Source: a virus (Duplodnaviria > Caudoviricetes). Taken from it: a stretch of 64,000 bases of DNA. Position numbers and translations under genes: made by a program. The notes under the pieces are model-generated. The model saw nothing but the letters and a program-made list of their open reading frames with translations, was not told where the DNA came from and made no database searches. Shown one piece after another: positions 1 to 64,000 of this stretch. Within the stretch, counting starts at the first letter, position 1. Every line of letters starts with the position of its first letter. The stretch is taken from positions 64,001 through 128,000 of the IMG/VR virus record IMGVR_UViG_3300035497_000279; one strand, 5' to 3'.

Positions 1-1
1 T

Positions 2-508
2 GTCTTTAAGAAGATCAGTAAATTAAATGCTCTTACAAATGCTAATAATTTTTTTAATATTGCTTCTGTTATTTCTACAGTAGAAATAACAAGTATTTTA
101 CCTACAGTATCAAGATGGAAAAACAATGATGCTCCATCAAATACTAGAGTATTTGGCTTAATGTATAAGAAGTCATCAGATGTCAATAATGTATATTACG
201 TTGAGCCTGTAATATGTGATGATATTGTTACCGCTTCAAGTATATTAAATACTAGAATTGAGGGGTATGATAATGTCATTAAAGAAAGCATATCTGTATT
301 CCAGATTGGAAGTATTATTGGTAGTGATGAGAATAAAGAATCCATAAAGGATAAGAGATTTTCCATTGCTATAAATGAACAGAAAGTACCTAGTATGCTT
401 ATAAAGGAAGGGTTAGATTCATTTAAAGAATTTAATAGAAAAGTTTATGTTGCTGAGTTATCAATATCCTATGTATCATCTAATGATGAAGGGAATGATA
501 ATGAATGA
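2..508 (+). CDS. hypothetical protein, 5'-truncated by window edge
   Basis: The frame of ORF 161..508 is open without stops back to position 2, so the gene starts upstream of the window. Confidence 0.7.
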   Translation, partial: VFKKISKLNALTNANNFFNIASVISTVEITSILPTVSRWKNNDAPSNTRVFGLMYKKSSDVNNVYYVEPVICDDIVTASSILNTRIEGYDNVIKESISVFQIGSIIGSDENKESIKDKRFSIAINEQKVPSMLIKEGLDSFKEFNRKVYVAELSISYVSSNDEGNDNE

Positions 509-915
509 TTAGAAGGAAAAATAAAACGAGTTTAGAAAATGTTTTAATGAGTCTTACTCTTATAGGTATAGAAATAGTATCATTTAGGGAAGTAGGCACA
601 CACCCAAATAAAAACCTTGTCATAAAGTTTACAATACCAGAAAAAGTTGTTGTTGATAAGAAGTACATAAAAAAGGTTGCAGGAATTGATATAGGCTTTA
701 GTGAAATATCTCAGGAAGAGCTTATAAATTATGTAAAGAAATACATAGTTTCTATAGTAAATGCTGATAAGGGATCAAGCTTACCAGAAGAACAAATTCT
801 TAAGCATTGTAAATTCTTATGTAAAGTAAGGAATGGAGATATCTGGGATGCAGAAAAAACTATGTCAAAGTATAAAGAAATTCAATCTAAAAATCCTAAT
901 AATATGGAGGAATGA
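505..915 (+). CDS. hypothetical protein
   Basis: 136-aa ORF with ATGA overlap to the upstream gene; no recognisable motif. Confidence 0.7.
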   Translation: MIRRKNKTSLENVLMSLTLIGIEIVSFREVGTHPNKNLVIKFTIPEKVVVDKKYIKKVAGIDIGFSEISQEELINYVKKYIVSIVNADKGSSLPEEQILKHCKFLCKVRNGDIWDAEKTMSKYKEIQSKNPNNMEE

Positions 916-917
916 TT

Positions 918-1220
918 ATGTTGAATACAACTTCATATAAAGTAGATATGAGTAATGATTGCTTAAGAAATCTGGTTGAGCGTTTTAATTGGGATTATAA
1001 GAATGCTGATATGCGTATTATAGATTGTGCTATTTCAAAACTGGATAATAATAATGGGTCTGTATATAATGCTAATATAAAGGCTAATGCATACAAATCA
1101 TTCTATGCTAGTTATTATCCATTAGACTATTATGATACAGAGTCAGAAGCAATTAAAGAAGCATTTGAAAAACTTGTTGTAAGTATTAATACTGGATCAA
1201 GACATATAACGGCGTATTAA
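918..1220 (+). CDS. hypothetical protein
   Basis: ORF with GGAGG ribosome-binding site ahead of ATG 918. Confidence 0.7.
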   Translation: MLNTTSYKVDMSNDCLRNLVERFNWDYKNADMRIIDCAISKLDNNNGSVYNANIKANAYKSFYASYYPLDYYDTESEAIKEAFEKLVVSINTGSRHITAY

Positions 1221-1248
1221 ATAAATAAAAATATTGGAGGGATATAAA

Positions 1249-1509
1249 ATGGATGAAATGATTGATAAGAAGTCTTGGGAAGAGTTTAGAGATTCAGGAT
1301 TATTATGGTTTGTTAATTCTATCCTACAGGTATTTGGGTGGAGTATCATTACAGAATATGATAAAGACACTAAGCATATAAGTTCAGTTTATCCTGCTAG
1401 AACAAAGTTTAGAGGATTTGATAATAAGACTAACGATATAGGCTATGTTAAGGTTAGTGAGTATATGAAAGAGAATGCTGACACTCTTTTACAGGAAGCA
1501 AAAGAGTAA
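1249..1509 (+). CDS. small phage hypothetical protein (W-E-E-F-R-x-x-G-L-L-W motif)
   Basis: GGAGGG ribosome-binding site before ATG 1249; the motif resembles a common small phage protein family (recalled, not searched). Confidence 0.7.
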   Translation: MDEMIDKKSWEEFRDSGLLWFVNSILQVFGWSIITEYDKDTKHISSVYPARTKFRGFDNKTNDIGYVKVSEYMKENADTLLQEAKE

Positions 1510-1567
1510 TCTATTATTATTTTTTATCAATACATTCACATTCTAGTATTGTTAGGGGGGTAATAAT

Positions 1568-1735
1568 ATGACTAAAACGCATGATAAGAAACAAGATTTT
1601 ATAGATAAACTTATGGTTATGACTGATACTGAACTTAATGATTATATTAAGCAGTATGGTAAGAAACCTAAACCATGTATTATGGTTAGAATAGTTGACA
1701 AAAGTAAGCATAAAATGGATGCTCAAGTTGTATAA
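1568..1735 (+). CDS. small hypothetical protein, 55 aa (MTKTHDKKQDFIDKLMVMTDTELNDYIKQYGKKPKPCIMVRIVDKSKHKMDAQVV), not in the ORF track
   Basis: Translated by hand; GGGGGGT ribosome-binding site upstream; fills the gap on the coding strand. Confidence 0.65.
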   Translation: MTKTHDKKQDFIDKLMVMTDTELNDYIKQYGKKPKPCIMVRIVDKSKHKMDAQVV

Positions 1736-1750
1736 ATATACAACTATGAT

Positions 1751-1764
1751 TACATATGAGTAAT
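1751..1764 (+). promoter_or_regulatory. late promoter motif TACA-TATGAG-TAAT
   Basis: NACA-N6-TAA upstream of 1817. Confidence 0.6.
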
Positions 1765-1816
1765 GTAGAATAGGTTTGGTAGCAAAAACTTAGATATGTT
1801 TAGGAGGTAAAATAAT

Positions 1817-2362
1817 ATGAGTGATGTAACTAGAGTAATGGATCTAGTAAAATCAATTGATCAGAATCGTACACAGGTTTCAGCATCCAATAAGGATGAA
1901 GTTGCTGTAATGAGAGCTATGCTTAACGATGATACTTATAAAGTAGACGTTTATGGAAAATCTGGAGTTGAAGGACAGTATTGCCCATATGAAGAGTCTA
2001 GAGCACTCGCTGCTAGTATTCTTAAGGGAGCAGCAAATATTACAAGTAATGAAGCAATTGAGCTTGCAAATAAGTATGAATTCGGTAAGCAGGATGCTAT
2101 TATTATGATTGGTATTTCTAAAGAATTTGTTAATACATATCTTGAGACTGGAAGAAAGTTACCGCTTGGAGGTAGAGCAACATCAGACATCTCAATTCAG
2201 AGAAAGATTAAAGAAGAGACTGTAAGTAGTTTCCCGGTTAAGACTGGAGTGAATGATGATGGATCTGATAAATATGAGCACACTCAGGGTAGAGTGATTC
2301 CGGCTCATGGAAGTCTCAAAGTAAGCTCACCATGTCCACCATGGGTTGGAGCTAATAAATAA
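1817..2362 (+). CDS. jumbo-phage hypothetical protein, probably late or structural
   Basis: AGGAGGT ribosome-binding site; late-promoter motif at 1751; strong hairpin downstream. Confidence 0.75.
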   Translation: MSDVTRVMDLVKSIDQNRTQVSASNKDEVAVMRAMLNDDTYKVDVYGKSGVEGQYCPYEESRALAASILKGAANITSNEAIELANKYEFGKQDAIIMIGISKEFVNTYLETGRKLPLGGRATSDISIQRKIKEETVSSFPVKTGVNDDGSDKYEHTQGRVIPAHGSLKVSSPCPPWVGANK

Positions 2363-2402
2363 GCCCATCACGTTTAATACTATACATGCCTTTATTTCTC
2401 TT

Positions 2403-2430
2403 TACTCCCATGGTTAACGCCATGGGAGTA
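2403..2430 (+). terminator. hairpin TACTCCCATGG-ttaacg-CCATGGGAGTA
   Basis: 11-bp perfect stem after gene 1817..2362. Confidence 0.7.
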
Positions 2431-2447
2431 TACGTTCTCATTTTTAA

Positions 2448-2461
2448 GACATCTTAGTAAT
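2448..2461 (+). promoter_or_regulatory. late promoter motif GACA-TCTTAG-TAAT
   Basis: Upstream of the tape-measure-like gene. Confidence 0.65.
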
Positions 2462-2491
2462 CTATAATATTACGTTAGGAGGTGAAACTTA

Positions 2492-5400
2492 ATGAAAGGT
2501 GTTAATAACTATTTGAAGAACGTCACTAAATCTATAGCATTTTCTGCCGCTGATGTTAGTAAAGAGGAATTTGCGCCTGAAATAGTTGAATTCGCCGAAG
2601 CCAATAAAGAGATATTCGTAGAAACTTATGCGATGCTCAAAAATCCTAAGGTAGCTATTAAGAAGTCTGTTCAAGCCATACAACAATCTAAAGTATATCA
2701 AGCTTTAGATTATGGTTCAAAGAATTTGTTTGAGGATTTACGTACTGGTAATTTCTACAACAAAGAACGTATGGAGAAAGACGAAACTAGACTAGCTGGA
2801 CTTAATGCCGAAAACTGGAATGATTTGTCAGAGTTTGGTGTAGACGATGACTGGGAGAAAAATCTTGGAAAAGATAAGAATGATAAGTCTAATGTAGTTA
2901 CTGCTGGGGATAAGGCTGTAGTTAGTGCTATAGAAGATACAACTAAAGCATCTAGCAGTGCTACAGTTAATGCTGTTATTGGTGGTGCTAATTCTATTAA
3001 TAAGAATAATAGAACCAATATGGCTATGCTGTATACTCAGAATGAGAAATTATTTGGAGGATTGCATCAAGATGTAACCGCTCTCGGTACTACTATTAAC
3101 TCTATGGCAAAAATGCAATCTACATCATTGCATAATATTGACGAAAATACTTCTAAATTCTTCACCGAATCATTAAAGCTTGATAACGAGCGCAATGCTA
3201 TCCTAAAAGAAATGCTGGAGATGCAGCGTAATATGTACAAGTCTGCTGCTGATAAAGAGAAAGAGCAAGCAGATAAAAGAAGAAGCAATAATAAATTTAG
3301 ATGGAGTGATATTTCAGCTAGTGGAATGCCTGATTTAAATAATTACTTTGAGTTAGTAAAGAAGAATGTAAAGAATCAGGTTTCTTCTTTAGGCATTGGT
3401 GGGTTATCTGAAGACTCTAATATGCTTGCATCATTCATGGTTAGTCCAATGAAGTATGTAACTGACTATGTTGTTAGTGGACTAATACCTGCAACTATTA
3501 AGGAAGCTACTAGGGAATTAAATGATAGTGTTGCCGGTATATTTGGCAACATTATTGGTCGTTTGGGAAATGCTAGAAGAGATAATGAGGGTGGAATACT
3601 AGGAGTACTATCTAAAATATTTGGTATTAATACTGGAGTAAATAGAAGTATTGATGTGTCTAAATATGAGAAGGGTCCTGTACCATTCGATGGTTTAACA
3701 CGTAAAGCTATTATTGACGTAATTCCTGCTCATTTGAGAAGGATAGAAGCAGCTTTAACAGGAAGACCAGAGCAAATGTTTAACTATGACTCTGGTAAAT
3801 GGGTTACTGTTAAAGATATAGAGAAAATGTATAAAGATATTAAGAAGAATGCCACTGCTCAAGGCACTGCTGAAATATCTAGAGTTGTTAAACCAGCATT
3901 TGATAGGGTTAAAGCATCTAATAAATACGATAATGATTCTCTTGATAAAGCATGGGAAGAGCTTACAGAATTCTTAATGGAGAATAATGGTATATTTAAC
4001 CCTAATGTATCATCTAGCAAGAATAATATTAACCCTGGAAAATATCCTAATCTGACTAATAGTAAAATCTATAAAATTGTTTGTACAATATGGAAGGAAT
4101 CTATTACTCATACTACTGAAACTGGAACAACTAGAAGTAATTATTCTAAATTACTTAATGTACCACAACAGGTATTAGCAGCAAAAGATGCTGAAGAGCG
4201 TAGATATAGAGAGATAGAAAGTTCTCAAACAAACGTAATTAAGCAATTAATGTCTGAGGGTGGTTTAAATAACTTTGATAAGCACGGTAAATGGAAAAAG
4301 AAGAATGGTAGAGATGATAGAGAAGAATTTAAAGTTTATAATAATCTTAATGATTATAAGGATGAATTTGGAAACTCTGTATTTAACTATCTTCAGAATA
4401 TCAATAAGGAACTTACCTTTGTTAGACTTAATGGTTTAACTACAATTACAACTTATTCTGGAACTATTAATGCTAAAATTAATGGTCATAATAACAAAGG
4501 CAAAGGGAAAAATAAAAATAAGAAATTACAAAATAGTCTTATTAATACCCCTATAAACCAGAATATAGATTTTAATAGTATAAGTATTGATAATCCTCAT
4601 TTATCTAGAGCATCATCTTTATTGAGTCATAACGATCCTATATCACAGAGATCATTAAATAGGGCTATAGAGAAAATTAATAAAGGTGAAGCTATCGATC
4701 TTAGAGATTTTGATGATGATGAGAATCAAGCTTTATTAGCTCTTACTGCATTAATAAGAGATGCAAATACTGATGAAGAAAATAAAAAGATTCGTGATGC
4801 TATCAATTCTAATGAAGTATCTGCATTTATTGATAAGAATTTCATTGGTACTAATACTACCACACTTAAACAGGTTAAAGAAGCTCAAAGGAAAGCTGAT
4901 AAAGAAGATTCTGATAATGACAAAGACGATAAGTATGATGATCTTCAAGAGAAGAATTTCATAGATAAGATTAAAGAAACTCTTAATAAATATGGTTCAG
5001 TAAGTAAAGCCATTAATGGAGCTGGAATTGAAGCCTTTAGAAATACATTATATGCTGCTGATAAAGCTATATATGAAATGATGTATAAAGCTGAATTAAA
5101 AGATGAAGATGAAGAAGGCAATGAAAATAAATATGAAGGTTTCATGGATATGATTGTTGGCAAAACTAAGGAAACTTTTAAAGGTTTAAAGAGTAGTATA
5201 GAAGAAAATATTATTAAACCTTTTAAAGAAAGACTTGGCATTGGTGATGATTTTAAAACTAATTTCTTTGATGCTCTTAAAGATTTAGCAGGTAAAGGAA
5301 CTAAGATGTTTCTTAATGCTAATAAAGAGGTTTACGGTGGCGTAGTAAAATATGGTAAAAGACAAATACAAAATCGTGAAGATAGAAAGCGAGCAGCAAA

Positions 5401-8400
5401 AACTAAAGAGCGTTTGTCTGGAATATACTATAGGAATGAAAATATAAATTCTGATACAGATTATATAGATTCTGATGGTAAATATATAAATTCTGATGAT
5501 GAATATGAGCTAGAACAGAGAGCTAGAAATCTTGGAATTTCAGAAAGAGATCTTCAGAAGTTAAGAGATCAATCTGTAACCGAAGATGGTCAATATTACC
5601 CACAAGTGTATGTATCTTTACTTAATCAATATTGTAAGAGTAACTCTAAGAAGTTTTCTAAAAAGATAACTCCTACTGATTATGATGAGCTTGCTAGTAA
5701 ATTTAGACGAGATAATCGTCTTGATGCTCTTGGAGCTGGTCAGATCTCTGTTACTAAAACTAAGAAAGATAAGAATGGTAATGTTATAGGAACTTACCAG
5801 AAAAGAACTGTTGATAGAGATGCCTCTGATAAACGAATGCTTGAATGGGGTCAAGATAATAATTATCTTCTTGAGAATGAAAAAGATATCGAGGATAACC
5901 TTATCAATAATGGTCTTGTAACTAAAGAAAAACTAGATACTATTAGAGATAATTCTTATAATTTCACATACAAATATGAAAAAGGTGAAGATGGTAAGAA
6001 AAGACGTAAAAAGATAAGAGGAGATTTTAATTACGACAGATATAGAGCTTCGTTAATGAAAATCTATGATAGAGATTTAAATAAGAATCATGCTAAAGGC
6101 ACTTTACCATTCATGGGTAAAAGTATGCTCTCTAAGGGAGAATTGCTTTTTAATTCTAAAGGCATGAGTTTAGTTAATAAGACTGATGCTTATAATATAA
6201 CTGAGCCTACACATATTCTTAATTCTGAAGATTCTCATGATTTATTAGAAGGTTTAGGAGTTAAAGGTATAGGACCAAAAGTTTCTATACAGCAGTCTCT
6301 TGGTAAAGAGAAGATTGCTGAGAAAAAACTATTTGGTAATAAGGGTGGAATTTCTCATAATGCTAGTGGTAGTGTAAAGATTACTGGAGGTACTGATATT
6401 ACATTAGATGATCTAATGGAAAATGCAAAGAAGTACTTACCAGAAACAGCTGCTGGAGGAACTATTGGTGGTATAGTAGGTTTATTATTCGGAGGACCAC
6501 TCTTAGGCGCTGGTATTGGTGCTGCTTCTTCACTCATTAACAGTAGTGAAACTCTTAAGAGTAAATTATTTGGTAAGATGGGTGAAAATGGTGAGCGTAA
6601 AAATAATGGTCTTATTTCTAAATCTATTCAAGATACTGTTAAGAAGTACTTGCCAGATGCTACTAAATATGGTTTGGCTGGAATTATTCCTGGATTATTA
6701 ACTCCTCTTGGACCTCTTGGTGGTCTTCTTATTGGTGGAGCTATTGGTATTCTTAAGAATAATGAAAATTTCACTAATAAATATTTCGGTGAGAAGGGTA
6801 AACTCACTATTAAATCTAAAGAGAAAGCTATAATTGAAAAGCTTGCTCCTGGAGCTATTAAGGGGGCTGGAATTGGAGCTATAGCTACACTATTCATTGG
6901 TGGGCCATTTGGTATTCTTGGTAATGCTGTTATTGGTAGTGCTCTTGGAATGATGACTACTACTGATGAATGGAAGAATATGATCTTAGGTACCGATATA
7001 AATGGTGTTCGTCAGGGTGGTTTAGTAGGTGCTCTTAAAGATGCTTTATCCCCAATAACTGATTCTTTCGTAAATCTTAAAGATAAATTAAATAAAGTTA
7101 TTGATGATAATATTGTAACCCCATTACAGAAGTTTTTAGTACCTGCCATTCATTCTATTCCTAGATTATTAGGATTAGTTCCTAAGAAGATAACAGAATT
7201 CTTAGATTCTAGATATGGTAGATCATTTAATAAGGTTCTTCAAACAGCATTAAAACCTGTAAACTTTATTGGTTCTAAAGCTATTGATTTTGCGGGTGGT
7301 GTTGCTGATGTAGCAACAAGACCATTTAAACTTCTTGGTAAAGCTGGAGATGCAATTAGAACTAGCGATATAACTCATAATAGAGCTGATTATATGACTG
7401 CTAGAGAAAGAATTAAGTTCTTGCAGGAACAGGAAAAGGATTATCTCGTTTCACCAATGGAGAAAGTACTTGCTAATATTGGTCTTGGAGGTGATAATCT
7501 ATCAGTTGAGGATGCTAAAAACCTTAGAGATAAGCTTAATATACTTAGCGATAATGAGAAAGATATAGATAAAGCGCAAAGAAGCTCTTTTAAGGATATA
7601 AGATCAAATCTTGAAAATTATAGAATGGGTAATGGAAAATCATTATCTAATAAAACTCTTAAAAAAGTAAATAAAGCATTAGAAACTAATGATGTTCCTC
7701 AGGTTGTTAAAATACTTGAAAATTCTGGTATGTCTAAAGAAGAGCTTAATTCTCTTATGTATGGAGATGTTGGTCTCAATGATAAATTAACTAAATTTAG
7801 CGATCTCAAAGAACGTAAAAGAAGATTAATTGATAATAAGGGCGATAAAGCAGGAATTACTGATGAAGCTAATAAAATGCTTGAGAAGCTTGGTATTAAG
7901 GATATTGACCTAAGTAAATCCGATGATGTACTAAAATTATCTAGTTTATTAAATACTGAGATTACTGATCGTGAAGCAAATCCTAAATCTTTAGAAGAAA
8001 AAGAGTTATCACTTAGCGAAGATAGAACTGAAAATGTTAAAATTTTGGTTGAAGATATTAATACTATTACTGATATCATGAAGGAAGGTATCAGTATAAA
8101 AGGTGATGACTTAGCAAAACTCTTTAAAGATAATGTAGAGCAACAAGTATCAGAAGCTATGGATGAAGCAAACGAGAATTTTGATAAGGTTGCTGGTAAA
8201 GAGGTTTCTAAATTTAAAGGTGAAGCATCTGATAGTTTAATAGATGAATTAAGCCGCCATAATACCAATTCAATTGCAGCAGCGGCTAAGACTGGATTGG
8301 ATCATCTTAATAACTCTAAGCAAGCAAAAACATTAACTGCTGAGCAAGCTTCTGTAGATCCAGATCAAGAAACAAGAAAAATAGCAGCAAAATTTATTAA

Positions 8401-11400
8401 AGATACTAAACTTATTATTGATGATGGAGTTATAGAATTATTAGCTTCAGAATCAGAACAGAATGATAAAACTTTAGAATCATTCTTTAAACAAGCATCT
8501 GAATATAGAGATGTATTTAATAACGAAATCAGCAAAGAAGATGCAGAATGGGTATTATCATTAATGCCTGTAGAAAGAGAAAATGTACTTAATAAGCTTA
8601 AATCACTTGATAAAGCCGGAATACAGGTAGAAAACATTAGAGAAGTATTAGAAACTAATACTATGGATTACGGAAATAGTAGTGCTGGAAATTTAACTAA
8701 GCACGCACTTAAAGTATTAGGTGGTGTTGGTACTGGAGCTGGTAAATTTTTATTTGATAAACTAAATCCTCTTTCTAAGGAAAGTGCATACAAGACTTTT
8801 AAAGGATGGCGCAATGATCGTAGATTAGATAAAAACTATGAAGAAGTTAAAAAAGAAGAAGAAGTTAAAAAAGAAGAAGAAGTTAAAGAAGAAAAAGAAG
8901 AGGATACTGGTGCTGAACCTGTAGCTGAGAATGGTTTAGGAACCATGCTTCTTAGAGGTGCAGGTAAACTTGCTAGTGGAGCATTTAAGGGTATTAAATC
9001 ATTACTTGGTGGAGGGAATAAAGAAAAAGATTCCGGTAATACTGAGAAAGCAGCAGCTGCAAATGCTGTAGAAAAAGCTATTGGTGAACCTCCTGAAGCC
9101 GCTCCTGCTCCTGTAGGAGATACAGATGATATTGATAAAAAGGGTGATGGTAGAAGTGTAGTACAAACATCCGCTGGACCGGTATACGCTAAGTTAGGTA
9201 CAGATGGAAGTATAGACTATGACACTACTGATTCAAAGACTAAAGAGGTTGTAAATAAACTTACTACAAAAGAAAAGATAACAGAAAAACTTCAGAAGGC
9301 ACAACAAGCAGCATCTGATTCCATCAATAAATTATTTAAAGAAGGTAAAGAAGAACAGAAAGGTACTAAATTATCTTTAATTGATTTAATATTTGGTGGA
9401 GCATTATTAGCAAAATCTGGAATCTTGACTAAATTATATGAAGGTGTTATTAAGCCTTTATGGGAAAATAAGCTCGAACCATGGATTAGCGATACAGTTA
9501 TACCATGGGTAACAGATGATTTAATCCCTGCAATTGTAGATGTTGGAGGCACTGTAGTAAATGGTATTGTATCTGCTCTTAAAGATGAAATTTTTAATAG
9601 TGGTGGGTTAGTAGCTCAGCTATTTAAAAATGTATTAGACCCAAATAGTGATGATGAAGAGAAAGATACAGAAATACCTCTTGATGATAAAGATCCTAAT
9701 CAGATGACTAAAATGTATGACGAAAACGGTAATTATTTGACTTATGGTCAAATAAAGAACGGAGAATACAAAAAGTTATACAGTGTTGATGGAGAGGAAA
9801 TCTACGTTGACGACAATAATAATATAATAAATAAGGCTGAAAACAATTACTATGGTAAGATAGCCAGTATCATTGGTAATGGTGCTGCTCATGCATTCGC
9901 TCAAGGCGGAGTTCCATTTATTAGTAAAGTATCAGAAGGATTAACAACCCTAAGTACAAAAGGTGGTATTGCTAGTAAAATCATAGGTGATACTGGAAGT
10001 GCTATATTAAAACCAGTTACAGCTGCTGGTAGTTTGGGTGATACTATTGCTAATTCATTAGCTGAGACTTCATTAGGAAGAACAACAGTTAAAAATGCAA
10101 GAGCCGCTGGTACTATAACTGAAGACGCTGCTACCCTAGGACAAAACTTATTAGGCAAAGTTAAAAATGCAGCATCTGGCACCAAGATTGGTCAGTGGTT
10201 ACAATCAGGTAAAGATCTTAATAAGGCTAAAAGCTTAGGTGGAATGTTTACAGAAGATGCTGGATTGAGTCAGAAAGTAGCTTCTAAAGTAGCAACAGCA
10301 ACAGAAGCGGTTAGTTCTAAACTTAGCAAAATAACTACAAAAGCTCATGGAGTTATTGATAATTTATTTACTAATAGTAGAGTAGTAAGTAAGCTTAAAT
10401 CTGTAGCTGAAGTGCTGCATATAGACGATGTAGTTTCATGGATATCTAAATTCAAAGATAAAGTAGTCAGTGTATTTGATGATGCTCTTGCTAAGGGTGT
10501 AGAAAAGGTTAGTTCTGAAACTGTAAAGAAAGTAGCTTCTAAATTAAACTTTATAGCAACAATAGCATTTATTGTTAAAGACTTTATAACTGGTTGTGAT
10601 CAAGCAGAATCAATTCTTGGAGTTACTGATACTACTATAGTTGAAGAATTGGTTGCTGGTATTGTAAATGCTTTATGTAATTTACTTATTATTCCTGCTA
10701 TATTCCCTGGAATTGCTACTATAGCTAGATCATTATTAGAATTCCTTGGTGATGATCTAGATGATCGTCAGAAAGAAGCTGATGAAGAATTAGAGCAGTA
10801 TAAACAGATAACTGGTAGTGATATAAGTAAAGAAGAATATCTTAAACAGAATTATTCTGTTACTGGAAAAATAGGTTCAAAAATTAAAAGTGTTACAAGC
10901 AAGGCAAAGGATGCTGTTGTAACCAAAGTTAAATCTGCTGTTACTACAGGAGTTAAAACTGTAGGAGATGGAGTACTTGGAGGTATTAGTACTGCTGTAA
11001 ATGCTCTTGGTAAACTTTTTGCTGTACCAGCAGCATTTGTATCTAAATGTATTAATTCTATTGGAGATACGTTCCAGAATTTAGTAAATGAAATTACTAC
11101 AGTTAAAATTGATAATAATACTGTAATTGAGCAAGCTAAAGCTGGAAATATATCAGTATTCTCATCAGATTATTGGTCAGTTGAATCAAATCACACTGGA
11201 TTTGGAGCTATTGGTAAAATATATGGTTGGTTGACTAGAGCTATGAATGCTCCAATAATTCTTTTATCTAATGTATTTTCTAGTGTTGCTGACTCATTCA
11301 GCAATATTAAAGATTGGTTAGGTGATAAATTTAGTGGGGTTAAAGATTTCTTTGAAGATCCTTTATCATTTATATATAAGAAAGTTACTGGTAAGGGTAC

Positions 11401-13807
11401 TGATGAAGGAACTGGTGGCGAATTTGAATCTACTACTGGAACTGGCACATTTAGATATGGTAGAGGATATAGCAAACAAATAGATCCTGGTATAAGAAAT
11501 GTTTCATTCAATTCCAAGAATGATACAGAGAAACAAACTATTGGCGATTCTGGATGCGGACCAGCAGCTGCTGTAAACGTATTAGAATCATTTAGATATG
11601 GTAAAGGAAGTAATGTTGTTAATGCTGCTAAGTATGCATTAGACAATGGGTACAAAGAAACTAATGGAGGAACTAAACCTGGATTCTTCTCTGACTATTT
11701 TGATATAAATGGTTATGGTTCTGAAACTACATCTAACAGATCTCAATTAGAGAATAATATTAATAATGGTATGCCTACAGTATTGATGGGTAAAGATTCA
11801 AATGGAGTATCATCTTCTACACCATTTGGTAAGACTCCTCATTATGTAGCTGTAACTGGAACTGATGGTAGAGGGCACGCTATAGTACAAGATCCTGAAT
11901 CTAAAGTTGATAATCAGCTTTATTCAACCAAAGATCTTTTATCTAAATCTTCTTTAGGAGTTTCTGCTTATGGTAGAGGAACAAAACGTAATAGAAGATC
12001 TAAAATATCTTCTTATGGTAAAGGTTTACGTGCTAGATATGGTATGGGTACAGTTAACCTAGATGACATGGTTACTGGTAATAATGGTATAAATCTTATT
12101 AAACACTATGAAGGGTATCGTTCTACAGCATATATGCTTTCTGGTGAAAGTAAATATACTATAGGTTGGGGTCATTCTGGTAGTGATGTTAAACCTGGGC
12201 AGAAAATTACAGAAGCTCAAGCTACTGAATTGCTTAAACAAGATCTTAAATCAGCAGAGCAATCTGTTAAGAGTAATCTTAAGAGTATATCCTTCACTAA
12301 TCCTACACAGAATCAGTTTGATGCATTAGTATCATATACTTATAATAGAGGTGTAGGAGCAGCTAAACAATTATATACTAATTGTAAGACACCTGAACAA
12401 ATTTCTGAAGGATTTGTTAAATATTGGGGAAGCGCTGTTAAATATAAGAGTGGCATAATGGCTCGTAGAAAAGCTGAACAAGCATTATTTAATTCAAATG
12501 CAACAAATTTTGTTGTGACTGGGTCAACGTCAGATACCGATACCACATCATCTGATGACTCTACTAGCAGTGATAGTTCTTCTAGCAATACTGGAATTAT
12601 TGATTCAGTTATTTCTACATTCTCTAATGTCTTAACCAACTCTACAGGTAGTAAGCTTCTTGAGGCATTTGCTGGATTAACTTCAAGCAGCTCATCCTCA
12701 ACTGATGATACTTCATCTGATAGCACCACTACAGATAGTACAGTATCTGGAGGTAATTATACTGGAACAGCTGGAGGACAACCTAAAAAGTTGTTAGAGG
12801 CTGCTACTAGCCAGATTGGGTATAGAGAAACTGGGAATAATAAGACTAAATATGGTGAATGGTTTGGTATGAATGGTCAACCATGGTGCGCAATGTATGT
12901 ATCATGGGCAGCTAACCAGGCAGGAATACCAACAACTATAATTCCTAAATATGCTTCTTGTGTTTCTGGATATTCCGATCTTAAGAATGCAGGAGCAAAA
13001 GAAGTTAAAGCTAATCAAGCAAATCCAGGTGATATTGTATTTTTCTATAATGGTAATAGATATTCTCATACTGGAATTGTAGAAGATTTAACCAATGGCA
13101 CTCTTCATACTGTTGAAGGAAATACATTAGATATGGTTGCAAGAAGATCATATAGTACTAGTGAAAGCAAGTTACATCTGCTTAGACCAAACTATACAGA
13201 TACTACATCAGGTGCTAGTTCTAGTAGTTCTTCTTCTACTAAGTATGCTGATGTTACAGGAATTCAGTCTTATGCTAATACCAGAGGTGGTAATTCTAAT
13301 AAACCATTATCTAGATTTGGTACATATAATGCTTCTCTTAATAGTGGTAAAGGTGGATTGGGCACTACAGGTATTAGGCATATGCTTAAGAGTAAAGAAG
13401 GAACATTTAAAATTGAAGAGCCTAATGAAGCAGAACAGTTATCACGTCTTGCTAAATCTGCTACAAGAAAAGTGGTTTACTATGGTAAAGGATCTTCAGA
13501 TAATACTTCTACAGCGTCATATACAACTAATGATTTCTTAAATTCTATAGTTAATATTTTAATGAGTATTGCTGATAATACTGATAAGCTTAACTTAATT
13601 GTAAGCATATTAAATGATAAACTTGGTATTGATATAACATCTAAAGATGTATCTAGCAACACTGGTAAATCATCTACATTAAAGAGTAAACTTAAGAGCA
13701 GTGTTGATAAGGGTACAGAAACAAATCTTAATAACTATGCAGATACTATTAATAATTCATCATTTAATACAGTAATTGAAGCTATGACAAAAATAGCAGC
13801 CGAATAA
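2492..13807 (+). CDS. tape-measure-like virion protein with C-terminal C39-like peptidase, GH24 lysozyme and CHAP domains
   Basis: 3771 aa, largely helical. Gly-rich hydrophobic repeats at ~6440-6960. C39-like motifs SGCGPAAA..HYVAVTG..D at ~11470-11960. Lysozyme motifs IKHYEG..YTIGWGH..NQFDALVS..RRKAE at ~12060-12500. CHAP motifs PWCAMYVSW..HTGIVE..VEGNT at ~12780-13200. Confidence 0.8.
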   Translation: MKGVNNYLKNVTKSIAFSAADVSKEEFAPEIVEFAEANKEIFVETYAMLKNPKVAIKKSVQAIQQSKVYQALDYGSKNLFEDLRTGNFYNKERMEKDETRLAGLNAENWNDLSEFGVDDDWEKNLGKDKNDKSNVVTAGDKAVVSAIEDTTKASSSATVNAVIGGANSINKNNRTNMAMLYTQNEKLFGGLHQDVTALGTTINSMAKMQSTSLHNIDENTSKFFTESLKLDNERNAILKEMLEMQRNMYKSAADKEKEQADKRRSNNKFRWSDISASGMPDLNNYFELVKKNVKNQVSSLGIGGLSEDSNMLASFMVSPMKYVTDYVVSGLIPATIKEATRELNDSVAGIFGNIIGRLGNARRDNEGGILGVLSKIFGINTGVNRSIDVSKYEKGPVPFDGLTRKAIIDVIPAHLRRIEAALTGRPEQMFNYDSGKWVTVKDIEKMYKDIKKNATAQGTAEISRVVKPAFDRVKASNKYDNDSLDKAWEELTEFLMENNGIFNPNVSSSKNNINPGKYPNLTNSKIYKIVCTIWKESITHTTETGTTRSNYSKLLNVPQQVLAAKDAEERRYREIESSQTNVIKQLMSEGGLNNFDKHGKWKKKNGRDDREEFKVYNNLNDYKDEFGNSVFNYLQNINKELTFVRLNGLTTITTYSGTINAKINGHNNKGKGKNKNKKLQNSLINTPINQNIDFNSISIDNPHLSRASSLLSHNDPISQRSLNRAIEKINKGEAIDLRDFDDDENQALLALTALIRDANTDEENKKIRDAINSNEVSAFIDKNFIGTNTTTLKQVKEAQRKADKEDSDNDKDDKYDDLQEKNFIDKIKETLNKYGSVSKAINGAGIEAFRNTLYAADKAIYEMMYKAELKDEDEEGNENKYEGFMDMIVGKTKETFKGLKSSIEENIIKPFKERLGIGDDFKTNFFDALKDLAGKGTKMFLNANKEVYGGVVKYGKRQIQNREDRKRAAKTKERLSGIYYRNENINSDTDYIDSDGKYINSDDEYELEQRARNLGISERDLQKLRDQSVTEDGQYYPQVYVSLLNQYCKSNSKKFSKKITPTDYDELASKFRRDNRLDALGAGQISVTKTKKDKNGNVIGTYQKRTVDRDASDKRMLEWGQDNNYLLENEKDIEDNLINNGLVTKEKLDTIRDNSYNFTYKYEKGEDGKKRRKKIRGDFNYDRYRASLMKIYDRDLNKNHAKGTLPFMGKSMLSKGELLFNSKGMSLVNKTDAYNITEPTHILNSEDSHDLLEGLGVKGIGPKVSIQQSLGKEKIAEKKLFGNKGGISHNASGSVKITGGTDITLDDLMENAKKYLPETAAGGTIGGIVGLLFGGPLLGAGIGAASSLINSSETLKSKLFGKMGENGERKNNGLISKSIQDTVKKYLPDATKYGLAGIIPGLLTPLGPLGGLLIGGAIGILKNNENFTNKYFGEKGKLTIKSKEKAIIEKLAPGAIKGAGIGAIATLFIGGPFGILGNAVIGSALGMMTTTDEWKNMILGTDINGVRQGGLVGALKDALSPITDSFVNLKDKLNKVIDDNIVTPLQKFLVPAIHSIPRLLGLVPKKITEFLDSRYGRSFNKVLQTALKPVNFIGSKAIDFAGGVADVATRPFKLLGKAGDAIRTSDITHNRADYMTARERIKFLQEQEKDYLVSPMEKVLANIGLGGDNLSVEDAKNLRDKLNILSDNEKDIDKAQRSSFKDIRSNLENYRMGNGKSLSNKTLKKVNKALETNDVPQVVKILENSGMSKEELNSLMYGDVGLNDKLTKFSDLKERKRRLIDNKGDKAGITDEANKMLEKLGIKDIDLSKSDDVLKLSSLLNTEITDREANPKSLEEKELSLSEDRTENVKILVEDINTITDIMKEGISIKGDDLAKLFKDNVEQQVSEAMDEANENFDKVAGKEVSKFKGEASDSLIDELSRHNTNSIAAAAKTGLDHLNNSKQAKTLTAEQASVDPDQETRKIAAKFIKDTKLIIDDGVIELLASESEQNDKTLESFFKQASEYRDVFNNEISKEDAEWVLSLMPVERENVLNKLKSLDKAGIQVENIREVLETNTMDYGNSSAGNLTKHALKVLGGVGTGAGKFLFDKLNPLSKESAYKTFKGWRNDRRLDKNYEEVKKEEEVKKEEEVKEEKEEDTGAEPVAENGLGTMLLRGAGKLASGAFKGIKSLLGGGNKEKDSGNTEKAAAANAVEKAIGEPPEAAPAPVGDTDDIDKKGDGRSVVQTSAGPVYAKLGTDGSIDYDTTDSKTKEVVNKLTTKEKITEKLQKAQQAASDSINKLFKEGKEEQKGTKLSLIDLIFGGALLAKSGILTKLYEGVIKPLWENKLEPWISDTVIPWVTDDLIPAIVDVGGTVVNGIVSALKDEIFNSGGLVAQLFKNVLDPNSDDEEKDTEIPLDDKDPNQMTKMYDENGNYLTYGQIKNGEYKKLYSVDGEEIYVDDNNNIINKAENNYYGKIASIIGNGAAHAFAQGGVPFISKVSEGLTTLSTKGGIASKIIGDTGSAILKPVTAAGSLGDTIANSLAETSLGRTTVKNARAAGTITEDAATLGQNLLGKVKNAASGTKIGQWLQSGKDLNKAKSLGGMFTEDAGLSQKVASKVATATEAVSSKLSKITTKAHGVIDNLFTNSRVVSKLKSVAEVLHIDDVVSWISKFKDKVVSVFDDALAKGVEKVSSETVKKVASKLNFIATIAFIVKDFITGCDQAESILGVTDTTIVEELVAGIVNALCNLLIIPAIFPGIATIARSLLEFLGDDLDDRQKEADEELEQYKQITGSDISKEEYLKQNYSVTGKIGSKIKSVTSKAKDAVVTKVKSAVTTGVKTVGDGVLGGISTAVNALGKLFAVPAAFVSKCINSIGDTFQNLVNEITTVKIDNNTVIEQAKAGNISVFSSDYWSVESNHTGFGAIGKIYGWLTRAMNAPIILLSNVFSSVADSFSNIKDWLGDKFSGVKDFFEDPLSFIYKKVTGKGTDEGTGGEFESTTGTGTFRYGRGYSKQIDPGIRNVSFNSKNDTEKQTIGDSGCGPAAAVNVLESFRYGKGSNVVNAAKYALDNGYKETNGGTKPGFFSDYFDINGYGSETTSNRSQLENNINNGMPTVLMGKDSNGVSSSTPFGKTPHYVAVTGTDGRGHAIVQDPESKVDNQLYSTKDLLSKSSLGVSAYGRGTKRNRRSKISSYGKGLRARYGMGTVNLDDMVTGNNGINLIKHYEGYRSTAYMLSGESKYTIGWGHSGSDVKPGQKITEAQATELLKQDLKSAEQSVKSNLKSISFTNPTQNQFDALVSYTYNRGVGAAKQLYTNCKTPEQISEGFVKYWGSAVKYKSGIMARRKAEQALFNSNATNFVVTGSTSDTDTTSSDDSTSSDSSSSNTGIIDSVISTFSNVLTNSTGSKLLEAFAGLTSSSSSSTDDTSSDSTTTDSTVSGGNYTGTAGGQPKKLLEAATSQIGYRETGNNKTKYGEWFGMNGQPWCAMYVSWAANQAGIPTTIIPKYASCVSGYSDLKNAGAKEVKANQANPGDIVFFYNGNRYSHTGIVEDLTNGTLHTVEGNTLDMVARRSYSTSESKLHLLRPNYTDTTSGASSSSSSSTKYADVTGIQSYANTRGGNSNKPLSRFGTYNASLNSGKGGLGTTGIRHMLKSKEGTFKIEEPNEAEQLSRLAKSATRKVVYYGKGSSDNTSTASYTTNDFLNSIVNILMSIADNTDKLNLIVSILNDKLGIDITSKDVSSNTGKSSTLKSKLKSSVDKGTETNLNNYADTINNSSFNTVIEAMTKIAAE
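8840..8893 (+). repeat. 18-bp in-frame tandem repeat x3 (EEVKKE)
   Basis: gaagaagttaaaaaagaa twice, plus gaagaagttaaagaagaa. Confidence 0.85.
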
Positions 13808-13821
13808 ATATTACGATTTTC

Positions 13822-13849
13822 TTGGAGTGGTCAAAATCGACCACTCCAA
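13822..13849 (+). terminator. hairpin TTGGAGTGGTC-aaaatc-GACCACTCCAA
   Basis: 11-bp perfect stem after the tape-measure-like gene. Confidence 0.7.
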
Positions 13850-13861
13850 CATTATGTTAAT
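13848..13861 (+). promoter_or_regulatory. late promoter motif AACA-TTATGT-TAAT
   Basis: Upstream of 13881. Confidence 0.65.
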
Positions 13862-13880
13862 ATATAGGGAGGTGAGTATA

Positions 13881-15470
13881 ATGGCTAAACCTAAAGGTAA
13901 AAATGTTACTTCTGAGAAGAAAAGCAAGACAAAATCAAAAAATACAACTAGTAGTAGCACCACTACCACTACAAATAAAAATGAATCTATCGTAAATGTA
14001 GTAGACGACAGTAGTGATGAAACTATTATAGATGATAATTTCTTAGTAGACTATGGAAGTGTAAATAATAATACCGATTCTGGATATTTATCAAATTTAG
14101 AAAGTGGATTATTAGTTAAAGATCTTAGAGGTATACTTGGTATGCCTCCCCAGTTTCTTGCTAGTGCTGATCCTAGAATAAATTCTACAACAGGTCAAGG
14201 AGCAGATGGTGGTCTTGGTAGAACATATTCTGAAAAGATAATAAAGAATATACCTTTATTACTTATTACTGCCGGTACTCCATCTTTTATGAGTTCATTT
14301 AGCAAATCACAAAAGAAATCTATAATAGAGAATTTCTTAGGTGCCACTACTAAATCATTCGACAATCTAATGACAACAGGTTCTGGCAAATACTATAGTC
14401 TCAAATACTCCTATACAGAATACTTTGGGTACGTTAATACAATGCTTAGATCAGCAGCAATATTTTTGGATATTGCTGATGAGAAGGTTGATAATAAAAA
14501 ATTGGGAAGCCTTAATTGGTTATATTATAATACATCAGATGGAACAGATATATTTGGACATGAAGGATTAAAGAAATTCTTAGGACCATATGCTGGGTGT
14601 ATTGCTATGTATGCTGATTGCGGCACAGATGTATCAGATTCATTTGGTAACTCTACAACAGAATCATCATTAGTTTCAAGTATCAATTCATTATCAGATA
14701 AAGGTAGAGAATTAAATTTCTTAGTTGGTACCACTAGTAGTATGACTGGAGTTGATCTTGATAAATGGATTGGGCAAGAAGATTTACAAGAAAATATTAA
14801 TAATGTGCAAGATATGGTTAGTAAACTAGGTTTAGGTAGTAATAATGTATTTTCTGATATAATTGGTAAAGCTAGAACACTATTAGCTGGAGGAAGATTG
14901 ATATTCCCAGAAATATGGTCAGATTCTTCATTTAGTAGATCATATGGTTGTAAAATGAAATTGGTTGCTCCTGCTGGAGATAAATTGTCAGTGTACTTAT
15001 ATATACTAGTACCAATATACCACTTAATAGCATTAGTATTACCAAGACAATCTACTGGTCAAGCTTATTATTCACCATTTCTTGTTAGAGGGTATTATAA
15101 GGGATTATTTAATATTGATATGGGTATTGTTACTGATTTATCTGTAACTAAGGGTTCTGAAGGTGAATGGACTATAGATGGAATCCCTACAGTTGCAGAA
15201 GTATCATTTTCAATAAAGGATTTATATGATGGATTATCTATGTCATCAGATATTACATTCTCTAAAGAGATATTCTCTAATATATCTGAATTAGACTATA
15301 TTGCTAATAGCTGTGGCATAAATATTAATGACCAAGAGATTGGTAGAACTTTTAAACTATGGAAGGGTCTTACTGCGGCATCATTTAAAGATATTGTTAC
15401 TACTGGTATATTTGGAAATGTAGCTAAATACTTCAATCAAAAACTTGCTAATATATTTGGTGTGTTTTAA
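13881..15470 (+). CDS. putative baseplate/tail structural protein (jumbo-phage type)
   Basis: Directly follows the tape-measure-like gene; late promoter; motifs PPQFLASADPR and FPEIWSDSSFSRSY recalled from phiKZ/AR9-like virion proteins; start refined by GGAGGTG ribosome-binding site. Confidence 0.6.
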   Translation: MAKPKGKNVTSEKKSKTKSKNTTSSSTTTTTNKNESIVNVVDDSSDETIIDDNFLVDYGSVNNNTDSGYLSNLESGLLVKDLRGILGMPPQFLASADPRINSTTGQGADGGLGRTYSEKIIKNIPLLLITAGTPSFMSSFSKSQKKSIIENFLGATTKSFDNLMTTGSGKYYSLKYSYTEYFGYVNTMLRSAAIFLDIADEKVDNKKLGSLNWLYYNTSDGTDIFGHEGLKKFLGPYAGCIAMYADCGTDVSDSFGNSTTESSLVSSINSLSDKGRELNFLVGTTSSMTGVDLDKWIGQEDLQENINNVQDMVSKLGLGSNNVFSDIIGKARTLLAGGRLIFPEIWSDSSFSRSYGCKMKLVAPAGDKLSVYLYILVPIYHLIALVLPRQSTGQAYYSPFLVRGYYKGLFNIDMGIVTDLSVTKGSEGEWTIDGIPTVAEVSFSIKDLYDGLSMSSDITFSKEIFSNISELDYIANSCGININDQEIGRTFKLWKGLTAASFKDIVTTGIFGNVAKYFNQKLANIFGVF

Positions 15471-15480
15471 AACAACGATG

Positions 15481-15494
15481 CACATCTATATAAA
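15481..15494 (+). promoter_or_regulatory. late promoter motif CACA-TCTATA-TAAA
   Basis: Upstream of rusA. Confidence 0.55.
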
Positions 15495-15520
15495 GTTTAA
15501 ATATTGGAGAATTATATATT

Positions 15521-16231
15521 ATGAAAAACAAGAAACAAAAAATGATAGAATATGAAGAAAAATATTCTCATATTCCTAAAGATTATAAAGAAAGACTTGA
15601 ATATCTTTATGATGCTTTAAAGATAGATGATACTAAATCAGAAGAAATCTTAGCAGCTAGACAAGCATTTATAGATAGTACATATTATGAAACTGTAAGA
15701 ATGGTGTTATATGAAGTGCCAGAATATACTCCAAGACCAAGAGCTAGACTTATAAATAAGGCAGGTATACTTAATGCTGCCACAGGGAACAATAGTTTTA
15801 TTCAAGTATATTCAATTACCGGAAGACAAAATAAAGAATACATGAAGATGTTTACCAAAGAAAATTTATGGTATCTTAATCAATTATTATGTACTCCATG
15901 TGATATTGAATATAAAGCTTATTTCCCTACACCATCATATTACAATAAAACAGATATATTCTTGGCAGAGATTGGTATTAACCGCCCTATAATAAAACCT
16001 GACTTTGATAATATAGAGAAATCTTATGCTGATTCATTTACTAATAATATATGGATAGATGATATTGTTGTAGTAGATGCTACAATAAGAAAGTATTACT
16101 CTATATTACCAAGAGTTGAAATAGATCTTAAATATGCTAATCAATTATGTAATTACCATCAATATAAATCAATGATAAAGAGAAAAGATTTTACCGATGA
16201 AATGAGCGTTATGTATTTTGGAGGTAAATAA
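15521..16231 (+). CDS. rusA: RusA-family Holliday junction resolvase
   Basis: KPDFDNIEKSYADS..WIDDIVVV..KYY..PRVEI matches the RusA KPDxDN..K..D..DD catalytic signature. Confidence 0.8.
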   Translation: MKNKKQKMIEYEEKYSHIPKDYKERLEYLYDALKIDDTKSEEILAARQAFIDSTYYETVRMVLYEVPEYTPRPRARLINKAGILNAATGNNSFIQVYSITGRQNKEYMKMFTKENLWYLNQLLCTPCDIEYKAYFPTPSYYNKTDIFLAEIGINRPIIKPDFDNIEKSYADSFTNNIWIDDIVVVDATIRKYYSILPRVEIDLKYANQLCNYHQYKSMIKRKDFTDEMSVMYFGGK

Positions 16232-16233
16232 TT

Positions 16234-16512
16234 ATGGTAGAATTTGAAGAGGTTTATGAGTGTAAGAAACTTATAAATAGTTTTAGTGTAGATGAGATTA
16301 AGAAGGTTATAGAGAATAATACTAATAGTATTGTATCTATAACTAATAATGGTTATGCTGTAACTTGCAGTGGAGGTATTAATGAAGCGACATGTATTGC
16401 AGCTCAAGCATGTAAAGAATTACTTGGAGATAAGCTAACCGTACCTTCGATATTATTATTTAATATCTATACTATTATGAAAGATTATTTTATTATTTCA
16501 TTTAGAGCATAA
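16234..16512 (+). CDS. hypothetical protein
   Basis: GGAGGT ribosome-binding site; co-oriented with rusA. Confidence 0.65.
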   Translation: MVEFEEVYECKKLINSFSVDEIKKVIENNTNSIVSITNNGYAVTCSGGINEATCIAAQACKELLGDKLTVPSILLFNIYTIMKDYFIISFRA

Positions 16513-16517
16513 AATCA

Positions 16518-16543
16518 CCGTACTGCCATTATCGGCAGTACGG
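16518..16543. terminator. hairpin CCGTACTGCC-attatc-GGCAGTACGG between convergent genes
   Basis: 10-bp perfect stem. Confidence 0.75.
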
Positions 16544-16597
16544 CAATCTTTTTATATATAAGGAACAGACCCGCTCTTACAATATTGTTAGTTAATT

Positions 16598-17599
16598 TTA
16601 TACAGCATTTATAGATCTAAGATACTCATCAATAAACTCCTCATTCATTGGGCAGATCTCTGCTGTATTAACCATTTCCAGCATTGTATACATAAGTGTA
16701 GCAGAATTAACAATGCTTTCCATATCTACTGAACCTTCAGTAATGTATTTAGATTTAAGATTATCATCCTTAAATACTGCCTTGGTCAATGATTCTACAA
16801 GACACTGGAAGATTGATTTTTCTTTAAATGTTTCCATCTCAATAATCTGTCTTTTAGCACGGGAAGTAATATCTTCAGCATATGACTCTTCTGTAGCCTG
16901 ATCAATCTGATCTTTTGCTGTATTAATTACTTCCTGATAATCTAACTTAGAAGCCGTATTAGAATCAATAAAATCAGCGATAGAATCAGCAACTCTATCT
17001 TTAATCATCTTAGATGCATCAGAACAATCCACATCTTCAAGCTCCTCAAAGAATTCATTTCCAATAGTATTATCAAGCTTAAGTGGTCTACCAATAAGGA
17101 ATCCTAACTCATCAGTTTCAGAATTATCATCACAATTATTAGTATCACACTCAAGCAGTTTATTATAATATTTATCACAAATTCTACTAAACTCTGATAA
17201 CATGATGTTCTTGGTAGCGAAATTACTAACAAGATTCCATGCTCCATTTTCCTTAACAAATTTAGTTACAAGATTTCTAGCAACTAATTTATCATTCTCA
17301 TCAAGAGGAATAACAGAAGATTCTTTATATAACTTATATAAACACTCAGAAACAAATGCATTCTTTACAGTTTCTAAATATTCTGAACGTTTAGCAATCT
17401 CATCATATGATTCATTTATATATGCAGTACGTGCTACATTTGCTTCGTCATACTCTCTCTGCATAGCAGACTGTTCTCTCTGGATTTCTTCCTGCTGCTG
17501 ATTATACGCTGCTTCTCTCTGAGCCTGAATATCTTTAAAAATCTCAGCTGGGCTATATGAAAGACCTCCTTTAAGAGGCTGATTTTTATCTGTATACAT
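16598..17599 (-). CDS. putative virion (head-associated) protein
   Basis: Own late promoter (17621-17634) and GGAGGT ribosome-binding site; several x-x-E|S/G motifs (INES, LVES, ITEG). Confidence 0.6.
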   Translation of the reverse strand: MYTDKNQPLKGGLSYSPAEIFKDIQAQREAAYNQQQEEIQREQSAMQREYDEANVARTAYINESYDEIAKRSEYLETVKNAFVSECLYKLYKESSVIPLDENDKLVARNLVTKFVKENGAWNLVSNFATKNIMLSEFSRICDKYYNKLLECDTNNCDDNSETDELGFLIGRPLKLDNTIGNEFFEELEDVDCSDASKMIKDRVADSIADFIDSNTASKLDYQEVINTAKDQIDQATEESYAEDITSRAKRQIIEMETFKEKSIFQCLVESLTKAVFKDDNLKSKYITEGSVDMESIVNSATLMYTMLEMVNTAEICPMNEEFIDEYLRSINAV

Positions 17600-17620
17600 T
17601 ATTTAATACCTCCTTAAATT

Positions 17621-17634
17621 TTTACTTGAATGTT
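17621..17634 (-). promoter_or_regulatory. late promoter motif AACA-TTCAAG-TAAA
   Basis: Upstream of 17599 (minus strand). Confidence 0.65.
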
Positions 17635-20600
17635 TTAATATACGACTATTGTTACATCTGGAGTTAATGTCTTATCATCAGACGTAGCAACATTGATAAA
17701 TTCTGGACAAACGTCTGCATCTATTGATTCATCTAAATATAAATGCTGGCAGTTTGGTCCGTAATTATTCACTCCCTGGAATTCAAAGTATTTTAATTGC
17801 TCTCTATAGTTATTTGTTATAAGAGTAACAATATTAGGCATATGTATTTCATTAATCTCATTAATAGTTTCAATATATTCTTTAATATCATCTACTATAT
17901 GAGAAGCAATTGATTTATCACTTGAGGATTCAGCCTCTAAAGCAAACTTCAAAGATATAGCAACGTTATCTATATAATTGATACATCTTGAAGTATCTGC
18001 TAATCTTACCCATCCTTCATAAGGACTATCAATCTTGCCCCATAATCCATCTGTCTGTTTAATGGTAATAACTTCACCTAAAGCAATCTCGCCAATTACA
18101 GTCTCAGTTTCAAGATCTGAGTATACATATAATTTCTTTGTAGCAACTTTAGCGTTATATGAAGTCTCTGTAGGTAATATGTAATAGAATCTATTAGATG
18201 GACCATAAGTATTAACAAACTTAAAGTCTACACTAAATGTATCCTCAAGAGTTACTAAGCATTCTTCCATGTACTTACGACGTTCTTCCAATACAAATAT
18301 AAAATCTTGCATAGAAGACTCAGTAGATAAGAATCCATATTTAAGCATAGGGATTCTTTTAACTGAATAATTATAGTAATAATTGCCACTACTATTCATC
18401 TTATAGATAGGTTTATACTCAGAGTATGTATTTCCTAAAGAATCCTTTCTAGTAATCTCTTTATACAATGGAGAACCATTAAGATCTGTATCCTGAATCT
18501 GGCTTACTGTTACTTCACTAGTCATCATACTAGAATAATCATGATAGAAATCTAATCCACCATCTACAGATAATACATTACATAATGTATATCTACTAAG
18601 ATCTACGTAGTTATACTGATTTATAAGTTTTACAACTAATTCATCATTGAGCAATGTATTCTGTACAAAATCAGAGTCTTTATTATTTCTAAGATATTTA
18701 AGAATAGAAGTTTCTGTACTAAGCTCATCCCCATTATAATCATATACATGCTGCATATACTCATTATTTGACTTCATAATAGAAACTACATTAACCTGGC
18801 TTCCATCTTCATTTTCATAATAAACATCATTCTTTAAGAAATCACTAATTATATCATCTTTAGTTGGTAATATTGCTTCAAGTTCTGATCTATTACCAAT
18901 TCCATCATCTCCATATAAAACTATCTTAGCAGTCTCTTCAGTAATAGTTTTATTGTTCTCATCTTTCTCACCAGGCAAAGTACCAAAGTCAGCTAAGATA
19001 TATACTTTTGCATATGTATTCTTATTCATATACCCATGTGCTGAACTGATAGAATCTACATGCTGTAATGCTTCTGGTTTAGCATTGTTGATTCCAATAA
19101 TATTAATTCTGTTATTAAGATCCATTAGATCATCTGTCTCCATTACGAAAGTAAATGTGTATACATCACTTTCTCTATCATATGTAGATAATGTACCTTC
19201 AATATATCTATATGGGTTACTGTCAGTTTCATCAGCATATAAAACCATGATTACTTTGATTTTGATATTGTTTAATACAATTTCATCATTAGCATCATAA
19301 TCTATAGTTACAAGATCTTTACTTGTACTATCTGTATTTCTGATTATATCCATAGTCATAATATACTTATTATCATAAGTACATTCATTACCATTCTCAT
19401 CTTCATACAAATATTTACGTGCCCAATTCATATTGGTTGTGACAAACTGAACATCTGATTCTGTATTAACAGACTCAAACTTAAATGTTTTATTCTCGTT
19501 CATTACTGTAAGTAAATATGAAGTAATAAGATCATCATCTATAGTTATAAGAAATGGAGAGATATACTCAAATACTCTTACAAGATCTCCATCACTATTG
19601 TATACCATAGGGTAAGGGTATTTATCATCATCCAATCCTTCAACATACACAGGTTTTTTGGTTGTAGCATAGTTGTTATCTGAGTCTGTACCATGATCAT
19701 AATAATAGAATTTCATTCCTGGAGTTATAACCAGATTATTATTCCCAGCAAATCCATTAAAATCTGTCTGCTCAATAATTGCAGATAAAGTATTTGTAGG
19801 GTATACAGTATCATTCTTTTTTGTAATCATGTATGCATAATACAATCTCTCAAATGGGTTATCCCTTTTCTTATAGAAATAAAGATAATTGTAATCATCA
19901 TTAATAGAATTGAAGAAGTTATTCAAATCAGTAGTATTGATTACTGATCCTCTAGATTGAGATTCTCTAGGAATGATTTTCTTTAAATCACTCATAGATT
20001 TTTTATCTTTACCACCATTAGATACACCATTTAACAATGGGTATACAAGCATATACATTCCGTTATAATTATTATAATCTTCACAAGCCATACTAGTACG
20101 GAAGTCTTGATTATAAGTAATATTTCCACTATAACCATCACTAAGTGTTACATTGATTCTTATTGTAGCATTTAGTTTTGGAACATAGGAGTCTCTAGAG
20201 AATATAATTCTTATGGTATTCTCATTAAGATATTCATAATAACACCATTCTCCATCCTCTACAGTATAATCTAACAATCCAGAATATATAGGAGTTAGAT
20301 GTTTAACATAGCCATCAGATTCGATAATATCTATATCAAAACAAGTTAACTGATCTTCGAATTCAAATGTAACAGTCTTATTCTCTATATCATTATCAGT
20401 CAATATATTTCTATCAATCTCTACTAATGTAACCTGATGTAATCTAGCAGAGAATGCTACATACTCTACATCATCTACAGTTGTCTTTATGATTGTAGTA
20501 ATATATGGGTTAGTTATATCAGATATTGGATTTGCTTGCTTAATTACATTAGTACCAGTCTCAAATAGATCATACATTGCTGTATATATAAACTCACCAT

Positions 20601-21069
20601 TAGTGTTTCTAGTTCTTGTTATAATAACATCGTAATCTAAATGGAATTCATATTCACCTATATAGATTGGTACTCTTCTATCTAATATGAATTTAGCTTT
20701 GCCAGATGTACTATTAACCTCAACAAAGTTGTTAGACATGTGAGATATTGGAAGATATAACATCATTGTCATCGTTGCTGGAGTAGCATTAATATCAGTA
20801 ATTGCTAAATTCATTGCATGTGCTAAGATATTTTTATGAAACTTAGCTCTTGTAGCTAAAGTCTCATTAGTTGTTTCGGATATAGCAATCAATACATTCT
20901 GTAATGATTGAGAAGATATTTCTGTAATATATCCAAATATTCCTACCATTGCTGCTGTAGAATCTAAATCAGTTATAGTCTCTTCCCTTATACTATCAAT
21001 AAATTCAGCAATGTCATATATATCAGTACTAAGAGTTGTAGAACTCGTATTTGTATTAGTCGAAGCCAT
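17635..21069 (-). CDS. baseplate wedge-like protein with inserted SH3b-like domain
   Basis: 1144 aa. N-terminal E..LATRAK..NILAHA and central SNGGKDKKS..LKKIIP..RGSVINTTD motifs recall the gp6/J-type wedge; SH3b-like segment near the C-terminus. Confidence 0.65.
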   Translation of the reverse strand: MASTNTNTSSTTLSTDIYDIAEFIDSIREETITDLDSTAAMVGIFGYITEISSQSLQNVLIAISETTNETLATRAKFHKNILAHAMNLAITDINATPATMTMMLYLPISHMSNNFVEVNSTSGKAKFILDRRVPIYIGEYEFHLDYDVIITRTRNTNGEFIYTAMYDLFETGTNVIKQANPISDITNPYITTIIKTTVDDVEYVAFSARLHQVTLVEIDRNILTDNDIENKTVTFEFEDQLTCFDIDIIESDGYVKHLTPIYSGLLDYTVEDGEWCYYEYLNENTIRIIFSRDSYVPKLNATIRINVTLSDGYSGNITYNQDFRTSMACEDYNNYNGMYMLVYPLLNGVSNGGKDKKSMSDLKKIIPRESQSRGSVINTTDLNNFFNSINDDYNYLYFYKKRDNPFERLYYAYMITKKNDTVYPTNTLSAIIEQTDFNGFAGNNNLVITPGMKFYYYDHGTDSDNNYATTKKPVYVEGLDDDKYPYPMVYNSDGDLVRVFEYISPFLITIDDDLITSYLLTVMNENKTFKFESVNTESDVQFVTTNMNWARKYLYEDENGNECTYDNKYIMTMDIIRNTDSTSKDLVTIDYDANDEIVLNNIKIKVIMVLYADETDSNPYRYIEGTLSTYDRESDVYTFTFVMETDDLMDLNNRINIIGINNAKPEALQHVDSISSAHGYMNKNTYAKVYILADFGTLPGEKDENNKTITEETAKIVLYGDDGIGNRSELEAILPTKDDIISDFLKNDVYYENEDGSQVNVVSIMKSNNEYMQHVYDYNGDELSTETSILKYLRNNKDSDFVQNTLLNDELVVKLINQYNYVDLSRYTLCNVLSVDGGLDFYHDYSSMMTSEVTVSQIQDTDLNGSPLYKEITRKDSLGNTYSEYKPIYKMNSSGNYYYNYSVKRIPMLKYGFLSTESSMQDFIFVLEERRKYMEECLVTLEDTFSVDFKFVNTYGPSNRFYYILPTETSYNAKVATKKLYVYSDLETETVIGEIALGEVITIKQTDGLWGKIDSPYEGWVRLADTSRCINYIDNVAISLKFALEAESSSDKSIASHIVDDIKEYIETINEINEIHMPNIVTLITNNYREQLKYFEFQGVNNYGPNCQHLYLDESIDADVCPEFINVATSDDKTLTPDVTIVVY

Positions 21070-21087
21070 TATATATTAACCTCCTTT

Positions 21088-22098
21088 CTAATTAGCCCAT
21101 TTAAGTCTATAATCATAATAATTTTTAGCCCCTTCAGGAGCTCTTCTTCTAGATCTTACATCTGAAATCTTGATTATATATGGGAGTGTAGCCCACGAAT
21201 TATCAATTCCATTCTTATTCCATACATCAACTGTATTACTCATGCTAGTGTAATAATCATAAACCACTTTATTAAATTCACATAATATAAGTGGGTTAGA
21301 ATCTTCTATAAATTGAGCATGGAATCCTAAAGAGAATTTGCCAAAATCTGTAGGATCACTAAAATCAGATCTTGGTACATCTGTAAAGTATACTCCTGTT
21401 GCTTTAGCATAATACATTATAGTTTCACCATCAGAGTTTACAAGGAATTTATATACAGAGAATTGATCTGATAATATATTATTTTTAATATGCTTTTTAT
21501 ATGGAGATATCTCTCCAGTCTTAGTTCTTCTAACATATTCATCATAAGCTTTAACCATTGTATATAATTCAAGATATGCTGAATCTGTAAAGCTTAAAGT
21601 AAAATCATATCCATTATCAGATTTTAAACTATGACCACGTATTGATATTTCTGTACCCATAATATTTGCTGTAGTGGTTTGAGATTCTGAAGATATAGAT
21701 GGTAGGTCCATCTTTGATGTAACAGAATTACTTAACAAATTCATAAATGGAGATTTGTTAGGGCAATTTGTGGTTTGTAATTGCCATAATGAATTAGTAT
21801 ATCTATTTTTTGCATCTATAAAGAATGGGATATCTTTTAAAGCCGTACGCAAATCACCAGTAGCTGAAAATATATGTAAATCTGGTTTTGTAAAGAATAG
21901 GAATTCTTTTAATACATTTTCATATATATATGGATCTATGTAACCATATCTATTAAACCTATCATACCATCTAATATCATCTTTAGAGAATATTAGATTT
22001 TGACCCATCACGTTAGACATCTGTTTGATTTCAAATGTCTTTTGTGGGTGACTATATTTGAGCGTACCATTCCCATCTAGTGGGTCCATCCAAGCCAT
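21088..22098 (-). CDS. putative baseplate/tail-tube-like structural protein
   Basis: FLFFTKPDL motif recalled from phiKZ/AR9-like virion proteins; co-transcribed with the wedge gene; start refined by GGAGGAG ribosome-binding site; late promoter at 22127-22140. Confidence 0.55.
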   Translation of the reverse strand: MAWMDPLDGNGTLKYSHPQKTFEIKQMSNVMGQNLIFSKDDIRWYDRFNRYGYIDPYIYENVLKEFLFFTKPDLHIFSATGDLRTALKDIPFFIDAKNRYTNSLWQLQTTNCPNKSPFMNLLSNSVTSKMDLPSISSESQTTTANIMGTEISIRGHSLKSDNGYDFTLSFTDSAYLELYTMVKAYDEYVRRTKTGEISPYKKHIKNNILSDQFSVYKFLVNSDGETIMYYAKATGVYFTDVPRSDFSDPTDFGKFSLGFHAQFIEDSNPLILCEFNKVVYDYYTSMSNTVDVWNKNGIDNSWATLPYIIKISDVRSRRRAPEGAKNYYDYRLKWAN

Positions 22099-22126
22099 AA
22101 AGTCTCCTCCTTTCAATCTATTATAA

Positions 22127-22140
22127 ATTACATAGATGTT
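22127..22140 (-). promoter_or_regulatory. late promoter motif AACA-TCTATG-TAAT
   Basis: Upstream of 22098 (minus strand). Confidence 0.65.
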
Positions 22141-22213
22141 TTCCGTATGCGAATTTACCATAAACCAAATATAATTATGATAATATACTATATACGTGGT
22201 TATAGAAAGTATT

Positions 22214-22568
22214 AAGAGATTGCAGAACTCATTAAAAAGAAATCCCTATTCTTCACTAATACGTTGCAATAAATTATTGCCAAATTTTAATTAAGAAAGG
22301 ATGATTTCAATTATGAGTAATTATAGGAAATATACATCAACTGGAGGTTTGAATCCATTCTGGGTTGAAGAGCAGTGTGAGGCAAGAAGAGCCAGAGAAA
22401 GACAGCAGGAGGCAGAGGAATGTCTTAACTACGAAAAGGCTCAGGAAACAATGCGGTTAGAAGCTAGAATGGAATTTTTAAAATCTCATTCAGGTGATCC
22501 TAGAGACTTGGAACTTGCTAGAATAGCATTAAACGGTTTTAGATAAAAACATATTTCTGCAATCTCTT
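22214..22568. repeat. perfect 14-bp inverted repeat (AAGAGATTGCAGAA 22214-22227 / TTCTGCAATCTCTT 22555-22568) flanking the small ORF
   Basis: Read directly from the sequence; right arm is followed by a T-tract. Confidence 0.85.
22313..22546 (+). CDS. small charged helical hypothetical protein enclosed by a 14-bp inverted repeat
   Basis: AAGAAAGGA ribosome-binding site; stand-alone unit between divergent late operons. Confidence 0.6.
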   Translation: MSNYRKYTSTGGLNPFWVEEQCEARRARERQQEAEECLNYEKAQETMRLEARMEFLKSHSGDPRDLELARIALNGFR

Positions 22569-22584
22569 TTATTTTTTGCCATAA

Positions 22585-22598
22585 AACATAGTATTAAT
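22585..22598 (+). promoter_or_regulatory. late promoter motif AACA-TAGTAT-TAAT
   Basis: Upstream of 22620. Confidence 0.65.
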
Positions 22599-22619
22599 AT
22601 CGAAAGGAGGATGAAACTC

Positions 22620-24038
22620 ATGAACGAATGTCAGAGACTACATGAAACAATAGTTAGAGATGTTTATGATATAATGACTGATGTCAAAGACTTTGATGAA
22701 GTAGAGTGGATGAGGCGTAAGAATAATACTGGCTCAATCGCTAGAAGAGCTTCCAATCTAATCTTAGTATTTCCTGTCATTGTATCAACGTCATTGTCAA
22801 TACAGACTGCAAGTGTAATTTCTAAAGCTATCGAGAGGAAGTGTGTATCACTTCTTCAAATACTTTTCAGTGCAATGCAGATTTCTTCTGTAGACAATAT
22901 GTACGACTACATAAAACAGTTTCATACCAATCTAAATCTTAAATCCAGTTTAACTCTGGATGATTTTATTGATGTTGTAGATACTCTCGCTAATGAGGGT
23001 GCTATTACTATCACTGATAAAGATGCATACGAGGCCGTTAAAGAAGATATGCATAATATCAACTTCTATCTTAAGAATGAGTATAACCCTACATCATTAA
23101 ATGACTATGAAGTTCGTAAAAATATGTATGGAGAGTCAGCCGTTATTCTAAATGAAAAAAAGAACGATAACTATGCCCAAGTAAGAATTAGTTTTGATAA
23201 GAAATATCTTGATACATTTTTAAATGGTATGGGTGGTAACGGTGGTAATGGAAACGATGGTAACGGTAATGGCGGAGGAAATAACAATAATGGTGGAGGT
23301 AATGTAACATACCGGAATCCAAGAGGTACAGAACGTTATTCTGACGTATATAAAGATCAGGTTGATTATTTCCGTTATCAGTTAACTCAGCCAGATGTTG
23401 ATAAGGCTAATGAGTTAATGCCTACAACAATGATTGTTAATTTTATTGCCACACAGGATGGTAAGAAGATTCAGACATCTGGAGTTATTGGTGTTAAGGC
23501 TAAGTTATATCCTGTTGATGCTATGGATATCGTTGCTAGAATCTCTTCTAAATATAAAGAGTCTAATGGCTTATTTAATTTAGTAAGAGCTTCTACAAGA
23601 GAAATTTCTTTTTTCAGAGATTTAGCATTTGCTATAGATAAAGCTAAGCTTGATGCTGTTAATATGGCTAGAGAGTCTAATAATGCTAAGATCTTTAAAG
23701 TACTTGAAAGAAGAGCAGCAAAAAATAAATTCTCAACACTACTTAAAAAGAATGATGCATCTCCAATTACATCATTGGTATTGTCCCAGGATGAAGTTGA
23801 ATATCTTAAAAAGTATTCCGATATTAATATGGAAAAGTCATATATAACAAGAAGTATTCTTGAGAAGTATAATCTCATGGATATTATTATTGCAGATGAG
23901 TCTTTAGAGGTTGCTAAATTCTTATTTGATGATGGTGATGGTATATATGAAGTTTTACCATTTGATGAATTAGAAAAGCAAGCTAAAGATTCTTCATATA
24001 AGAAAGTTATAAATCTTATGAGTAAATTAAATCGTTAG
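22620..24038 (+). CDS. putative virion structural protein with internal Gly/Asn-rich linker
   Basis: Late promoter at 22585; first gene of the head-protein block; G/N low-complexity stretch at ~23220-23305. Confidence 0.6.
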   Translation: MNECQRLHETIVRDVYDIMTDVKDFDEVEWMRRKNNTGSIARRASNLILVFPVIVSTSLSIQTASVISKAIERKCVSLLQILFSAMQISSVDNMYDYIKQFHTNLNLKSSLTLDDFIDVVDTLANEGAITITDKDAYEAVKEDMHNINFYLKNEYNPTSLNDYEVRKNMYGESAVILNEKKNDNYAQVRISFDKKYLDTFLNGMGGNGGNGNDGNGNGGGNNNNGGGNVTYRNPRGTERYSDVYKDQVDYFRYQLTQPDVDKANELMPTTMIVNFIATQDGKKIQTSGVIGVKAKLYPVDAMDIVARISSKYKESNGLFNLVRASTREISFFRDLAFAIDKAKLDAVNMARESNNAKIFKVLERRAAKNKFSTLLKKNDASPITSLVLSQDEVEYLKKYSDINMEKSYITRSILEKYNLMDIIIADESLEVAKFLFDDGDGIYEVLPFDELEKQAKDSSYKKVINLMSKLNR

Positions 24039-24055
24039 AAAGGAGGTAAGATCTA

Positions 24056-25186
24056 ATGTATATTTATGAGAATAGCAATAACGAAGCTATTAGCAATAAA
24101 GCATTCAATGGGTATATGGTTCAGCAGGAAGATACGGTAAAAGATTTTGATCATACCCAAATCTATAGATCTAAGCAGTTTACTGAAGCTATGGAATATT
24201 TTGATAAGACAGATGACATGACTAGAAAGATTCTTTTATCTGTTAATGAGGCTGATCAGAATGCAGTTTTAACTTCATTATCTAATAAGCTTTATCAGCA
24301 TATTGTAGATAAAGTAGATGATATTGATTTTGGAACTATTCCGTTATCTCGTGGTGATATTACTAAGATTGATAATTATGATCAGTTAGTTGACTGTATT
24401 AATATCATTACTGATATTTTGCAGCATTATAATCAACCTGTAGAACCTACAATTGGAGTTGTTAGTATAGCATTGCAGAATATGATTGATAGGGCTGATC
24501 TATTTACTAAAGCTTATAAACTTGATGTAGAGATGCCTATCATTATCTATAACACAATGGCTTTATCTATTGTAAGTGCAGTATCACTTATGATTTCATC
24601 ATGTATTGAATTCATGAAGCTCCCAGATGATCAGGGATTTGATATTGCTGTAGATAAAGCAGCTCTTGCAAAGACTAAAGATAATTTATTATTCACAGAT
24701 CTTGCCAAATTCAATAAACTTTGTGCGTCTGGTGAATTCGATAAAGCTATGGATTTTGTTATTTCTGGTAATAGTAAGAATTTTGCTGGTGGTGGATTTT
24801 ATTTAGCATATACAGCCAGTTCGGTAGCGGTAAGCCTTGGTTTAATTTTGCTAATTATTCCTGTGATTAGAGAGTTAATCTTCTTCTTCTATTATAGCCG
24901 CACAAAAGTATCAGATTATTTTGATGCTCAGGCTACTCTGTTAACAATGAATGCTTATAATGTAGAGAATTCATTAACTAGAGAAAGTAAGAATAAGAAA
25001 GAAATTGCTAATCGCCAGCGTAAAGTAGCAGATGCATTTAAGAAGATTTCTAATTTTCTTAAAGTTAATTTAAAATCTGCTGAACAGAAGAGTCAGAAAG
25101 ATATTAAAGATCTTGATAGTAAGAAATATAAGCATGATGAAGTGCTTGATATTGTACCAGACTCGTCTAACAGTATTCTTTTTTGA
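24056..25186 (+). CDS. putative virion protein with C-terminal hydrophobic segment
   Basis: 376 aa; FTEA and VNEA motifs; hydrophobic stretch SSVAVSLGLILLIIPVI. Confidence 0.55.
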   Translation: MYIYENSNNEAISNKAFNGYMVQQEDTVKDFDHTQIYRSKQFTEAMEYFDKTDDMTRKILLSVNEADQNAVLTSLSNKLYQHIVDKVDDIDFGTIPLSRGDITKIDNYDQLVDCINIITDILQHYNQPVEPTIGVVSIALQNMIDRADLFTKAYKLDVEMPIIIYNTMALSIVSAVSLMISSCIEFMKLPDDQGFDIAVDKAALAKTKDNLLFTDLAKFNKLCASGEFDKAMDFVISGNSKNFAGGGFYLAYTASSVAVSLGLILLIIPVIRELIFFFYYSRTKVSDYFDAQATLLTMNAYNVENSLTRESKNKKEIANRQRKVADAFKKISNFLKVNLKSAEQKSQKDIKDLDSKKYKHDEVLDIVPDSSNSILF

Positions 25187-25198
25187 GTTAAATCCTAT

Positions 25199-25212
25199 AA
25201 CATATAATTAAA
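25199..25212 (+). promoter_or_regulatory. late promoter motif AACA-TATAAT-TAAA
   Basis: Upstream of 25298. Confidence 0.6.
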
Positions 25213-25297
25213 TTATAGGGGTATATTTACCCTATGTAAACTTCGTTCAAAAAAATAAACTATAGAAATATAAAATATTACAAGGAGGAATATTGTT

Positions 25298-26614
25298 ATG
25301 ATTTTTAATAACAACACTACAAGCCTTGGTGGTAACATCCCTATGGCTGAAGGTTATGATTGCTCATACGGAACAGCTCTTGCTCTGGTAGAGAGTGCTC
25401 GTAATGATTATGCTATGTTCAGAGCAATGTTGAATGTTGAATCTAGAGAGCTTCAGATTAGAAATGAATCTGCTGGGTATGTAACTGAGGGCGAAATTAT
25501 GGCTTTAACAGAGGCAACTCTTGGTGGAATTTGGAATAAGATTAAAGAGTTATTCTCTAAGCTTATTGCAAAGATTAAAGCTATTTTCCATACATTCTTA
25601 AGCAAGATTGATTCTCTTTATAAGACAGATAGCCAGATGGTTAAGAAGTACAAGACTGAAATTCTTCGTAAGGGCTCCATTGGTAATCTTGAAGTTAAAT
25701 GGCGTAAAGTAAAAGAAAGCCCTCTTAAAACAATTCAGGGTGATAAACTTACAATTGGTGATACGGATAATTTAGTTGTTTTGGATGATTTATTTAAAAG
25801 CTCAACTACATTAACCACATCTCAGCAGGATCATGCTGTTAATAATTACTGGGCAGAAGATAGTGATGATAGATTTAATAAAATTTTTGGAATGAGTGAA
25901 GATTCTATTGAAGATGATTTGATGGAAGGGTATTTTGATGATGATTCTCCATCCACTTATCAGATTAAAGATAATGAAGTTGGTGGTATTAGAGGCATTA
26001 TTACATACCTTGAGAATTTTGAAAAGTTAAATAAATCAGTTAATAAACACGTAAGTAAAATTACCCAAAAATTAACAAAACTTGTTAATTCTTGTGATAA
26101 AAACGCTAATATCAAAGCAAAAAATAGTAACGATAAGGTATCGACAGATGAAAATGGTAATAAAATAACAATAAAAGGTCAGTATTCAGAAGACGATGTT
26201 GATAAAGCCAATAAAGTGTATGAAATATCAGTAACATATCAAAATGGATATCTTAAAATAATTGGGGTAGTTCTTGAGGCTATTAAAATTGAATATAAGC
26301 AGAATAAGGCTGCTTTTATGAAGGCTATCGCTGCAAATAATGAAAAGCTTAAGAATGAATCTACATTACTTGGTGCCTTTGCTGAGGCTGTAGAGGATGA
26401 GGTTGAGGATGTTATTGATGGTGCTATTAGTAGCGTTGATATCTCTAACACTAACAATGCTTCTACAGATCTTCTTGATGGAAGTGTTTCTAACGATCCT
26501 GATAAGCTTGTTTATGCAGATGATCCTGATTATGACGAAGCAAAGACTGATGGTACTGTTGATAGCAAGTATACCAGTAATGAGTCGGCATTCTTTGCCG
26601 CTCCGTTATACTAA
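25298..26614 (+). CDS. internal head protein paralog 1
   Basis: LTEA followed by amphipathic helix IWNKIKELFSKLIAKIKAIF, typical of phiKZ-like internal head families; paralogous to 26635, 29256 and 30413. Confidence 0.65.
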   Translation: MIFNNNTTSLGGNIPMAEGYDCSYGTALALVESARNDYAMFRAMLNVESRELQIRNESAGYVTEGEIMALTEATLGGIWNKIKELFSKLIAKIKAIFHTFLSKIDSLYKTDSQMVKKYKTEILRKGSIGNLEVKWRKVKESPLKTIQGDKLTIGDTDNLVVLDDLFKSSTTLTTSQQDHAVNNYWAEDSDDRFNKIFGMSEDSIEDDLMEGYFDDDSPSTYQIKDNEVGGIRGIITYLENFEKLNKSVNKHVSKITQKLTKLVNSCDKNANIKAKNSNDKVSTDENGNKITIKGQYSEDDVDKANKVYEISVTYQNGYLKIIGVVLEAIKIEYKQNKAAFMKAIAANNEKLKNESTLLGAFAEAVEDEVEDVIDGAISSVDISNTNNASTDLLDGSVSNDPDKLVYADDPDYDEAKTDGTVDSKYTSNESAFFAAPLY

Positions 26615-26634
26615 TTTAAAGGAGGTAAAGATTC

Positions 26635-27777
26635 ATGATTTTTGATGCTGATGGAAGCTCAAGCTATGGAAATGATTCTTATGTAAAAGAGAGTCGCTAT
26701 GAGCTTGGTCTTAAAGGCGCGCTTATGCACGTATATGAAAATGAATGTAATTACAATGCTATGATGAAGTCTATTGGCTTATCAGAGCTTAAGTATTATA
26801 AAGAGACTGGAGAGGATCTGTTCGTTAACGAAGCTGGAGCTTTTTCTGGAATGCTTGATAAAGTTAAGAAGTTCTTTAAAGCTGTTATCGAAAAGATTAA
26901 GAGTATCTTCCATAAGTTTATGGCAAAGATTAATTCTTATACAATGGAAGATAAGAAATTCGTGAAGAAGTATAAAACAGAAATTCTTCGTAAAAATGTA
27001 ACAGATCTTGAATTCACTGGATATGAGAAGTTTAAAGATAAAGTTATTAATATTCCTATTAATAATATAAACTATTATAGTGATACAGATTTACGTACTT
27101 CGGGATCTATTAACAGAGGAGAATTAAATAATAATTATAAATCTACTACTACAGATTTTACTTCTACTACAAATAAAGATAATTATTATGCAAAATATGC
27201 AGATCAGGATGCTGTAAATGATGAGTGCGAGAAAAAAAGAGGGGCAATTTATAATGGTGAGGGCTCAGCAGGTAATATGACTGAAGAGGAATTTAGAGAT
27301 GGACTTAAAGAAACATTGTATGGTGATAAAGAAACTTTCGATGTAACACCTACAATTGTAAGGAATGCACTTACCACTATTGAAAACACTAATGATGCAA
27401 TTAAGAAAGCTAAAAAAGCTCAGGATAATATTACTAAGAATATTGATAATCTTATCAGGAATTTAGATAATTATCAAAAAGAAGTAGATAAGGAATTTAG
27501 TGAAAAAAATAAAAACGGGAAAACTGCTGATAATACTGATATTGCAATGGCAAATAGAAAAACACAGAATATCAGTGACGAAATTACTATCTGGAAGTCT
27601 ATGTCTAATGACTATACTGTAGCGTATGGAATGTATGTTCAGGCTTTGAAGGATGCTAACCGTCAGGCTAAGGCTCTTTGTGTTAAGGTTATTTCTTATA
27701 ACAAGAAGGAGTCTGCTAATTACGAGAGTGCTTCTTATGCAAATGATGACATCTTCTCTGATGTAAAGTTTGTATAA
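26635..27777 (+). CDS. internal head protein paralog 2
   Basis: VNEA plus LDKVKKFFKAVIEKIKSIF; shares VKKYKTEILRK with paralog 1. Confidence 0.65.
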   Translation: MIFDADGSSSYGNDSYVKESRYELGLKGALMHVYENECNYNAMMKSIGLSELKYYKETGEDLFVNEAGAFSGMLDKVKKFFKAVIEKIKSIFHKFMAKINSYTMEDKKFVKKYKTEILRKNVTDLEFTGYEKFKDKVINIPINNINYYSDTDLRTSGSINRGELNNNYKSTTTDFTSTTNKDNYYAKYADQDAVNDECEKKRGAIYNGEGSAGNMTEEEFRDGLKETLYGDKETFDVTPTIVRNALTTIENTNDAIKKAKKAQDNITKNIDNLIRNLDNYQKEVDKEFSEKNKNGKTADNTDIAMANRKTQNISDEITIWKSMSNDYTVAYGMYVQALKDANRQAKALCVKVISYNKKESANYESASYANDDIFSDVKFV

Positions 27778-27809
27778 AGCATAATACTAATCACATAAGT
27801 AGAGATATA

Positions 27810-27837
27810 AAGAGGGTAGGATAATCCCTACCCTCTT
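27810..27837 (+). terminator. hairpin AAGAGGGTAGG-ataatc-CCTACCCTCTT
   Basis: 11-bp perfect stem after 27777. Confidence 0.7.
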
Positions 27838-27860
27838 AATCTTTTGCATTATTTAAAAAT

Positions 27861-27874
27861 TACATATTAATAAA
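27861..27874 (+). promoter_or_regulatory. late promoter motif TACA-TATTAA-TAAA
   Basis: Upstream of the peptidase gene. Confidence 0.55.
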
Positions 27875-27899
27875 TTATATGATATTGGTGGTGATTAAA

Positions 27900-29222
27900 T
27901 TGATTTTTAATACAAATAAAGTTCCTGTAAATGAAGTATATTTTGGTAAAACTAAATCAATACAGAAAATAGAATCAGCAATAGATCATTTTAGAAATAA
28001 ACATATGAATCAATATATGGTTTATAATGTAAATTCAGATCCTGAACTCATTGCAATAAATCGTATGTTGGAGAAGGAATTTGGATTTGGTACTTTTAGT
28101 TTACATATTGTAAATTGTTCTGTCGCTAATGCTGCAACATATCCGCTAGATATGAGATTTGATGTAAAAACATTTGGCAAAAATGATGAACTTCTTGTAG
28201 ATAAAACGGGTTTTAGATTTAATCCCAAAGCAGATTATGCTTGTTTATTAATTATGTATACTGGATTGATTTTCAGTCCAAATTTCACTACAGAAGAAGT
28301 TATGGCAGCTATATTGCATGAGATTGGTCATAATTTCTATGCATCTATTAATAGAAAGAATGGTGTATTATCAGCAATTTATAAAGTTCTTTTGTTTTAT
28401 GATATGTTTTACTGTTTCATTCACAGTATATATGAAGTACCAGAAGCAATTGAAATTTTACTGCATACTAATAACTCGTTTGAAGCATTGACTCAGAGAT
28501 GTGAAAGATATTTAAGAGAACATGGTAAAATACTTATTGATGTAATTGAAGCTTTTAAATTATTTTGTGATGCATTCTATGAGTTAATGATCAAAGTAAG
28601 CCAATATAGACGTTTAGTTACTTTTAATATTTATTATTTAGTAATTGCTTTAAAAGATACTCTAAATACAGCATTAAATCCATTCACATATATACTTCTT
28701 CCAATTGATTATAGAAATGAGAGGTTAGCAGATAACTTCCCTACAATGTATGGTTATGGTCCAGCATTATCATCATTTGTTACAAAATTAGATTCTGCTG
28801 GAAATAAAAATGATATACTTGTAAATGTTGTAGAGAAAACACCTGTAATTGGTACTCTTTATAATATGGTTGGATTGTCTGCACAAATATTAATAACTGC
28901 GCTTGATGAACATCCAGAGGGTATTTCGAGATGCAAGGATCAGATTGATTTACTTAATAATGAGCTTAAAAAATCTGATATGGATCCTAAGATGCGTAAA
29001 GTTATTAAGTCTGATATTGATCTTATTCAGAGAGAAATTGATAAATCTACCAATATTTCAAAATTTATTATAGATCCAGATTTTGCTCGTCATTTGTATA
29101 ATAGATTATTATATAAACTTACTGGGGCTAGAGAATTTAAGACATTCTTATTAGAAGATAGACATAAGTTTGAAGAATATGATAAGACATTCTATGAGCA
29201 ATTAGATAAATCTAAAGCTTAA
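27900..29222 (+). CDS. M48-like zinc metallopeptidase
   Basis: EEVMAAILHEIGH (HExxH), later E-x-x-A-D (NERLADNF) and DEHP motifs; probable TTG start after GGTGGTG ribosome-binding site. Confidence 0.7.
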   Translation: MIFNTNKVPVNEVYFGKTKSIQKIESAIDHFRNKHMNQYMVYNVNSDPELIAINRMLEKEFGFGTFSLHIVNCSVANAATYPLDMRFDVKTFGKNDELLVDKTGFRFNPKADYACLLIMYTGLIFSPNFTTEEVMAAILHEIGHNFYASINRKNGVLSAIYKVLLFYDMFYCFIHSIYEVPEAIEILLHTNNSFEALTQRCERYLREHGKILIDVIEAFKLFCDAFYELMIKVSQYRRLVTFNIYYLVIALKDTLNTALNPFTYILLPIDYRNERLADNFPTMYGYGPALSSFVTKLDSAGNKNDILVNVVEKTPVIGTLYNMVGLSAQILITALDEHPEGISRCKDQIDLLNNELKKSDMDPKMRKVIKSDIDLIQREIDKSTNISKFIIDPDFARHLYNRLLYKLTGAREFKTFLLEDRHKFEEYDKTFYEQLDKSKA

Positions 29223-29236
29223 GACATTTAATTAAA
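29223..29236 (+). promoter_or_regulatory. late promoter motif GACA-TTTAAT-TAAA
   Basis: Upstream of 29256. Confidence 0.6.
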
Positions 29237-29255
29237 AATCCAAGGAGGTAGAGTA

Positions 29256-30407
29256 ATGAGCAATGTATATGGGTTAAGCCCAGTTAATACGTTAGCTAAC
29301 GCTTCATATGATGTGTTGCGAATGGATGCTATTGAAGATCCATTAATTAACGTAAATAAGTTAGCTACTATGGACTTTGAAGAGTCTTATTTTGCTATTG
29401 CTGTAGATTACATTAAAGAATCTACTAGAGAATATACTGACTCTAAAATTAAGCTCTATAAAGCTATTTCAGAAGCTACATCTGAAGGTGTAGTTTTAGA
29501 GTCATTTTCAGATTTCTTTACATCTGTAAAGAATATTATTGACAAATTCCTCAAGTGGATAAAATCTTTATTTGAAAGATTTCTGAATACTCTTAATAGT
29601 CTTATTAGTAGTGATAAGTATCTTAATAAGCATAAGAAAGATTTAGATAACTTTAGAAATGTAGATGAATTTACTTTCACTGGGTACAATTATACTTTTA
29701 GTGAGACAATTCCTAAGGCAAGTGCTGCACTGGAATTTAATTCTAGTCTTATTGGAGATGATTTAAAAGCTGCTGCTGGAAATGCACTTACAGTAGAAGA
29801 TGTAAAGAATACTGTAAATGGATTAAATCTTGATGAGGCTTATAATACATTCAGAGCAGAGGTTCTTGGTTATGCTGGTGATAGTATTGATTACTCTGAC
29901 TTTTCTGAAGAGTTATTTAGAGTATATAGAAATGATGAATTAGATACAGAAGAAATTGAAGTCAATTCTTTATATGTACGTAAAGCAAAGGCTAGATTCT
30001 TTGATTATAAGAAAGCTAAGTCTTCTGTAGAAAGACAGCAGAAAGCTGTTAATGAGGCTTATCGTAAAGTAGAGAAGCAAGTTAAAGAATTAACCAGCAA
30101 TAATGGTAATATTAATATTGCTGCATTTATGGCTAAAATGCCAGACAGTGCAGGGTTTAACACTATTGACGTTAAACATACTACTACTCCTAATACAGAT
30201 AATGGCATTCTTACTGCTGAGTTTATGACTCAGATGGATATCTATCTTAATGCTAAGATTGACATGATTCAGGAGTATTCTAATATTCATGCTCTTGCTT
30301 ATAGTGCTAAATTGGATGCTATGAAAGATGCATATAAGCAGGATAAGGCTGTATTATATACTGCATTATCAAAGATTATGCGTACAGATAATGCAAGAAA
30401 GGAGTGA
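29256..30407 (+). CDS. internal head protein paralog 3
   Basis: VLES plus FSDFFTSVKNIIDKFLKWIKSLF..DKYLNKHK. Confidence 0.6.
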   Translation: MSNVYGLSPVNTLANASYDVLRMDAIEDPLINVNKLATMDFEESYFAIAVDYIKESTREYTDSKIKLYKAISEATSEGVVLESFSDFFTSVKNIIDKFLKWIKSLFERFLNTLNSLISSDKYLNKHKKDLDNFRNVDEFTFTGYNYTFSETIPKASAALEFNSSLIGDDLKAAAGNALTVEDVKNTVNGLNLDEAYNTFRAEVLGYAGDSIDYSDFSEELFRVYRNDELDTEEIEVNSLYVRKAKARFFDYKKAKSSVERQQKAVNEAYRKVEKQVKELTSNNGNINIAAFMAKMPDSAGFNTIDVKHTTTPNTDNGILTAEFMTQMDIYLNAKIDMIQEYSNIHALAYSAKLDAMKDAYKQDKAVLYTALSKIMRTDNARKE

Positions 30408-30412
30408 TCTAT

Positions 30413-31783
30413 ATGGTTTTTGAATCAAATGTAGAGAATACATCAAATGAAATTCTTGGAATTCGTAAATCATATTCAGACTATAGCGTATATAGTTCTG
30501 GTGTTGCTACCCATGATTATACATACGAATGCTGTTATGAATCTTATATCCAAAATAAGATTAACAATGAACAGCGTTTAGCATATATGATTAATTCTAC
30601 TCTCGCATTAACCAATGAGTCAGCTATTATGCTTGAAGCCAAGGTTGGAGATAAGATTAAGTCTGGCTGGACTAAGCTTATTGAGTTTATCAAAAAAGTT
30701 GGCGCTAAATTTATGGAGAGTTTATCTAATATCTTACTTAATCAGAAAGACTATCTTGAGAAATATAAAGATATTATTCTGAATAAGAAGCCTAAAGATG
30801 ATCTTAATTTTTCATATACTGGAAATTATGATGAAGCTGCTGATAGACTTGTTAATAAAGAACTTCCAGTGTTTAATTATGCAACACATAAGAAAGCTTT
30901 AGAGGCAGAGGGTGATAAAGAAATCGCAGAGCAAATTATTAATGATAGTGCTAAATTTACTTACGATGAAAATGAAACTCTAGCCGATCAGTTTAAAGTA
31001 TATTTCATGGGCGGAGATGATCAAAAAGAAGGAAAATTCTCAGATCTTAATTTCACCACCATGTATAATTTCTGTTATAATTTTGAGAAAATTAAAGCTT
31101 CAACAGATAAGGATACTAAGCATCTTGAACAGTCTAAAACAGCTATTGATAATGCTATAGATTCTGAATTTAAAAATGCTGGAGTTGCAGAGGCTGCTGC
31201 ATATGGACAGCGTAATAGATCTTATGTACAAGAAGGGCCGAATGATGAAACAAATGCAGAAAAAACTAGCGAAGAGAAGAAGAGTTCAGATAATGATGGC
31301 AATGAGAAGAAAAAAGATGGTGTTACCATAACTAGTACTAAAGATCCTTCAAAAGCTATTAATTCTTATGGTGATAGAAGAAATGATAATCTTACTAAGG
31401 ATCAAGCAAAAGATGCTATAGATGGAGCTGCTAATGATTATAAAGACGAGAAGAATTCAGATGCTATAAATAAAGTTAAAGACATGGTTGATAAATTTAC
31501 TGAAGTATGTAGAACATTTATCACTGCTAAATATACTGCATGTGAAAAGATTTCTCAGCAGATGATGGAAATTATTAGAGCTCATGTACGTTCTTATGGC
31601 GGTAAAGATTTAAAAGATAAATCTACAAACACTGGTAAAAAGGACGGTAAAGAATATAGCAAGGGACAACCACAGCAAACAGAAGAACCTAAGGAAGAAG
31701 AACCTAAGAGAAATAGTGTTACTGCGGAAAGAATTAAGAGCAGATTTCAGAAATCTGGCGAAAATAATAATCAAGAAGATTAA
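30413..31783 (+). CDS. internal head protein paralog 4
   Basis: MLEA plus KIKSGWTKLIEFIKKV..DYLEKYKDIIL. Confidence 0.6.
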   Translation: MVFESNVENTSNEILGIRKSYSDYSVYSSGVATHDYTYECCYESYIQNKINNEQRLAYMINSTLALTNESAIMLEAKVGDKIKSGWTKLIEFIKKVGAKFMESLSNILLNQKDYLEKYKDIILNKKPKDDLNFSYTGNYDEAADRLVNKELPVFNYATHKKALEAEGDKEIAEQIINDSAKFTYDENETLADQFKVYFMGGDDQKEGKFSDLNFTTMYNFCYNFEKIKASTDKDTKHLEQSKTAIDNAIDSEFKNAGVAEAAAYGQRNRSYVQEGPNDETNAEKTSEEKKSSDNDGNEKKKDGVTITSTKDPSKAINSYGDRRNDNLTKDQAKDAIDGAANDYKDEKNSDAINKVKDMVDKFTEVCRTFITAKYTACEKISQQMMEIIRAHVRSYGGKDLKDKSTNTGKKDGKEYSKGQPQQTEEPKEEEPKRNSVTAERIKSRFQKSGENNNQED

Positions 31784-31821
31784 GGCTAAATAAATAATAG
31801 TGACATATATAGAAAATAAAC

Positions 31822-31845
31822 CCCTCTAGGAAATTTCCTAGAGGG
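31822..31845. terminator. hairpin CCCTCTAGG-aaattt-CCTAGAGGG between convergent genes
   Basis: Perfect stem with A-rich and T-rich flanks. Confidence 0.75.
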
Positions 31846-31854
31846 AGTTTTATT

Positions 31855-33054
31855 CTATCCTATCATATGTAAATTAATCATAGATGTCATTATAAATGAT
31901 TCATCTTCTCTACTATAAACTTCACGTTTTCTAGATAATAAATAAGTACCATTAAATTCTTTGTATGCATCAATATGATTTACTGATATTTTCTTATTTA
32001 TAGTAAATATATTTGTATCTAAATCATTCTTGCTAAAGTATAAGAAGAAATTACTATTGTTAGAATCTGCTTCTATATTTTTTATCATATTATCATTATC
32101 GTTATTCAATCTAGTACTAACAGTTTTCTCTTTAGAATAAGATGCTGTATTATTAAGTTTGCTAGTAGTAGTTCCACTAGATGTCACAGCTTTAATAGAT
32201 GATTTACTCTTATTAGCAATAGTGTTATCAAATACTTGTGTATCTGCATAACTTACAGGAATCTCATAAGCTTTACTAGATTTATTATCTATAAATCCAA
32301 TATCATTTGCTTCTGAATCTAATATGTCTTTTATCTGGACTACAACAGATCCATACTTATCTATTTTATTATCAATACTCTTACCAGAAGAACTAATAAC
32401 ATAAGTACAGTTAAAATCTTGATAATATCTGTAGGGGGTATCATAGAATACCCAATAATCGTTCAGAGCTTTAAGAGCCTTTCTCACAGAGTCCTTTACA
32501 GGCAGGATGAGTTGCGAGAAATTTTTATTGTTAGAAAATGTTTCTAAAACTAATGGATAAAAGTCCTTCATTATATATTTAACCATATCATTCATTGATG
32601 TATTTTTAGCATTTATTTCTATAGATTTTTTATTAAGATTAACATGATCTATACATAATAATCCTATAGAGACAGCTTTATATGTGTTCTCCATATTCTC
32701 TTCATTTGTTTTTTCATTATAATCAATACTATCATTTTGATTTACATCATTTGGTAGAAAGTATGTGAATTTCTTACAAAAACATTCTATATTTTCTTTG
32801 GAGTCTGTTAAATCATCATATTTATATATTGCTAATGCAAATAAATTAGTATCGCAATTCTTAATCATATGATCAATTAATTTTTTATCTATATTAAGAT
32901 TAAGATATACTAGTGGCATACATAAGTTATCATAGTCATGATCTATAATAATAGACTTTATACATTCATTTTTTATTGAAGTGTAAGTAATATCAGATAT
33001 ATTTAAATAGAGTAACTTTACAGTATACCGATATTGAGCATATCGTTTAGACAT
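31855..33054 (-). CDS. putative tail/baseplate hub-like protein
   Basis: Late promoter on the minus strand (33074-33087); beta-rich sequence; the assignment rests on weak resemblance only. Confidence 0.45.
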   Translation of the reverse strand: MSKRYAQYRYTVKLLYLNISDITYTSIKNECIKSIIIDHDYDNLCMPLVYLNLNIDKKLIDHMIKNCDTNLFALAIYKYDDLTDSKENIECFCKKFTYFLPNDVNQNDSIDYNEKTNEENMENTYKAVSIGLLCIDHVNLNKKSIEINAKNTSMNDMVKYIMKDFYPLVLETFSNNKNFSQLILPVKDSVRKALKALNDYWVFYDTPYRYYQDFNCTYVISSSGKSIDNKIDKYGSVVVQIKDILDSEANDIGFIDNKSSKAYEIPVSYADTQVFDNTIANKSKSSIKAVTSSGTTTSKLNNTASYSKEKTVSTRLNNDNDNMIKNIEADSNNSNFFLYFSKNDLDTNIFTINKKISVNHIDAYKEFNGTYLLSRKREVYSREDESFIMTSMINLHMIG

Positions 33055-33073
33055 ATAAATCACCTCCAATTAA

Positions 33074-33132
33074 CTTAATTCAATGTGCTCAATTTACTTA
33101 TTTAAATTAAAGCCATTAAACAGACTAATAAT
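33074..33132. promoter_or_regulatory. divergent late promoter pair: CACA-TTGAAT-TAAG (-, 33074-33087) and AACA-GACTAA-TAAT (+, 33119-33132)
   Basis: Between the divergent genes 33054(-) and RNAP 33152(+). Confidence 0.6.
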
Positions 33133-33151
33133 ACCGAAAGGAGGTCTTAGG

Positions 33152-36100
33152 ATGTTATATTTGGATGATATAAAGTATATGAAGCTTTATAAAAAGCAAT
33201 TTTATGCTCCAGTAAATAAAAAAGATAAAAAGCATGGCTCTGCCATACTTTTACTAACTCCGAATTATGAAGCATCTAAATATCTTATGAATAATAAGTT
33301 CATGATTAATCGTAATCAGCAATTTATTTCATATTATTTAGAGAAAGATATTATGTATACAATAAACCAAGAATCCAAAAGATTAGAGATTGATCATATT
33401 GATTATTATCCTACAGCAATTAATGAGCAACCTACAGTATTTACAGAGACTACAGATGTTGCTGTGTATGAAGAATCTTTAGATTCAGAGTATATTAATG
33501 AATTATACTGTAAGATTGGTGATAAGATGATCTTTTTCAATGAGATGTATGATGAAGATATCTTTAATGAAGCAACCAAAAATAACAGTATGAATTCTAA
33601 ATATAAGAGATTGTTATACTATGATCGTATTAGAAATAATCGTGAAGTATTACAGCTCTATAAGAAAGTTAAAGCAGACAATCCTAAGATAAAGAAAACC
33701 TTTATTAATTATTCAAGATATAAACAGCTTAACTTATTCGTTGATTTGTATTATTATAATCAGGTTTATCTTAATAATAATAACTATAATATGATTCGTT
33801 CAGTAGATATGTACTTTGAATTTATTAGAAGATTTATTATGGATAAACGTATAGATGCTGCTGGATATACCAAGAAGACAGTATTTGTTCCAGTAAACTT
33901 TTGGAGTAGATTGCCAGATACTCAGGTTATTGATTATAAAAAGAATCTTAATCCATTATCAATATTCTATAAGAAACTTAGATTTACTCCAGATGATTTT
34001 AATGTATATAATGGAATTGATTTCATATTCTTTGGAGATAATGCTTATTTTAAGTTTAATCCAACTGAGATTAATAAACAGACTTATATGAAGTTTGCTA
34101 GATTCATTAAAGCTCTTACTGATAATGAAGAAGTAGATGATTCAGATGAACCTGACAACTCAGCAGCTGGTATTGCTACTGAAATTATTGATAAATTGGA
34201 TATCAATAAAGGTATTAAGATTCATGATCTTACAGGAGAATCTCATTCAGAGGATGAACAGGAACAACTTAAAGCAGAGTTAGTAAAGAAGATTAATAAT
34301 GCTTCTGAGAATGCTCCAGATGAAGAAACAGCATTAAACACATTAGAAGAAGATGATGATATAAAGAGAATTATATCAGATCTTGAAGATCAGGCAGATG
34401 ATAACATTAAAATATCTGCTGCTAGAACTAATCGTATTGTTAAGTCTAAAGACAAGTTTATGGAGAAGAAGATTAAAGATAAAACTGTTAGTGAGCTTGT
34501 CAATGAGACAAATAAGCCTGAAGAATTACCTGAGACTGCTTTACCAATTGATACCATTAATGATGAATGGAAACATATGAAAGCAGTTAATTTTGAGAAG
34601 GAATATGATCTAGATGCAGATATCGTTAAGATTCTTAATAGTCTTAGTGATACAAATAAAGAATACCCTATATCTATATTAGATATTGCTATAGAAGATA
34701 CATCTACATCAGAAGATAGTATTTATACTTATACAGTTAAATGTGAAGATTACTCTGGTAAAAGATTTACTCTTAAATTTGATATTCCTAAGTTTAGAGA
34801 TAATAGATTTATGAGATTGAGAGGTAATGAGAAGATCTTCTCTGTAGAATTACCTCTTATACCGATATCTAAAACCGATGATGATACTGTGCAGATTGTT
34901 TCTTTCTATAATAAAATATTCATTGAAAGGTATAATACATCTTCTGGCAAGAGTTCTAAATCAGCATCTAAACTAATTAAAGCTTTAAGCAAATATAATG
35001 GTAATAATATCAAAATTGTTAATGGAGATAATACAAGAATTTGTAGTAAATATGAATTACCAATAGATTATATAGATTTAGCATCTACATACTCTAAGAT
35101 TATCATTAAAGATCATAAGGCTACAGATGGAATTATTATTTATTTCAATCAAGATGAATTAAGAGAAAATATTGATGTTGATTTATCTAAAGGAATTCCT
35201 TATGCTATAAAGACTTTAAATAATAAATCTGAAGTTATATATTGGGAAGATAGTGTTTATGATAAGATGATTGACGCTATGGTATATACATGCTTAATTT
35301 CAGACCAAGAATTTTTGAATTTATACAATTCTCAATCACCAACAAATAAGTGTACTTACTCTAGAGCAAGTATATTAAATACTGATATTCCCGTAATAGT
35401 AATATTAGCTCATGATCTTGGTTTGATTAAGGCTATGAGTTTAGCAGAAATTAAATATGACATAACTGAAAAGCGTCCTAAGGGAGATTGGGGAGACTAT
35501 GTTAAATTAGCAGATGGTTATTTATGCTGGAGTGATGATTCATATGAATCATCTATGCTTATGAATGGGTTAAAAGATTGTAATATGGAGTATGTACAAA
35601 TTAAAGATTTGAACTCTAAAATTACTTGGGTTAATATTCTTGATAATTTTGGTGGTAAAATTAAATCTGATGGTTTGACAAACTTTAAAGATCTTATGTA
35701 TGACCCAATCACTGTAGATATATCTAAAGATTATAATCTACCAGATAATTATCATGAAGCATTAATTTATGCTTCCAATCTCTTAGTGGATAATAAGTTT
35801 ACATCTCATACAGATATTAGTACAAATAGATACCGTACTAATGAGGTTGTTGCTGCACAGTTCTATAGAGTATTATCAGATTCTTATAAAGAATATGCTC
35901 TACAGAATAAACGTGGTAGAAAAGTTCCAATGACTATGAAGCAATCTGCTGTTATTGATTTAATATTAGCACAGAATACTACATCAGACTTATCTGTATT
36001 TCAACCTCTATTAGAGATAGAAACAAAGAATACTATCTCAACCAAGGGTGTTACAGGAATGAACTCTGAAAGAGCATATAAGATAGATAAGCGTGGATAT

Positions 36101-37498
36101 GATGATTCTATGGTTAATATTATTGCTCAGGCTACAGGATTCGCATCTACAGTTGGTGTAAATAGACAGACTACAATAAATCCTAATATTGTTGGTGGCA
36201 GAGGCTACTTTAAACAATCTGGAGAAGAAAACATGAGTGTTACTAACACTATGTGTATGACAGAAGCTTTGTCCCCATTTGTTATAACCTCTGATGACTT
36301 ATTTAGAAACGATATGACTTTCGTACAGACAGCTAAACATTCTACACCAATAGAATATGGTACTCCTTTATTAGTAACTACTGGAGCTGATGCTGCTATG
36401 CCGTATCTATGCTCAAATATGTTTGCTGCTAAGTCTAAGGCTAAAGGAACAGTAAAAACCATAACCGATGACTATATGTATATAGAATATGATGATGGTA
36501 GAACAGATTATATTAGATTAGATGAGCAGACTATGAAGAATTCTGATGGTGGATTCTATATTAGTCTACAGTTAAAGACTGATCTTAAAGAAGGTTCTAG
36601 AGTTAAAGCAGGAGAGATTCTTGCTTACGATAAGAAATCATTCTCAAGAGCTGTAGGAACAGGGCAAGTATCTTATAATATGGGATGCTTAGTTAAAGCT
36701 GCTATTATGACTACCGAAGATGGATTTGAAGATTCTGGTATATGCTCAGAATGGTTAACCGAAGCAATGTCTTCTGATATTGTAGTAATGAAACCTGTTA
36801 CTCTTCCTCCAATGACTAACGTTCTTTTTATGATTAAGAAAGGTACTGAAGTTAAAGAGGGAGATCCTATATTAATATTCCAGAATGCTTATGATGAAGA
36901 AGATGCAAATATATTGTTAAAGAATCTTAATAATGAAGATGGTGATGTTACAGAGATTGGTAGGAATGTAGTTAAATCTAAAGTAACAGGAGTCATATCT
37001 GATATTAAGATTTATCGTACATGTGAAATAGATGAATTATCAGAAAGTCTTCGTAAGATTGTAAAATCTAGAGAGACTGAAATTAATAGACTTAAGAAAC
37101 TCGCTAAGGATAGCGAAACCGAGGTTCAATTAGATTCTGGTGATAAATTGCCTCAGACTGGTAAATTAAAGAATGTAGATGGTGTTCTTATAGAAATATA
37201 TATGAAATACCATGATAAGTTATCTGTTGGTGATAAGATTGTTGTTCTTAATGCCAATAAGAATGTACTCATGGATATATATGATGATAAAGATGCACCA
37301 TATACAGATTTTGCTCCTGATGAACCCATAGACCAAATAACGTCAGCTAGTTCTATGGACGGCCGAATGGTTACATCAATCATTAAAGTCGGAGCATTAA
37401 ATAAGTTGCTTATATGGATGAGTAGAAGAATCTGTGATATTTATGGGGTAAAGTGGAAGAACCTTCATGAAATTAAAGATGATTTTATGAAGAAATAA
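33152..37498 (+). CDS. rpoB: phage multisubunit RNA polymerase beta-like subunit, probably virion RNAP (split beta lacking the C-terminal part)
   Basis: Beta motifs: TEDGFEDSGI (GYNxED), QTAKH (MQ-RQ region), KEGSRVKAGEILA, KLSVGDKI..NANK (GDK..HGNK), PIDQI..SMDGRM (D..PSRM). Late promoter. N-terminal extension with FNEA-type sites. Confidence 0.85.
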   Translation: MLYLDDIKYMKLYKKQFYAPVNKKDKKHGSAILLLTPNYEASKYLMNNKFMINRNQQFISYYLEKDIMYTINQESKRLEIDHIDYYPTAINEQPTVFTETTDVAVYEESLDSEYINELYCKIGDKMIFFNEMYDEDIFNEATKNNSMNSKYKRLLYYDRIRNNREVLQLYKKVKADNPKIKKTFINYSRYKQLNLFVDLYYYNQVYLNNNNYNMIRSVDMYFEFIRRFIMDKRIDAAGYTKKTVFVPVNFWSRLPDTQVIDYKKNLNPLSIFYKKLRFTPDDFNVYNGIDFIFFGDNAYFKFNPTEINKQTYMKFARFIKALTDNEEVDDSDEPDNSAAGIATEIIDKLDINKGIKIHDLTGESHSEDEQEQLKAELVKKINNASENAPDEETALNTLEEDDDIKRIISDLEDQADDNIKISAARTNRIVKSKDKFMEKKIKDKTVSELVNETNKPEELPETALPIDTINDEWKHMKAVNFEKEYDLDADIVKILNSLSDTNKEYPISILDIAIEDTSTSEDSIYTYTVKCEDYSGKRFTLKFDIPKFRDNRFMRLRGNEKIFSVELPLIPISKTDDDTVQIVSFYNKIFIERYNTSSGKSSKSASKLIKALSKYNGNNIKIVNGDNTRICSKYELPIDYIDLASTYSKIIIKDHKATDGIIIYFNQDELRENIDVDLSKGIPYAIKTLNNKSEVIYWEDSVYDKMIDAMVYTCLISDQEFLNLYNSQSPTNKCTYSRASILNTDIPVIVILAHDLGLIKAMSLAEIKYDITEKRPKGDWGDYVKLADGYLCWSDDSYESSMLMNGLKDCNMEYVQIKDLNSKITWVNILDNFGGKIKSDGLTNFKDLMYDPITVDISKDYNLPDNYHEALIYASNLLVDNKFTSHTDISTNRYRTNEVVAAQFYRVLSDSYKEYALQNKRGRKVPMTMKQSAVIDLILAQNTTSDLSVFQPLLEIETKNTISTKGVTGMNSERAYKIDKRGYDDSMVNIIAQATGFASTVGVNRQTTINPNIVGGRGYFKQSGEENMSVTNTMCMTEALSPFVITSDDLFRNDMTFVQTAKHSTPIEYGTPLLVTTGADAAMPYLCSNMFAAKSKAKGTVKTITDDYMYIEYDDGRTDYIRLDEQTMKNSDGGFYISLQLKTDLKEGSRVKAGEILAYDKKSFSRAVGTGQVSYNMGCLVKAAIMTTEDGFEDSGICSEWLTEAMSSDIVVMKPVTLPPMTNVLFMIKKGTEVKEGDPILIFQNAYDEEDANILLKNLNNEDGDVTEIGRNVVKSKVTGVISDIKIYRTCEIDELSESLRKIVKSRETEINRLKKLAKDSETEVQLDSGDKLPQTGKLKNVDGVLIEIYMKYHDKLSVGDKIVVLNANKNVLMDIYDDKDAPYTDFAPDEPIDQITSASSMDGRMVTSIIKVGALNKLLIWMSRRICDIYGVKWKNLHEIKDDFMKK

Positions 37499-37503
37499 AT
37501 AGC

Positions 37504-37517
37504 AACATAAAAGTAAC
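37504..37517 (+). promoter_or_regulatory. late promoter motif AACA-TAAAAG-TAAC
   Basis: Upstream of 37579. Confidence 0.6.
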
Positions 37518-37578
37518 GTGAATAAAAGTAGGCCGCTTTTAAACGTACAATCTATATAAAATTAAGGAGGTAACTAAG

Positions 37579-38487
37579 ATGGCTGACATCAAAAAGACAC
37601 TCTTGAAGAAGACAATTAATGGTAAGGTCGTAGGTCTGTATCCTCAGACTAGTGCCGACATCGTTACGTACGGCGAATCAAGTACGGTTGCAGCTGAGCT
37701 TGCTGCTATTATTTCCAAAGTTGGCACTACAGACGTGTCAGCACAGATCAGCGCTGCTGTTGAGCAGGCTAAGAAGGATATCTTAGGTCTGGATGATACT
37801 AATACAAAGATCAGCGAGGCGTATGATACTCTTAGAGAGATCGCTGAGTGGATCGAGAATGATACGAATGGAGCCGCTGCCATTGCTAATGACGTAGCTA
37901 CATTGAAGTCAGATCTTAATACAGCTAATACTGGCTTAAAGGCTAGAGTTAGTGCTCTTGAGACTACAGTTGGCGATGCTAATTCTGGTCTTGTTAAGAG
38001 CGTTGCTCAGAATACATCTGACATTTCTACCAACGCTGGAAATATCTCTACAAATACTAGCGATATTACTAAGCTCAAGGGAACAGTTGGTGATTCCACT
38101 TCTGGTCTTGTAGCTGATGTTGCTAAGAATACATCTGATATTAGCACCAACGCTGCAAATATCAAGACAAATGCTGACAATATCTCTACAAATACTAGCG
38201 ATATTACTACACTTAAGGGAACAGTTGGTGATTCCAAGTCTGGCCTCGTAGCTGATGTTGCTAAGAATACATCTGATATTTCTACTAACGCTGCAAATAT
38301 CAAGACAAATGCTGATAATATCGCTACTAACGTTGCAAATATCAAGACAAATGCTGACGACATTGACGCTGCTGAGAAGAGACTTGATAGTCTTGAGGCT
38401 GCTAAGACAACTGTTCAGGTCGTTTCCTCTAGCTACTCTGAGAGCGACATGAACGCTAATGATCTGTACTTCGTAGAAATTGCATAA
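37579..38487 (+). CDS. fibre protein with N-terminal YPxTSAD module and trimeric coiled-coil stalk
   Basis: KTINGKVVGLYPQTSAD; AYDTLREIAEWI fibre motif; I-x-x-N heptads. Confidence 0.7.
   Translation: MADIKKTLLKKTINGKVVGLYPQTSADIVTYGESSTVAAELAAIISKVGTTDVSAQISAAVEQAKKDILGLDDTNTKISEAYDTLREIAEWIENDTNGAAAIANDVATLKSDLNTANTGLKARVSALETTVGDANSGLVKSVAQNTSDISTNAGNISTNTSDITKLKGTVGDSTSGLVADVAKNTSDISTNAANIKTNADNISTNTSDITTLKGTVGDSKSGLVADVAKNTSDISTNAANIKTNADNIATNVANIKTNADDIDAAEKRLDSLEAAKTTVQVVSSSYSESDMNANDLYFVEIA
37960..38370 (+). repeat. in-frame 138-bp tandem unit with 21-bp (heptad) subrepeats
   Basis: aatatctctacaaatactagcgatattacta occurs at 38041 and 38179 (138 bp apart); repeated gcaaatatcaagacaaatgctga. 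Confidence 0.85.
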
Positions 38488-38534
38488 CCGCTTATATAGA
38501 TAGTCTATGACTTCTGTATAAAAGCATAAATAAC

Positions 38535-38562
38535 CCTCTCTGGATATTATTATCCAGAGAGG
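38535..38562 (+). terminator. hairpin CCTCTCTGGATA-ttat-TATCCAGAGAGG
   Basis: 12-bp stem after 38487. Confidence 0.65.
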
Positions 38563-38589
38563 ATAAAAACTTTATAGGGCGGTGAGAAT

Positions 38590-38856
38590 TTGGAAAAGGA
38601 AGTAGAACTTAAAAAGAAGGTAGGCAATTCTGCGTATGTGATTTTCCCAAAAACATCTGCTAAACTAGTTAAGTATTCCGATACTCAATCCATCGCAGAT
38701 GTTCTTGAATCTATTTTGAGTGACATCAAATCGATTAAGAATTCTCTCGCTGTTTCTGAGACAGTATATGCAGCTGATAGTTCTGGTAAGACGATAGATG
38801 ATGGAAGCGGGGCAAACATCATTTTGTTGACTAAGGCTCCAACGACAGAAAGTTAA
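38590..38856 (+). CDS. small YPKTSA-module protein
   Basis: KKVGNSAYVIFPKTSAKLV; TTG start with GGCGGTG ribosome-binding site. Confidence 0.6.
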   Translation: MEKEVELKKKVGNSAYVIFPKTSAKLVKYSDTQSIADVLESILSDIKSIKNSLAVSETVYAADSSGKTIDDGSGANIILLTKAPTTES

Positions 38857-38917
38857 AGCAACCGTTAACAAAACATATGGTGATATTAAGTAAATTCGCG
38901 AATTGACTTACTATTAA

Positions 38918-38944
38918 ACTCCGCTAGGTAATTCCTAGCGGAGT
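38918..38944. terminator. hairpin ACTCCGCTAGG-taatt-CCTAGCGGAGT between convergent genes
   Basis: 11-bp perfect stem. Confidence 0.75.
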
Positions 38945-38957
38945 ACAATTTGTTAAA

Positions 38958-39398
38958 TTAATTTTCATCTTCTGTTTTATTAAGATCCTCAATATCAATT
39001 TTATTAGGATCATTCTTTCTTTGGTATGCTGATATTAAAGCTATTTTATCATCATTACCAGAGATAGAAATTACTAAGTATAAAATAAACTCTTTAGTTT
39101 TCAAGATATCAATTGAGTAATTTACTGATTTAACTCCTGAAAGCATTTTATCAATATTTCTATAAGTAAGGTTTATGATATCATTCTTTTCACCATGAGT
39201 TGAATAAGAACAATTATACTTATCAGTATTATCTTTAATAAAATTAAGATGTATATATACTACCCCCAAATTCTTTACATCTAATACAGCAATCATTGAT
39301 TTGGTTGTACTTTTAATGAAGGCTGCTTTCTGATTTATTAATATAGAATCATCCTCATCTTGTACAATTACTTCTAAATCTAAATCTAATTTTTCCAT
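38958..39398 (-). CDS. hypothetical protein
   Basis: GGGAGGA ribosome-binding site; own late-promoter motif at 39422-39435; hairpin downstream. Confidence 0.6.
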   Translation of the reverse strand: MEKLDLDLEVIVQDEDDSILINQKAAFIKSTTKSMIAVLDVKNLGVVYIHLNFIKDNTDKYNCSYSTHGEKNDIINLTYRNIDKMLSGVKSVNYSIDILKTKEFILYLVISISGNDDKIALISAYQRKNDPNKIDIEDLNKTEDEN

Positions 39399-39421
39399 AA
39401 GTGTATCCTCCCTTACATAAA

Positions 39422-39485
39422 TTTATAAAAATGTTATACCTTATATATTAAACCAAAATACACTTATCTTTAACATTTAAGTATA
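39422..39485. promoter_or_regulatory. divergent late promoter pair: AACA-TTTTTA-TAAA (-, 39422-39435) and AACA-TTTAAG-TATA (+, 39472-39485)
   Basis: Between 39398(-) and 39564(+). Confidence 0.55.
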
Positions 39486-39563
39486 AAAATATCTGAAGAG
39501 TGTATGATAGTTTATCTATCTTCGACAGCTATAAAAATCTAATGAAAGGTGGAATTTATAATT

Positions 39564-40103
39564 ATGAGCGTAGGAAAAGATATTTATAAAGGCGCAATAG
39601 CAAAAGAAATTGAAGGCGAACAACTAGTAATTTATCCAAAAACAAGTGCTGACATGGTAGTCGTAGGGGATTCCACCCTAGATAGTGAGATGACAAAAAT
39701 TAAAAATAATAGTTATCACCCAACCAATACTGCTAGAACTTCTGGCTTATATAATATTACGGTTGATACATATGGGCATGTAACTGGAGCTACAAAAGTA
39801 ACTACTAGTGATTTAACAGCCTTAGGAGTTGCTGAATCTACATCTGTCGAGAAAGTACATAAAGTTGAAGAATTTCTTATTTACTTTAATGATTGGGATG
39901 ATGGAATTCTTGATTTATCATCAAAGTATCCTGATGATAAATATAATGTATATATGGATAGATCATCTAAGATGGATAAAAATCAGGCTACCGCTTTAGC
40001 AAATGCCATTATCTGTGGTGATAGTACTTCTAATAAATTTAAATGCTTAGGCACTGTGCCAACAATTGATATTTGGGTAATGCTTGAAATAGTAGAAAAG
40101 TAA
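39564..40103 (+). CDS. tail-fibre-related protein (YPKTSAD module)
   Basis: KEIEGEQLVIYPKTSAD; SGLYNITVDTYGHVT fibre motif; C-terminal GTVPTIDI domain shared with 40230. Confidence 0.65.
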   Translation: MSVGKDIYKGAIAKEIEGEQLVIYPKTSADMVVVGDSTLDSEMTKIKNNSYHPTNTARTSGLYNITVDTYGHVTGATKVTTSDLTALGVAESTSVEKVHKVEEFLIYFNDWDDGILDLSSKYPDDKYNVYMDRSSKMDKNQATALANAIICGDSTSNKFKCLGTVPTIDIWVMLEIVEK

Positions 40104-40106
40104 ATA

Positions 40107-40132
40107 TAGGGATGGGGTAATTCCCATCCCTA
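40107..40132 (+). terminator. hairpin TAGGGATGGG-gtaatt-CCCATCCCTA
   Basis: 10-bp stem directly after 40103. Confidence 0.7.
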
Positions 40133-40161
40133 AATTCAGCCTATGTATATTTTATTTAAAA

Positions 40162-40175
40162 AACATCTAATTAAT
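40162..40175 (+). promoter_or_regulatory. late promoter motif AACA-TCTAAT-TAAT
   Basis: Upstream of 40230 and the adhesin array. Confidence 0.65.
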
Positions 40176-40229
40176 AATCCGTAGATTAATACAGGTTAAA
40201 AATTTTTAAAGAAAGGAAGGTACTTAAGT

Positions 40230-40976
40230 ATGGCAATCAATAAAGCTACATTAGCTAAAGAGATCGATGGTATAATCGAGTATATTTACCCTAAGACTTC
40301 TGGCGATATTGTTGTGTATGATGAAACTCATAGTGTAAGCACCATGATTCAATCCTTAGTAAATAATAAAGTTGATAAGGAAGACAATAAGGGATTGTCT
40401 ACTAATGACTTTACTAATTACTATAAGAATATATTGGACAATTATGAGAGCAAAGACGATACTGTTAATATTACTATAGATAGTACTTTATCTAGTTCTA
40501 GTGAGAATGCTGTTCAAAATAAAGTATTGACATCTAAATTTAATGAGATTCTTAATACTATTGGATCTACTGCATACATAACAGGAATCGGAGATGGAAC
40601 AATTACAAACGCTATTAAGTATGTAAAGGACTCTATTGAGACTTCATCTTCAAAAAATGAAGAATCATATAAAACCCTTACCCAGAGTATTGCTGATGTA
40701 AAGGCTTCTAGAGAACCCACACATACAATCGTAGCTTATACATTAAAGGCTAGTGGTTGGGAAAATGGTAAGTATTCTTTGGAAGCAGACTATTCATCTT
40801 CTAAGTATAATGTGTATATTGATAAGGGTGTTAATGTAACTCAGGATCAAAATGATGCACTTGCTGCGGCTAATATTTCTAGCTCTATTGGCAATAATAT
40901 TCTTACAGTAAATGGTACTGTACCAACAATTGATATCCCTGTAACGCTTGAAGTTGTGGATATCTCTGATACTTAA
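40230..40976 (+). CDS. tail-fibre-related protein (YPKTS module)
   Basis: KEIDGIIEYIYPKTSGD; KVDK..KGLSTNDFT, DSTLS..SENAVQNK and IGDGTIT fibre motifs; GTVPTIDI. Confidence 0.65.
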   Translation: MAINKATLAKEIDGIIEYIYPKTSGDIVVYDETHSVSTMIQSLVNNKVDKEDNKGLSTNDFTNYYKNILDNYESKDDTVNITIDSTLSSSSENAVQNKVLTSKFNEILNTIGSTAYITGIGDGTITNAIKYVKDSIETSSSKNEESYKTLTQSIADVKASREPTHTIVAYTLKASGWENGKYSLEADYSSSKYNVYIDKGVNVTQDQNDALAAANISSSIGNNILTVNGTVPTIDIPVTLEVVDISDT

Positions 40977-41011
40977 TAATTAAATCTTAGTAAAGGTTAG
41001 GTGAATGATAT

Positions 41012-41470
41012 ATGGGAAATGAAATTGAAAAGTGTGATACATATATAAATATTAAGCGTTTTAAGAGTTTTTCTATGGGGAAGACATTTAATATTCCATT
41101 TGGTACTAAATGTATTTGTAACTCTGATGGATTAATTATCAGAGAAAATAAAGATGGAGATAATGACATATTGTGTTATTTTAAATCTGAAAATGCATAC
41201 AGATACTTTGTACCTATGATAGATGATCATTGGCTTGAAAGAGGTAATTTACAGAAAGCTATTTGGAATAAGATAGATTCTACTGTATCATCAGTGGAAA
41301 TTCATGATAAATGCTTTGATATTTTATTAGAAGACACTATTGCAAATAAATATAGAAAGATGAACGATGATGTTGATAGATCTATGTTTAATTGGGACCG
41401 TTTGAAATTTAACTATGCACCATTATATGATTTGCAACATATGTGGTCTATTATAAAAGATGTAAAATAG
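41012..41470 (+). CDS. hypothetical protein of tail-fibre gene clusters
   Basis: NIPFGT..LC..SENA..F..ERG pattern recalled from Firmicute phage tail regions. Confidence 0.55.
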   Translation: MGNEIEKCDTYINIKRFKSFSMGKTFNIPFGTKCICNSDGLIIRENKDGDNDILCYFKSENAYRYFVPMIDDHWLERGNLQKAIWNKIDSTVSSVEIHDKCFDILLEDTIANKYRKMNDDVDRSMFNWDRLKFNYAPLYDLQHMWSIIKDVK

Positions 41471-41487
41471 AAAAGGAGGATTAAAAA

Positions 41488-41715
41488 ATGGACGAGAATG
41501 AAAATGAGAAAACAGTTCAAACTGAGTATGAGCAGATCATGCAGGTTCTTGCTTCAATGAGAAATTTGATGCAGAGTATTAAGAAAGATCTTAGTGACTT
41601 TATTGATCTTAGACATGAAGAGAGTACCACATCCATTACTGAATCTCAGTTAGCATTAGCAGAGCTTGCTGAAATGTTAGCTGATGGTTCTTCTACAGAA
41701 GAGGAGGTAAAGTAA
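41488..41715 (+). CDS. putative tail-fibre assembly chaperone (XkdW-like C-terminus)
   Basis: ESQLALAELAEM motif, followed directly by a CD1375/XkdX-like small gene. Confidence 0.55.
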   Translation: MDENENEKTVQTEYEQIMQVLASMRNLMQSIKKDLSDFIDLRHEESTTSITESQLALAELAEMLADGSSTEEEVK

Positions 41716-41716
41716 T

Positions 41717-41842
41717 ATGGCTAAAGTATATTATAATCTTATCAAGAATGAAAATATTGATTTCACTATTGATTATGTACCTGAGAGGTGGAAAGCAGCT
41801 GTACAGAAACTGCTTGATGAAGATAAGGATAATTCTATTTAA
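41717..41842 (+). CDS. CD1375/XkdX-like small protein, 41 aa (MAKVYYNLIKNENIDFTIDYVPERWKAAVQKLLDEDKDNSI), not in the ORF track
   Basis: Translated by hand; GGAGGT ribosome-binding site; MAKVYY.LIK..TID.VP.RW..V motif. Confidence 0.7.
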   Translation: MAKVYYNLIKNENIDFTIDYVPERWKAAVQKLLDEDKDNSI

Positions 41843-41860
41843 TTATGGGTGGTGATAATC

Positions 41861-43828
41861 ATGTCTGCAATTGTTAGAAACATAGGAGAACAAATGACTG
41901 CCTCTGCAACTGCAACATCGATTATTGTAGATACATTACCCACTAAGATAGACTACAAAGTCGGAGAGATTTTAGATCTCTCCGGCATGATCGTATCTAT
42001 ACAATATGATGACGGAAGCTCTGAGCAGATTTCAAATTATACCACACATCCTGATAATGGAGCTACACTTACAAAACTTGATGATGTAGTATCAGTATCT
42101 TGGGTATCTGATGATGGAATTACAGAAGCTGTATCATTTGATATCAATGTAAAATACGTAAAAGGAATTAGTGTTGTTGATACTCCTACAAAAACATCGT
42201 ATGTTGCTGGAGAAACATTTAGCTCAAGTGGACTTACTGTATACAAAAATTATTCTGATGGAACATCTGAGCAAATTACTGACTATTCTTTATCTGATAT
42301 AGTAGATGGAACGATTGTTAGTAAGAATACTGATACTACTGTAGACGTTAGTTATACTGATGAATATGATGAAACTTTTAGTACATCATTTAATATTAGT
42401 GTAAAATATGTTACAGGAATTACTATAACAACTAACCCTACAAAAACATCGTATACTGCTGGAGATTCACTTAGTTTAAGTGGAATGGTAGTTAAGAAAA
42501 ATTACTCAGATAATACATCTGAGGAAATTACTGATTATACTACATCTCCTGCTAAGGGAGCTACTCTTACTAAGTCTGATAGCACTGTAACTGTTAGTTA
42601 CACTACCAATAGTGAAACTTTTACTACCTCTTATAGTATTACTGTAAAGTATGTAACTGGTATTACTGTTTCAACCAAGCCTACAACAACATCATACTAT
42701 GCTGGAGATACTCTTGATTTAACTGGAATGGTGGTTAAGAAGAAATATTCAGATGGCACAACTTCAACCATAACTGGTTATACCACATCACCTTCTGAAT
42801 ATTCAACACTTATTAAGTCTGATACTAGCGTTACTGTAAAATATACTACCGATGGTAGTACTTTTACTACATCATTTAGTATTACTGTAGCATATGTTAC
42901 AGGGATTAAAGTGTATACGAAGCCAACTACAACTACCTACACAGCTGGTGCTAAGCTAAGTACATCCGGAATGGTTATCCATAAAGTGTATAGTGATAAT
43001 ACTAGTGTTAAGATTACCAATTGGACTACATCCCCTACCAATGGATCAACATTGAGTACATCAAATACAAAGATTACAATTACAGCCACTGTTGATAGTA
43101 CTAGTTATACTTGTACCCAGAGTATTACAGTTAAGGCTGCTATTGCATATTGGGCTACCAGTACATATTCGGCTATTTCAACCTTTTTAAGTTCTGTAGA
43201 TAATGGTGATTATAGTATTTCTTCATATTGGTCTGTTGGTGATGAGAGAACTATTACTCTTAGTGATGATGATAGTACCGAACTTACATTTGTTGTAGAG
43301 GATTTAAATGGTAGCACATCTGGCGGAACTAAATACCATGCTATTATTGGACAAAAGGAAATATACGATGACCTCACCAAATTCGCAAGTTCAACTGTTA
43401 CTGGATATAATAATTCAGATATAAAAACATATCTGAACGATACTTATTATACATATTTACCTTCTACATTTAAAAACATAATTAAATCTAGTAGCCATAT
43501 TGCAGGCACTACTTCTGGTTCTACTCAAACAGTCTCTAGTGTTAAATTTGTATTGCGCTCAGAAAAAGAAGTTATTGGTGAATGTACATATTCTGTATCT
43601 ACTGAAGCTAGTAAATGTAAACAATTTACATATTATGCTACAACTAGTAATAGAATTAAATACTGGGATAGTAATAGCACAAATAATAGAATTAGAACCC
43701 ATGAATACTGGACTAGATCATGTTGCACGGCCAGTAGTACCCCAGGTGTATGTATAGCTAGTGATGGAGATTCATGGGCCTGTAACCAAGGTAAAAATGA
43801 GGGAGTATCTCCATTCTGTTGTATTTAA
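41861..43828 (+). CDS. adhesin paralog 1: 5 Ig-like (Big_3-type) domains + DUF6273/CLec-like tip
   Basis: Repeats of I-x-V-x-x-P-x-K-T-x-Y-x-x-G-D/E-x-L-D-L-x-G-M-V-V; tip motifs YWSVGDER, YWTRS, GVSPFCCI. Confidence 0.75.
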   Translation: MSAIVRNIGEQMTASATATSIIVDTLPTKIDYKVGEILDLSGMIVSIQYDDGSSEQISNYTTHPDNGATLTKLDDVVSVSWVSDDGITEAVSFDINVKYVKGISVVDTPTKTSYVAGETFSSSGLTVYKNYSDGTSEQITDYSLSDIVDGTIVSKNTDTTVDVSYTDEYDETFSTSFNISVKYVTGITITTNPTKTSYTAGDSLSLSGMVVKKNYSDNTSEEITDYTTSPAKGATLTKSDSTVTVSYTTNSETFTTSYSITVKYVTGITVSTKPTTTSYYAGDTLDLTGMVVKKKYSDGTTSTITGYTTSPSEYSTLIKSDTSVTVKYTTDGSTFTTSFSITVAYVTGIKVYTKPTTTTYTAGAKLSTSGMVIHKVYSDNTSVKITNWTTSPTNGSTLSTSNTKITITATVDSTSYTCTQSITVKAAIAYWATSTYSAISTFLSSVDNGDYSISSYWSVGDERTITLSDDDSTELTFVVEDLNGSTSGGTKYHAIIGQKEIYDDLTKFASSTVTGYNNSDIKTYLNDTYYTYLPSTFKNIIKSSSHIAGTTSGSTQTVSSVKFVLRSEKEVIGECTYSVSTEASKCKQFTYYATTSNRIKYWDSNSTNNRIRTHEYWTRSCCTASSTPGVCIASDGDSWACNQGKNEGVSPFCCI

Positions 43829-43909
43829 TTAAATCATATTGTATATAAATTTCCTAATATTATATTTACTCGATATATAAAGCATAAAAATAAGAAAGGA
43901 AAATAAGCT

Positions 43910-45916
43910 ATGTCTGCAATCGCTAGAAATTGCGGTGGAGCATTACCCGTCGCAAAGATACTTCATGTAACTGCACCTGCTAAGACTAGCTACGCTTCTG
44001 GAGATAAATTAAATCTTTCCGGAATGTCTGTAACTGTCGAATATACTGATGGTAATATTGAAGAAGTTACTGATTTTAGTACATCTCCCGCTAATGGTGC
44101 TAAGCTTACTAAAGGTACCAATATAGTTAACGTCAATTGGACTGACGAAGATGGTTACACTTTAACTGCATCATTCGGTATTACAGTGAAATATGTAATA
44201 GATATTTTTATTACAAGTAATGCTAAACATACTGTTTTTGATGTAGGTGATTTTCTTAATACTAATGGGTTGGAAGTTTCTGCTAAATATTCTGATAATA
44301 GTTCTAAACCTATAGATATTAATAGTTTATCATTCTCTCCTGAAGAGCAAGCTCAACTTAAGCTGGGAGATGATGAAGTTAGAATTTATTATGAGTGTGA
44401 TGACGGAGAATTTGCTATTTTATACCCAATATCAGTGGCACTTCCAACAATTGCTGTTACAACATTGCCTAAAAAGACTAGTTATATAGAAGGAGAAATT
44501 TTAGATTACACTGGTATAGGTATTACTTTACAATATAATACTGGTGAAACTGAAGATATTAGTAATTCAACATCTACTTCTATATATCCATATAATGAAA
44601 CTGAAGTTGATAAAGATAAGACAGATATTACTGTAACTTATAATGACGTATTTGGTAATACCATGACTACATCATTCAAAATAACTGTAGCGTCAATGAC
44701 AGGTATTAAAGTAGTATCCAAACCAAATATAACTACTTATGTTAAAAACCAACATGTTAACACTGATGGTCTTGTAGTTTATGCTGAATATGACAATGGT
44801 GCATCTAAAGAGATTACTGATTATACTACATCTCCTGCTAATGGGACTGAGCTTACTGATACCACTACTGTAACAGAAATAGTTGTTAATTATACAGATA
44901 GTAGTGGTAAAACTTTTAGTGATTCTATACCTATTGAATATAACGCTGTTAAACAGATTATGTTCAATAGTGTTAGTATTATAGATGAAATAATCTACCC
45001 AGGTACAAAACTTGATTATGAAGATTATAATATTGAAATTGTTGGTATTTGTTATGATGGAAGTAGTTTTACTTTATCGGAAGATGAATACACTTTATCT
45101 CCTGCTGATGGTACTAAATTAACTGTAGATGATAAAGAAATTATAGCTACTGCTACTCTTAGTGGAGAAACATTCACAGTATCTTATCCTATCACAGTAG
45201 CATATGATACTGCTAAATGGACATCATCAACATACTCAACTATTAAAAAATTCCTTTCTTCATGTGATGCTGGAGTTTATGATATTAAATCATATTGGTC
45301 AGTTGGTGATGAAAGAAGTATAACTTTTAGTAGTAATACTGTTGGTGAAACTGTTACAGGAGTTGTAATGGATTTAGATGGTACTACATCTGGTGGAACT
45401 AAATATCATGCTATTATTGGTCAGAAGAATTGTTTGAAGACCACTATGGCAATGACCAATTATAGTGATGGGACAACTTATGGTGGGTATCTTAATTCAC
45501 CTGTACCTACTTATTTAACTGGAACTTATTATAAAGGTATTACATCATCTTTAAAAGATATGATTATTCTAAGTGACCATATATGTGGTTTTGGTGGTGA
45601 AGATACAACAGATATATATGACCCAATACAATTAGTTCGTGACTATATTATTCTGCCTTCTGAAATGGAAGTAATTGGGTATAATAGGTATTCTTCTCCA
45701 AATGAAACACTTATGTGTAAACAATTTGAATGGTATAAAACAACAGCCAATTGTATAAAAACTCTTGGAAATAGCTCAACAACAAAAACTGTTTGGACAC
45801 TTAGATCGCCAGTATTAGGATCATCAACTGCATATTGTGCTGTTGATACATCTGGGATGTATACCTCTTATGATGCAAGTACCAAAGGTGGTATTTCACC
45901 ATTTTTCTGCATATAA
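43910..45916 (+). CDS. adhesin paralog 2: 5 Ig-like domains + DUF6273-like tip
   Basis: Same architecture; WTLRS, GISPFFCI. Confidence 0.75.
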   Translation: MSAIARNCGGALPVAKILHVTAPAKTSYASGDKLNLSGMSVTVEYTDGNIEEVTDFSTSPANGAKLTKGTNIVNVNWTDEDGYTLTASFGITVKYVIDIFITSNAKHTVFDVGDFLNTNGLEVSAKYSDNSSKPIDINSLSFSPEEQAQLKLGDDEVRIYYECDDGEFAILYPISVALPTIAVTTLPKKTSYIEGEILDYTGIGITLQYNTGETEDISNSTSTSIYPYNETEVDKDKTDITVTYNDVFGNTMTTSFKITVASMTGIKVVSKPNITTYVKNQHVNTDGLVVYAEYDNGASKEITDYTTSPANGTELTDTTTVTEIVVNYTDSSGKTFSDSIPIEYNAVKQIMFNSVSIIDEIIYPGTKLDYEDYNIEIVGICYDGSSFTLSEDEYTLSPADGTKLTVDDKEIIATATLSGETFTVSYPITVAYDTAKWTSSTYSTIKKFLSSCDAGVYDIKSYWSVGDERSITFSSNTVGETVTGVVMDLDGTTSGGTKYHAIIGQKNCLKTTMAMTNYSDGTTYGGYLNSPVPTYLTGTYYKGITSSLKDMIILSDHICGFGGEDTTDIYDPIQLVRDYIILPSEMEVIGYNRYSSPNETLMCKQFEWYKTTANCIKTLGNSSTTKTVWTLRSPVLGSSTAYCAVDTSGMYTSYDASTKGGISPFFCI

Positions 45917-45968
45917 TAACCTAAATAATAAAACTAATCAATAATACTAGAATGAAAGGAAGAGAGCT

Positions 45969-47483
45969 ATGTCTGCAATCGTTAGATATTGTGGTGGTAG
46001 TGTAATAGATAATTCTGATTCTACTACTGTAACTGCAAAAGTACTTCATGTAACTGCACCTGCTAAGACTAGCTACAATGCTGGAGATATTTTAGATATC
46101 TCTGGCATAATTGTAACTGTAGAATATAGCGATGGTACAACTAAACAAGTTGATGATTTTAGTACATATCCGTATAATGGAACTGCAATTTCTAAGAACA
46201 CTAGTAGTGTTTCAGTAAATTGGAGTGATGAAAATGGTACTAGTCTTGCATCATCATTTGACATTAGTGTAAAGTATGTGACAGGAATCAATGTAGATAC
46301 TTTACCAAATAAAACCATGTATGTTGAAGGTAATACTATTGATCTTACTGGATTAGTAGTATCTGCCAAGTATTCTGATGGAACATCAGAAACCATTTCT
46401 GGCTATACAACATCTCCTGCTAATAGTGCTGAAGTTTCTAGAAATGATTCTAAGGTTACTATTAGTTACACTATTAGTAATGAGACCTTTAATACATCTT
46501 ATGATATTACTGTAAAATATGTTACAGGAATTAAGGTTACTACACCTCCAACTAAAACTTCATATGCTGCTGGGGATAAATTAAGTACAGCTGGAATGGT
46601 TGTATCTTCAGTATATAGTGATAATACTACAGAAGATATTACAGATTATACTACATCTCCTGCTAATGGTGCCGCATTAAAATCATCAGATACTTCTATC
46701 TCAATTAGTGCCACAATAAATAATACTAAGTATACAACATCTCAGACTATTACTATTGCTCCTTCAGTTGCATATTGGGGGACTAGTAGTGCTGTAGAAA
46801 TTGCTGATTTCTTAGAGAAATGTGATGCTGGAACTTATGATATTAGTTCATACTGGTCTATTGGAGATGAAAGATATATGGAAATGTATCCATATAGTGA
46901 TGACGATACTGCTAATGTATCTGAAGATATCTCATATGTAATAGAAGATTTAGATGGTACTACATCTGGTGGGACTAAATATCATGCTATTATTGGTCAG
47001 AAGAATTGTTTGAGCATTGGAATTAAGATGAATAGTAGCAATGATAACCGTGGAGGCTACTCAAACACTGATATGTGTGTATATCTTGAAGGTACTTATG
47101 AATCTAAATTCCCAGAGGATTTACTTAAACTCATTATACCAAGTAATCATATTTCAGGCAATGGTTCTAGTGGAACTCAGACAAATAATAATGTTAAATT
47201 CATACTGCATTCGGAGAAAGAAATTCTTGGTGACTGTGTGAATTCTATTCAAGATGAAGCTAGTGCATGTAAGATGTTTAAATACTATGCTATAAGTAGT
47301 AACCGTATAAAGAAGTTAGGAGAATCAGGAATTGATACTAACTGGTGGTTAAGATCTAGTGGTTCAGGATATTCTTATTCATTCTGTACTATAACTGGAT
47401 CTGGAAGTTCTGGTTCAACTGCTGCTGGTGGTATAGGTTATTGTACTACTGAAAATGGTGTTGCACCATTCGCTTGCATTTAA
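45969..47483 (+). CDS. adhesin paralog 3: 3 Ig-like domains + DUF6273-like tip
   Basis: Same architecture; WWLRS, GVAPFACI. Confidence 0.75.
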   Translation: MSAIVRYCGGSVIDNSDSTTVTAKVLHVTAPAKTSYNAGDILDISGIIVTVEYSDGTTKQVDDFSTYPYNGTAISKNTSSVSVNWSDENGTSLASSFDISVKYVTGINVDTLPNKTMYVEGNTIDLTGLVVSAKYSDGTSETISGYTTSPANSAEVSRNDSKVTISYTISNETFNTSYDITVKYVTGIKVTTPPTKTSYAAGDKLSTAGMVVSSVYSDNTTEDITDYTTSPANGAALKSSDTSISISATINNTKYTTSQTITIAPSVAYWGTSSAVEIADFLEKCDAGTYDISSYWSIGDERYMEMYPYSDDDTANVSEDISYVIEDLDGTTSGGTKYHAIIGQKNCLSIGIKMNSSNDNRGGYSNTDMCVYLEGTYESKFPEDLLKLIIPSNHISGNGSSGTQTNNNVKFILHSEKEILGDCVNSIQDEASACKMFKYYAISSNRIKKLGESGIDTNWWLRSSGSGYSYSFCTITGSGSSGSTAAGGIGYCTTENGVAPFACI

Positions 47484-47513
47484 TTATATTAATAAACCAA
47501 TACATCATGAATC

Positions 47514-47538
47514 CAATAAAGCATTACGCTTTATTGGG
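47514..47538 (+). terminator. hairpin CCAATAAAGC-attac-GCTTTATTGG inside the adhesin array
   Basis: 10-bp stem, extendable with G-U pairs, between paralogs 3 and 4. Confidence 0.6.
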
Positions 47539-47609
47539 TTTATGGTATTATTATTTAAAATATATAGCACTAGTGCTAAAATAATTTTATAGATTGAAGG
47601 TGATATTAA

Positions 47610-48587
47610 ATGTCTTTAATTATTAGAAATAATCCTACAGGTAAAAATAAATCTGTAGAATCAATTGAGATTATATCTCCGCCTACAAAGACTAAGTATA
47701 AAGATGGTGAAACTATAAATTTAGATGGAATGATAGTGGCAAAAAAATATGATGATAACAGTTTTGAAATGGTTACAGATTATGCCGCTACTCCAGCCAA
47801 TGGAGAAACATATGCAGCAGATACAATAGAATCAATCACAGTAACTGTTACTATAGATGAAACAGAATATACTTGTTCTCAAAATATTACTAATATTCCT
47901 AACGATATTGCATATTGGGGGACTAGTTATTTCAGTGATATCAAAACATTTTTAGCAGCATGTGATGATGGAGTATATGATATTAAATCATATTGGTCGG
48001 TTGGTGATGAAAGAGGTATTGATTATACTGATGGATATGATAATATATTTGTAGTTGAAGATTTAGATGGTACTACATCTGGTGGAACTAAATATCATGC
48101 TATTATTGGAGAGAAAAATTCTAATTATTACAATCACATGTTTAATACAACAGATTATGATACTAGCGGTGGGTATAATGGTACTGAAATGAAAACCTAT
48201 ATTGATGATACTTATTATACTTATATACCTTCTCAATTTAGAAAAATAATAAAAAAATCAGATCATATTTCAGGAGCTGGTGCGTCTGGGATACAAACAA
48301 CCTCTGGAGTTAAATTCATACTGCATTCAGAGAAAGAAATTTTAGGCAAATGTGAATATTCTGTCCAAGAAGAGGCTGATGCATGTAAACAGTTTGAGTA
48401 CTTTAAAACAAGTTCTAATAGAATAAAAGATGATTATTGGTGGACAAGATCTACAAAATCAAATACTCAATACCAATTCTGCGCAATTAATAAAACAGGA
48501 GATAGTTACGGAGCATATGCTGGTCTTAATTCTTCTGGCGTTGGTGATGGAGTAGGATTAGGTATTATTGCATTTTGTTGTATTTAG
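47610..48587 (+). CDS. adhesin paralog 4: 1 Ig-like domain + DUF6273-like tip
   Basis: Same architecture; WWTRS, GIIAFCCI. Confidence 0.75.
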   Translation: MSLIIRNNPTGKNKSVESIEIISPPTKTKYKDGETINLDGMIVAKKYDDNSFEMVTDYAATPANGETYAADTIESITVTVTIDETEYTCSQNITNIPNDIAYWGTSYFSDIKTFLAACDDGVYDIKSYWSVGDERGIDYTDGYDNIFVVEDLDGTTSGGTKYHAIIGEKNSNYYNHMFNTTDYDTSGGYNGTEMKTYIDDTYYTYIPSQFRKIIKKSDHISGAGASGIQTTSGVKFILHSEKEILGKCEYSVQEEADACKQFEYFKTSSNRIKDDYWWTRSTKSNTQYQFCAINKTGDSYGAYAGLNSSGVGDGVGLGIIAFCCI

Positions 48588-48618
48588 GTAATATATTAAG
48601 AATAAGAAGGTGATAACT

Positions 48619-50340
48619 ATGTCTGCAATTGTTAGGAATACTGGAGGTAATGGAGGAGTATCCAGGAAACCTGCACAATCAATCACTGTAACTACACCTC
48701 CAAATAAAACTTCATATAAAGCAGGAGAACTTTTAGACCTTACAGGATTAGTTGTTACAGCAGAATATTATAATGGAGATATAGATACTATTACAAGTTA
48801 TACTACATCTCCTGCTAATGGTGCTAAACTTACTAAAGATGATACTAGTGTTAGTATCGTATATACAGATAGTAAGGATAATACTACAATTACATCATTT
48901 CCTATTAATGTAGCATATGTAACTAGTATTAGTGTTACAGCACAACCTACAAAAACTAGCTATAAAGAAGGAGAATCTTTAGACCTTACAGGATTAGTTG
49001 TTACAGCAGATTATTCAGATAATACATCTGATGAAATTACTGATTATACTACATCTCCCACTAATGGAGCTAAACTTACTAAAGATGATACAACTATTAA
49101 CGTTAGTTATACAAATTATGAAAGTAATAGTATAGATACATCATTCACTATTGATGTAAAATATGTGACTAATGTAAGTATTACTAGTAATCCAACTAAA
49201 ACTACATACTATGAAGGAGATACTCTTGATTTAACCGGTATGGTAGTTACTGCATATTATAGTGATGATACTCATGAGACCACATTAGATTATACTACAT
49301 CCCCTAAAAATGGAGCAATACTTACTAGAAACGATACATACCTTAGTGTAAGTTATATATCACCTAGTGGTTCAGGATATGGATCAATGATTAATCTTAC
49401 TGTAAAATATATAAAAAGTATTACGTCATATAAGACAAGAACTACATACTATAATGGAGAAGAATTAAATCTATCCGATTTAACAGTATATGCTGTATAT
49501 AATACAGATAGCAGAAAAGAACTTTCTAGTTCAGATTACACTACATCTCCTGCTAAATGGACAAAATTAACCACATCAGACACTGAGATTGAAATTACTG
49601 CTACAATAAATGGTACTGAATATACATGCACTCAGAGTATTACCGTTAAACCTAATGTAATTGCCTATTGGGGAACAAGCTCTTTTGGTGATATTGCTGC
49701 GTTTTTGGCTGGATGTTGGAATGATACTTATAACATTGAATCATATTGGTCTGTTGGTGATGAAAGAAGCATAGAATTAGGCGGAGATATAAATGAGACT
49801 GTAACATATGTAGTGGAAGATTTAGTTGGAAATTCCAGTGGAGGTACATCATATAAAGCAGCTGTAGGACAAAAAAATTCTTTGAGTGAAAAAAGATCAA
49901 TGCATGATTCTAATACATTTATTAAATCATATATGTATTCAGATCTAAGAACTTGGTTGAATGATACATATTATAATTCAATACCGGAAGGATTTAAATA
50001 TATTATAAGAGGTCCACTTGATCGGTATAATGCCTATGATGGAAGTGCAGATTCTGATTTTGATTATTTCGTTTTGCATAATGAAATACAGGTTTTTGGT
50101 AATCAAACATTTGGAACTAGTGATGATATAGGAGAATTCTCAAGGCAATTTGAATGGTATAGCACTACAAGTAATCGTATAAAGAAGATAGGTGATTCTG
50201 GATCTGCTGGTATGTGGTGGCTTAGTGATTTTGAGACAAATAATACAGTTTATTGTGTAGTTGTTTCTGAAGATGGTACCAATGAATATAGAACTGGGAA
50301 AGGATCAAGTGTTGGTGTCGCTCCATATACTCAATTATAA
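48619..50340 (+). CDS. adhesin paralog 5: 4 Ig-like domains + DUF6273-like tip (most divergent tip)
   Basis: Same architecture; SDLRTWLN, WWLSD, GVAPYTQL. Confidence 0.75.
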   Translation: MSAIVRNTGGNGGVSRKPAQSITVTTPPNKTSYKAGELLDLTGLVVTAEYYNGDIDTITSYTTSPANGAKLTKDDTSVSIVYTDSKDNTTITSFPINVAYVTSISVTAQPTKTSYKEGESLDLTGLVVTADYSDNTSDEITDYTTSPTNGAKLTKDDTTINVSYTNYESNSIDTSFTIDVKYVTNVSITSNPTKTTYYEGDTLDLTGMVVTAYYSDDTHETTLDYTTSPKNGAILTRNDTYLSVSYISPSGSGYGSMINLTVKYIKSITSYKTRTTYYNGEELNLSDLTVYAVYNTDSRKELSSSDYTTSPAKWTKLTTSDTEIEITATINGTEYTCTQSITVKPNVIAYWGTSSFGDIAAFLAGCWNDTYNIESYWSVGDERSIELGGDINETVTYVVEDLVGNSSGGTSYKAAVGQKNSLSEKRSMHDSNTFIKSYMYSDLRTWLNDTYYNSIPEGFKYIIRGPLDRYNAYDGSADSDFDYFVLHNEIQVFGNQTFGTSDDIGEFSRQFEWYSTTSNRIKKIGDSGSAGMWWLSDFETNNTVYCVVVSEDGTNEYRTGKGSSVGVAPYTQL

Positions 50341-50367
50341 TCTATGAATAGGAAGGTGGTAATAATT

Positions 50368-51633
50368 ATGTCTTCATTTGTTAGAAATATTGGTGGTAGT
50401 GCGTATACTGATGGGGATTCTGAATCTGGTGGTGGTTCGTCTGATTCTAAAGTGGTAAGATTTATTACTATAACTAAACCTCCGAATAAATTAGAATATG
50501 TTGATAATGAACCTTTAAATACTTCTGGATTAATTATATCTGCAATATTTGCTAATGGTAATACAGAAATCATTAGTGATTATACTACATCTCCTGCTAA
50601 TGAAGAAGCACTTACTCTAGGTAATAATACTGTCACTGTAACTTATACAGATCAAGATGGCTATGAATTAACTACATCATTTAATATAAAATACATTACA
50701 GGAATTATTGTTACCTCGCCTCCAGATCAAATTAAATATTATCCTGATGATGGTAATAATACTTTAGATCTTACTGGCATGATTGTATCTGCTTTATGTG
50801 ATGATAATTCAACTACTCCAATTACTGACTATACTACATCATTAAATAATGGTGATATAATTACTTTAGATACTGATTCTAATATTACAATTAGAGCCAC
50901 AATAGACGGAACAGAATTTACAACAACTCAAGAAATATTTATAGTATCAGCAGTAAGTTACTGGGCTACAAGTACCACAGAGGATATTGCAAGATTTTTA
51001 AAATGCGTAGATAAAAATATTTATGATATTAAATCATATTGGGTTGTTGGTGATGAAAGAGATATAACTATGGGAAATTCTCTACCAAATACAACTTATG
51101 TTGTAATGGATTTAGATGGTACTACATCTGGTGGAACTAAATATCATGCTGTTGTTGGAGAGAAAAACTCCACTATAATTAAAGACTGGGAATATGATAG
51201 TAATAATGATGGCGCATATCATGGATATACTTATAATACTGCTTGGTCAAAGTATTTTACAGATACATATGTACCAGCATTTCCAGAAGATATACTTTCA
51301 CTAATCATACCAAGTGATCATATGTGTGGGTATGTAAATGAATCTAAAGAAATATCTGGGGAAGTAATAACTGGAGTTTATTTTATTATACCTTCTGAAA
51401 AAGAAGTTTTTGGTGCTGATTCTAAAGGATTTGCATCACCAGTTGAAACTGCTGCATGTAAACAATTTGAATGGTATAAAACAAGCGCTAATAGATCAAA
51501 GAATGTATGGTTATGGTGGTTAAGATCTGTTTATGTTGCTAACTGGAGTTTATGTCCTACCGTATATGGAGGTAATCAATCTGCATCTAGTAGTGGAATG
51601 GGGGCTTACTTAGCTCCATTCGCATGTATATAA
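50368..51633 (+). CDS. adhesin paralog 6: 2 Ig-like domains + DUF6273-like tip
   Basis: Same architecture; WWLRS, LAPFACI. Confidence 0.75.
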   Translation: MSSFVRNIGGSAYTDGDSESGGGSSDSKVVRFITITKPPNKLEYVDNEPLNTSGLIISAIFANGNTEIISDYTTSPANEEALTLGNNTVTVTYTDQDGYELTTSFNIKYITGIIVTSPPDQIKYYPDDGNNTLDLTGMIVSALCDDNSTTPITDYTTSLNNGDIITLDTDSNITIRATIDGTEFTTTQEIFIVSAVSYWATSTTEDIARFLKCVDKNIYDIKSYWVVGDERDITMGNSLPNTTYVVMDLDGTTSGGTKYHAVVGEKNSTIIKDWEYDSNNDGAYHGYTYNTAWSKYFTDTYVPAFPEDILSLIIPSDHMCGYVNESKEISGEVITGVYFIIPSEKEVFGADSKGFASPVETAACKQFEWYKTSANRSKNVWLWWLRSVYVANWSLCPTVYGGNQSASSSGMGAYLAPFACI

Positions 51634-51652
51634 GGAGGTGGTAATAATTATT

Positions 51653-52888
51653 ATGTCTTCATTTGTTAGAAATATTGGTGTGGGCATAAGTAATCAATCT
51701 TCTTATTCTGGTGATTATGAAGTAGCAAGATTTATTAGCATGGATGCATTACCGACCAAAACGCTATACATTCCTGGAGAATCTTTAGATCTTTCTGGTG
51801 TATCAATAATAGCAAAGTATAATGATGGTACAAATAAAGAAATTACTGATTATACTACATCTCCTGCTAATCATGCTGCTCTTACTGAGAATGATACTAC
51901 TATTAATGTATCTTGGATTGCCGAAGATGGTTATGAATTAACCACGTCATTTGATATAAAATTCATAAAAGGTATTACTATTACATCACCCCCTACAAAA
52001 ACAGCTTATTTAATTTATACAAACTTAGATCTTTCTGGAATGGTAGTTGCCATTGAATATTACGATGGTACTCTAGTTCCAATTACTGATTATACTGTGT
52101 CACCAGTCGATGGTACAGTATTAGATATTGATAACTCATCAGTTACAATTACCACTACAATAAATGATACTGAATTCACTGTAGTTCAGGATATTTTTGT
52201 CGGATCTGCAATTGCATATTGGGGTACTAGTAGTGCTCAAGAAATATCTGACTATTTAAATTCTGTAGATAGAGGAGTATATAACATATCAGATTACTGG
52301 GCAGTTGGTGATGAAAGAGATATAACTCTTACAAAAGATAATAGCAATGTAACTGTTAAATACGTAATAGAAGATTTAGATGGTACTACATCTGGAGGAA
52401 CTAAATACCATGCTATTATTGGGCAAAAAGATAATAATATTAGTGGATTTAGTACTGGATATACTACTAGTGGTAGTATATACGTTGGGTATAATGATTC
52501 TCTTCTTAGGGATTTTATTGATAATACTTATACACCGGCATTCCCAGATGATATATTTTCATTAATTATACCAAGTGATCATGTGTCTGGGTATTATAGT
52601 GGCGGTCAATACTTATTACAAAATAACTCTAATGTGTATTTCATATTATATGCAGAAAAAGAAGTTTTTGGTGATAATGCATATAGATCAATACCAGACG
52701 AACTTAGTGCATGTAAACAATTTGAATACTTTAAAACAACTAGTAATAGAATAAAGACGAATGCATACTGGTTAAGATCTGCTCCCTATAATACTACTGG
52801 TGATTACTGTGGTAATGTAGATACTGTGTATGCTAATACATTTAGTTCTAATGGTGGCGAACCTGTTCTGCCATTCGCATGTATATAA
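51653..52888 (+). CDS. adhesin paralog 7: 2 Ig-like domains + DUF6273-like tip
   Basis: Same architecture; YWLRS, VLPFACI. Confidence 0.75.
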   Translation: MSSFVRNIGVGISNQSSYSGDYEVARFISMDALPTKTLYIPGESLDLSGVSIIAKYNDGTNKEITDYTTSPANHAALTENDTTINVSWIAEDGYELTTSFDIKFIKGITITSPPTKTAYLIYTNLDLSGMVVAIEYYDGTLVPITDYTVSPVDGTVLDIDNSSVTITTTINDTEFTVVQDIFVGSAIAYWGTSSAQEISDYLNSVDRGVYNISDYWAVGDERDITLTKDNSNVTVKYVIEDLDGTTSGGTKYHAIIGQKDNNISGFSTGYTTSGSIYVGYNDSLLRDFIDNTYTPAFPDDIFSLIIPSDHVSGYYSGGQYLLQNNSNVYFILYAEKEVFGDNAYRSIPDELSACKQFEYFKTTSNRIKTNAYWLRSAPYNTTGDYCGNVDTVYANTFSSNGGEPVLPFACI

Positions 52889-52897
52889 TATCATATA

Positions 52898-52921
52898 ACC
52901 ACCTAGCAAATGCTAGGTGGT
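52898..52921 (+). terminator. hairpin ACCACCTAGC-aaat-GCTAGGTGGT ending the adhesin array
   Basis: 10-bp stem followed by T-rich sequence. Confidence 0.75.
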
Positions 52922-53001
52922 ATCTATTTTGTTATATAGATGAATTTGAATTTATATAGACTAGAACTTTATAGTAAAATAAATCTAAGGAGGTAAGCAC
53001 A

Positions 53002-53865
53002 TTGACTATTACAAAAGCAGATACATATTATAAGAATACTTTATCCAATATACTTTCTTTTGGATGTATGGATATTAATCCTAGACCTAAATATTCTGAT
53101 GGTACACCTGCACATACAATAAGTATAAACCATGATATGCAAACTTATAATTTGCCTGCTGGTGATTCACCATTTGTAACTTTAAGACCTATATCAATTA
53201 AATCATCTATTGGAGAGATGCTTTGGATATATCAAGATCAATCTAATGATTTAGATCTTTTAAAAGAAAAGTATGGAATTACATGGTGGGATGAATGGGA
53301 TATCGGTAATCGTACTATAGGATCATGCTATGGAGAGACTATAAGAAGACATGATCTTATGAATCAATTATTGGAGGGTATTAAGAACGATCCAGATGGA
53401 AGAAGACACATAATAAATATGTGGCAGGTAGATGATTTTAAAGAAAAACATGGACTAAAACCATGTTGTTTTCAAACAGTATGGAATGTTAGACATAGTG
53501 AATCTGGAGTTACATATTTAGACATGTGTATGTTTCAGAGATCATCAGATTTTGCTGTAAGTTCACCAATCAATCTTTTACAATATATAGCATTATTGTA
53601 CATGGTTGCTGGGCATTTTAAATACACCCCTGGAAAATTCTCATATTTTATTGATAATATCCAGATATATGATCGTCATATATCACAAGTAAAAACTATT
53701 ATTAATAGAGAGCCATGTATGTTTGATGTTGATGATCAACCACATTTTGAAATTCCTCAGAAGAACTTTTATGATTATACTATAGATGATTTTAAAGTTG
53801 TTGGTTATCCAATGAGAGAAATTAAGGCAAAAAATCCACAGCTTAAATTTGATCTCGGTATTTAA
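53002..53865 (+). CDS. thyA: thymidylate synthase ThyA
   Basis: IWDEW-like TWWDEW, PDGRR, LKPCCFQ (catalytic Cys), QRSSDF, N-x-x-Q-Y, IYDRH; TTG start with AGGAGGT ribosome-binding site. Confidence 0.92.
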   Translation: MTITKADTYYKNTLSNILSFGCMDINPRPKYSDGTPAHTISINHDMQTYNLPAGDSPFVTLRPISIKSSIGEMLWIYQDQSNDLDLLKEKYGITWWDEWDIGNRTIGSCYGETIRRHDLMNQLLEGIKNDPDGRRHIINMWQVDDFKEKHGLKPCCFQTVWNVRHSESGVTYLDMCMFQRSSDFAVSSPINLLQYIALLYMVAGHFKYTPGKFSYFIDNIQIYDRHISQVKTIINREPCMFDVDDQPHFEIPQKNFYDYTIDDFKVVGYPMREIKAKNPQLKFDLGI

Positions 53866-53884
53866 TTTCACTAAGGAGGTTAGT

Positions 53885-54856
53885 ATGGGAAAACTACTTG
53901 ATACAATAAAAAATAAGATTGCTAAAACAAATGGGGATACTGTAATAGAAGACGATACAAAGTTGTATACAGAGATAATCTATAATACCAAACATAATAT
54001 GATTACACTAATATCATTTTCTAAAGATTATGCTCAACAGATGATTGAATTTCTTTCAGCTTGCTCAGCATCTGATATTAATTTTATCATGATGCAATCT
54101 TCTTTTGAAACTGATAATGATTCAGAGTCTAATGAAGAAGATGAATTTGCAATAAAGCCTGAGAAGATTAAACATCTTAGAAATTATATAATCATTTCTG
54201 GATCTTTATATTCATATAATGAATTATATAATAATATTGATAGTTTATCTAATGATATATTGCTTGCTATACAGAATGATATATACAATAAATGCTCATC
54301 ATCTGCATTTACTCAACAAATAGATGCTAATGTATTAGATCTTAATTTATTTAAACATAAGAAAATTGAACCTAAATATGATGAGGTATTAAGATTCGTA
54401 TCACTCCATTCAAACTTCCAAGCAACAAATTACAAGGCATTTATCAATAAAATACCAAATGGATTTTCTGATAAAGATATTTTGAGCATAATGAAATATG
54501 TTAGTTCTGATGATAATTATCATAAGAGTAATACATTTTTAGACTTTATTAACAAATATCAATCTATAAGTGATGAAGAAGGGTTCCTTCTTAATGACTG
54601 TATTGGTTTAGACATGTTTGGATTTATATGGTTTCCGTCATCTTGCTATATTAGGGATAAACTTGTCTCTATAGCAAATACACCAAAATACCTTATTCAA
54701 GACGAAGATAAGTTAATGAATAGTATAGATTATGAATCTTTAGATGATATATTTATGGAGAAGTATAATAGGTTCATGGCATTAACAGAATATAATGAAT
54801 ACGAAGACGTAGATACTGTTTTAAAAGAAGAGGAGAGTGATGATAATGGAGATTAA
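53885..54856 (+). CDS. hypothetical protein
   Basis: AGGAGG ribosome-binding site before ATG 53885. Confidence 0.65.
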   Translation: MGKLLDTIKNKIAKTNGDTVIEDDTKLYTEIIYNTKHNMITLISFSKDYAQQMIEFLSACSASDINFIMMQSSFETDNDSESNEEDEFAIKPEKIKHLRNYIIISGSLYSYNELYNNIDSLSNDILLAIQNDIYNKCSSSAFTQQIDANVLDLNLFKHKKIEPKYDEVLRFVSLHSNFQATNYKAFINKIPNGFSDKDILSIMKYVSSDDNYHKSNTFLDFINKYQSISDEEGFLLNDCIGLDMFGFIWFPSSCYIRDKLVSIANTPKYLIQDEDKLMNSIDYESLDDIFMEKYNRFMALTEYNEYEDVDTVLKEEESDDNGD

Positions 54857-55493
54857 GTCTAGTCTAATTAAACTCTGTGAATCATTTGACCATTGCTTTA
54901 TAGCCGAAAAACAAATAGATATGAATAGAAAGTTTATATCTTCATCTGATGATATATTTACTGATGCTAGTAATTATGATCATAAGATAGACAATGAAGG
55001 ATATATTGTTATAAGTAATATAGATGGTGCTAATTACGTAGTTTTCTTAGATAAGTATAAAGAACTTTATTTAGCCATATATCAATATACTCCCAAATCC
55101 GAATATCAAGATATTATCAATGCTGGAAATAGAATGAGAGAGAAACACATGATTGGGAAGAAACAGGACAAAAAAGAACCAGAAAAAACATCAGAGACAA
55201 AAAAAGTAAATGAATCACATGATAAAGAAATTGATTATAGTAAGCTTGTAGATATTAATAAGTTTACTAGATGCTTATCATGTAATACAGAACTTACTAG
55301 AGTAAAGGATAATAATTCATTTGTATATACATGTAACAAATGTAAATTAGAGTATACATTAGTTCCGTCAAGATACTATGTAATTAAATCAAGAAAGCAA
55401 TTTTATTCTGGTGAAAATGAATGTAAATTGCCAGACGCAAAAACAAATATGAACCAAAAAGAAGAAAGGACTACAAAAACTAATGCAACCTAA
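54846..55493 (+). CDS. hypothetical protein with C-terminal Zn ribbon
   Basis: CLSC..CNKC. Confidence 0.65.
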   Translation: MEIKSSLIKLCESFDHCFIAEKQIDMNRKFISSSDDIFTDASNYDHKIDNEGYIVISNIDGANYVVFLDKYKELYLAIYQYTPKSEYQDIINAGNRMREKHMIGKKQDKKEPEKTSETKKVNESHDKEIDYSKLVDINKFTRCLSCNTELTRVKDNNSFVYTCNKCKLEYTLVPSRYYVIKSRKQFYSGENECKLPDAKTNMNQKEERTTKTNAT

Positions 55494-55716
55494 TATAGAA
55501 GAATCAATAGCATTTACACTGAGACAAAAAAGAATAAGACCAACTGAACTCAATAAGAATCTTATGTTTAATAAGATAACCAAAATGTTACCACATATGG
55601 AAATGTCTACAATGGATAGACAAGCATATGATAGTTTAGAGACTAACATTTGGAATGAGTATTTTATTGCTAAAAACAAAGCTTTTGATTCTTTAATAGA
55701 ACATTTTGAAGAGTAA
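55483..55716 (+). CDS. hypothetical protein
   Basis: 77-aa ORF in operon; GAAAGGA ribosome-binding site. Confidence 0.6.
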   Translation: MQPNIEESIAFTLRQKRIRPTELNKNLMFNKITKMLPHMEMSTMDRQAYDSLETNIWNEYFIAKNKAFDSLIEHFEE

Positions 55717-55731
55717 TTGGAGGGTAAAGAT

Positions 55732-56232
55732 ATGGACAAAAGACTTTTTGCATATGATGTACCATCGAGTAGATTATTGAATATTAGGATTAAATACTTT
55801 GATGGAACAGCAGAAGAGTTAAATAAAATCACTAAAGGAGACTGGATTGATTTAAGAGCTGCTGAGGATGTAGTTTTACATCAGAATGATGAAGCGCTTA
55901 TTCGTTTAGGTGTAGCAATGGAACTTCCTAAAGGTTATGAAGCACATCTTACTCCTAGATCTTCTACATTTAAGAATTATGGAATTATACAGACTAATTC
56001 TATTGGTATCATTGATGGTTCTTATTGTGGAGATAATGATGAATGGATGATGCCAGTTATTTGTTTAAAGCCTAGAATGATTATCAACGATCTTCCTACA
56101 ACTATCATTAATAAAGGAGATAGAATTGCTCAATTCAGAGTTATAAAATCTCAGCCAAGAATTAATTTTATTAAAGTAAATTCACTTGGTAATGAAGATA
56201 GGAGTGGATTTGGATCTACAGGCATAAATTAG
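55732..56232 (+). CDS. dut: trimeric dUTPase
   Basis: Five motifs: WIDLRA, PRSS, GIIDGSYCG, GDRIAQ, RSGFGSTG. Confidence 0.92.
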   Translation: MDKRLFAYDVPSSRLLNIRIKYFDGTAEELNKITKGDWIDLRAAEDVVLHQNDEALIRLGVAMELPKGYEAHLTPRSSTFKNYGIIQTNSIGIIDGSYCGDNDEWMMPVICLKPRMIINDLPTTIINKGDRIAQFRVIKSQPRINFIKVNSLGNEDRSGFGSTGIN

Positions 56233-56248
56233 AAGGAGAGTAATAAAT

Positions 56249-57190
56249 ATGTACATTAAACCAATTAAAAAAGACAGATGTTATATATTTACAAACGATG
56301 AAGATAAAGATGGAGTATGTGTAATATTATTAGGAAGTGTTCATGGAGATGAGGTTTACCCATCAGTAGTATTAGAGAACGTTATAAACTATATGTCTAA
56401 TAACAACTTCCCATATAAAGTAAGCAAGCTTATTATTTATCCATTCATAAATATAACAGCTATTAGAAACAGATCGAGAGACTCAGTTTATCTTGCTGGT
56501 AATCTTAATGATTGTTGGGAAATTTATGATATAAGAAGTCATCTTAAGAATATTATTGATAAAGAATGCGAAGTTGGATCTCCAGTTGTACTTATTGATG
56601 TACATTCTTCCCCTGCAATAGAGCAGAGTATCTGTTTAAATATAACAGATCCTAATTGTGACAAGATAGAAGATGTAATTATATACTATAATAAACGCAA
56701 AAATCCAAAGATTAATATTATTAAGAGTCATAATGATGCTGAGACTATAAAGTCGTATGTCAATAATAATTATTACGATCATGCATTTGGAGTTACATTA
56801 GAAATTACAGAGGTAGGGCAGCAGATTCTTAATCATGATCGCATCATGTATGATTCAGATATTATAGTAAATATTATTAAATCATTTTCTGAATATTTTT
56901 ATGCTTACCTTGAAGGTTCTGAAGAAGAATTTGATCGTATAGAAAATGCAATAAACATTTGTTGTGGTAATAGTGGAATATTGGAATTCTCAGAAAATGC
57001 AATTAATTTTCTACCATATCTTTATCCAGACGAACAAATTGCAGAAATAAAAGATATAAAGAATTATCAAACTATTGAAGTAATTAAGACTCCTTGTCCT
57101 GGAAAATTAGTTTGTATGATTAAACAATTATATGTAAATGCGGGAGATACAATTGGTTTATACATACCCAAATCAACCAAAACGAGTTAA
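56249..57190 (+). CDS. AstE/AspA (M14-like) zinc hydrolase/deacylase
   Basis: LLGSVHGDE, P..N, NLN, LIDVHS, TLE motifs; C-terminal biotinyl/lipoyl-like domain (IKTPCPG..VNAGDTIG). Confidence 0.7.
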   Translation: MYIKPIKKDRCYIFTNDEDKDGVCVILLGSVHGDEVYPSVVLENVINYMSNNNFPYKVSKLIIYPFINITAIRNRSRDSVYLAGNLNDCWEIYDIRSHLKNIIDKECEVGSPVVLIDVHSSPAIEQSICLNITDPNCDKIEDVIIYYNKRKNPKINIIKSHNDAETIKSYVNNNYYDHAFGVTLEITEVGQQILNHDRIMYDSDIIVNIIKSFSEYFYAYLEGSEEEFDRIENAINICCGNSGILEFSENAINFLPYLYPDEQIAEIKDIKNYQTIEVIKTPCPGKLVCMIKQLYVNAGDTIGLYIPKSTKTS

Positions 57191-57194
57191 TCTA

Positions 57195-57208
57195 GACATT
57201 TATATAAT
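57195..57208 (+). promoter_or_regulatory. late promoter motif GACA-TTTATA-TAAT
   Basis: Upstream of 57229. Confidence 0.6.
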
Positions 57209-57228
57209 TAGAGGAGGTGATTCTAATT

Positions 57229-58023
57229 ATGATAAATGCTGAGTATGTGAATAAGGTTGAGAATATTTATACTAAAGACGGAGAAACCACACTAAAGATT
57301 AGTCAAGCTCCTAAATTTGATTATGAGCAATATGATCTAGATGATCCAAAAGACTTTAAACACTATGTAGATGATGTAGAAAGAATAGTAAGAAATTCTT
57401 TTGAATATCGTTCTATGATAAATTATCTTAAAAATACTGATGGTATGGATGAATGTAGTGTATTAGAAAATGTTACTTCAAGAGATAATTCTGGAGTAAA
57501 GATTGAAATACATCATTCACCTATGACATTATATGATATTTGTATGGCTGTTATTAAAAAGCGTAGAGCTAATAAAGAAAGCATGGATGTTAATGCTGTA
57601 GCATATGAGGTTATTTATAATCATTATGCCAAATGGGTTGGTCTAATCCCATTATCCACTACAGTACATGAGCTTACTCATAATGCATATTTCTTTGTGC
57701 CTGTAGATAAAGTATTTGGAGATTATAAACCTTTCAAAGAAGCATATTATAATTACATAGATCCTGCTGTTTTAGATTCAATAGATGCTGCTGAAGAAGA
57801 GACCGCAAACTATGATGGATCTCAGATGGAAATCTTTAATAATCATAAAATCTATATAGATAAAGATGATAATAACAGAGAGAAATTCTTTGGATTAAAA
57901 CCATTCATCAAAAATAGAATTGAAGATATTAAGTCTGGTAATAATAACACTCATGAAGCTTTAAAGATGCCAAAAGCTATGTGTTACATAGTAGATAACA
58001 CTAAACCCAGAACATACAAATAA
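57229..58023 (+). CDS. HNH-like protein of jumbo phages
   Basis: C..IEIHHSP..LIPLSTTVHELTH pattern; late promoter at 57195. Confidence 0.55.
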   Translation: MINAEYVNKVENIYTKDGETTLKISQAPKFDYEQYDLDDPKDFKHYVDDVERIVRNSFEYRSMINYLKNTDGMDECSVLENVTSRDNSGVKIEIHHSPMTLYDICMAVIKKRRANKESMDVNAVAYEVIYNHYAKWVGLIPLSTTVHELTHNAYFFVPVDKVFGDYKPFKEAYYNYIDPAVLDSIDAAEEETANYDGSQMEIFNNHKIYIDKDDNNREKFFGLKPFIKNRIEDIKSGNNNTHEALKMPKAMCYIVDNTKPRTYK

Positions 58024-58048
58024 ATCTAAATTTTAAGGAGGGAAAATC

Positions 58049-58663
58049 ATGTTTTTTAAAGACTCACTTTCATTGTTAGCTGAATGTGCGGCAATAGATT
58101 TATCTGCAAATACAGAAATGGCAGTCAATGAATCTCAGATTATTTCAGCATATAGTAGTATAGAAGAAGCATCTGAGGAAGTTGTCTATGCTCCTGAGAT
58201 GGTTCCTGTAGTTCGTGTAGGTAATGATTTACTTACAGAGATGCAGTACTTAGCTCCGTATATTCAGAATAACGATATTTCATCTGTTGCTGAAGCTCTT
58301 GATAATATTGCTGAGGCTAATAACTTGCCACCTAAATCAATTGGGTTATTGGTTGAATCTCAGGAATGTGTTACTGACATGATCGATCAGGCTATTGCTA
58401 AATCAGATAATGCTGGAAAGAAAATGTTAGGTAAAGTTAAGAAGGGTGAAGGTCTTATCGAGAAGCTTAAGAAGAAAGGCTTTACAGTAAAGAAGAAAAA
58501 GAGAAAGAAATCAGTAAAAGAGGGTTGTGGAGACTCTAAGAATGAATGCGGAGATAGACGCAAATCTGCAAAGAATGAAGAAGGAACTAATTCTGGAACA
58601 GACGCTCCGGGAGATGCAGTTGATGATACTAGTGATGTTAATAATGATGGTACAACCAACTAA
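58049..58663 (+). CDS. putative head-associated protein with basic and acidic tail
   Basis: VNES, LVES and VKEG motifs; Lys-rich KKKKRKK tract. Confidence 0.5.
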   Translation: MFFKDSLSLLAECAAIDLSANTEMAVNESQIISAYSSIEEASEEVVYAPEMVPVVRVGNDLLTEMQYLAPYIQNNDISSVAEALDNIAEANNLPPKSIGLLVESQECVTDMIDQAIAKSDNAGKKMLGKVKKGEGLIEKLKKKGFTVKKKKRKKSVKEGCGDSKNECGDRRKSAKNEEGTNSGTDAPGDAVDDTSDVNNDGTTN

Positions 58664-58668
58664 TAATA

Positions 58669-58694
58669 TAGGAGGTGGAGAAATCCACCTCCTA
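58669..58694 (+). terminator. hairpin TAGGAGGTGGA-gaaa-TCCACCTCCTA
   Basis: 11-bp stem with GNRA loop after 58663. Confidence 0.7.
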
Positions 58695-58804
58695 CCAATT
58701 TCGCTTATAATTATATATTATAAGAGTAATATAATGCAAATATAAAGTACTAAAAACTTATTAATAATCTTTTTAGTATACTTAAATGAAAGGAGGATAA
58801 AGAA

Positions 58805-59476
58805 ATGACAACTAGAAACACGTTAGAAATATGTACTGATGCATCAACTAAAGAATTTCCTAATAAGAGGGTATTTGGTTGTGCAGGAGCAGTATGTATT
58901 AACACCGGAGAGAGTAGATACATAATTAGTCAGGATACTACGAATAACAGATCTGAACTAATTGCTATCTACACTGGAATTAAATTGGCTGAGGATATAA
59001 TCTTGGCTAATCCTGGAGTATATACTGATATAAAGTTATACTCAGATAGTCAATTTGGAATATTTGGCTTAACTAAGTGGATGGATTCTTGGTTATCAAA
59101 GCGGGATGATAAAGGGGTAATGTATGGCTCTAATAATAAACCTGTCAAGAACCAAGAGCTGTTTAAAGCAATCATCACTTATTTGACTACCCATAATCTT
59201 AGGGTAAGAATGTTACATCAGTCAGGACATGTAAATTGCAAAAATAGCAATGCATTGGCTGAAGCTAACAAAGTGTTCTGCGCAAGTAATGGATTCTTAT
59301 TAGATGTGGAAGATATCTATAAAATATCTAAATATAATGATATTGTAGATAAAGAAAGCAGACGCAGACTTCAGGATATTGATCCGGATCAGTATCCTAT
59401 TGCAGATTACTCGGGAAATTATACAATTATGTGTAATTATGTTATTCCGAATGATTATAAATATTACGTTTCGTAA
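58805..59476 (+). CDS. rnhA: ribonuclease HI
   Basis: ICTDAS, TNNRSELIA, YSDSQ, VKNQEL, SGH, NDIVD. Confidence 0.88.
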   Translation: MTTRNTLEICTDASTKEFPNKRVFGCAGAVCINTGESRYIISQDTTNNRSELIAIYTGIKLAEDIILANPGVYTDIKLYSDSQFGIFGLTKWMDSWLSKRDDKGVMYGSNNKPVKNQELFKAIITYLTTHNLRVRMLHQSGHVNCKNSNALAEANKVFCASNGFLLDVEDIYKISKYNDIVDKESRRRLQDIDPDQYPIADYSGNYTIMCNYVIPNDYKYYVS

Positions 59477-59500
59477 AATAACCTAAGGAGGAGAAAATAT

Positions 59501-60868
59501 ATGAATACGGACTTTTATAACAGTATTAACGATGGAACGTTTGGTAATACTGCTCCGATGCCAATGTATTATCAGCAGCAGCCAAACTATTATTACGACA
59601 ATGGTCAGCAGGATGCACAGACAACTTTTTCTGTTGGAGGGTATAATTATTTTACATCTCCACAGGAACCAATGTATTATCAGCAGCCGGTATATCAGTA
59701 TGAACAGCCGATGTATCAGCCACAGCCAATGTATCAGACACAGTATCCTATTTATAATTCGCAGTGTCAGGACACAAATTCTAATAAGCCAGTATATGTT
59801 ATACAAGGATGTGTAGACGAACCGGTTTATCAGCAGCCAATGTACCAGTATGAACAGTCAATGTATTATCAGCAGCCGGTATATCAGCCGCAGGAACCAA
59901 TGTATTATCAGGATACAAATTATCAGCAGCCACAGTACACAATACAGTCATACAATCAGGCAGTTCAGCAGGAACAGTCAGTACAGCAGACAGAATCAAA
60001 TCAGCAGGCATCAGATAAGAAATCTATATTTGGTGGAGATTATGATAATCCTTATGCTGGAGTATTTGCTCCTTATAAGAAGCCTCAGCCTTATTATGGA
60101 GACCATGCTTATCCTGGAGTGTCATATAACAACTATAATGGAAATGGTGGTGTTAGTAGATTTAACATACAGTACCCATATAGAGCATCTTCAAAGTTCA
60201 GGAATCAGCAGATGCAGGAGATCAATATGGCAAAAGAGGCAGAAAAGATGAAGTACAGATTATGTGCAGCTTTCAATGGTAGAGAGATAAATGAAGAAGC
60301 TCTTGAAAATATGATTGAAATGCGATATAATCCTAACGCTATGTATGAAAGAATGTCTCCAGAAGAAAGAAACGAATTGATGGAATGGAACCAAGTAGTT
60401 CAATTATCTCGTATGGCTAACGATCCATATCATGTGACTAAATTTGATATACAAGCTATGAAGATGAGAGAAAGATCTGCAAATTATCATGAGGAATTAG
60501 ATAATCATTCTTTGGCAGAATTCTTAGATAATGATTTATGGAAACTCCAGAGAGAAGATTGGATTGCAAAATATGTTGATCGCCACGCTAGAAGAGACTT
60601 AAGAAGATCATACAATCCTGCGGAATATGGGGATTTATTAAAATCACACATAACAGAAGGGAGTTTTATTTCAGAGCTTATGAAAAATGATAGAAATGAC
60701 GGATTTTATGAAGATGAAAATGGAGTAACTTTTGAGCTTGATAAAGATACCAATACTTTGAGAATTAGTAGACCCCCACTTCCAGAATCTGTTTCATCAG
60801 AAGCAGTTCAAAAAAGTAGACGTGAATGGACAAAGTATATATTAGACGGAATTTATAATAAACCATGA
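59501..60868 (+). CDS. protein with Q/Y/P-rich low-complexity N-terminus and helical C-terminus
   Basis: Repeats of PMYYQQPVYQ; GGAGGAG ribosome-binding site. Confidence 0.75.
   Translation: MNTDFYNSINDGTFGNTAPMPMYYQQQPNYYYDNGQQDAQTTFSVGGYNYFTSPQEPMYYQQPVYQYEQPMYQPQPMYQTQYPIYNSQCQDTNSNKPVYVIQGCVDEPVYQQPMYQYEQSMYYQQPVYQPQEPMYYQDTNYQQPQYTIQSYNQAVQQEQSVQQTESNQQASDKKSIFGGDYDNPYAGVFAPYKKPQPYYGDHAYPGVSYNNYNGNGGVSRFNIQYPYRASSKFRNQQMQEINMAKEAEKMKYRLCAAFNGREINEEALENMIEMRYNPNAMYERMSPEERNELMEWNQVVQLSRMANDPYHVTKFDIQAMKMRERSANYHEELDNHSLAEFLDNDLWKLQREDWIAKYVDRHARRDLRRSYNPAEYGDLLKSHITEGSFISELMKNDRNDGFYEDENGVTFELDKDTNTLRISRPPLPESVSSEAVQKSRREWTKYILDGIYNKP
59560..59940 (+). repeat. in-frame degenerate repeats encoding (E)PMY(Y)QQPVYQ
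   Basis: 29-bp identical block caatgtattatcagcagccggtatatcag at 59670 and 59859, plus shorter copies. Confidence 0.85.
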
Positions 60869-60887
60869 TAAGAAGGAGGGATTAAAA

Positions 60888-62564
60888 ATGTCCAGAATTA
60901 GTGTTTTGGATACATTGTATACAAAAAACAGGAAAAGTGCTTCTGAATTTGATTATGATAAATTATATGCCCCACCAATTACGGCGTTAATTCCGCCTCA
61001 GGATATCAGGGAGCTTAGCAATGTTTCCAGTAGTCTTAAGTTAAATGGGAACATGGATAAGAAGTATAAAATCATAGATCAAATAATGACAATGAGAGGA
61101 TTTAGAAAATCTCATTGTGGAACTAACAGAGTTGTTTATGATTGTTTAGAAGTTCCTACAATTGTAGCGAAGATAGCTCTGGACAGAGTTGGTAAGAAGG
61201 ATTCACCAGCAGAATTTAGGAATCAAAATTTCTTTAAGCCATTCTGTTGTAAGATATTTGAAGTAGACCCTACTGGATCTGTGGCTTTTGTAGAGAAAGT
61301 AAATCCTGTATCATCTTTGGAGGAATTTATGTCTATATCAGATGACGTATTCGATTTATTAATCTCAAAAATAATTGGCAGGTATGTTGTTGATGATCTT
61401 GGCTCTGATTCTTATATGAATTTTGGAATTAGAGATTGTGCAAATGGTTGTAGATTTGGTCCTGTAATTATTGATTATCCATATGCTTATGAATTAGATG
61501 GTAATAAGCTTATATGTAGTAGAGAAATTGATACTACGATCGGAAAAGCAATTTGTGGAGGCGAAATTGATTACGATGCTGGATTTAATCATTTATATTG
61601 CTGTAGATGTGGTAAAAGATATACAGCACAGGATCTTGCTAAAGAAACTAAAGATATAATGATGTTTGGAAGTGATGTTAAGGAGGTAATAGGCATGAGA
61701 GCAAGAGTAATTAGTGATGGTAAGGTTATATTAGATTCTGGTCGTTCTAGTGATACGTATATGTCAAAGGACGACTATAACAACATTAATTCTACAATTA
61801 TGTTACCGGGTAGAGAATATGTTGTATCAAAGACATTGCGCAAAAAGTATAAGTCATCAAGCGATGTCAGAAGGGATTATTATACTGATCTCCAGAGGAA
61901 GTATTTTAGCAATACTAATACAGAAGAGCACAATGATACTAATGAAGTTATCGTAGACGACACAATTGATTCCGGTGATGTTGAACAGGTTATTGTAGAT
62001 ACTACAGAAAAGATTTATGAAGAAGATAAATCTAATCAGACTGTAGTAGATGAAACCATAGAATCTGATTCTAGAGAGATTGAATCTATGATAATGCCTG
62101 AAGTTTATAATCGACAGGAAGTAACAGATGACCATGATACAGAAAATGCTGAGAATAACAACGACGATAACAATGATAGTAATGAGCCTAATAATGATAA
62201 GGAGGTAGATAATTCTAAAGAAGAAAATATAGAATCTGAGTCTAATGAGGAAGTAGTAGAAGAATCTACTACTGAGGAAGTCGACGAAGATAATACGGAA
62301 GATTTAGACACTGATGAAACTAATCAGGATGAAGAACCGGATTATTCTAATTATGTACCGCCAGTTGAAGAGGATCAAAATAATTATAGCGAGGAGGACC
62401 ATGAAGAAGATAACTACAATGATATTATCGAATTAGAGGCTCATCAAAGCGGAAAGCGTAATAAGAAGAATAGAACCAAAAAGAAACCTTCTAAGCGCAA
62501 TATTGAAAAGCATAGTAGTAGATTTAAAGGTTACGGATCAGATGATGATTGGTCAGAATATTAA
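60888..62564 (+). CDS. protein-kinase-like protein with Cys-rich finger and long acidic tail
   Basis: GTNRVVY (Gly loop), VAKIA (VAxK), helix Glu, DLGSDSYMNFG (catalytic D..N), IIDY (DFG equivalent); C..C..CCRC; D/E/N-rich tail. Confidence 0.6.
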   Translation: MSRISVLDTLYTKNRKSASEFDYDKLYAPPITALIPPQDIRELSNVSSSLKLNGNMDKKYKIIDQIMTMRGFRKSHCGTNRVVYDCLEVPTIVAKIALDRVGKKDSPAEFRNQNFFKPFCCKIFEVDPTGSVAFVEKVNPVSSLEEFMSISDDVFDLLISKIIGRYVVDDLGSDSYMNFGIRDCANGCRFGPVIIDYPYAYELDGNKLICSREIDTTIGKAICGGEIDYDAGFNHLYCCRCGKRYTAQDLAKETKDIMMFGSDVKEVIGMRARVISDGKVILDSGRSSDTYMSKDDYNNINSTIMLPGREYVVSKTLRKKYKSSSDVRRDYYTDLQRKYFSNTNTEEHNDTNEVIVDDTIDSGDVEQVIVDTTEKIYEEDKSNQTVVDETIESDSREIESMIMPEVYNRQEVTDDHDTENAENNNDDNNDSNEPNNDKEVDNSKEENIESESNEEVVEESTTEEVDEDNTEDLDTDETNQDEEPDYSNYVPPVEEDQNNYSEEDHEEDNYNDIIELEAHQSGKRNKKNRTKKKPSKRNIEKHSSRFKGYGSDDDWSEY

Positions 62565-62581
62565 TTAAGGAGGATATAAAA

Positions 62582-63157
62582 ATGAATGAAGTAAGAAAAG
62601 CACCAGAGAAAGGTAGTATTTTTAAGAACATTAAAAATGAGCATTATCAGGTAATAGATATTGCTAAGCAAACAAATACTGGAGAATCGCTTGTTATATA
62701 CAAAGCTTTATTTGGTAGCGGTACTATATATGCAAGTCCTTATGATCTTTTCATGAATGAAGTAGATCATAATATATTCCCAGGAGCTGAGCAGAAGTAT
62801 GTAATGGAGTATGTACGCACTAAGAAAAATCACAATGTTATTACTCTCTGTGGCTCAACCAAATTCAAAGCTGAATTTGAAAGGCTCAATAAAGAGCTTA
62901 CTCTCAAAGGAAATGTTGTTATTAGTCTTGGTACGTATGAGCATTCAGGTGACTCAGAAGTCTGGGAAGGGATGGAAGATGGTACTTATACCAAGACCAA
63001 ATTAATGCTTGATGAGATGCATTTACAGAAAATTGATATGTGCGATCAAATTATGGTTGTAAATGTAGGTGGATATATTGGAGAGTCCACAGCAAATGAA
63101 ATTGAGTATGCTAAACTTCTCGGAAAGGATATATTATATCTTGAAGAAAGGGAGTGA
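62582..63157 (+). CDS. DUF1653-like domain fused to a nucleoside 2-deoxyribosyltransferase-like domain
   Basis: N-terminal YQVIDIAK.T.TGE.LVIYKAL..IYA.P..LF..EVD; C-terminal ITLCGS..HLQKIDMCD..GYIGEST..EIEYA. Confidence 0.65.
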   Translation: MNEVRKAPEKGSIFKNIKNEHYQVIDIAKQTNTGESLVIYKALFGSGTIYASPYDLFMNEVDHNIFPGAEQKYVMEYVRTKKNHNVITLCGSTKFKAEFERLNKELTLKGNVVISLGTYEHSGDSEVWEGMEDGTYTKTKLMLDEMHLQKIDMCDQIMVVNVGGYIGESTANEIEYAKLLGKDILYLEERE

Positions 63158-63161
63158 TAAT

Positions 63162-63806
63162 ATGTTCAATTCTCATACAATGAGTGTAGTAACAGATTTA
63201 AACATGATTGCCGGTTATATTAATAATATTGACCTTGTTACCGTGGCTGCAATAACAGCTACTGGTAATTATCCTAACCATCCTAATATCTATAATGCTG
63301 GTATCTTAATGCCACCTACAGAGATATTAATGAGATGGGCTGACGGTGATGATTTTGCTATGCAGAATGATTATCCTGCATATCTTGCCAGTAGAGATCC
63401 TGATGAGATGATTGTTGCTTTATTGGCAGCAATGACAAAAAAGAATATTATTCTCTATATCCCGTATGATGAATTTATGGTGTATGGTGAGATTTTATTG
63501 AATCATATATATTACATGTATGGAATTACATGTAATCTTATGAATGTACAATTCAATGTGAATCAAACCAAAATACCATATATTATGAGTAAATTCTACA
63601 TGATGGATTTGATGGATCCAGAAGATTATATATCAATGTATCCATCAAATCAACCACTGCCAAATTTTGTAATTAACAAATTAGCAGTGCAATTACATCC
63701 ATTTAATCGTCCAGCTACTTACGAGGAGTATGTATCGTATTTTAATAATATGAATGCTAACAAAATTCCAAAGGAAATGAAAAACATGGTAACACTTGTG
63801 AGGTAG
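63162..63806 (+). CDS. hypothetical protein
   Basis: GGGAGTG ribosome-binding site before ATG 63162. Confidence 0.65.
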   Translation: MFNSHTMSVVTDLNMIAGYINNIDLVTVAAITATGNYPNHPNIYNAGILMPPTEILMRWADGDDFAMQNDYPAYLASRDPDEMIVALLAAMTKKNIILYIPYDEFMVYGEILLNHIYYMYGITCNLMNVQFNVNQTKIPYIMSKFYMMDLMDPEDYISMYPSNQPLPNFVINKLAVQLHPFNRPATYEEYVSYFNNMNANKIPKEMKNMVTLVR

Positions 63807-63810
63807 TAGA

Positions 63811-63999
63811 ATGGTAGTATTTACGGATAAAAGAGAACTAATACCAATTATTGTGGATAGATTCAAAAACAAGGAATTGTGTATAATGAATCTATCCTCA
63901 TACTATAGTGGTTATTTAGATGTGACACCATTAATTACCGGCATAAGTCCGATTAATAATACTGGTATGCCCACAAATATTTTTGTGGATTCTGTAGAT
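63811..63999 (+). CDS. hypothetical protein, 3'-truncated by window edge
   Basis: GAGGT ribosome-binding site; ATG 63811; frame open to the window end (MVVFTDKRELIPIIVDRF...). Confidence 0.6.
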   Translation, partial: MVVFTDKRELIPIIVDRFKNKELCIMNLSSYYSGYLDVTPLITGISPINNTGMPTNIFVDSVD

Positions 64000-64000
64000 T

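Follow-up and report, generated by a model that had tools for sequence, protein, structure and literature searches.

A PBS1/AR9-like jumbo phage carries a tandem array of seven genes for lectin-tipped proteins on Ig stalks, at a locus where two sister phages keep a DUF6273 gene together with an intact diversity-generating retroelement (DGR). We consider it reasonably probable that the array supplies seven specificities at varied stalk lengths as a fixed, germline-encoded repertoire, which replaces the DGR and yields no new variants during infection. A hard-wired set of tips standing in for hypermutation is suggested because seven old copies sit where relatives keep one gene and a retroelement. 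The window analysed, a stretch of 64,000 nucleotides, is part of a 236-kb genome, the record of which (235,843 bp) is estimated to be 75% complete; the phage is uncultured and has been recovered from metagenomes only.

A tandem array of stalk-and-tip genes

Seven plus-strand open reading frames lie in tandem and in the same orientation at 41861-52888 of the window (Table 1), as reported in the initial annotation, and the ATG of each follows a Shine-Dalgarno sequence (GGTG, AGGA or GGAGG) by 6-10 nt. The common N-terminal peptide described there, MS[ASL][IF][VAI]R[NY], opens all seven proteins, and in its strict form it occurs elsewhere in the 236-kb genome only as one chance match of 19 codons. 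A repeat HMM built for this work returned the same Ig counts for every gene (22 repeats in total), with a repeat unit of ~81 residues that belongs to the Pfam family Big_3. The scaffold of short motifs ascribed to the C-terminal domains is visible in our alignment, with the qualification that g5 diverges from it (Table 1) and g2 does so in part (AKW, VWTLRS). The intergenic stretches that precede the array genes contain no AR9-type late promoter, AACA(N6)TW, and a scan for sigma-70-like promoters gave matches below the shuffled expectation.

Table 1. Features of the array and its flanks, in window coordinates. VR, variable region.
Feature	Position	Strand	Description
Three small genes	41012..41842	+	152, 75 and 41 aa; in syntenic relatives located ahead of the fibre gene(s)
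g1	41861..43828	+	655 aa; MSAIVRN; 5 Big_3 Ig repeats; DUF6273 tip aa 429-655
g1 VR-equivalent segment	43721-43807	+	
g2	43910..45916	+	668 aa; MSAIARN; 5 Ig repeats (r2, r5 very divergent); DUF6273 tip aa 435-668
g2 VR-equivalent segment	about 45809-45895	+	
g3	45969..47483	+	504 aa; MSAIVRY; 3 Ig repeats; DUF6273 tip aa 268-504
g3 VR-equivalent segment	47358-47462	+	
Hairpin and T tract 3' of g3	47504..47546	+	terminator-like; divides the array into a g1-g3 unit and a g4-g7 unit
g4	47610..48587	+	325 aa; MSLIIRN; 1 Ig repeat; DUF6273 tip aa 101-325; protein modelled
g4 VR-equivalent segment	48453-48566	+	
g5	48619..50340	+	573 aa; MSAIVRN; 4 Ig repeats; most divergent tip (WWLSD, PYTQL end)
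g5 VR-equivalent segment	50230-50319	+	
g6	50368..51633	+	421 aa; MSSFVRN; 2 Ig repeats; DUF6273 tip
g6 VR-equivalent segment	51529-51612	+	
g7	51653..52888	+	411 aa; MSSFVRN; 2 Ig repeats; DUF6273 tip
g7 VR-equivalent segment	52781-52867	+	
Hairpin at array end	52898..52921	+	intrinsic-terminator-like
Thymidylate synthase gene (thyA), start	53002		only 113 nt from g7

Domain assignment and predicted fold

All seven C-termini match DUF6273 (PF19789; gathering score 23.5 bits), with 27.8-53.4 bits for g1-g4, g6 and g7, and for g5 18.4 bits alone or 24.8 bits together with neighbouring stretches; the genome holds no DUF6273 copies besides these seven tips. Big_3 (PF07523) is above its gathering score in five of the seven proteins, the Ig repeats of g4 and g6 being picked up by our repeat HMM. 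Pfam gave no Phage_tail_fib (PF12571) N-terminal domain in any of the seven.

The g4 protein was modelled with AlphaFold (pLDDT 92.2, pTM 0.82, residues 1-5 disordered). A Foldseek search of the PDB with the whole model returned mainly Ig-domain matches, and the tip was compared by VIA-align. The solved structure closest to the modelled tip (residues 100-325) is the N-terminal DUF6273 domain of ThomasA (9qa6_A, residues 32-282), with a Z of 15.3 and an rmsd of 2.1 Å over 165 residues at 12% identity. Weaker matches to proteins of the C-lec fold, namely Lcl (8q4e, Z 7.5), TvpA (2y3c, Z 7.0), 5hha (Z 6.4), Mtd (1yu0, Z 4.8) and many animal CTLDs (Z about 5), are numerous and consistent, and all fall below the Z of 8 that the tool calls safe. 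Of the lectin-like character initially proposed for the tips, membership of the DUF6273 family is upheld by HMM and by the model, and a C-type-lectin-like fold is probable, in keeping with published usage, in which DUF6273 is termed C-lec-like (PMC10743442) and the 9qa6 domain is named DUF6273 (PMC12402451). The modelled Ig domain of g4 (residues 14-98) matches 4fdw with a Z of 8.8. A homotrimer prediction with three copies of g4 scored 0.00, which is evidence neither for nor against oligomerisation.

Sister phages keep a retroelement at the same locus

The initial annotation saw in the array a candidate way of diversifying receptors without reverse transcriptase (RT). Among the sister phages compared at the locus, whose vRNAP beta subunits are 63-74% identical, two hold a DUF6273 gene and an intact DGR at the same place; in a third the locus is empty. 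In the first (G004) the order is vRNAP, w302-like, w88-like and w248-like genes, a 291-aa DUF6273 gene, a 242-aa gene, the template repeat (TR), RT and ThyA; all 12 mismatches between VR and TR fall at TR adenines (locus L016), and the target, without Ig stalk or N-terminal peptide, is a very distant DUF6273 on a long branch. In the second (G002) homologues of w152 and w75 are followed by one 915-aa gene, TR and RT; the 915-aa product begins MPTLVNMGGG, has eight Ig repeats and a tip matched at E 6e-47, and 17 of its 18 VR/TR mismatches lie at TR adenines (locus L014). RT and TR directly adjoin the target in both. The nearest small-phage homologue (L005) has 28 of 29 mismatches at TR adenines, and two of its alleles differ almost only in the VR segment.

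As aligned, the seven tips vary most in the segment that the DGR rewrites in these relatives. Indeed, the high variability noted earlier beyond WWLRS is plain in the figures, mean pairwise identity being 16% from WWLRS to the last six residues and 46% from the tip start to WWLRS. An array of paralogues in place of a DGR is a real evolutionary alternative because sister phages carry an intact DGR at the same locus; as to the direction of the change, the DGR may have been lost, or it may never have been gained. A megablast search of GenBank phages with the locus gave no match, and a related-locus search with the tip alignment confirmed nothing. In gut phages DUF6273 has been documented as a target of DGRs (PMC10743442, PMC11792537, bioRxiv 10.1101/2024.10.15.618418); in a review of jumbo phages (PMC7824862) DGRs appear in the reference list only.

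We propose that the seven genes would encode monomer-like 'beads-on-a-string' fibres of the jumbo phage, each anchored by a short N-terminal strand that leads, in most copies, into a Gly-rich linker. Reach would be set by the stalk of one to five Big_3 Ig domains and binding would fall to the distal, C-type-lectin-like DUF6273 head, with a putative ligand-binding surface of ~30-40 residues between WWLRS and the C-terminal PFxCI, exactly where relatives rewrite the protein by DGR. In the lineage of this phage, where the locus is without a retroelement, the gene may instead have been multiplied in tandem, the copied unit being presumably the tip with its tip-proximal Ig repeat; stalk length would then have been altered by internal gain or loss of middle repeats, and the copies would have diverged most in the former variable region.

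Fibres or decoration proteins

Several homologues point by association to a fibre role. One (P0063) combines Phage_tail_fib (PF12571) with Big_3 and DUF6273, the homologue in Dulem virus 34 occupies the tail-fibre slot after the baseplate genes, and that of the small phage L005 follows a tail-fibre-like gene. In two further loci (L019, L020) genes with the N-terminal peptide stand just upstream of an unannotated 1294-aa gene, which by size alone may be a tape measure. We infer display of the seven proteins on the virion, with tail or baseplate as the most likely site, anchoring by the N-terminal peptide, and binding of the tips to glycans or proteins of the host surface or environment.

It is also conceivable, if on balance unlikely, that the proteins decorate capsid or neck as Hoc-like adherence factors for mucus, biofilm or particle surfaces and do not decide host range. 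Hoc-like decoration proteins typically have the form of Ig-like strings that bear a binding domain at the distal end, some DUF6273 targets of DGRs have been given the label 'Hoc-like head decoration' (bioRxiv 10.1101/2024.10.15.618418; PMC10743442), and the modelled Ig domain also matches capsid-borne Ig domains of mycobacteriophage Douge (8zdh, Z 5.7) and the phi29 prohead (6qvk, Z 5.2); 3.4 kb upstream of the array there is a gene for a fibritin-like coiled coil. The homologues with the same stalk and tip, found in tail modules or fused to a tail-fibre N-terminal domain, argue against decoration, as does the position of the L019 and L020 genes if the 1294-aa product is indeed a tape measure.

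Divergence of the copies and traces of exchange

The paralogues are old and not recent duplicates, because the copies are only 60-80% alike at the DNA level; the tips are 34-54% identical and sit on long terminal branches. In the tip tree the seven form one clade (93/93), separate from a clade of G002 and the syntenic relative L011, so that the paralogue expansion put forward earlier stands as a lineage-specific one. The tip-proximal Ig repeats likewise form one clade (100/99) and the middle repeats group by gene.

The initial annotation went further and took the array to diversify actively by exchange between paralogues, and the trees and assemblies do not support this. In that reading the array would still make variants by gene conversion or unequal crossing-over, with conserved DNA blocks as recombination anchors, which we think quite improbable. 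Three conserved blocks do have raised synonymous-codon identity (0.72-0.80 against an expected 0.48-0.57), and 66 of 67 nt (98.5%) are identical between g2 (45371-45437) and g3 (46947-47013), two genes otherwise about 65% alike. These two signals show that some exchange between array copies has occurred, with the proviso that the synonymous conservation can in part be put down to codon bias and to purifying selection acting on the motif codons. The first Ig repeats of g2 and g3 also pair (99/96), a pairing that the tip data come near to rejecting (p-AU 0.06), and the broken second paralogue of L011 shows turnover. Against continuing diversification stand the age of the tips and the lack of long near-identical tracts between array copies, where only short conversion-like tracts were found. 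AU tests for module exchange gave p 0.06-0.40, none significant, and congruent trees were not rejected. The array is moreover identical in three assemblies, in which no chimeric genes are seen; the only differences are four mismatches in the Ig repeats of g5 near contig ends, the seven tips being 100% identical, and contigs from two other samples break within the same g5 repeats (at 49332 and 49485). This identity is weak evidence for long-term stability because the assemblies may come from one study and one population.

We regard it as very improbable that the proteins are not virion parts at all and act as intracellular or released recognition proteins, such as sensors or host-takeover factors. 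Signal peptides are lacking, six of the seven have no match to a structural-protein PHROG, and DUF6273 also occurs in non-virion proteins, among them the ThomasA peptidase (PMC12402451) and giant proteins that bear it 10-12 times. Yet phage virion proteins need no signal peptide, and the Big_3 stalks, the homologues in tail modules, the one with a tail-fibre N-terminal domain and the setting of the array within a block of fibre-like genes (its immediate upstream neighbours are paralogues of fibre-like type, one of them matching Fibritin_C) all point to the virion.

Absence of a DGR from the record

Consistent with the RT-free system initially proposed, a search of the whole ~75%-complete record found no RVT_1, accessory gene or template repeat. 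The RT and accessory proteins of the sister phages gave no match to the record at E<=1 (as a positive control, the sister RTs match each other at 1e-54), the sister TRs had no match in the genome, and outside the array the record contains nothing that resembles a template copy of the 3' end of a tip. On the right flank there is no room for an RT or TR before thyA.

That at least one of the seven tips is hypermutated in trans by a DGR lying in sequence missing from the assembly, making the array a multi-target DGR locus, is scarcely credible: the record is incomplete, some DGRs are known to act on several targets or on remote ones (PMC10743442; bioRxiv 10.1101/2024.10.15.618418) and the tip family is a classic target, but 236 kb lack all DGR components, the place next to the target where sisters have RT and TR is filled here, codons for K, E, Q, W and M are present in the VR-equivalent segments, which do not show the GC-rich NNC pattern seen in the VRs of relatives, and the tips are invariant across the assemblies. 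We also considered a relic DGR codon signature in the VR-equivalent segments, counted with g2 left out; NNY codons make up 68% there and 60% elsewhere, and C-ending codons about 10% and 7%, a signal at best weak and too slight to use.

To our knowledge DGRs are the only dedicated protein-hypermutation system of phages. One jumbo-phage clade presents three states of the locus, a single target with its DGR, seven fixed paralogues without DGR, and an empty site. With these side by side, the costs and benefits of hypermutation and of a hard-wired repertoire are therefore directly comparable, on the same fold and the same binding segment.

Comparison with known systems

The nearest parallels are the tentaclins (Baykov et al. 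2023, PMC10743442) and the other DUF6273 targets of DGRs, in Faecalibacterium prophages (PMC11792537) and at a Toutatisvirus hotspot (bioRxiv 10.1101/2024.10.15.618418), which share with the array proteins a C-lec-like head on a flexible Ig-like string, a DUF6273 domain most variable at its C-terminal end, and a proposed role in receptor binding or adhesion; some gut phages in this literature keep DUF6273 target genes without a DGR. Tentaclins are built the other way round, with an N-terminal C-lec head, between one and four Ig-like domains, and a C-terminal Ig domain for anchoring that carries a consensus motif (PMC10743442). In the array proteins, by contrast, the Ig repeats come first and DUF6273 last, no Ig domain follows the lectin head, the PFxCI of DUF6273 ends the protein, and the presumed anchor is the short N-terminal peptide. 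Seven tandem paralogues, the lack of a DGR and the PBS1/AR9-like jumbo phage genome further set the array apart from tentaclin systems.

Mtd of Bordetella phage BPP-1 is a trimeric tail-fibre tip. Like Treponema TvpA, it has the C-lec fold, predicted also for the array tips, and a binding surface formed from a C-terminal variable segment, as proposed for them, but here there is no RT or TR and the variation lies between gene copies, not between alleles written by a retroelement. ThomasA, an IgA peptidase of Thomasclavelia ramosa (PDB 9qa6), is closest in structure but is a secreted bacterial enzyme and not a phage fibre, and its paper establishes no function for the N-terminal DUF6273 domain (PMC12402451).

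Sets of receptor-binding proteins on a shared N-terminal module also have precedents. Klebsiella phage phiK64-1, the CBA120 tailspikes and the KP32-type 'conserved peptide' anchors all carry several receptor-binding proteins in this way. As in the array, alternative distal binding domains stand side by side behind a conserved N-terminal attachment element; those proteins are trimeric beta-helix depolymerases, whereas the array encodes Ig strings with predicted lectin-fold heads and variable stalks at a locus syntenic to a DGR. T4 Hoc-type proteins share the Ig-like string, which in Hoc projects from the virion and is linked to adhesion; Hoc differs in its C-terminal capsid-binding anchor and in having no lectin head (PMC10743442).

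Upstream genes and the putative N-terminal anchor

The family of the 152-aa protein (Table 1) precedes genes with a 'strand + GGG' N-terminus at all five loci compared, which makes it a candidate adaptor or chaperone. Its model (pLDDT 84) shows an SH3-like barrel at the N-terminus together with a helical half. None of its structure matches was informative (best Z 5.1; the top viral Foldseek match is uncharacterised), and a word-indexed homologue search returned only the protein itself. We can imagine, as a tentative and rather unlikely extension of the fixed-repertoire reading, that the seven fibres, having one anchor peptide, compete for limited docking sites that the 152-aa protein possibly offers or loads; each virion would then bear a random mixture of seven specificities on five stalk lengths, a form of population-level bet-hedging in place of the DGR hypermutation of the sister phages. 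Such an arrangement would make a natural pair within one phage clade, 'germline repertoire versus somatic hypermutation'. More generally, a short, unannotated N-terminal motif of a strand and a Gly-rich linker is common to about a quarter of the DUF6273 fibre proteins, in many phages. The N-terminal peptide, compared across these sequences, is a family-wide feature that co-occurs with the conserved upstream gene, and the motif and the small, likewise unannotated protein family before it are candidate parts of a general docking mechanism by which tips could be swapped.

A seven-gene array in a distant PBS1/AR9-like phage

The window covers bases 64001–128000 of a linear IMG/VR virus record of 235,843 bp with an estimated completeness of 75%. 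The GC content is ~31%, and a tRNA scan returned none. Virion structural proteins are among the PHROG matches, and the virion RNA polymerase (vRNAP) beta subunit has its nearest relatives in culture in the Bacillus PBS1 group and the Staphylococcus S6-type jumbo phages, at ~28–31% identity, which argues that the genome is that of a distant PBS1/AR9-like jumbo phage. A single open reading frame (ORF) of 3771 aa spans window positions 2492–13807.

The array comprises seven genes (g1–g7), all on the + strand within 41861–52888 and separated by gaps of 19–126 nt, each starting with an ATG 6–10 nt past a Shine-Dalgarno sequence. The products all open with MS(A/S/L)(I/F)(V/A/I)R(N/Y), a peptide with only one other, 19-codon chance match in the genome, and continue with 5, 5, 3, 1, 4, 2 and 2 Ig repeats of ~81 aa, counted with a repeat HMM built for this analysis, and a C-terminal tip of 225–237 aa. 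Pfam assigns the repeats to Big_3 and the tip to DUF6273, the genome's only seven copies. The initial annotation, which had described seven co-oriented genes with a common N-terminal peptide and this series of repeats, was accurate. With tips 34–54% identical to one another and DNA repeats between copies 60–80% identical, the copies are old.

Coordinates of individual features (window positions unless a locus is named)
Feature	Position	Remark
vRNAP beta subunit	33083–37498	PHROG match
Terminator-like hairpin	47504–47546	after g3
Terminator-like hairpin	52898–52921	after g7
152-aa family member	41012–41470	
152-aa family member	L011:1723–2217	
152-aa family member	L014:16983–17549	G002
152-aa family member	L019:9995–10378	
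152-aa family member	L020:9995–10378	

Fold of the tip

Structure prediction is compatible with the lectin-like nature proposed for the tip. We modelled g4 at full length from an alignment of 70 rows. These stem from a screen of 1.84 billion representatives, in which 5560 relatives reached E≤0.001. The model (pLDDT 92.2, pTM 0.82) is uncertain only at residues 1–5 and in the loop 308–313. Exhaustive structural comparison of residues 100–325 gave a single outstanding match, domain 9qa6_A of the ThomasA IgA peptidase (Z 15.3, rmsd 2.1 over 165 residues), labelled DUF6273 by its authors (PMC12402451). Below it ranks a long series of weaker C-type-lectin-fold matches, among them the Legionella Lcl C-terminal domain (Z 7.5), TvpA, a target of a diversity-generating retroelement (DGR; Z 7.0), PvdO (Z 6.4), the Bdellovibrio fibre tip Bd2740 (Z 6.0), many animal CTLDs (Z ~5) and BPP-1 Mtd (Z 4.8). 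Three papers, each independently, characterise DUF6273 as C-lec-like and as a target of DGRs, with the variable region at the C-terminal end of the domain (PMC10743442, PMC11792537, bioRxiv 10.1101/2024.10.15.618418).

Array and retroelement in one jumbo-phage clade

Neither a DGR reverse transcriptase (RT) nor a template repeat (TR) was found in the ~75%-complete record, in keeping with the initial annotation of a candidate RT-free system. RVT_1 had no match in the 235,843 bp, and the last 213 nt of each array gene matched only paralogous scaffold positions, with nothing beyond the array. The RTs and accessory proteins of two related phages, G002 and G004, had no counterpart in this genome (best E >1), while the two RTs found one another at 1e-54; the TRs of both phages likewise gave no significant match here. 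Within the ~75%-complete record, g1–g7 do not classify as DGR targets.

These two phages belong to five related jumbo phages obtained through their vRNAP beta protein (63–74% identity), whose records were then searched. G004, the closest, has the order vRNAP, homologues of w302, w88 and w248 (window genes named by length in aa), a variable block, thyA (75% identical) and a w335-like gene. Where the window has w152, w75, w41 and the seven array genes in this block, G004 has a 291-aa DUF6273 gene, a 242-aa gene, a TR, a 381-aa RT and a 103-aa gene, and its variable region (VR; L016:18438–18525) differs from the TR (20458–20545) at 12 positions, 12/12 of them TR adenines. In G002, homologues of w152 and w75 are followed by one 915-aa gene, a 205-aa gene, a TR and a 414-aa RT; the 915-aa protein starts with MPTLVNMGGG and carries eight Ig repeats and a tip recognised by an HMM of the seven tips (E 6e-47), and 17/18 VR/TR mismatches fall at TR adenines. 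A second, stalk-less DUF6273 gene of G002 (L014:9139–9864, − strand) lies just upstream of its vRNAP gene; it is 36% identical to the g4 tip and its 3′ end has no match to the TR within the fetched locus. In G001 (98% complete) thyA follows within ~1.2 kb of the vRNAP gene, and neither DUF6273 nor an RT was found in the record. Compared with loci L013, L014 and L016, the vRNAP beta–thyA interval (window 33083–53865) is a variable island, measuring ~1.2 kb in G001, ~8 kb in G004, where it includes the DGR, and ~15.5 kb in the window, where it includes the seven genes.

Outside the clade, the closest homologues from small phages, P0005 and P0006, are 33–36% identical in the tip and differ from each other almost exclusively after WWQRSP; their contig holds a VR/TR pair with 28/29 mismatches at TR adenines. 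DGRs of relatives rewrite the segment from RS(P) to just before PFxC, and nowhere do the seven paralogues diverge more than in the equivalent segment, with a mean identity of 16% compared with 46% elsewhere in the tip. Codon patterns that might be a DGR relic were too weak in these seven segments for a claim. Another close homologue (685 aa, Big_3 and two DUF6273 stretches) lies on L012, a 126-kb phage contig requiring TGA=W (JGI 3300001598 contig EMG_10000089), with an RVT_1 gene 750 nt downstream and an Mtd_N gene upstream.

Origin and turnover of the array

A tree that also includes tips of the sister phages and outside homologues unites the seven array tips in one clade (93/93). It places the G002 DGR target not with them but with P0042, P0047 and the tip of L011 (87/94), which argues that the expansion, or a later homogenisation, is confined to this lineage. 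With 0.5–1.8 changes per site the terminal branches are long, and the inner part of the tree is star-like. In a second tree, of the Ig repeats (22 in all), six genes have their tip-proximal repeats in a single clade (100/99), g2 and g3 are strongly paired by their first repeats (99/96), and middle repeats cluster by gene. This pattern fits a scheme in which the last Ig repeat plus tip would have been the unit of duplication, with stalk length altered afterwards by internal gain and loss of repeats.

A syntenic relative, the 7.7-kb scaffold L011, has genes of 191, 164, 69 and 42 aa matching w248, w152, w75 and w41 at 35–56% identity. Its first fibre gene, likewise with five repeats, shares 42% identity with g1 in a full-length comparison; the second paralogue is split over three reading frames by frame changes and its tip is truncated. 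At least one further lineage thus has tandem paralogues, and these turn over. Three small ORFs follow the broken paralogue within L011:5002–7684, each containing a WW(L/E/V)RS motif together with a long, unusual tail; they could represent tips in decay, incomplete cassettes or errors of assembly.

Active diversification by exchange between paralogues, as the initial annotation proposed, is not supported. Contigs of two further JGI samples match the array at 99.98% identity, with four mismatches in total, all in the g5 Ig repeats beside contig ends. AU tests for conflict between stalk and tip histories were non-significant (p 0.06–0.40). Within the g5 repeats (49107–49485) the other-sample contigs end at 49332 and 49485 and the next starts at 49328, reflecting either repeat-induced assembly breaks or population variation in repeat number. 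There are traces that suggest limited exchange between copies: a 67-nt block is 98.5% identical between g2 (45371–45437) and g3 (46947–47013), and synonymous-codon identity is raised in three conserved blocks found in all tips (YWSVGDER, DLDGTTSGGTKYHA and ACKQF) to 0.72–0.80, against 0.48–0.57 expected from the codon usage of the array genes. Short gene-conversion tracts and nucleotide-level constraint are both possible sources of these traces.

N-terminal peptide, companion gene and fibre contexts

The N-terminal peptide is not private to g1–g7. A short hydrophobic strand with a Gly-rich linker (e.g. MALTVHNAGGGG, MSVIVKGGGGG, MPTLVNMGGG) opens 43 of 175 family members on unrelated contigs, but in this genome only 11 of the 163 ORFs of at least 150 aa, four of them array genes. 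Directly upstream of such strand-plus-GGG genes, in 5/5 of the loci in which the family was detected (this genome, L011, G002, L019 and L020), lies a member of the 152-aa family (128–188 aa, phrog_29409), modelled as an SH3-like barrel with helices; structural matches sought for this model were uninformative. L019 and L020 have near-identical flanks and different fibre genes in the slot, DUF6273-tipped in one and otherwise tipped in the other; the downstream genes of L020 have the peptide with distal domains other than DUF6273. G004 has neither the 152-aa gene nor the peptide. This co-occurrence suggests that peptide and 152-aa gene are a candidate general docking or loading module.

From the contexts of homologues we infer a virion role for the stalk-and-tip proteins. 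P0063 joins stalk and tip to a canonical tail-fibre N-terminal domain (PF12571 + Big_3 + DUF6273), Dulem virus 34 has a homologue in the tail-fibre slot past the baseplate genes, and in L005 a homologue lies directly behind a tail-fibre-like gene. Just upstream of the array, a fibre-like paralogue family (w302, w88, w184 and w248, of 302, 88, 184 and 248 aa; 37579–40976) shares a distinct N-terminal motif of the type (A/G)KEI.G....IYPKTSADIVVY; two neighbouring fibre families thus have separate putative N-terminal anchors. w302 matches Fibritin_C, and a tail-fibre-like protein of L011 ends in the same C-terminal domain that w184 and w248 carry.

Relation to known systems

Other phages, as is well known, encode several receptor-binding proteins in multi-gene sets with one N-terminal anchor in common. 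New here are the direct contrast of array and DGR at syntenic positions within a single clade of jumbo phages, an inverted domain order combined with stalks of graded length, and the putative family-wide anchor motif with its companion gene. By analogy the array proteins may be likened to DUF6273 DGR targets and to the tentaclins of gut phages; identity with tentaclins as defined is ruled out, because in these the lectin head is N-terminal and an anchoring Ig domain C-terminal (PMC10743442), the inverse of the arrangement in g1–g7. In two homologues the idea of a tip repertoire is realised inside a single polypeptide, with 12 DUF6273 stretches in P0035 (3973 aa) and 10 in P0037 (3404 aa).

Follow-up and report, generated by a model that had tools for sequence, protein, structure and literature searches.

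Seven tandem genes for Ig-like stalks with lectin-like tips

The window, which is the whole 64,000-nucleotide stretch analysed, belongs to a 236-kb jumbo-phage record (235,843 bp; estimated 75% complete) that carries seven tandem paralogs of the host-binding type. Their products combine Big_3 Ig-like stalks with a C-terminal DUF6273 C-type-lectin-like tip. All seven genes, here called g1 to g7, are complete, lie on the plus strand and each possess a ribosome-binding site. The first gene, g1 (41861..43828), has an RBS and an ATG and encodes 655 amino acids comprising an N-terminal MSAIVRN motif, Big_3 repeats and the C-terminal DUF6273 lectin-like tip, with PF07523 and PF19789 above the cut-off. 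The same architecture, again with RBS, ATG and Pfam matches, is present in g2 (43910..45916; 668 aa), g3 (45969..47483; 504 aa), g6 (50368..51633; 421 aa) and g7 (51653..52888; 411 aa). g4 (47610..48587; 325 aa) has one Ig-like repeat and the tip. The divergent member is g5 (48619..50340; 573 aa), which has lost a Cys pair and the C-terminal CI and does not share the block described below. Terminator-like hairpins were found on the plus strand between g3 and g4 (47504..47546) and after g7 (52898..52921).

PF19789 (DUF6273) recognized six of the seven proteins above the curated Pfam cut-off. The g5 protein scored 18.3 bits, under the cut-off; in a six-frame search the corresponding scores were 21.7 bits alone and 24.8 bits with in-frame neighbours, and the latter passes. 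The g4 tip was modelled with a pLDDT of 93.8. The best structural match of this model was the DUF6273 domain of 9qa6 (Z 15.4, rmsd 2.0, 165 aligned); TvpA (2y3c; Z 6.8) came second, ahead of many C-type lectin domains (Z 4.5-5.5). The g4 tip is therefore predicted to possess the C-type-lectin-like fold of DUF6273 tip proteins.

A near-invariant 50-nt block in six of the tips

The first-pass annotation of this DNA had pointed out a near-invariant 50-mer at six sites with 0-5 mismatches, and all of these positions and mismatch counts were reproduced; a shuffled-sequence control for the search gave zero matches. We used the copy in g2 (45371..45420) as the reference. The g4 copy (48060..48109) is identical to it, the g3 copy (46947..46996) has one synonymous mismatch and the g7 copy (52373..52422) has two. 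The g6 copy (51109..51158) differs by two I>V changes, and the g1 copy (43301..43350) has five mismatches, which comprise two synonymous changes and the replacements D>N and T>S. One variant inside the block is common to g1 and g7. The block was also said to occupy the same place in each tip, and the six copies are indeed all in frame 0, 515-545 nt before the stop codon. All are direct repeats on the plus strand, not the inverted repeats of a shufflon or an invertible cassette. The homologous stretch of g5 (49819..49868, plus strand) has 17-22 differences from the other six.

The mosaic flanks described earlier were found as well, and they are short. Identity between g2 and g3 continues for 17 nt to the right of the block (to 45437), so that the reported 67-bp extension between 45371 and 46947 was recovered at 98.5% identity. 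The pairs g2/g6 (back to 45362) and g3/g7 share 9 nt to the left, and g4/g6 share 9 nt to the right. No pair shares more than these 9-17 nt past the block. The description of the flanking codons as barely alignable is correct for the DNA, where the flanks are just 39-65% identical, but the protein sequence can be aligned.

When the whole 235,843-bp record was searched, neither the block nor its 12-mers were found outside the array, and no non-coding copy was found either. Thus, there is no outside template in the record. Five contigs from three other metagenome samples contain the sequence at 99.93-99.98% identity, which rules out an assembly artefact. The same phage is present in the JGI samples 3300043077, 3300043078 and 3300043104.

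In the predicted model, the block corresponds to the core beta-hairpin of the tip, namely the end of one strand, a Gly-rich turn and the next strand. Entropy along the tip is near zero in the block, and the most variable segments lie on both sides of it. The entropy profile therefore places a conserved motif between hypervariable segments, as in adhesins of the T-even type. The highest-entropy loops, model residues 40-51 and 74-92, are both predicted at the same end of the hairpin.

Silent-site divergence falls at the block

It had been argued that protein constraint alone should not fix third codon positions, and the silent-site statistics agree. Among the six genes, NG86 pS was 0.20 in the block and 0.59 elsewhere. 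A dip to near 0 had been named as support; the dip is present, but its bottom is about 0.2. In alignment columns where two copies encode the same residue, the codons were identical in 202 of 235 cases in the block (86%), as against 119.9 (51%) predicted by the codon usage of the paralogs themselves; outside the block, 840 of 1390 (60%) were identical and 733.8 were expected. Columns in which all six copies have the same 3-6-fold degenerate residue use a single codon in 6 of 9 cases in the block and in 2 of 19 outside (Fisher p 0.005). A column-permutation scan statistic had its maximum at alignment columns 106-122, which are the block, and this maximum was reached in 0 of 20,000 permutations. 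Furthermore, the six copies use different synonymous codons for the same residue at set positions (two Gly codons and two Thr codons). This pattern points to identity by descent and not to codon optimisation. The locally reduced silent divergence is as expected of a gene-conversion tract.

The divergent gene g5 serves as an internal control. Its flanking DNA is as similar to the other genes as theirs are to one another (0.55-0.65 on the left and 0.45-0.54 on the right). In contrast, its block stretch is only 56-66% identical to the other copies; 10 of 17 residues are kept, nearly every degenerate site is different, and pS against the other six is 0.60. Because g5 resembles the others in the flanks and yet has reached saturation within the block, codon bias together with protein constraint cannot explain the identity. 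If the block simply consisted of slowly changing sites, g5 would also be similar there, and this explanation is therefore disfavoured.

Smaller identity islands and metagenomic relatives

The 50-nt block is not unique in the array, since smaller islands of identity exist at its other conserved peptide motifs. A second, milder island encodes SYWSVGDER (45290..45316 in g2, plus strand; also at 43223, 46848, 47988, 49741, 51034 and 52292). This island includes g5, and the motif is universal in the family. The third island encodes the Big_3 loop motif ITDYTTSPANG (44810..44848, plus strand), with at most three mismatches at 42524, 46635, 48787, 49033, 50569 and 51839. Such smaller islands are what homology-dependent conversion predicts. 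The Big_3 loop island and the 50-nt block have a 10-nt core in common. A codon-pair preference was considered as its cause and rejected; Thr-Thr-Ser is so coded in 13 of 33 cases in the array and in 0 of 22 elsewhere in the genome.

In 30 metagenomic relatives, the stretch that corresponds to the block is a variable, indel-rich loop; it is the adjacent DYWSVGDER motif that is universal. Therefore, a family-wide protein constraint does not account for the block. These relatives have at most 46% protein identity; otherwise only near-identical (99.9%) contigs were found in metagenomes. No equivalent block was found at the homologous position in the relatives' own tandem arrays (L015, L018, L023, L026 and L019), and the effect is thus not a general one. 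IMG/VR yielded no relative, either with an exact 32-mer of the block or in peptide-pattern scans, megablast found nothing among GenBank phages, and searches with neighbouring genes gave coiled-coil noise or nothing.

Gene conversion as the proposed origin of the block

We think it probable, with moderate confidence, that homology-dependent, short-patch gene conversion among the six paralogs maintains the block as an island of concerted evolution. The seven genes would be old tandem duplicates of one gene for an Ig-like stalk and a lectin tip, which diverged until silent sites were saturated. At the hairpin of the block, six copies may have retained enough similarity to pair as homologues. Short-patch, non-crossover repair by recombination among them would then erase new differences, silent ones included, in tracts of roughly 30-70 nt, and the divergent flanks would end each tract. 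Because flank divergence would stop the tracts, such an island would limit and perpetuate itself. g5 would have left the exchange. We infer both conversion as the mechanism and the recombination machinery behind it. Since RecA, RecT and ERF were not found in the record, which represents an estimated 75% of the genome, the recombination machinery would have to come from the host. The ends of the tract vary from pair to pair, as is seen in gene conversion; because each extension is only 9-17 nt, we give this observation modest weight.

The earlier proposal was that the block is a crossover or gene-conversion hub which swaps the distal half of the tip. Some recombinational homogenisation is the best explanation of our results, but the swapping of distal halves found no support in the comparisons made here. 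Tip swapping between genes through the block is possible. The 50-nt direct repeats would be adequate substrates for occasional crossovers, whose products would carry left-hand sequence from one gene and right-hand sequence from a second. No event of this kind is visible in the array or in the five contigs from the same population, which are all colinear and contain no chimeras.

A selected crossover site, at which the block is kept in order to recombine the proximal part (the stalk and the opening quarter of the lectin domain) of one gene with the remaining, distal three quarters of another, seems unlikely to us. Such exchange, unlikely in the same measure, would occur within one genome or between co-infecting relatives, and it would create new tip combinations and alter the size of the array. 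The block is flanked by the two loops of the tip that vary most, which are predicted to lie together at one end of the hairpin, and this agrees with such a possibility. Moreover, fifty identical bases in direct orientation suffice for homologous crossover according to known minimal homology lengths. However, after a recent swap at least one pair should still have a long, near-identical flank, and there was none in any pair of paralogs; exact matches in the array reach 51 nt at most, and the flanks are no more than 65% identical. The colinear contigs and the family arrays without such a block also argue against it.

The trees are less clear. Incongruence between left and right trees had been named as a sign of such exchange, and the best topologies do differ: (g6,g7) group on the left, (g1,g4) on the right and (g2,g3) in the N-terminal tree (96/97). 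This favours crossover at the block, but the AU tests were not significant (p 0.06-0.25) and the clades of the other side were never rejected. When outgroups were added, g6 and g7 grouped on the right too. When 53 family members were added, the left halves formed one clade (SH-aLRT 98), and one clade for the right halves was not rejected (p-AU 0.53). Thus, foreign tips have not visibly been imported, and the import of foreign right halves was rejected as a candidate on the same value. As far as these alignments indicate, both halves of the tip fit a single origin within the lineage.

A stronger proposal is that the array is a reverse-transcriptase-free, recombination-based system of receptor diversification, in which the block and the Big_3 loop island are maintained crossover sites. 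We regard this as quite unlikely. If it were true, populations would continuously make chimeric tips and variants in stalk length and array size from a germline of seven lectin tips, and the array would be a recombinational counterpart of diversity-generating retroelements (DGRs), which normally diversify DUF6273.

In a further alternative, which we consider improbable, the block is a cis-acting element conserved as DNA or RNA, for example because a nuclease or recombinase targets it, a regulatory RNA pairs with it or translation pauses at it. The conservation of silent sites with fairly sharp outer limits in six genes is consistent with this idea, and the saturated copy in g5 could represent loss of the element. 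With one genome compared, selection on the nucleotide sequence itself retains some probability. However, the block folds no better than shuffled sequences (z +0.31 to -1.92), and the structure differs for each copy. Rfam had no match in the block and only chance-level matches elsewhere, and no promoter-like site common to the copies was found. In addition, every copy in the record lies within coding sequence, the limits of identity vary between pairs, and no endonuclease-type gene was seen among the ten neighbouring ORFs scanned; a homing endonuclease adjoining the array was rejected on the last ground. An overlapping ORF was also rejected, since all five other frames of the block contain stop codons.

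Protein constraint with AT-rich codon bias, without any recombination, is very improbable. In this genome, Asp, Lys, Tyr and His are each encoded almost always by one codon, and the hairpin is predicted to be in the core of the fold, which would favour such an explanation. Nevertheless, it is contradicted by codon identity, pS, the mono-codon columns and the permutation scan, as well as by g5. Of the conserved-residue columns outside the block, 17 of 19 are codon-polymorphic, and a hand calculation from per-residue values gives a chance of about 1e-5 that two independent copies have identical codons across the block.

Finally, a role of the block as a template repeat, variable repeat or homing signal of a DGR is hardly credible. 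In gut phages, DGRs do target proteins in which a DUF6273 lectin-like domain is combined with Ig-like domains (PMC10743442; bioRxiv 10.1101/2024.10.15.618418), but no reverse transcriptase (PF00078) and no extra block copy or template were found in the 235,843-bp record (estimated 75% complete), the differences between copies are not adenine-specific, the right-hand regions contain indels relative to one another and have 39-61% identity, which is not what variable repeats from a single template look like, and the block is at the start of the domain and not at its 3' end.

Comparison with known systems

In T-even tail-fibre adhesins, gp37 has His boxes, glycine-rich motifs of gp38 separate hypervariable segments, and chimeras have been demonstrated by crosses (Tetart et al. 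1996/1998, as cited in PMC3157838). The block resembles these motifs as a short conserved Gly-rich core between hypervariable loops of a host-recognition protein. However, the fold is that of gp37/gp38 there and C-type-lectin-like DUF6273 here, the variants are alleles of different phages there and seven full-length paralogs of one genome here, and the chimeras obtained by crosses have no demonstrated equivalent in the array.

CdiA-CT and Rhs arrays possess homology anchors (the VENN and PxxxxDPxGL regions) upstream of orphan toxin modules, and in them one expressed gene is followed by promoterless fragments. They share with the array a short conserved stretch directly before a variable C-terminal module, tandem direct repeats and, in their case, module replacement by recombination. 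In contrast, the genes of the array are all complete and each has a ribosome-binding site, and immunity genes are absent. If the block does mediate crossovers, new host-binding combinations could arise by a simple and testable route, and the block would offer a natural junction at which to engineer chimeric tips in laboratory pairs of phage and host.

Tentaclins and other DUF6273 / Ig-like DGR targets of gut phages are presumed to act in receptor binding (PMC10743442; bioRxiv 10.1101/2024.10.15.618418). Like the array, these proteins combine a DUF6273 lectin-like domain with Ig-like domains, but the domain order is reversed, the tip being C-terminal in the array. Mutagenic retrohoming makes the diversity there, whereas seven diverged genes store it here, and no reverse transcriptase, template repeat or variable repeat was found with them. 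DUF6273 tips owe their prominence mainly to hypermutation by retroelements in gut phages; here seven deeply diverged versions are kept side by side, and a single short segment of identical or nearly identical DNA ties six of them together.

Concerted evolution by short-tract gene conversion is a general phenomenon in tandem gene families. The block shares with such families the local drop of silent divergence against saturated flanks, the variable tract ends and the dependence on residual identity; it differs in having an unusually short tract of about 50 nt that is restricted to one hairpin. If passive gene conversion is all that acts here, the array is a clean, textbook-style example of how short conversion islands can be, and a caution that identity blocks alone are not evidence of swapping.

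Organization of the array

The window (bases 64001-128000 of the 235,843-bp record, which is estimated to be 75% complete) has a G+C content of approximately 31%. Among its products are virion proteins and, at 33083-37498, a beta-type subunit of a multisubunit RNA polymerase; it also contains an ORF of 3771 aa, and this gene content marks the source as a jumbo phage. The array (41861-52888) consists of seven co-oriented paralogs, g1 to g7, each with its own ribosome-binding site and ATG. The proteins share the start MS(A/S)(I/F)(V/A/I)R, which is followed by 1-6 Big_3 Ig-like repeats and a C-terminal DUF6273 domain (the tip); the record contains no DUF6273 copies other than these seven. Terminator-like hairpins are found 3' of g3 and of g7. 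In the upstream region (37579-41470), positions 37579-38487 encode a coiled-coil protein that has a Fibritin_C-like match, and several small ORFs could be assigned to no family; genes for ThyA (53002-53865) and dUTPase (55717-56232) lie near the array. The upstream region and the array together look like a fibre or decoration module between the RNA polymerase and nucleotide-metabolism genes.

The block is conserved at silent sites in six paralogs

A near-invariant 50-nt block lies in frame, 515-545 nt upstream of the stop codon, in g1-g4, g6 and g7 (the six). The positions given in the first-pass annotation were reproduced: the copies at 45371 (g2) and 48060 (g4) are identical, the copy at 46947 (g3) has one mismatch, those at 51109 (g6) and 52373 (g7) have two each and that at 43301 (g1) has five. 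Also in line with that description, g2 and g3 show identity over 67 bp and different copies have 9-nt flanks in common. The extent of identity around the block varies between pairs of copies, and a variant inside the block is common to g1 and g7. Across the array, the window matches five contigs from three further metagenome samples at 99.93-99.98% identity, which rules out an assembly artefact as the source of the repeats.

A dip in silent divergence, beyond what codon bias would give, had been proposed at the block. Among the six, the silent-site divergence (NG86 pS) is indeed 0.20 in the block versus 0.59 in the remaining tip. We computed the expected codon identity from the paralogs' own codon usage for same-residue columns in pairs of the six: 86% of codons in the block are identical (202/235) versus 51% expected, and outside the block the values are 60% and 53%. 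When columns instead of pairs were counted, using only those in which all six keep the same 3-6-fold degenerate residue, a single codon occupied 6 of 9 columns in the block versus 2 of 19 outside (p 0.005). The maximum of a 17-column scan statistic was at alignment columns 106-122 (the block is 107-123) and was reached by none of 20,000 column permutations. Thus, codon identity, pS, column and scan tests agree that codon bias and protein constraint are insufficient. In a fixed pattern common to the six, a given residue has differing codons at differing positions, as expected from common descent of the DNA and not from codon optimisation. The block is a genuine feature with solid statistical support.

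The seventh paralog, g5, serves as an internal control. Its homologous stretch (49819-49868) differs from the six at 17-22 of 50 positions (56-66% identity, pS 0.60), and its flanks are no more distant than those of the other genes (nucleotide identity 0.55-0.65 left and 0.45-0.54 right). A slow site should be slow in g5 as well. In 30 metagenomic relatives aligned to the tip profile, the block stretch forms a loop that varies and carries insertions (one of eight residues, inside the block, in the closest outside relative, P0004, at 38% identity), and the universally conserved motif is the adjoining DYWSVGDER. Because g5 is saturated in the block and the stretch is variable in the relatives, the identity belongs to the six gene copies, not to the protein family.

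In addition, g5 has lost two features common to the other six, a Cys in the CKQF motif and Cys-Ile at the C-terminus, which may form a disulfide. Its right-half branch is the longest, and the gene may be decaying or serve another function. Its internal Big_3 repeats (48700-49500) show approximately 75% identity over some 400 nt; this is where the same phage's contigs from other samples break (near 49330) and where most of the few between-sample SNPs fall.

The block lies inside the tip domain

An AlphaFold model of the g4 tip was built from a 60-sequence alignment (pLDDT 93.8). In structural comparison it is closest to the N-terminal DUF6273 domain of a Thomasclavelia IgA peptidase (9qa6, Z 15.4); the DGR target TvpA comes next (Z 6.8), ahead of many C-type lectin domains. 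This agrees with the published description of DUF6273 as C-lectin-like (PMC10743442; bioRxiv 10.1101/2024.10.15.618418). The block corresponds to residues 55-71, a hairpin that takes in the last part of strand 48-59, the Gly-rich turn after it and strand 65-72. In the model the block thus sits within the domain, roughly one quarter from its start, and does not coincide with a domain boundary. The hairpin lies between two segments, residues 40-51 and 74-92, that vary more than any others in the domain's first half.

Probable short-patch gene conversion and its alternatives

We consider short-patch gene conversion among the six to be the best explanation, at slightly better than even chances; most likely, ordinary concerted evolution has acted here on a tract that is unusually short. 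Conversion tracts would need a minimal length of near-identity, and diverged flanks would halt them. The longest and cleanest island is at the longest conserved peptide, as such a requirement predicts. Weaker islands of the same kind occur at the other conserved peptide motifs of the array. SYWSVGDER has one homologous site per gene (43223-43249 in g1, then 45290, 46848, 47988, 49741, 51034 and 52292), with pS of 0.41 among the six and 0.33 for g5 versus the six. This peptide is invariant or nearly so in 7/7 genes and 30/30 metagenomic relatives, and is probably a functional or structural signature of this DUF6273 subfamily. The DNA of the Big_3 loop motif ITDYTTSPANG (42524, 44810, 46635, 48787, 49033, 50569 and 51839; 32-39 nt each) is nearly identical in many repeats of six genes including g5, with exact matches of 24-32 nt. 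It has the 10-nt core TACTACATCT in common with the block; Thr-Thr-Ser is written in the codons of this core at 13/33 sites in the array versus 0/22 elsewhere in the genome. There is also a 28-nt match at CKQFEWYKT, and there are 31-35-nt matches near the N-termini. Searches of the 235,843-bp record (estimated 75% complete) gave no member of the RecA, RecT or ERF families.

The first-pass annotation had proposed a crossover or gene-conversion hub that swaps the distal half of the tip between genes. The near-identity of the block was confirmed; module swapping, a plausible role, was not, and we regard a hub selected for this role as unlikely. The best trees do disagree, with (g6,g7) on the left of the block (82/93), (g1,g4) on the right (86/93) and (g2,g3) in the N-terminal region (96/97). 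However, none of the AU tests in which a clade from one side was tried on the data of the other gave a significant result (p 0.06-0.25), and when 53 family representatives were added, g6 and g7 also grouped in the right tree. With these representatives, one clade unites the left halves (SH-aLRT 98); for the right halves, one clade is not rejected and is even slightly better (p-AU 0.53). Because a single-clade origin fits both halves, there is no sign of tips imported from other phages. Moreover, a recent crossover at the block, whether it created or re-paired genes, should leave a long near-identical flank in some pair, but no exact match in the array exceeds 51 nt and no flanks are more than 65% identical. 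Contigs from the same population are colinear, with breaks in the internal Big_3 repeats of g5 and not at the blocks. Ancient swaps or rare population variants are possible.

Judged from this single genome, a cis-acting element of some other kind is improbable but conceivable. Gene conversion is favoured over a fixed nucleotide signal because the limits of identity are pair-specific, g1 and g7 have a variant in common, other islands exist and the longest peptide carries the longest island. We found no support in the block for a structured RNA or known RNA family, a promoter-like site common to the copies, or an overlapping ORF (frames read directly). A DGR was ruled out within the record, which has no reverse transcriptase, template copy or adenine-specific pattern, and is also contradicted by the block being at the wrong end of the domain.

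Relation to known adhesins

The nearest functional precedent is the T-even adhesin system, in which, as described in PMC3157838, conserved Gly-rich or His-box motifs lie between hypervariable segments and exchanges occur in or near the motifs. The g1-g7 proteins fall among the gut-phage receptor-binding candidates of the DUF6273/Ig-like "tentaclin" type (PMC10743442; bioRxiv 10.1101/2024.10.15.618418) but, unlike them, are without the diversifying retroelement. The tip family has 5570 representatives at E <=0.001. One metagenomic contig (L015, 9941-12400) carries three adjoining short paralogs of the family, with a fourth in a 1163-aa protein; they have just two DNA patches in common (30 and 44 nt), both of which fall in the domain's right half and away from the block position. 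Some family members are giant proteins, among them P0019 (3973 aa) and P0020 (3404 aa), with 10-12 tandem lectin-like modules.
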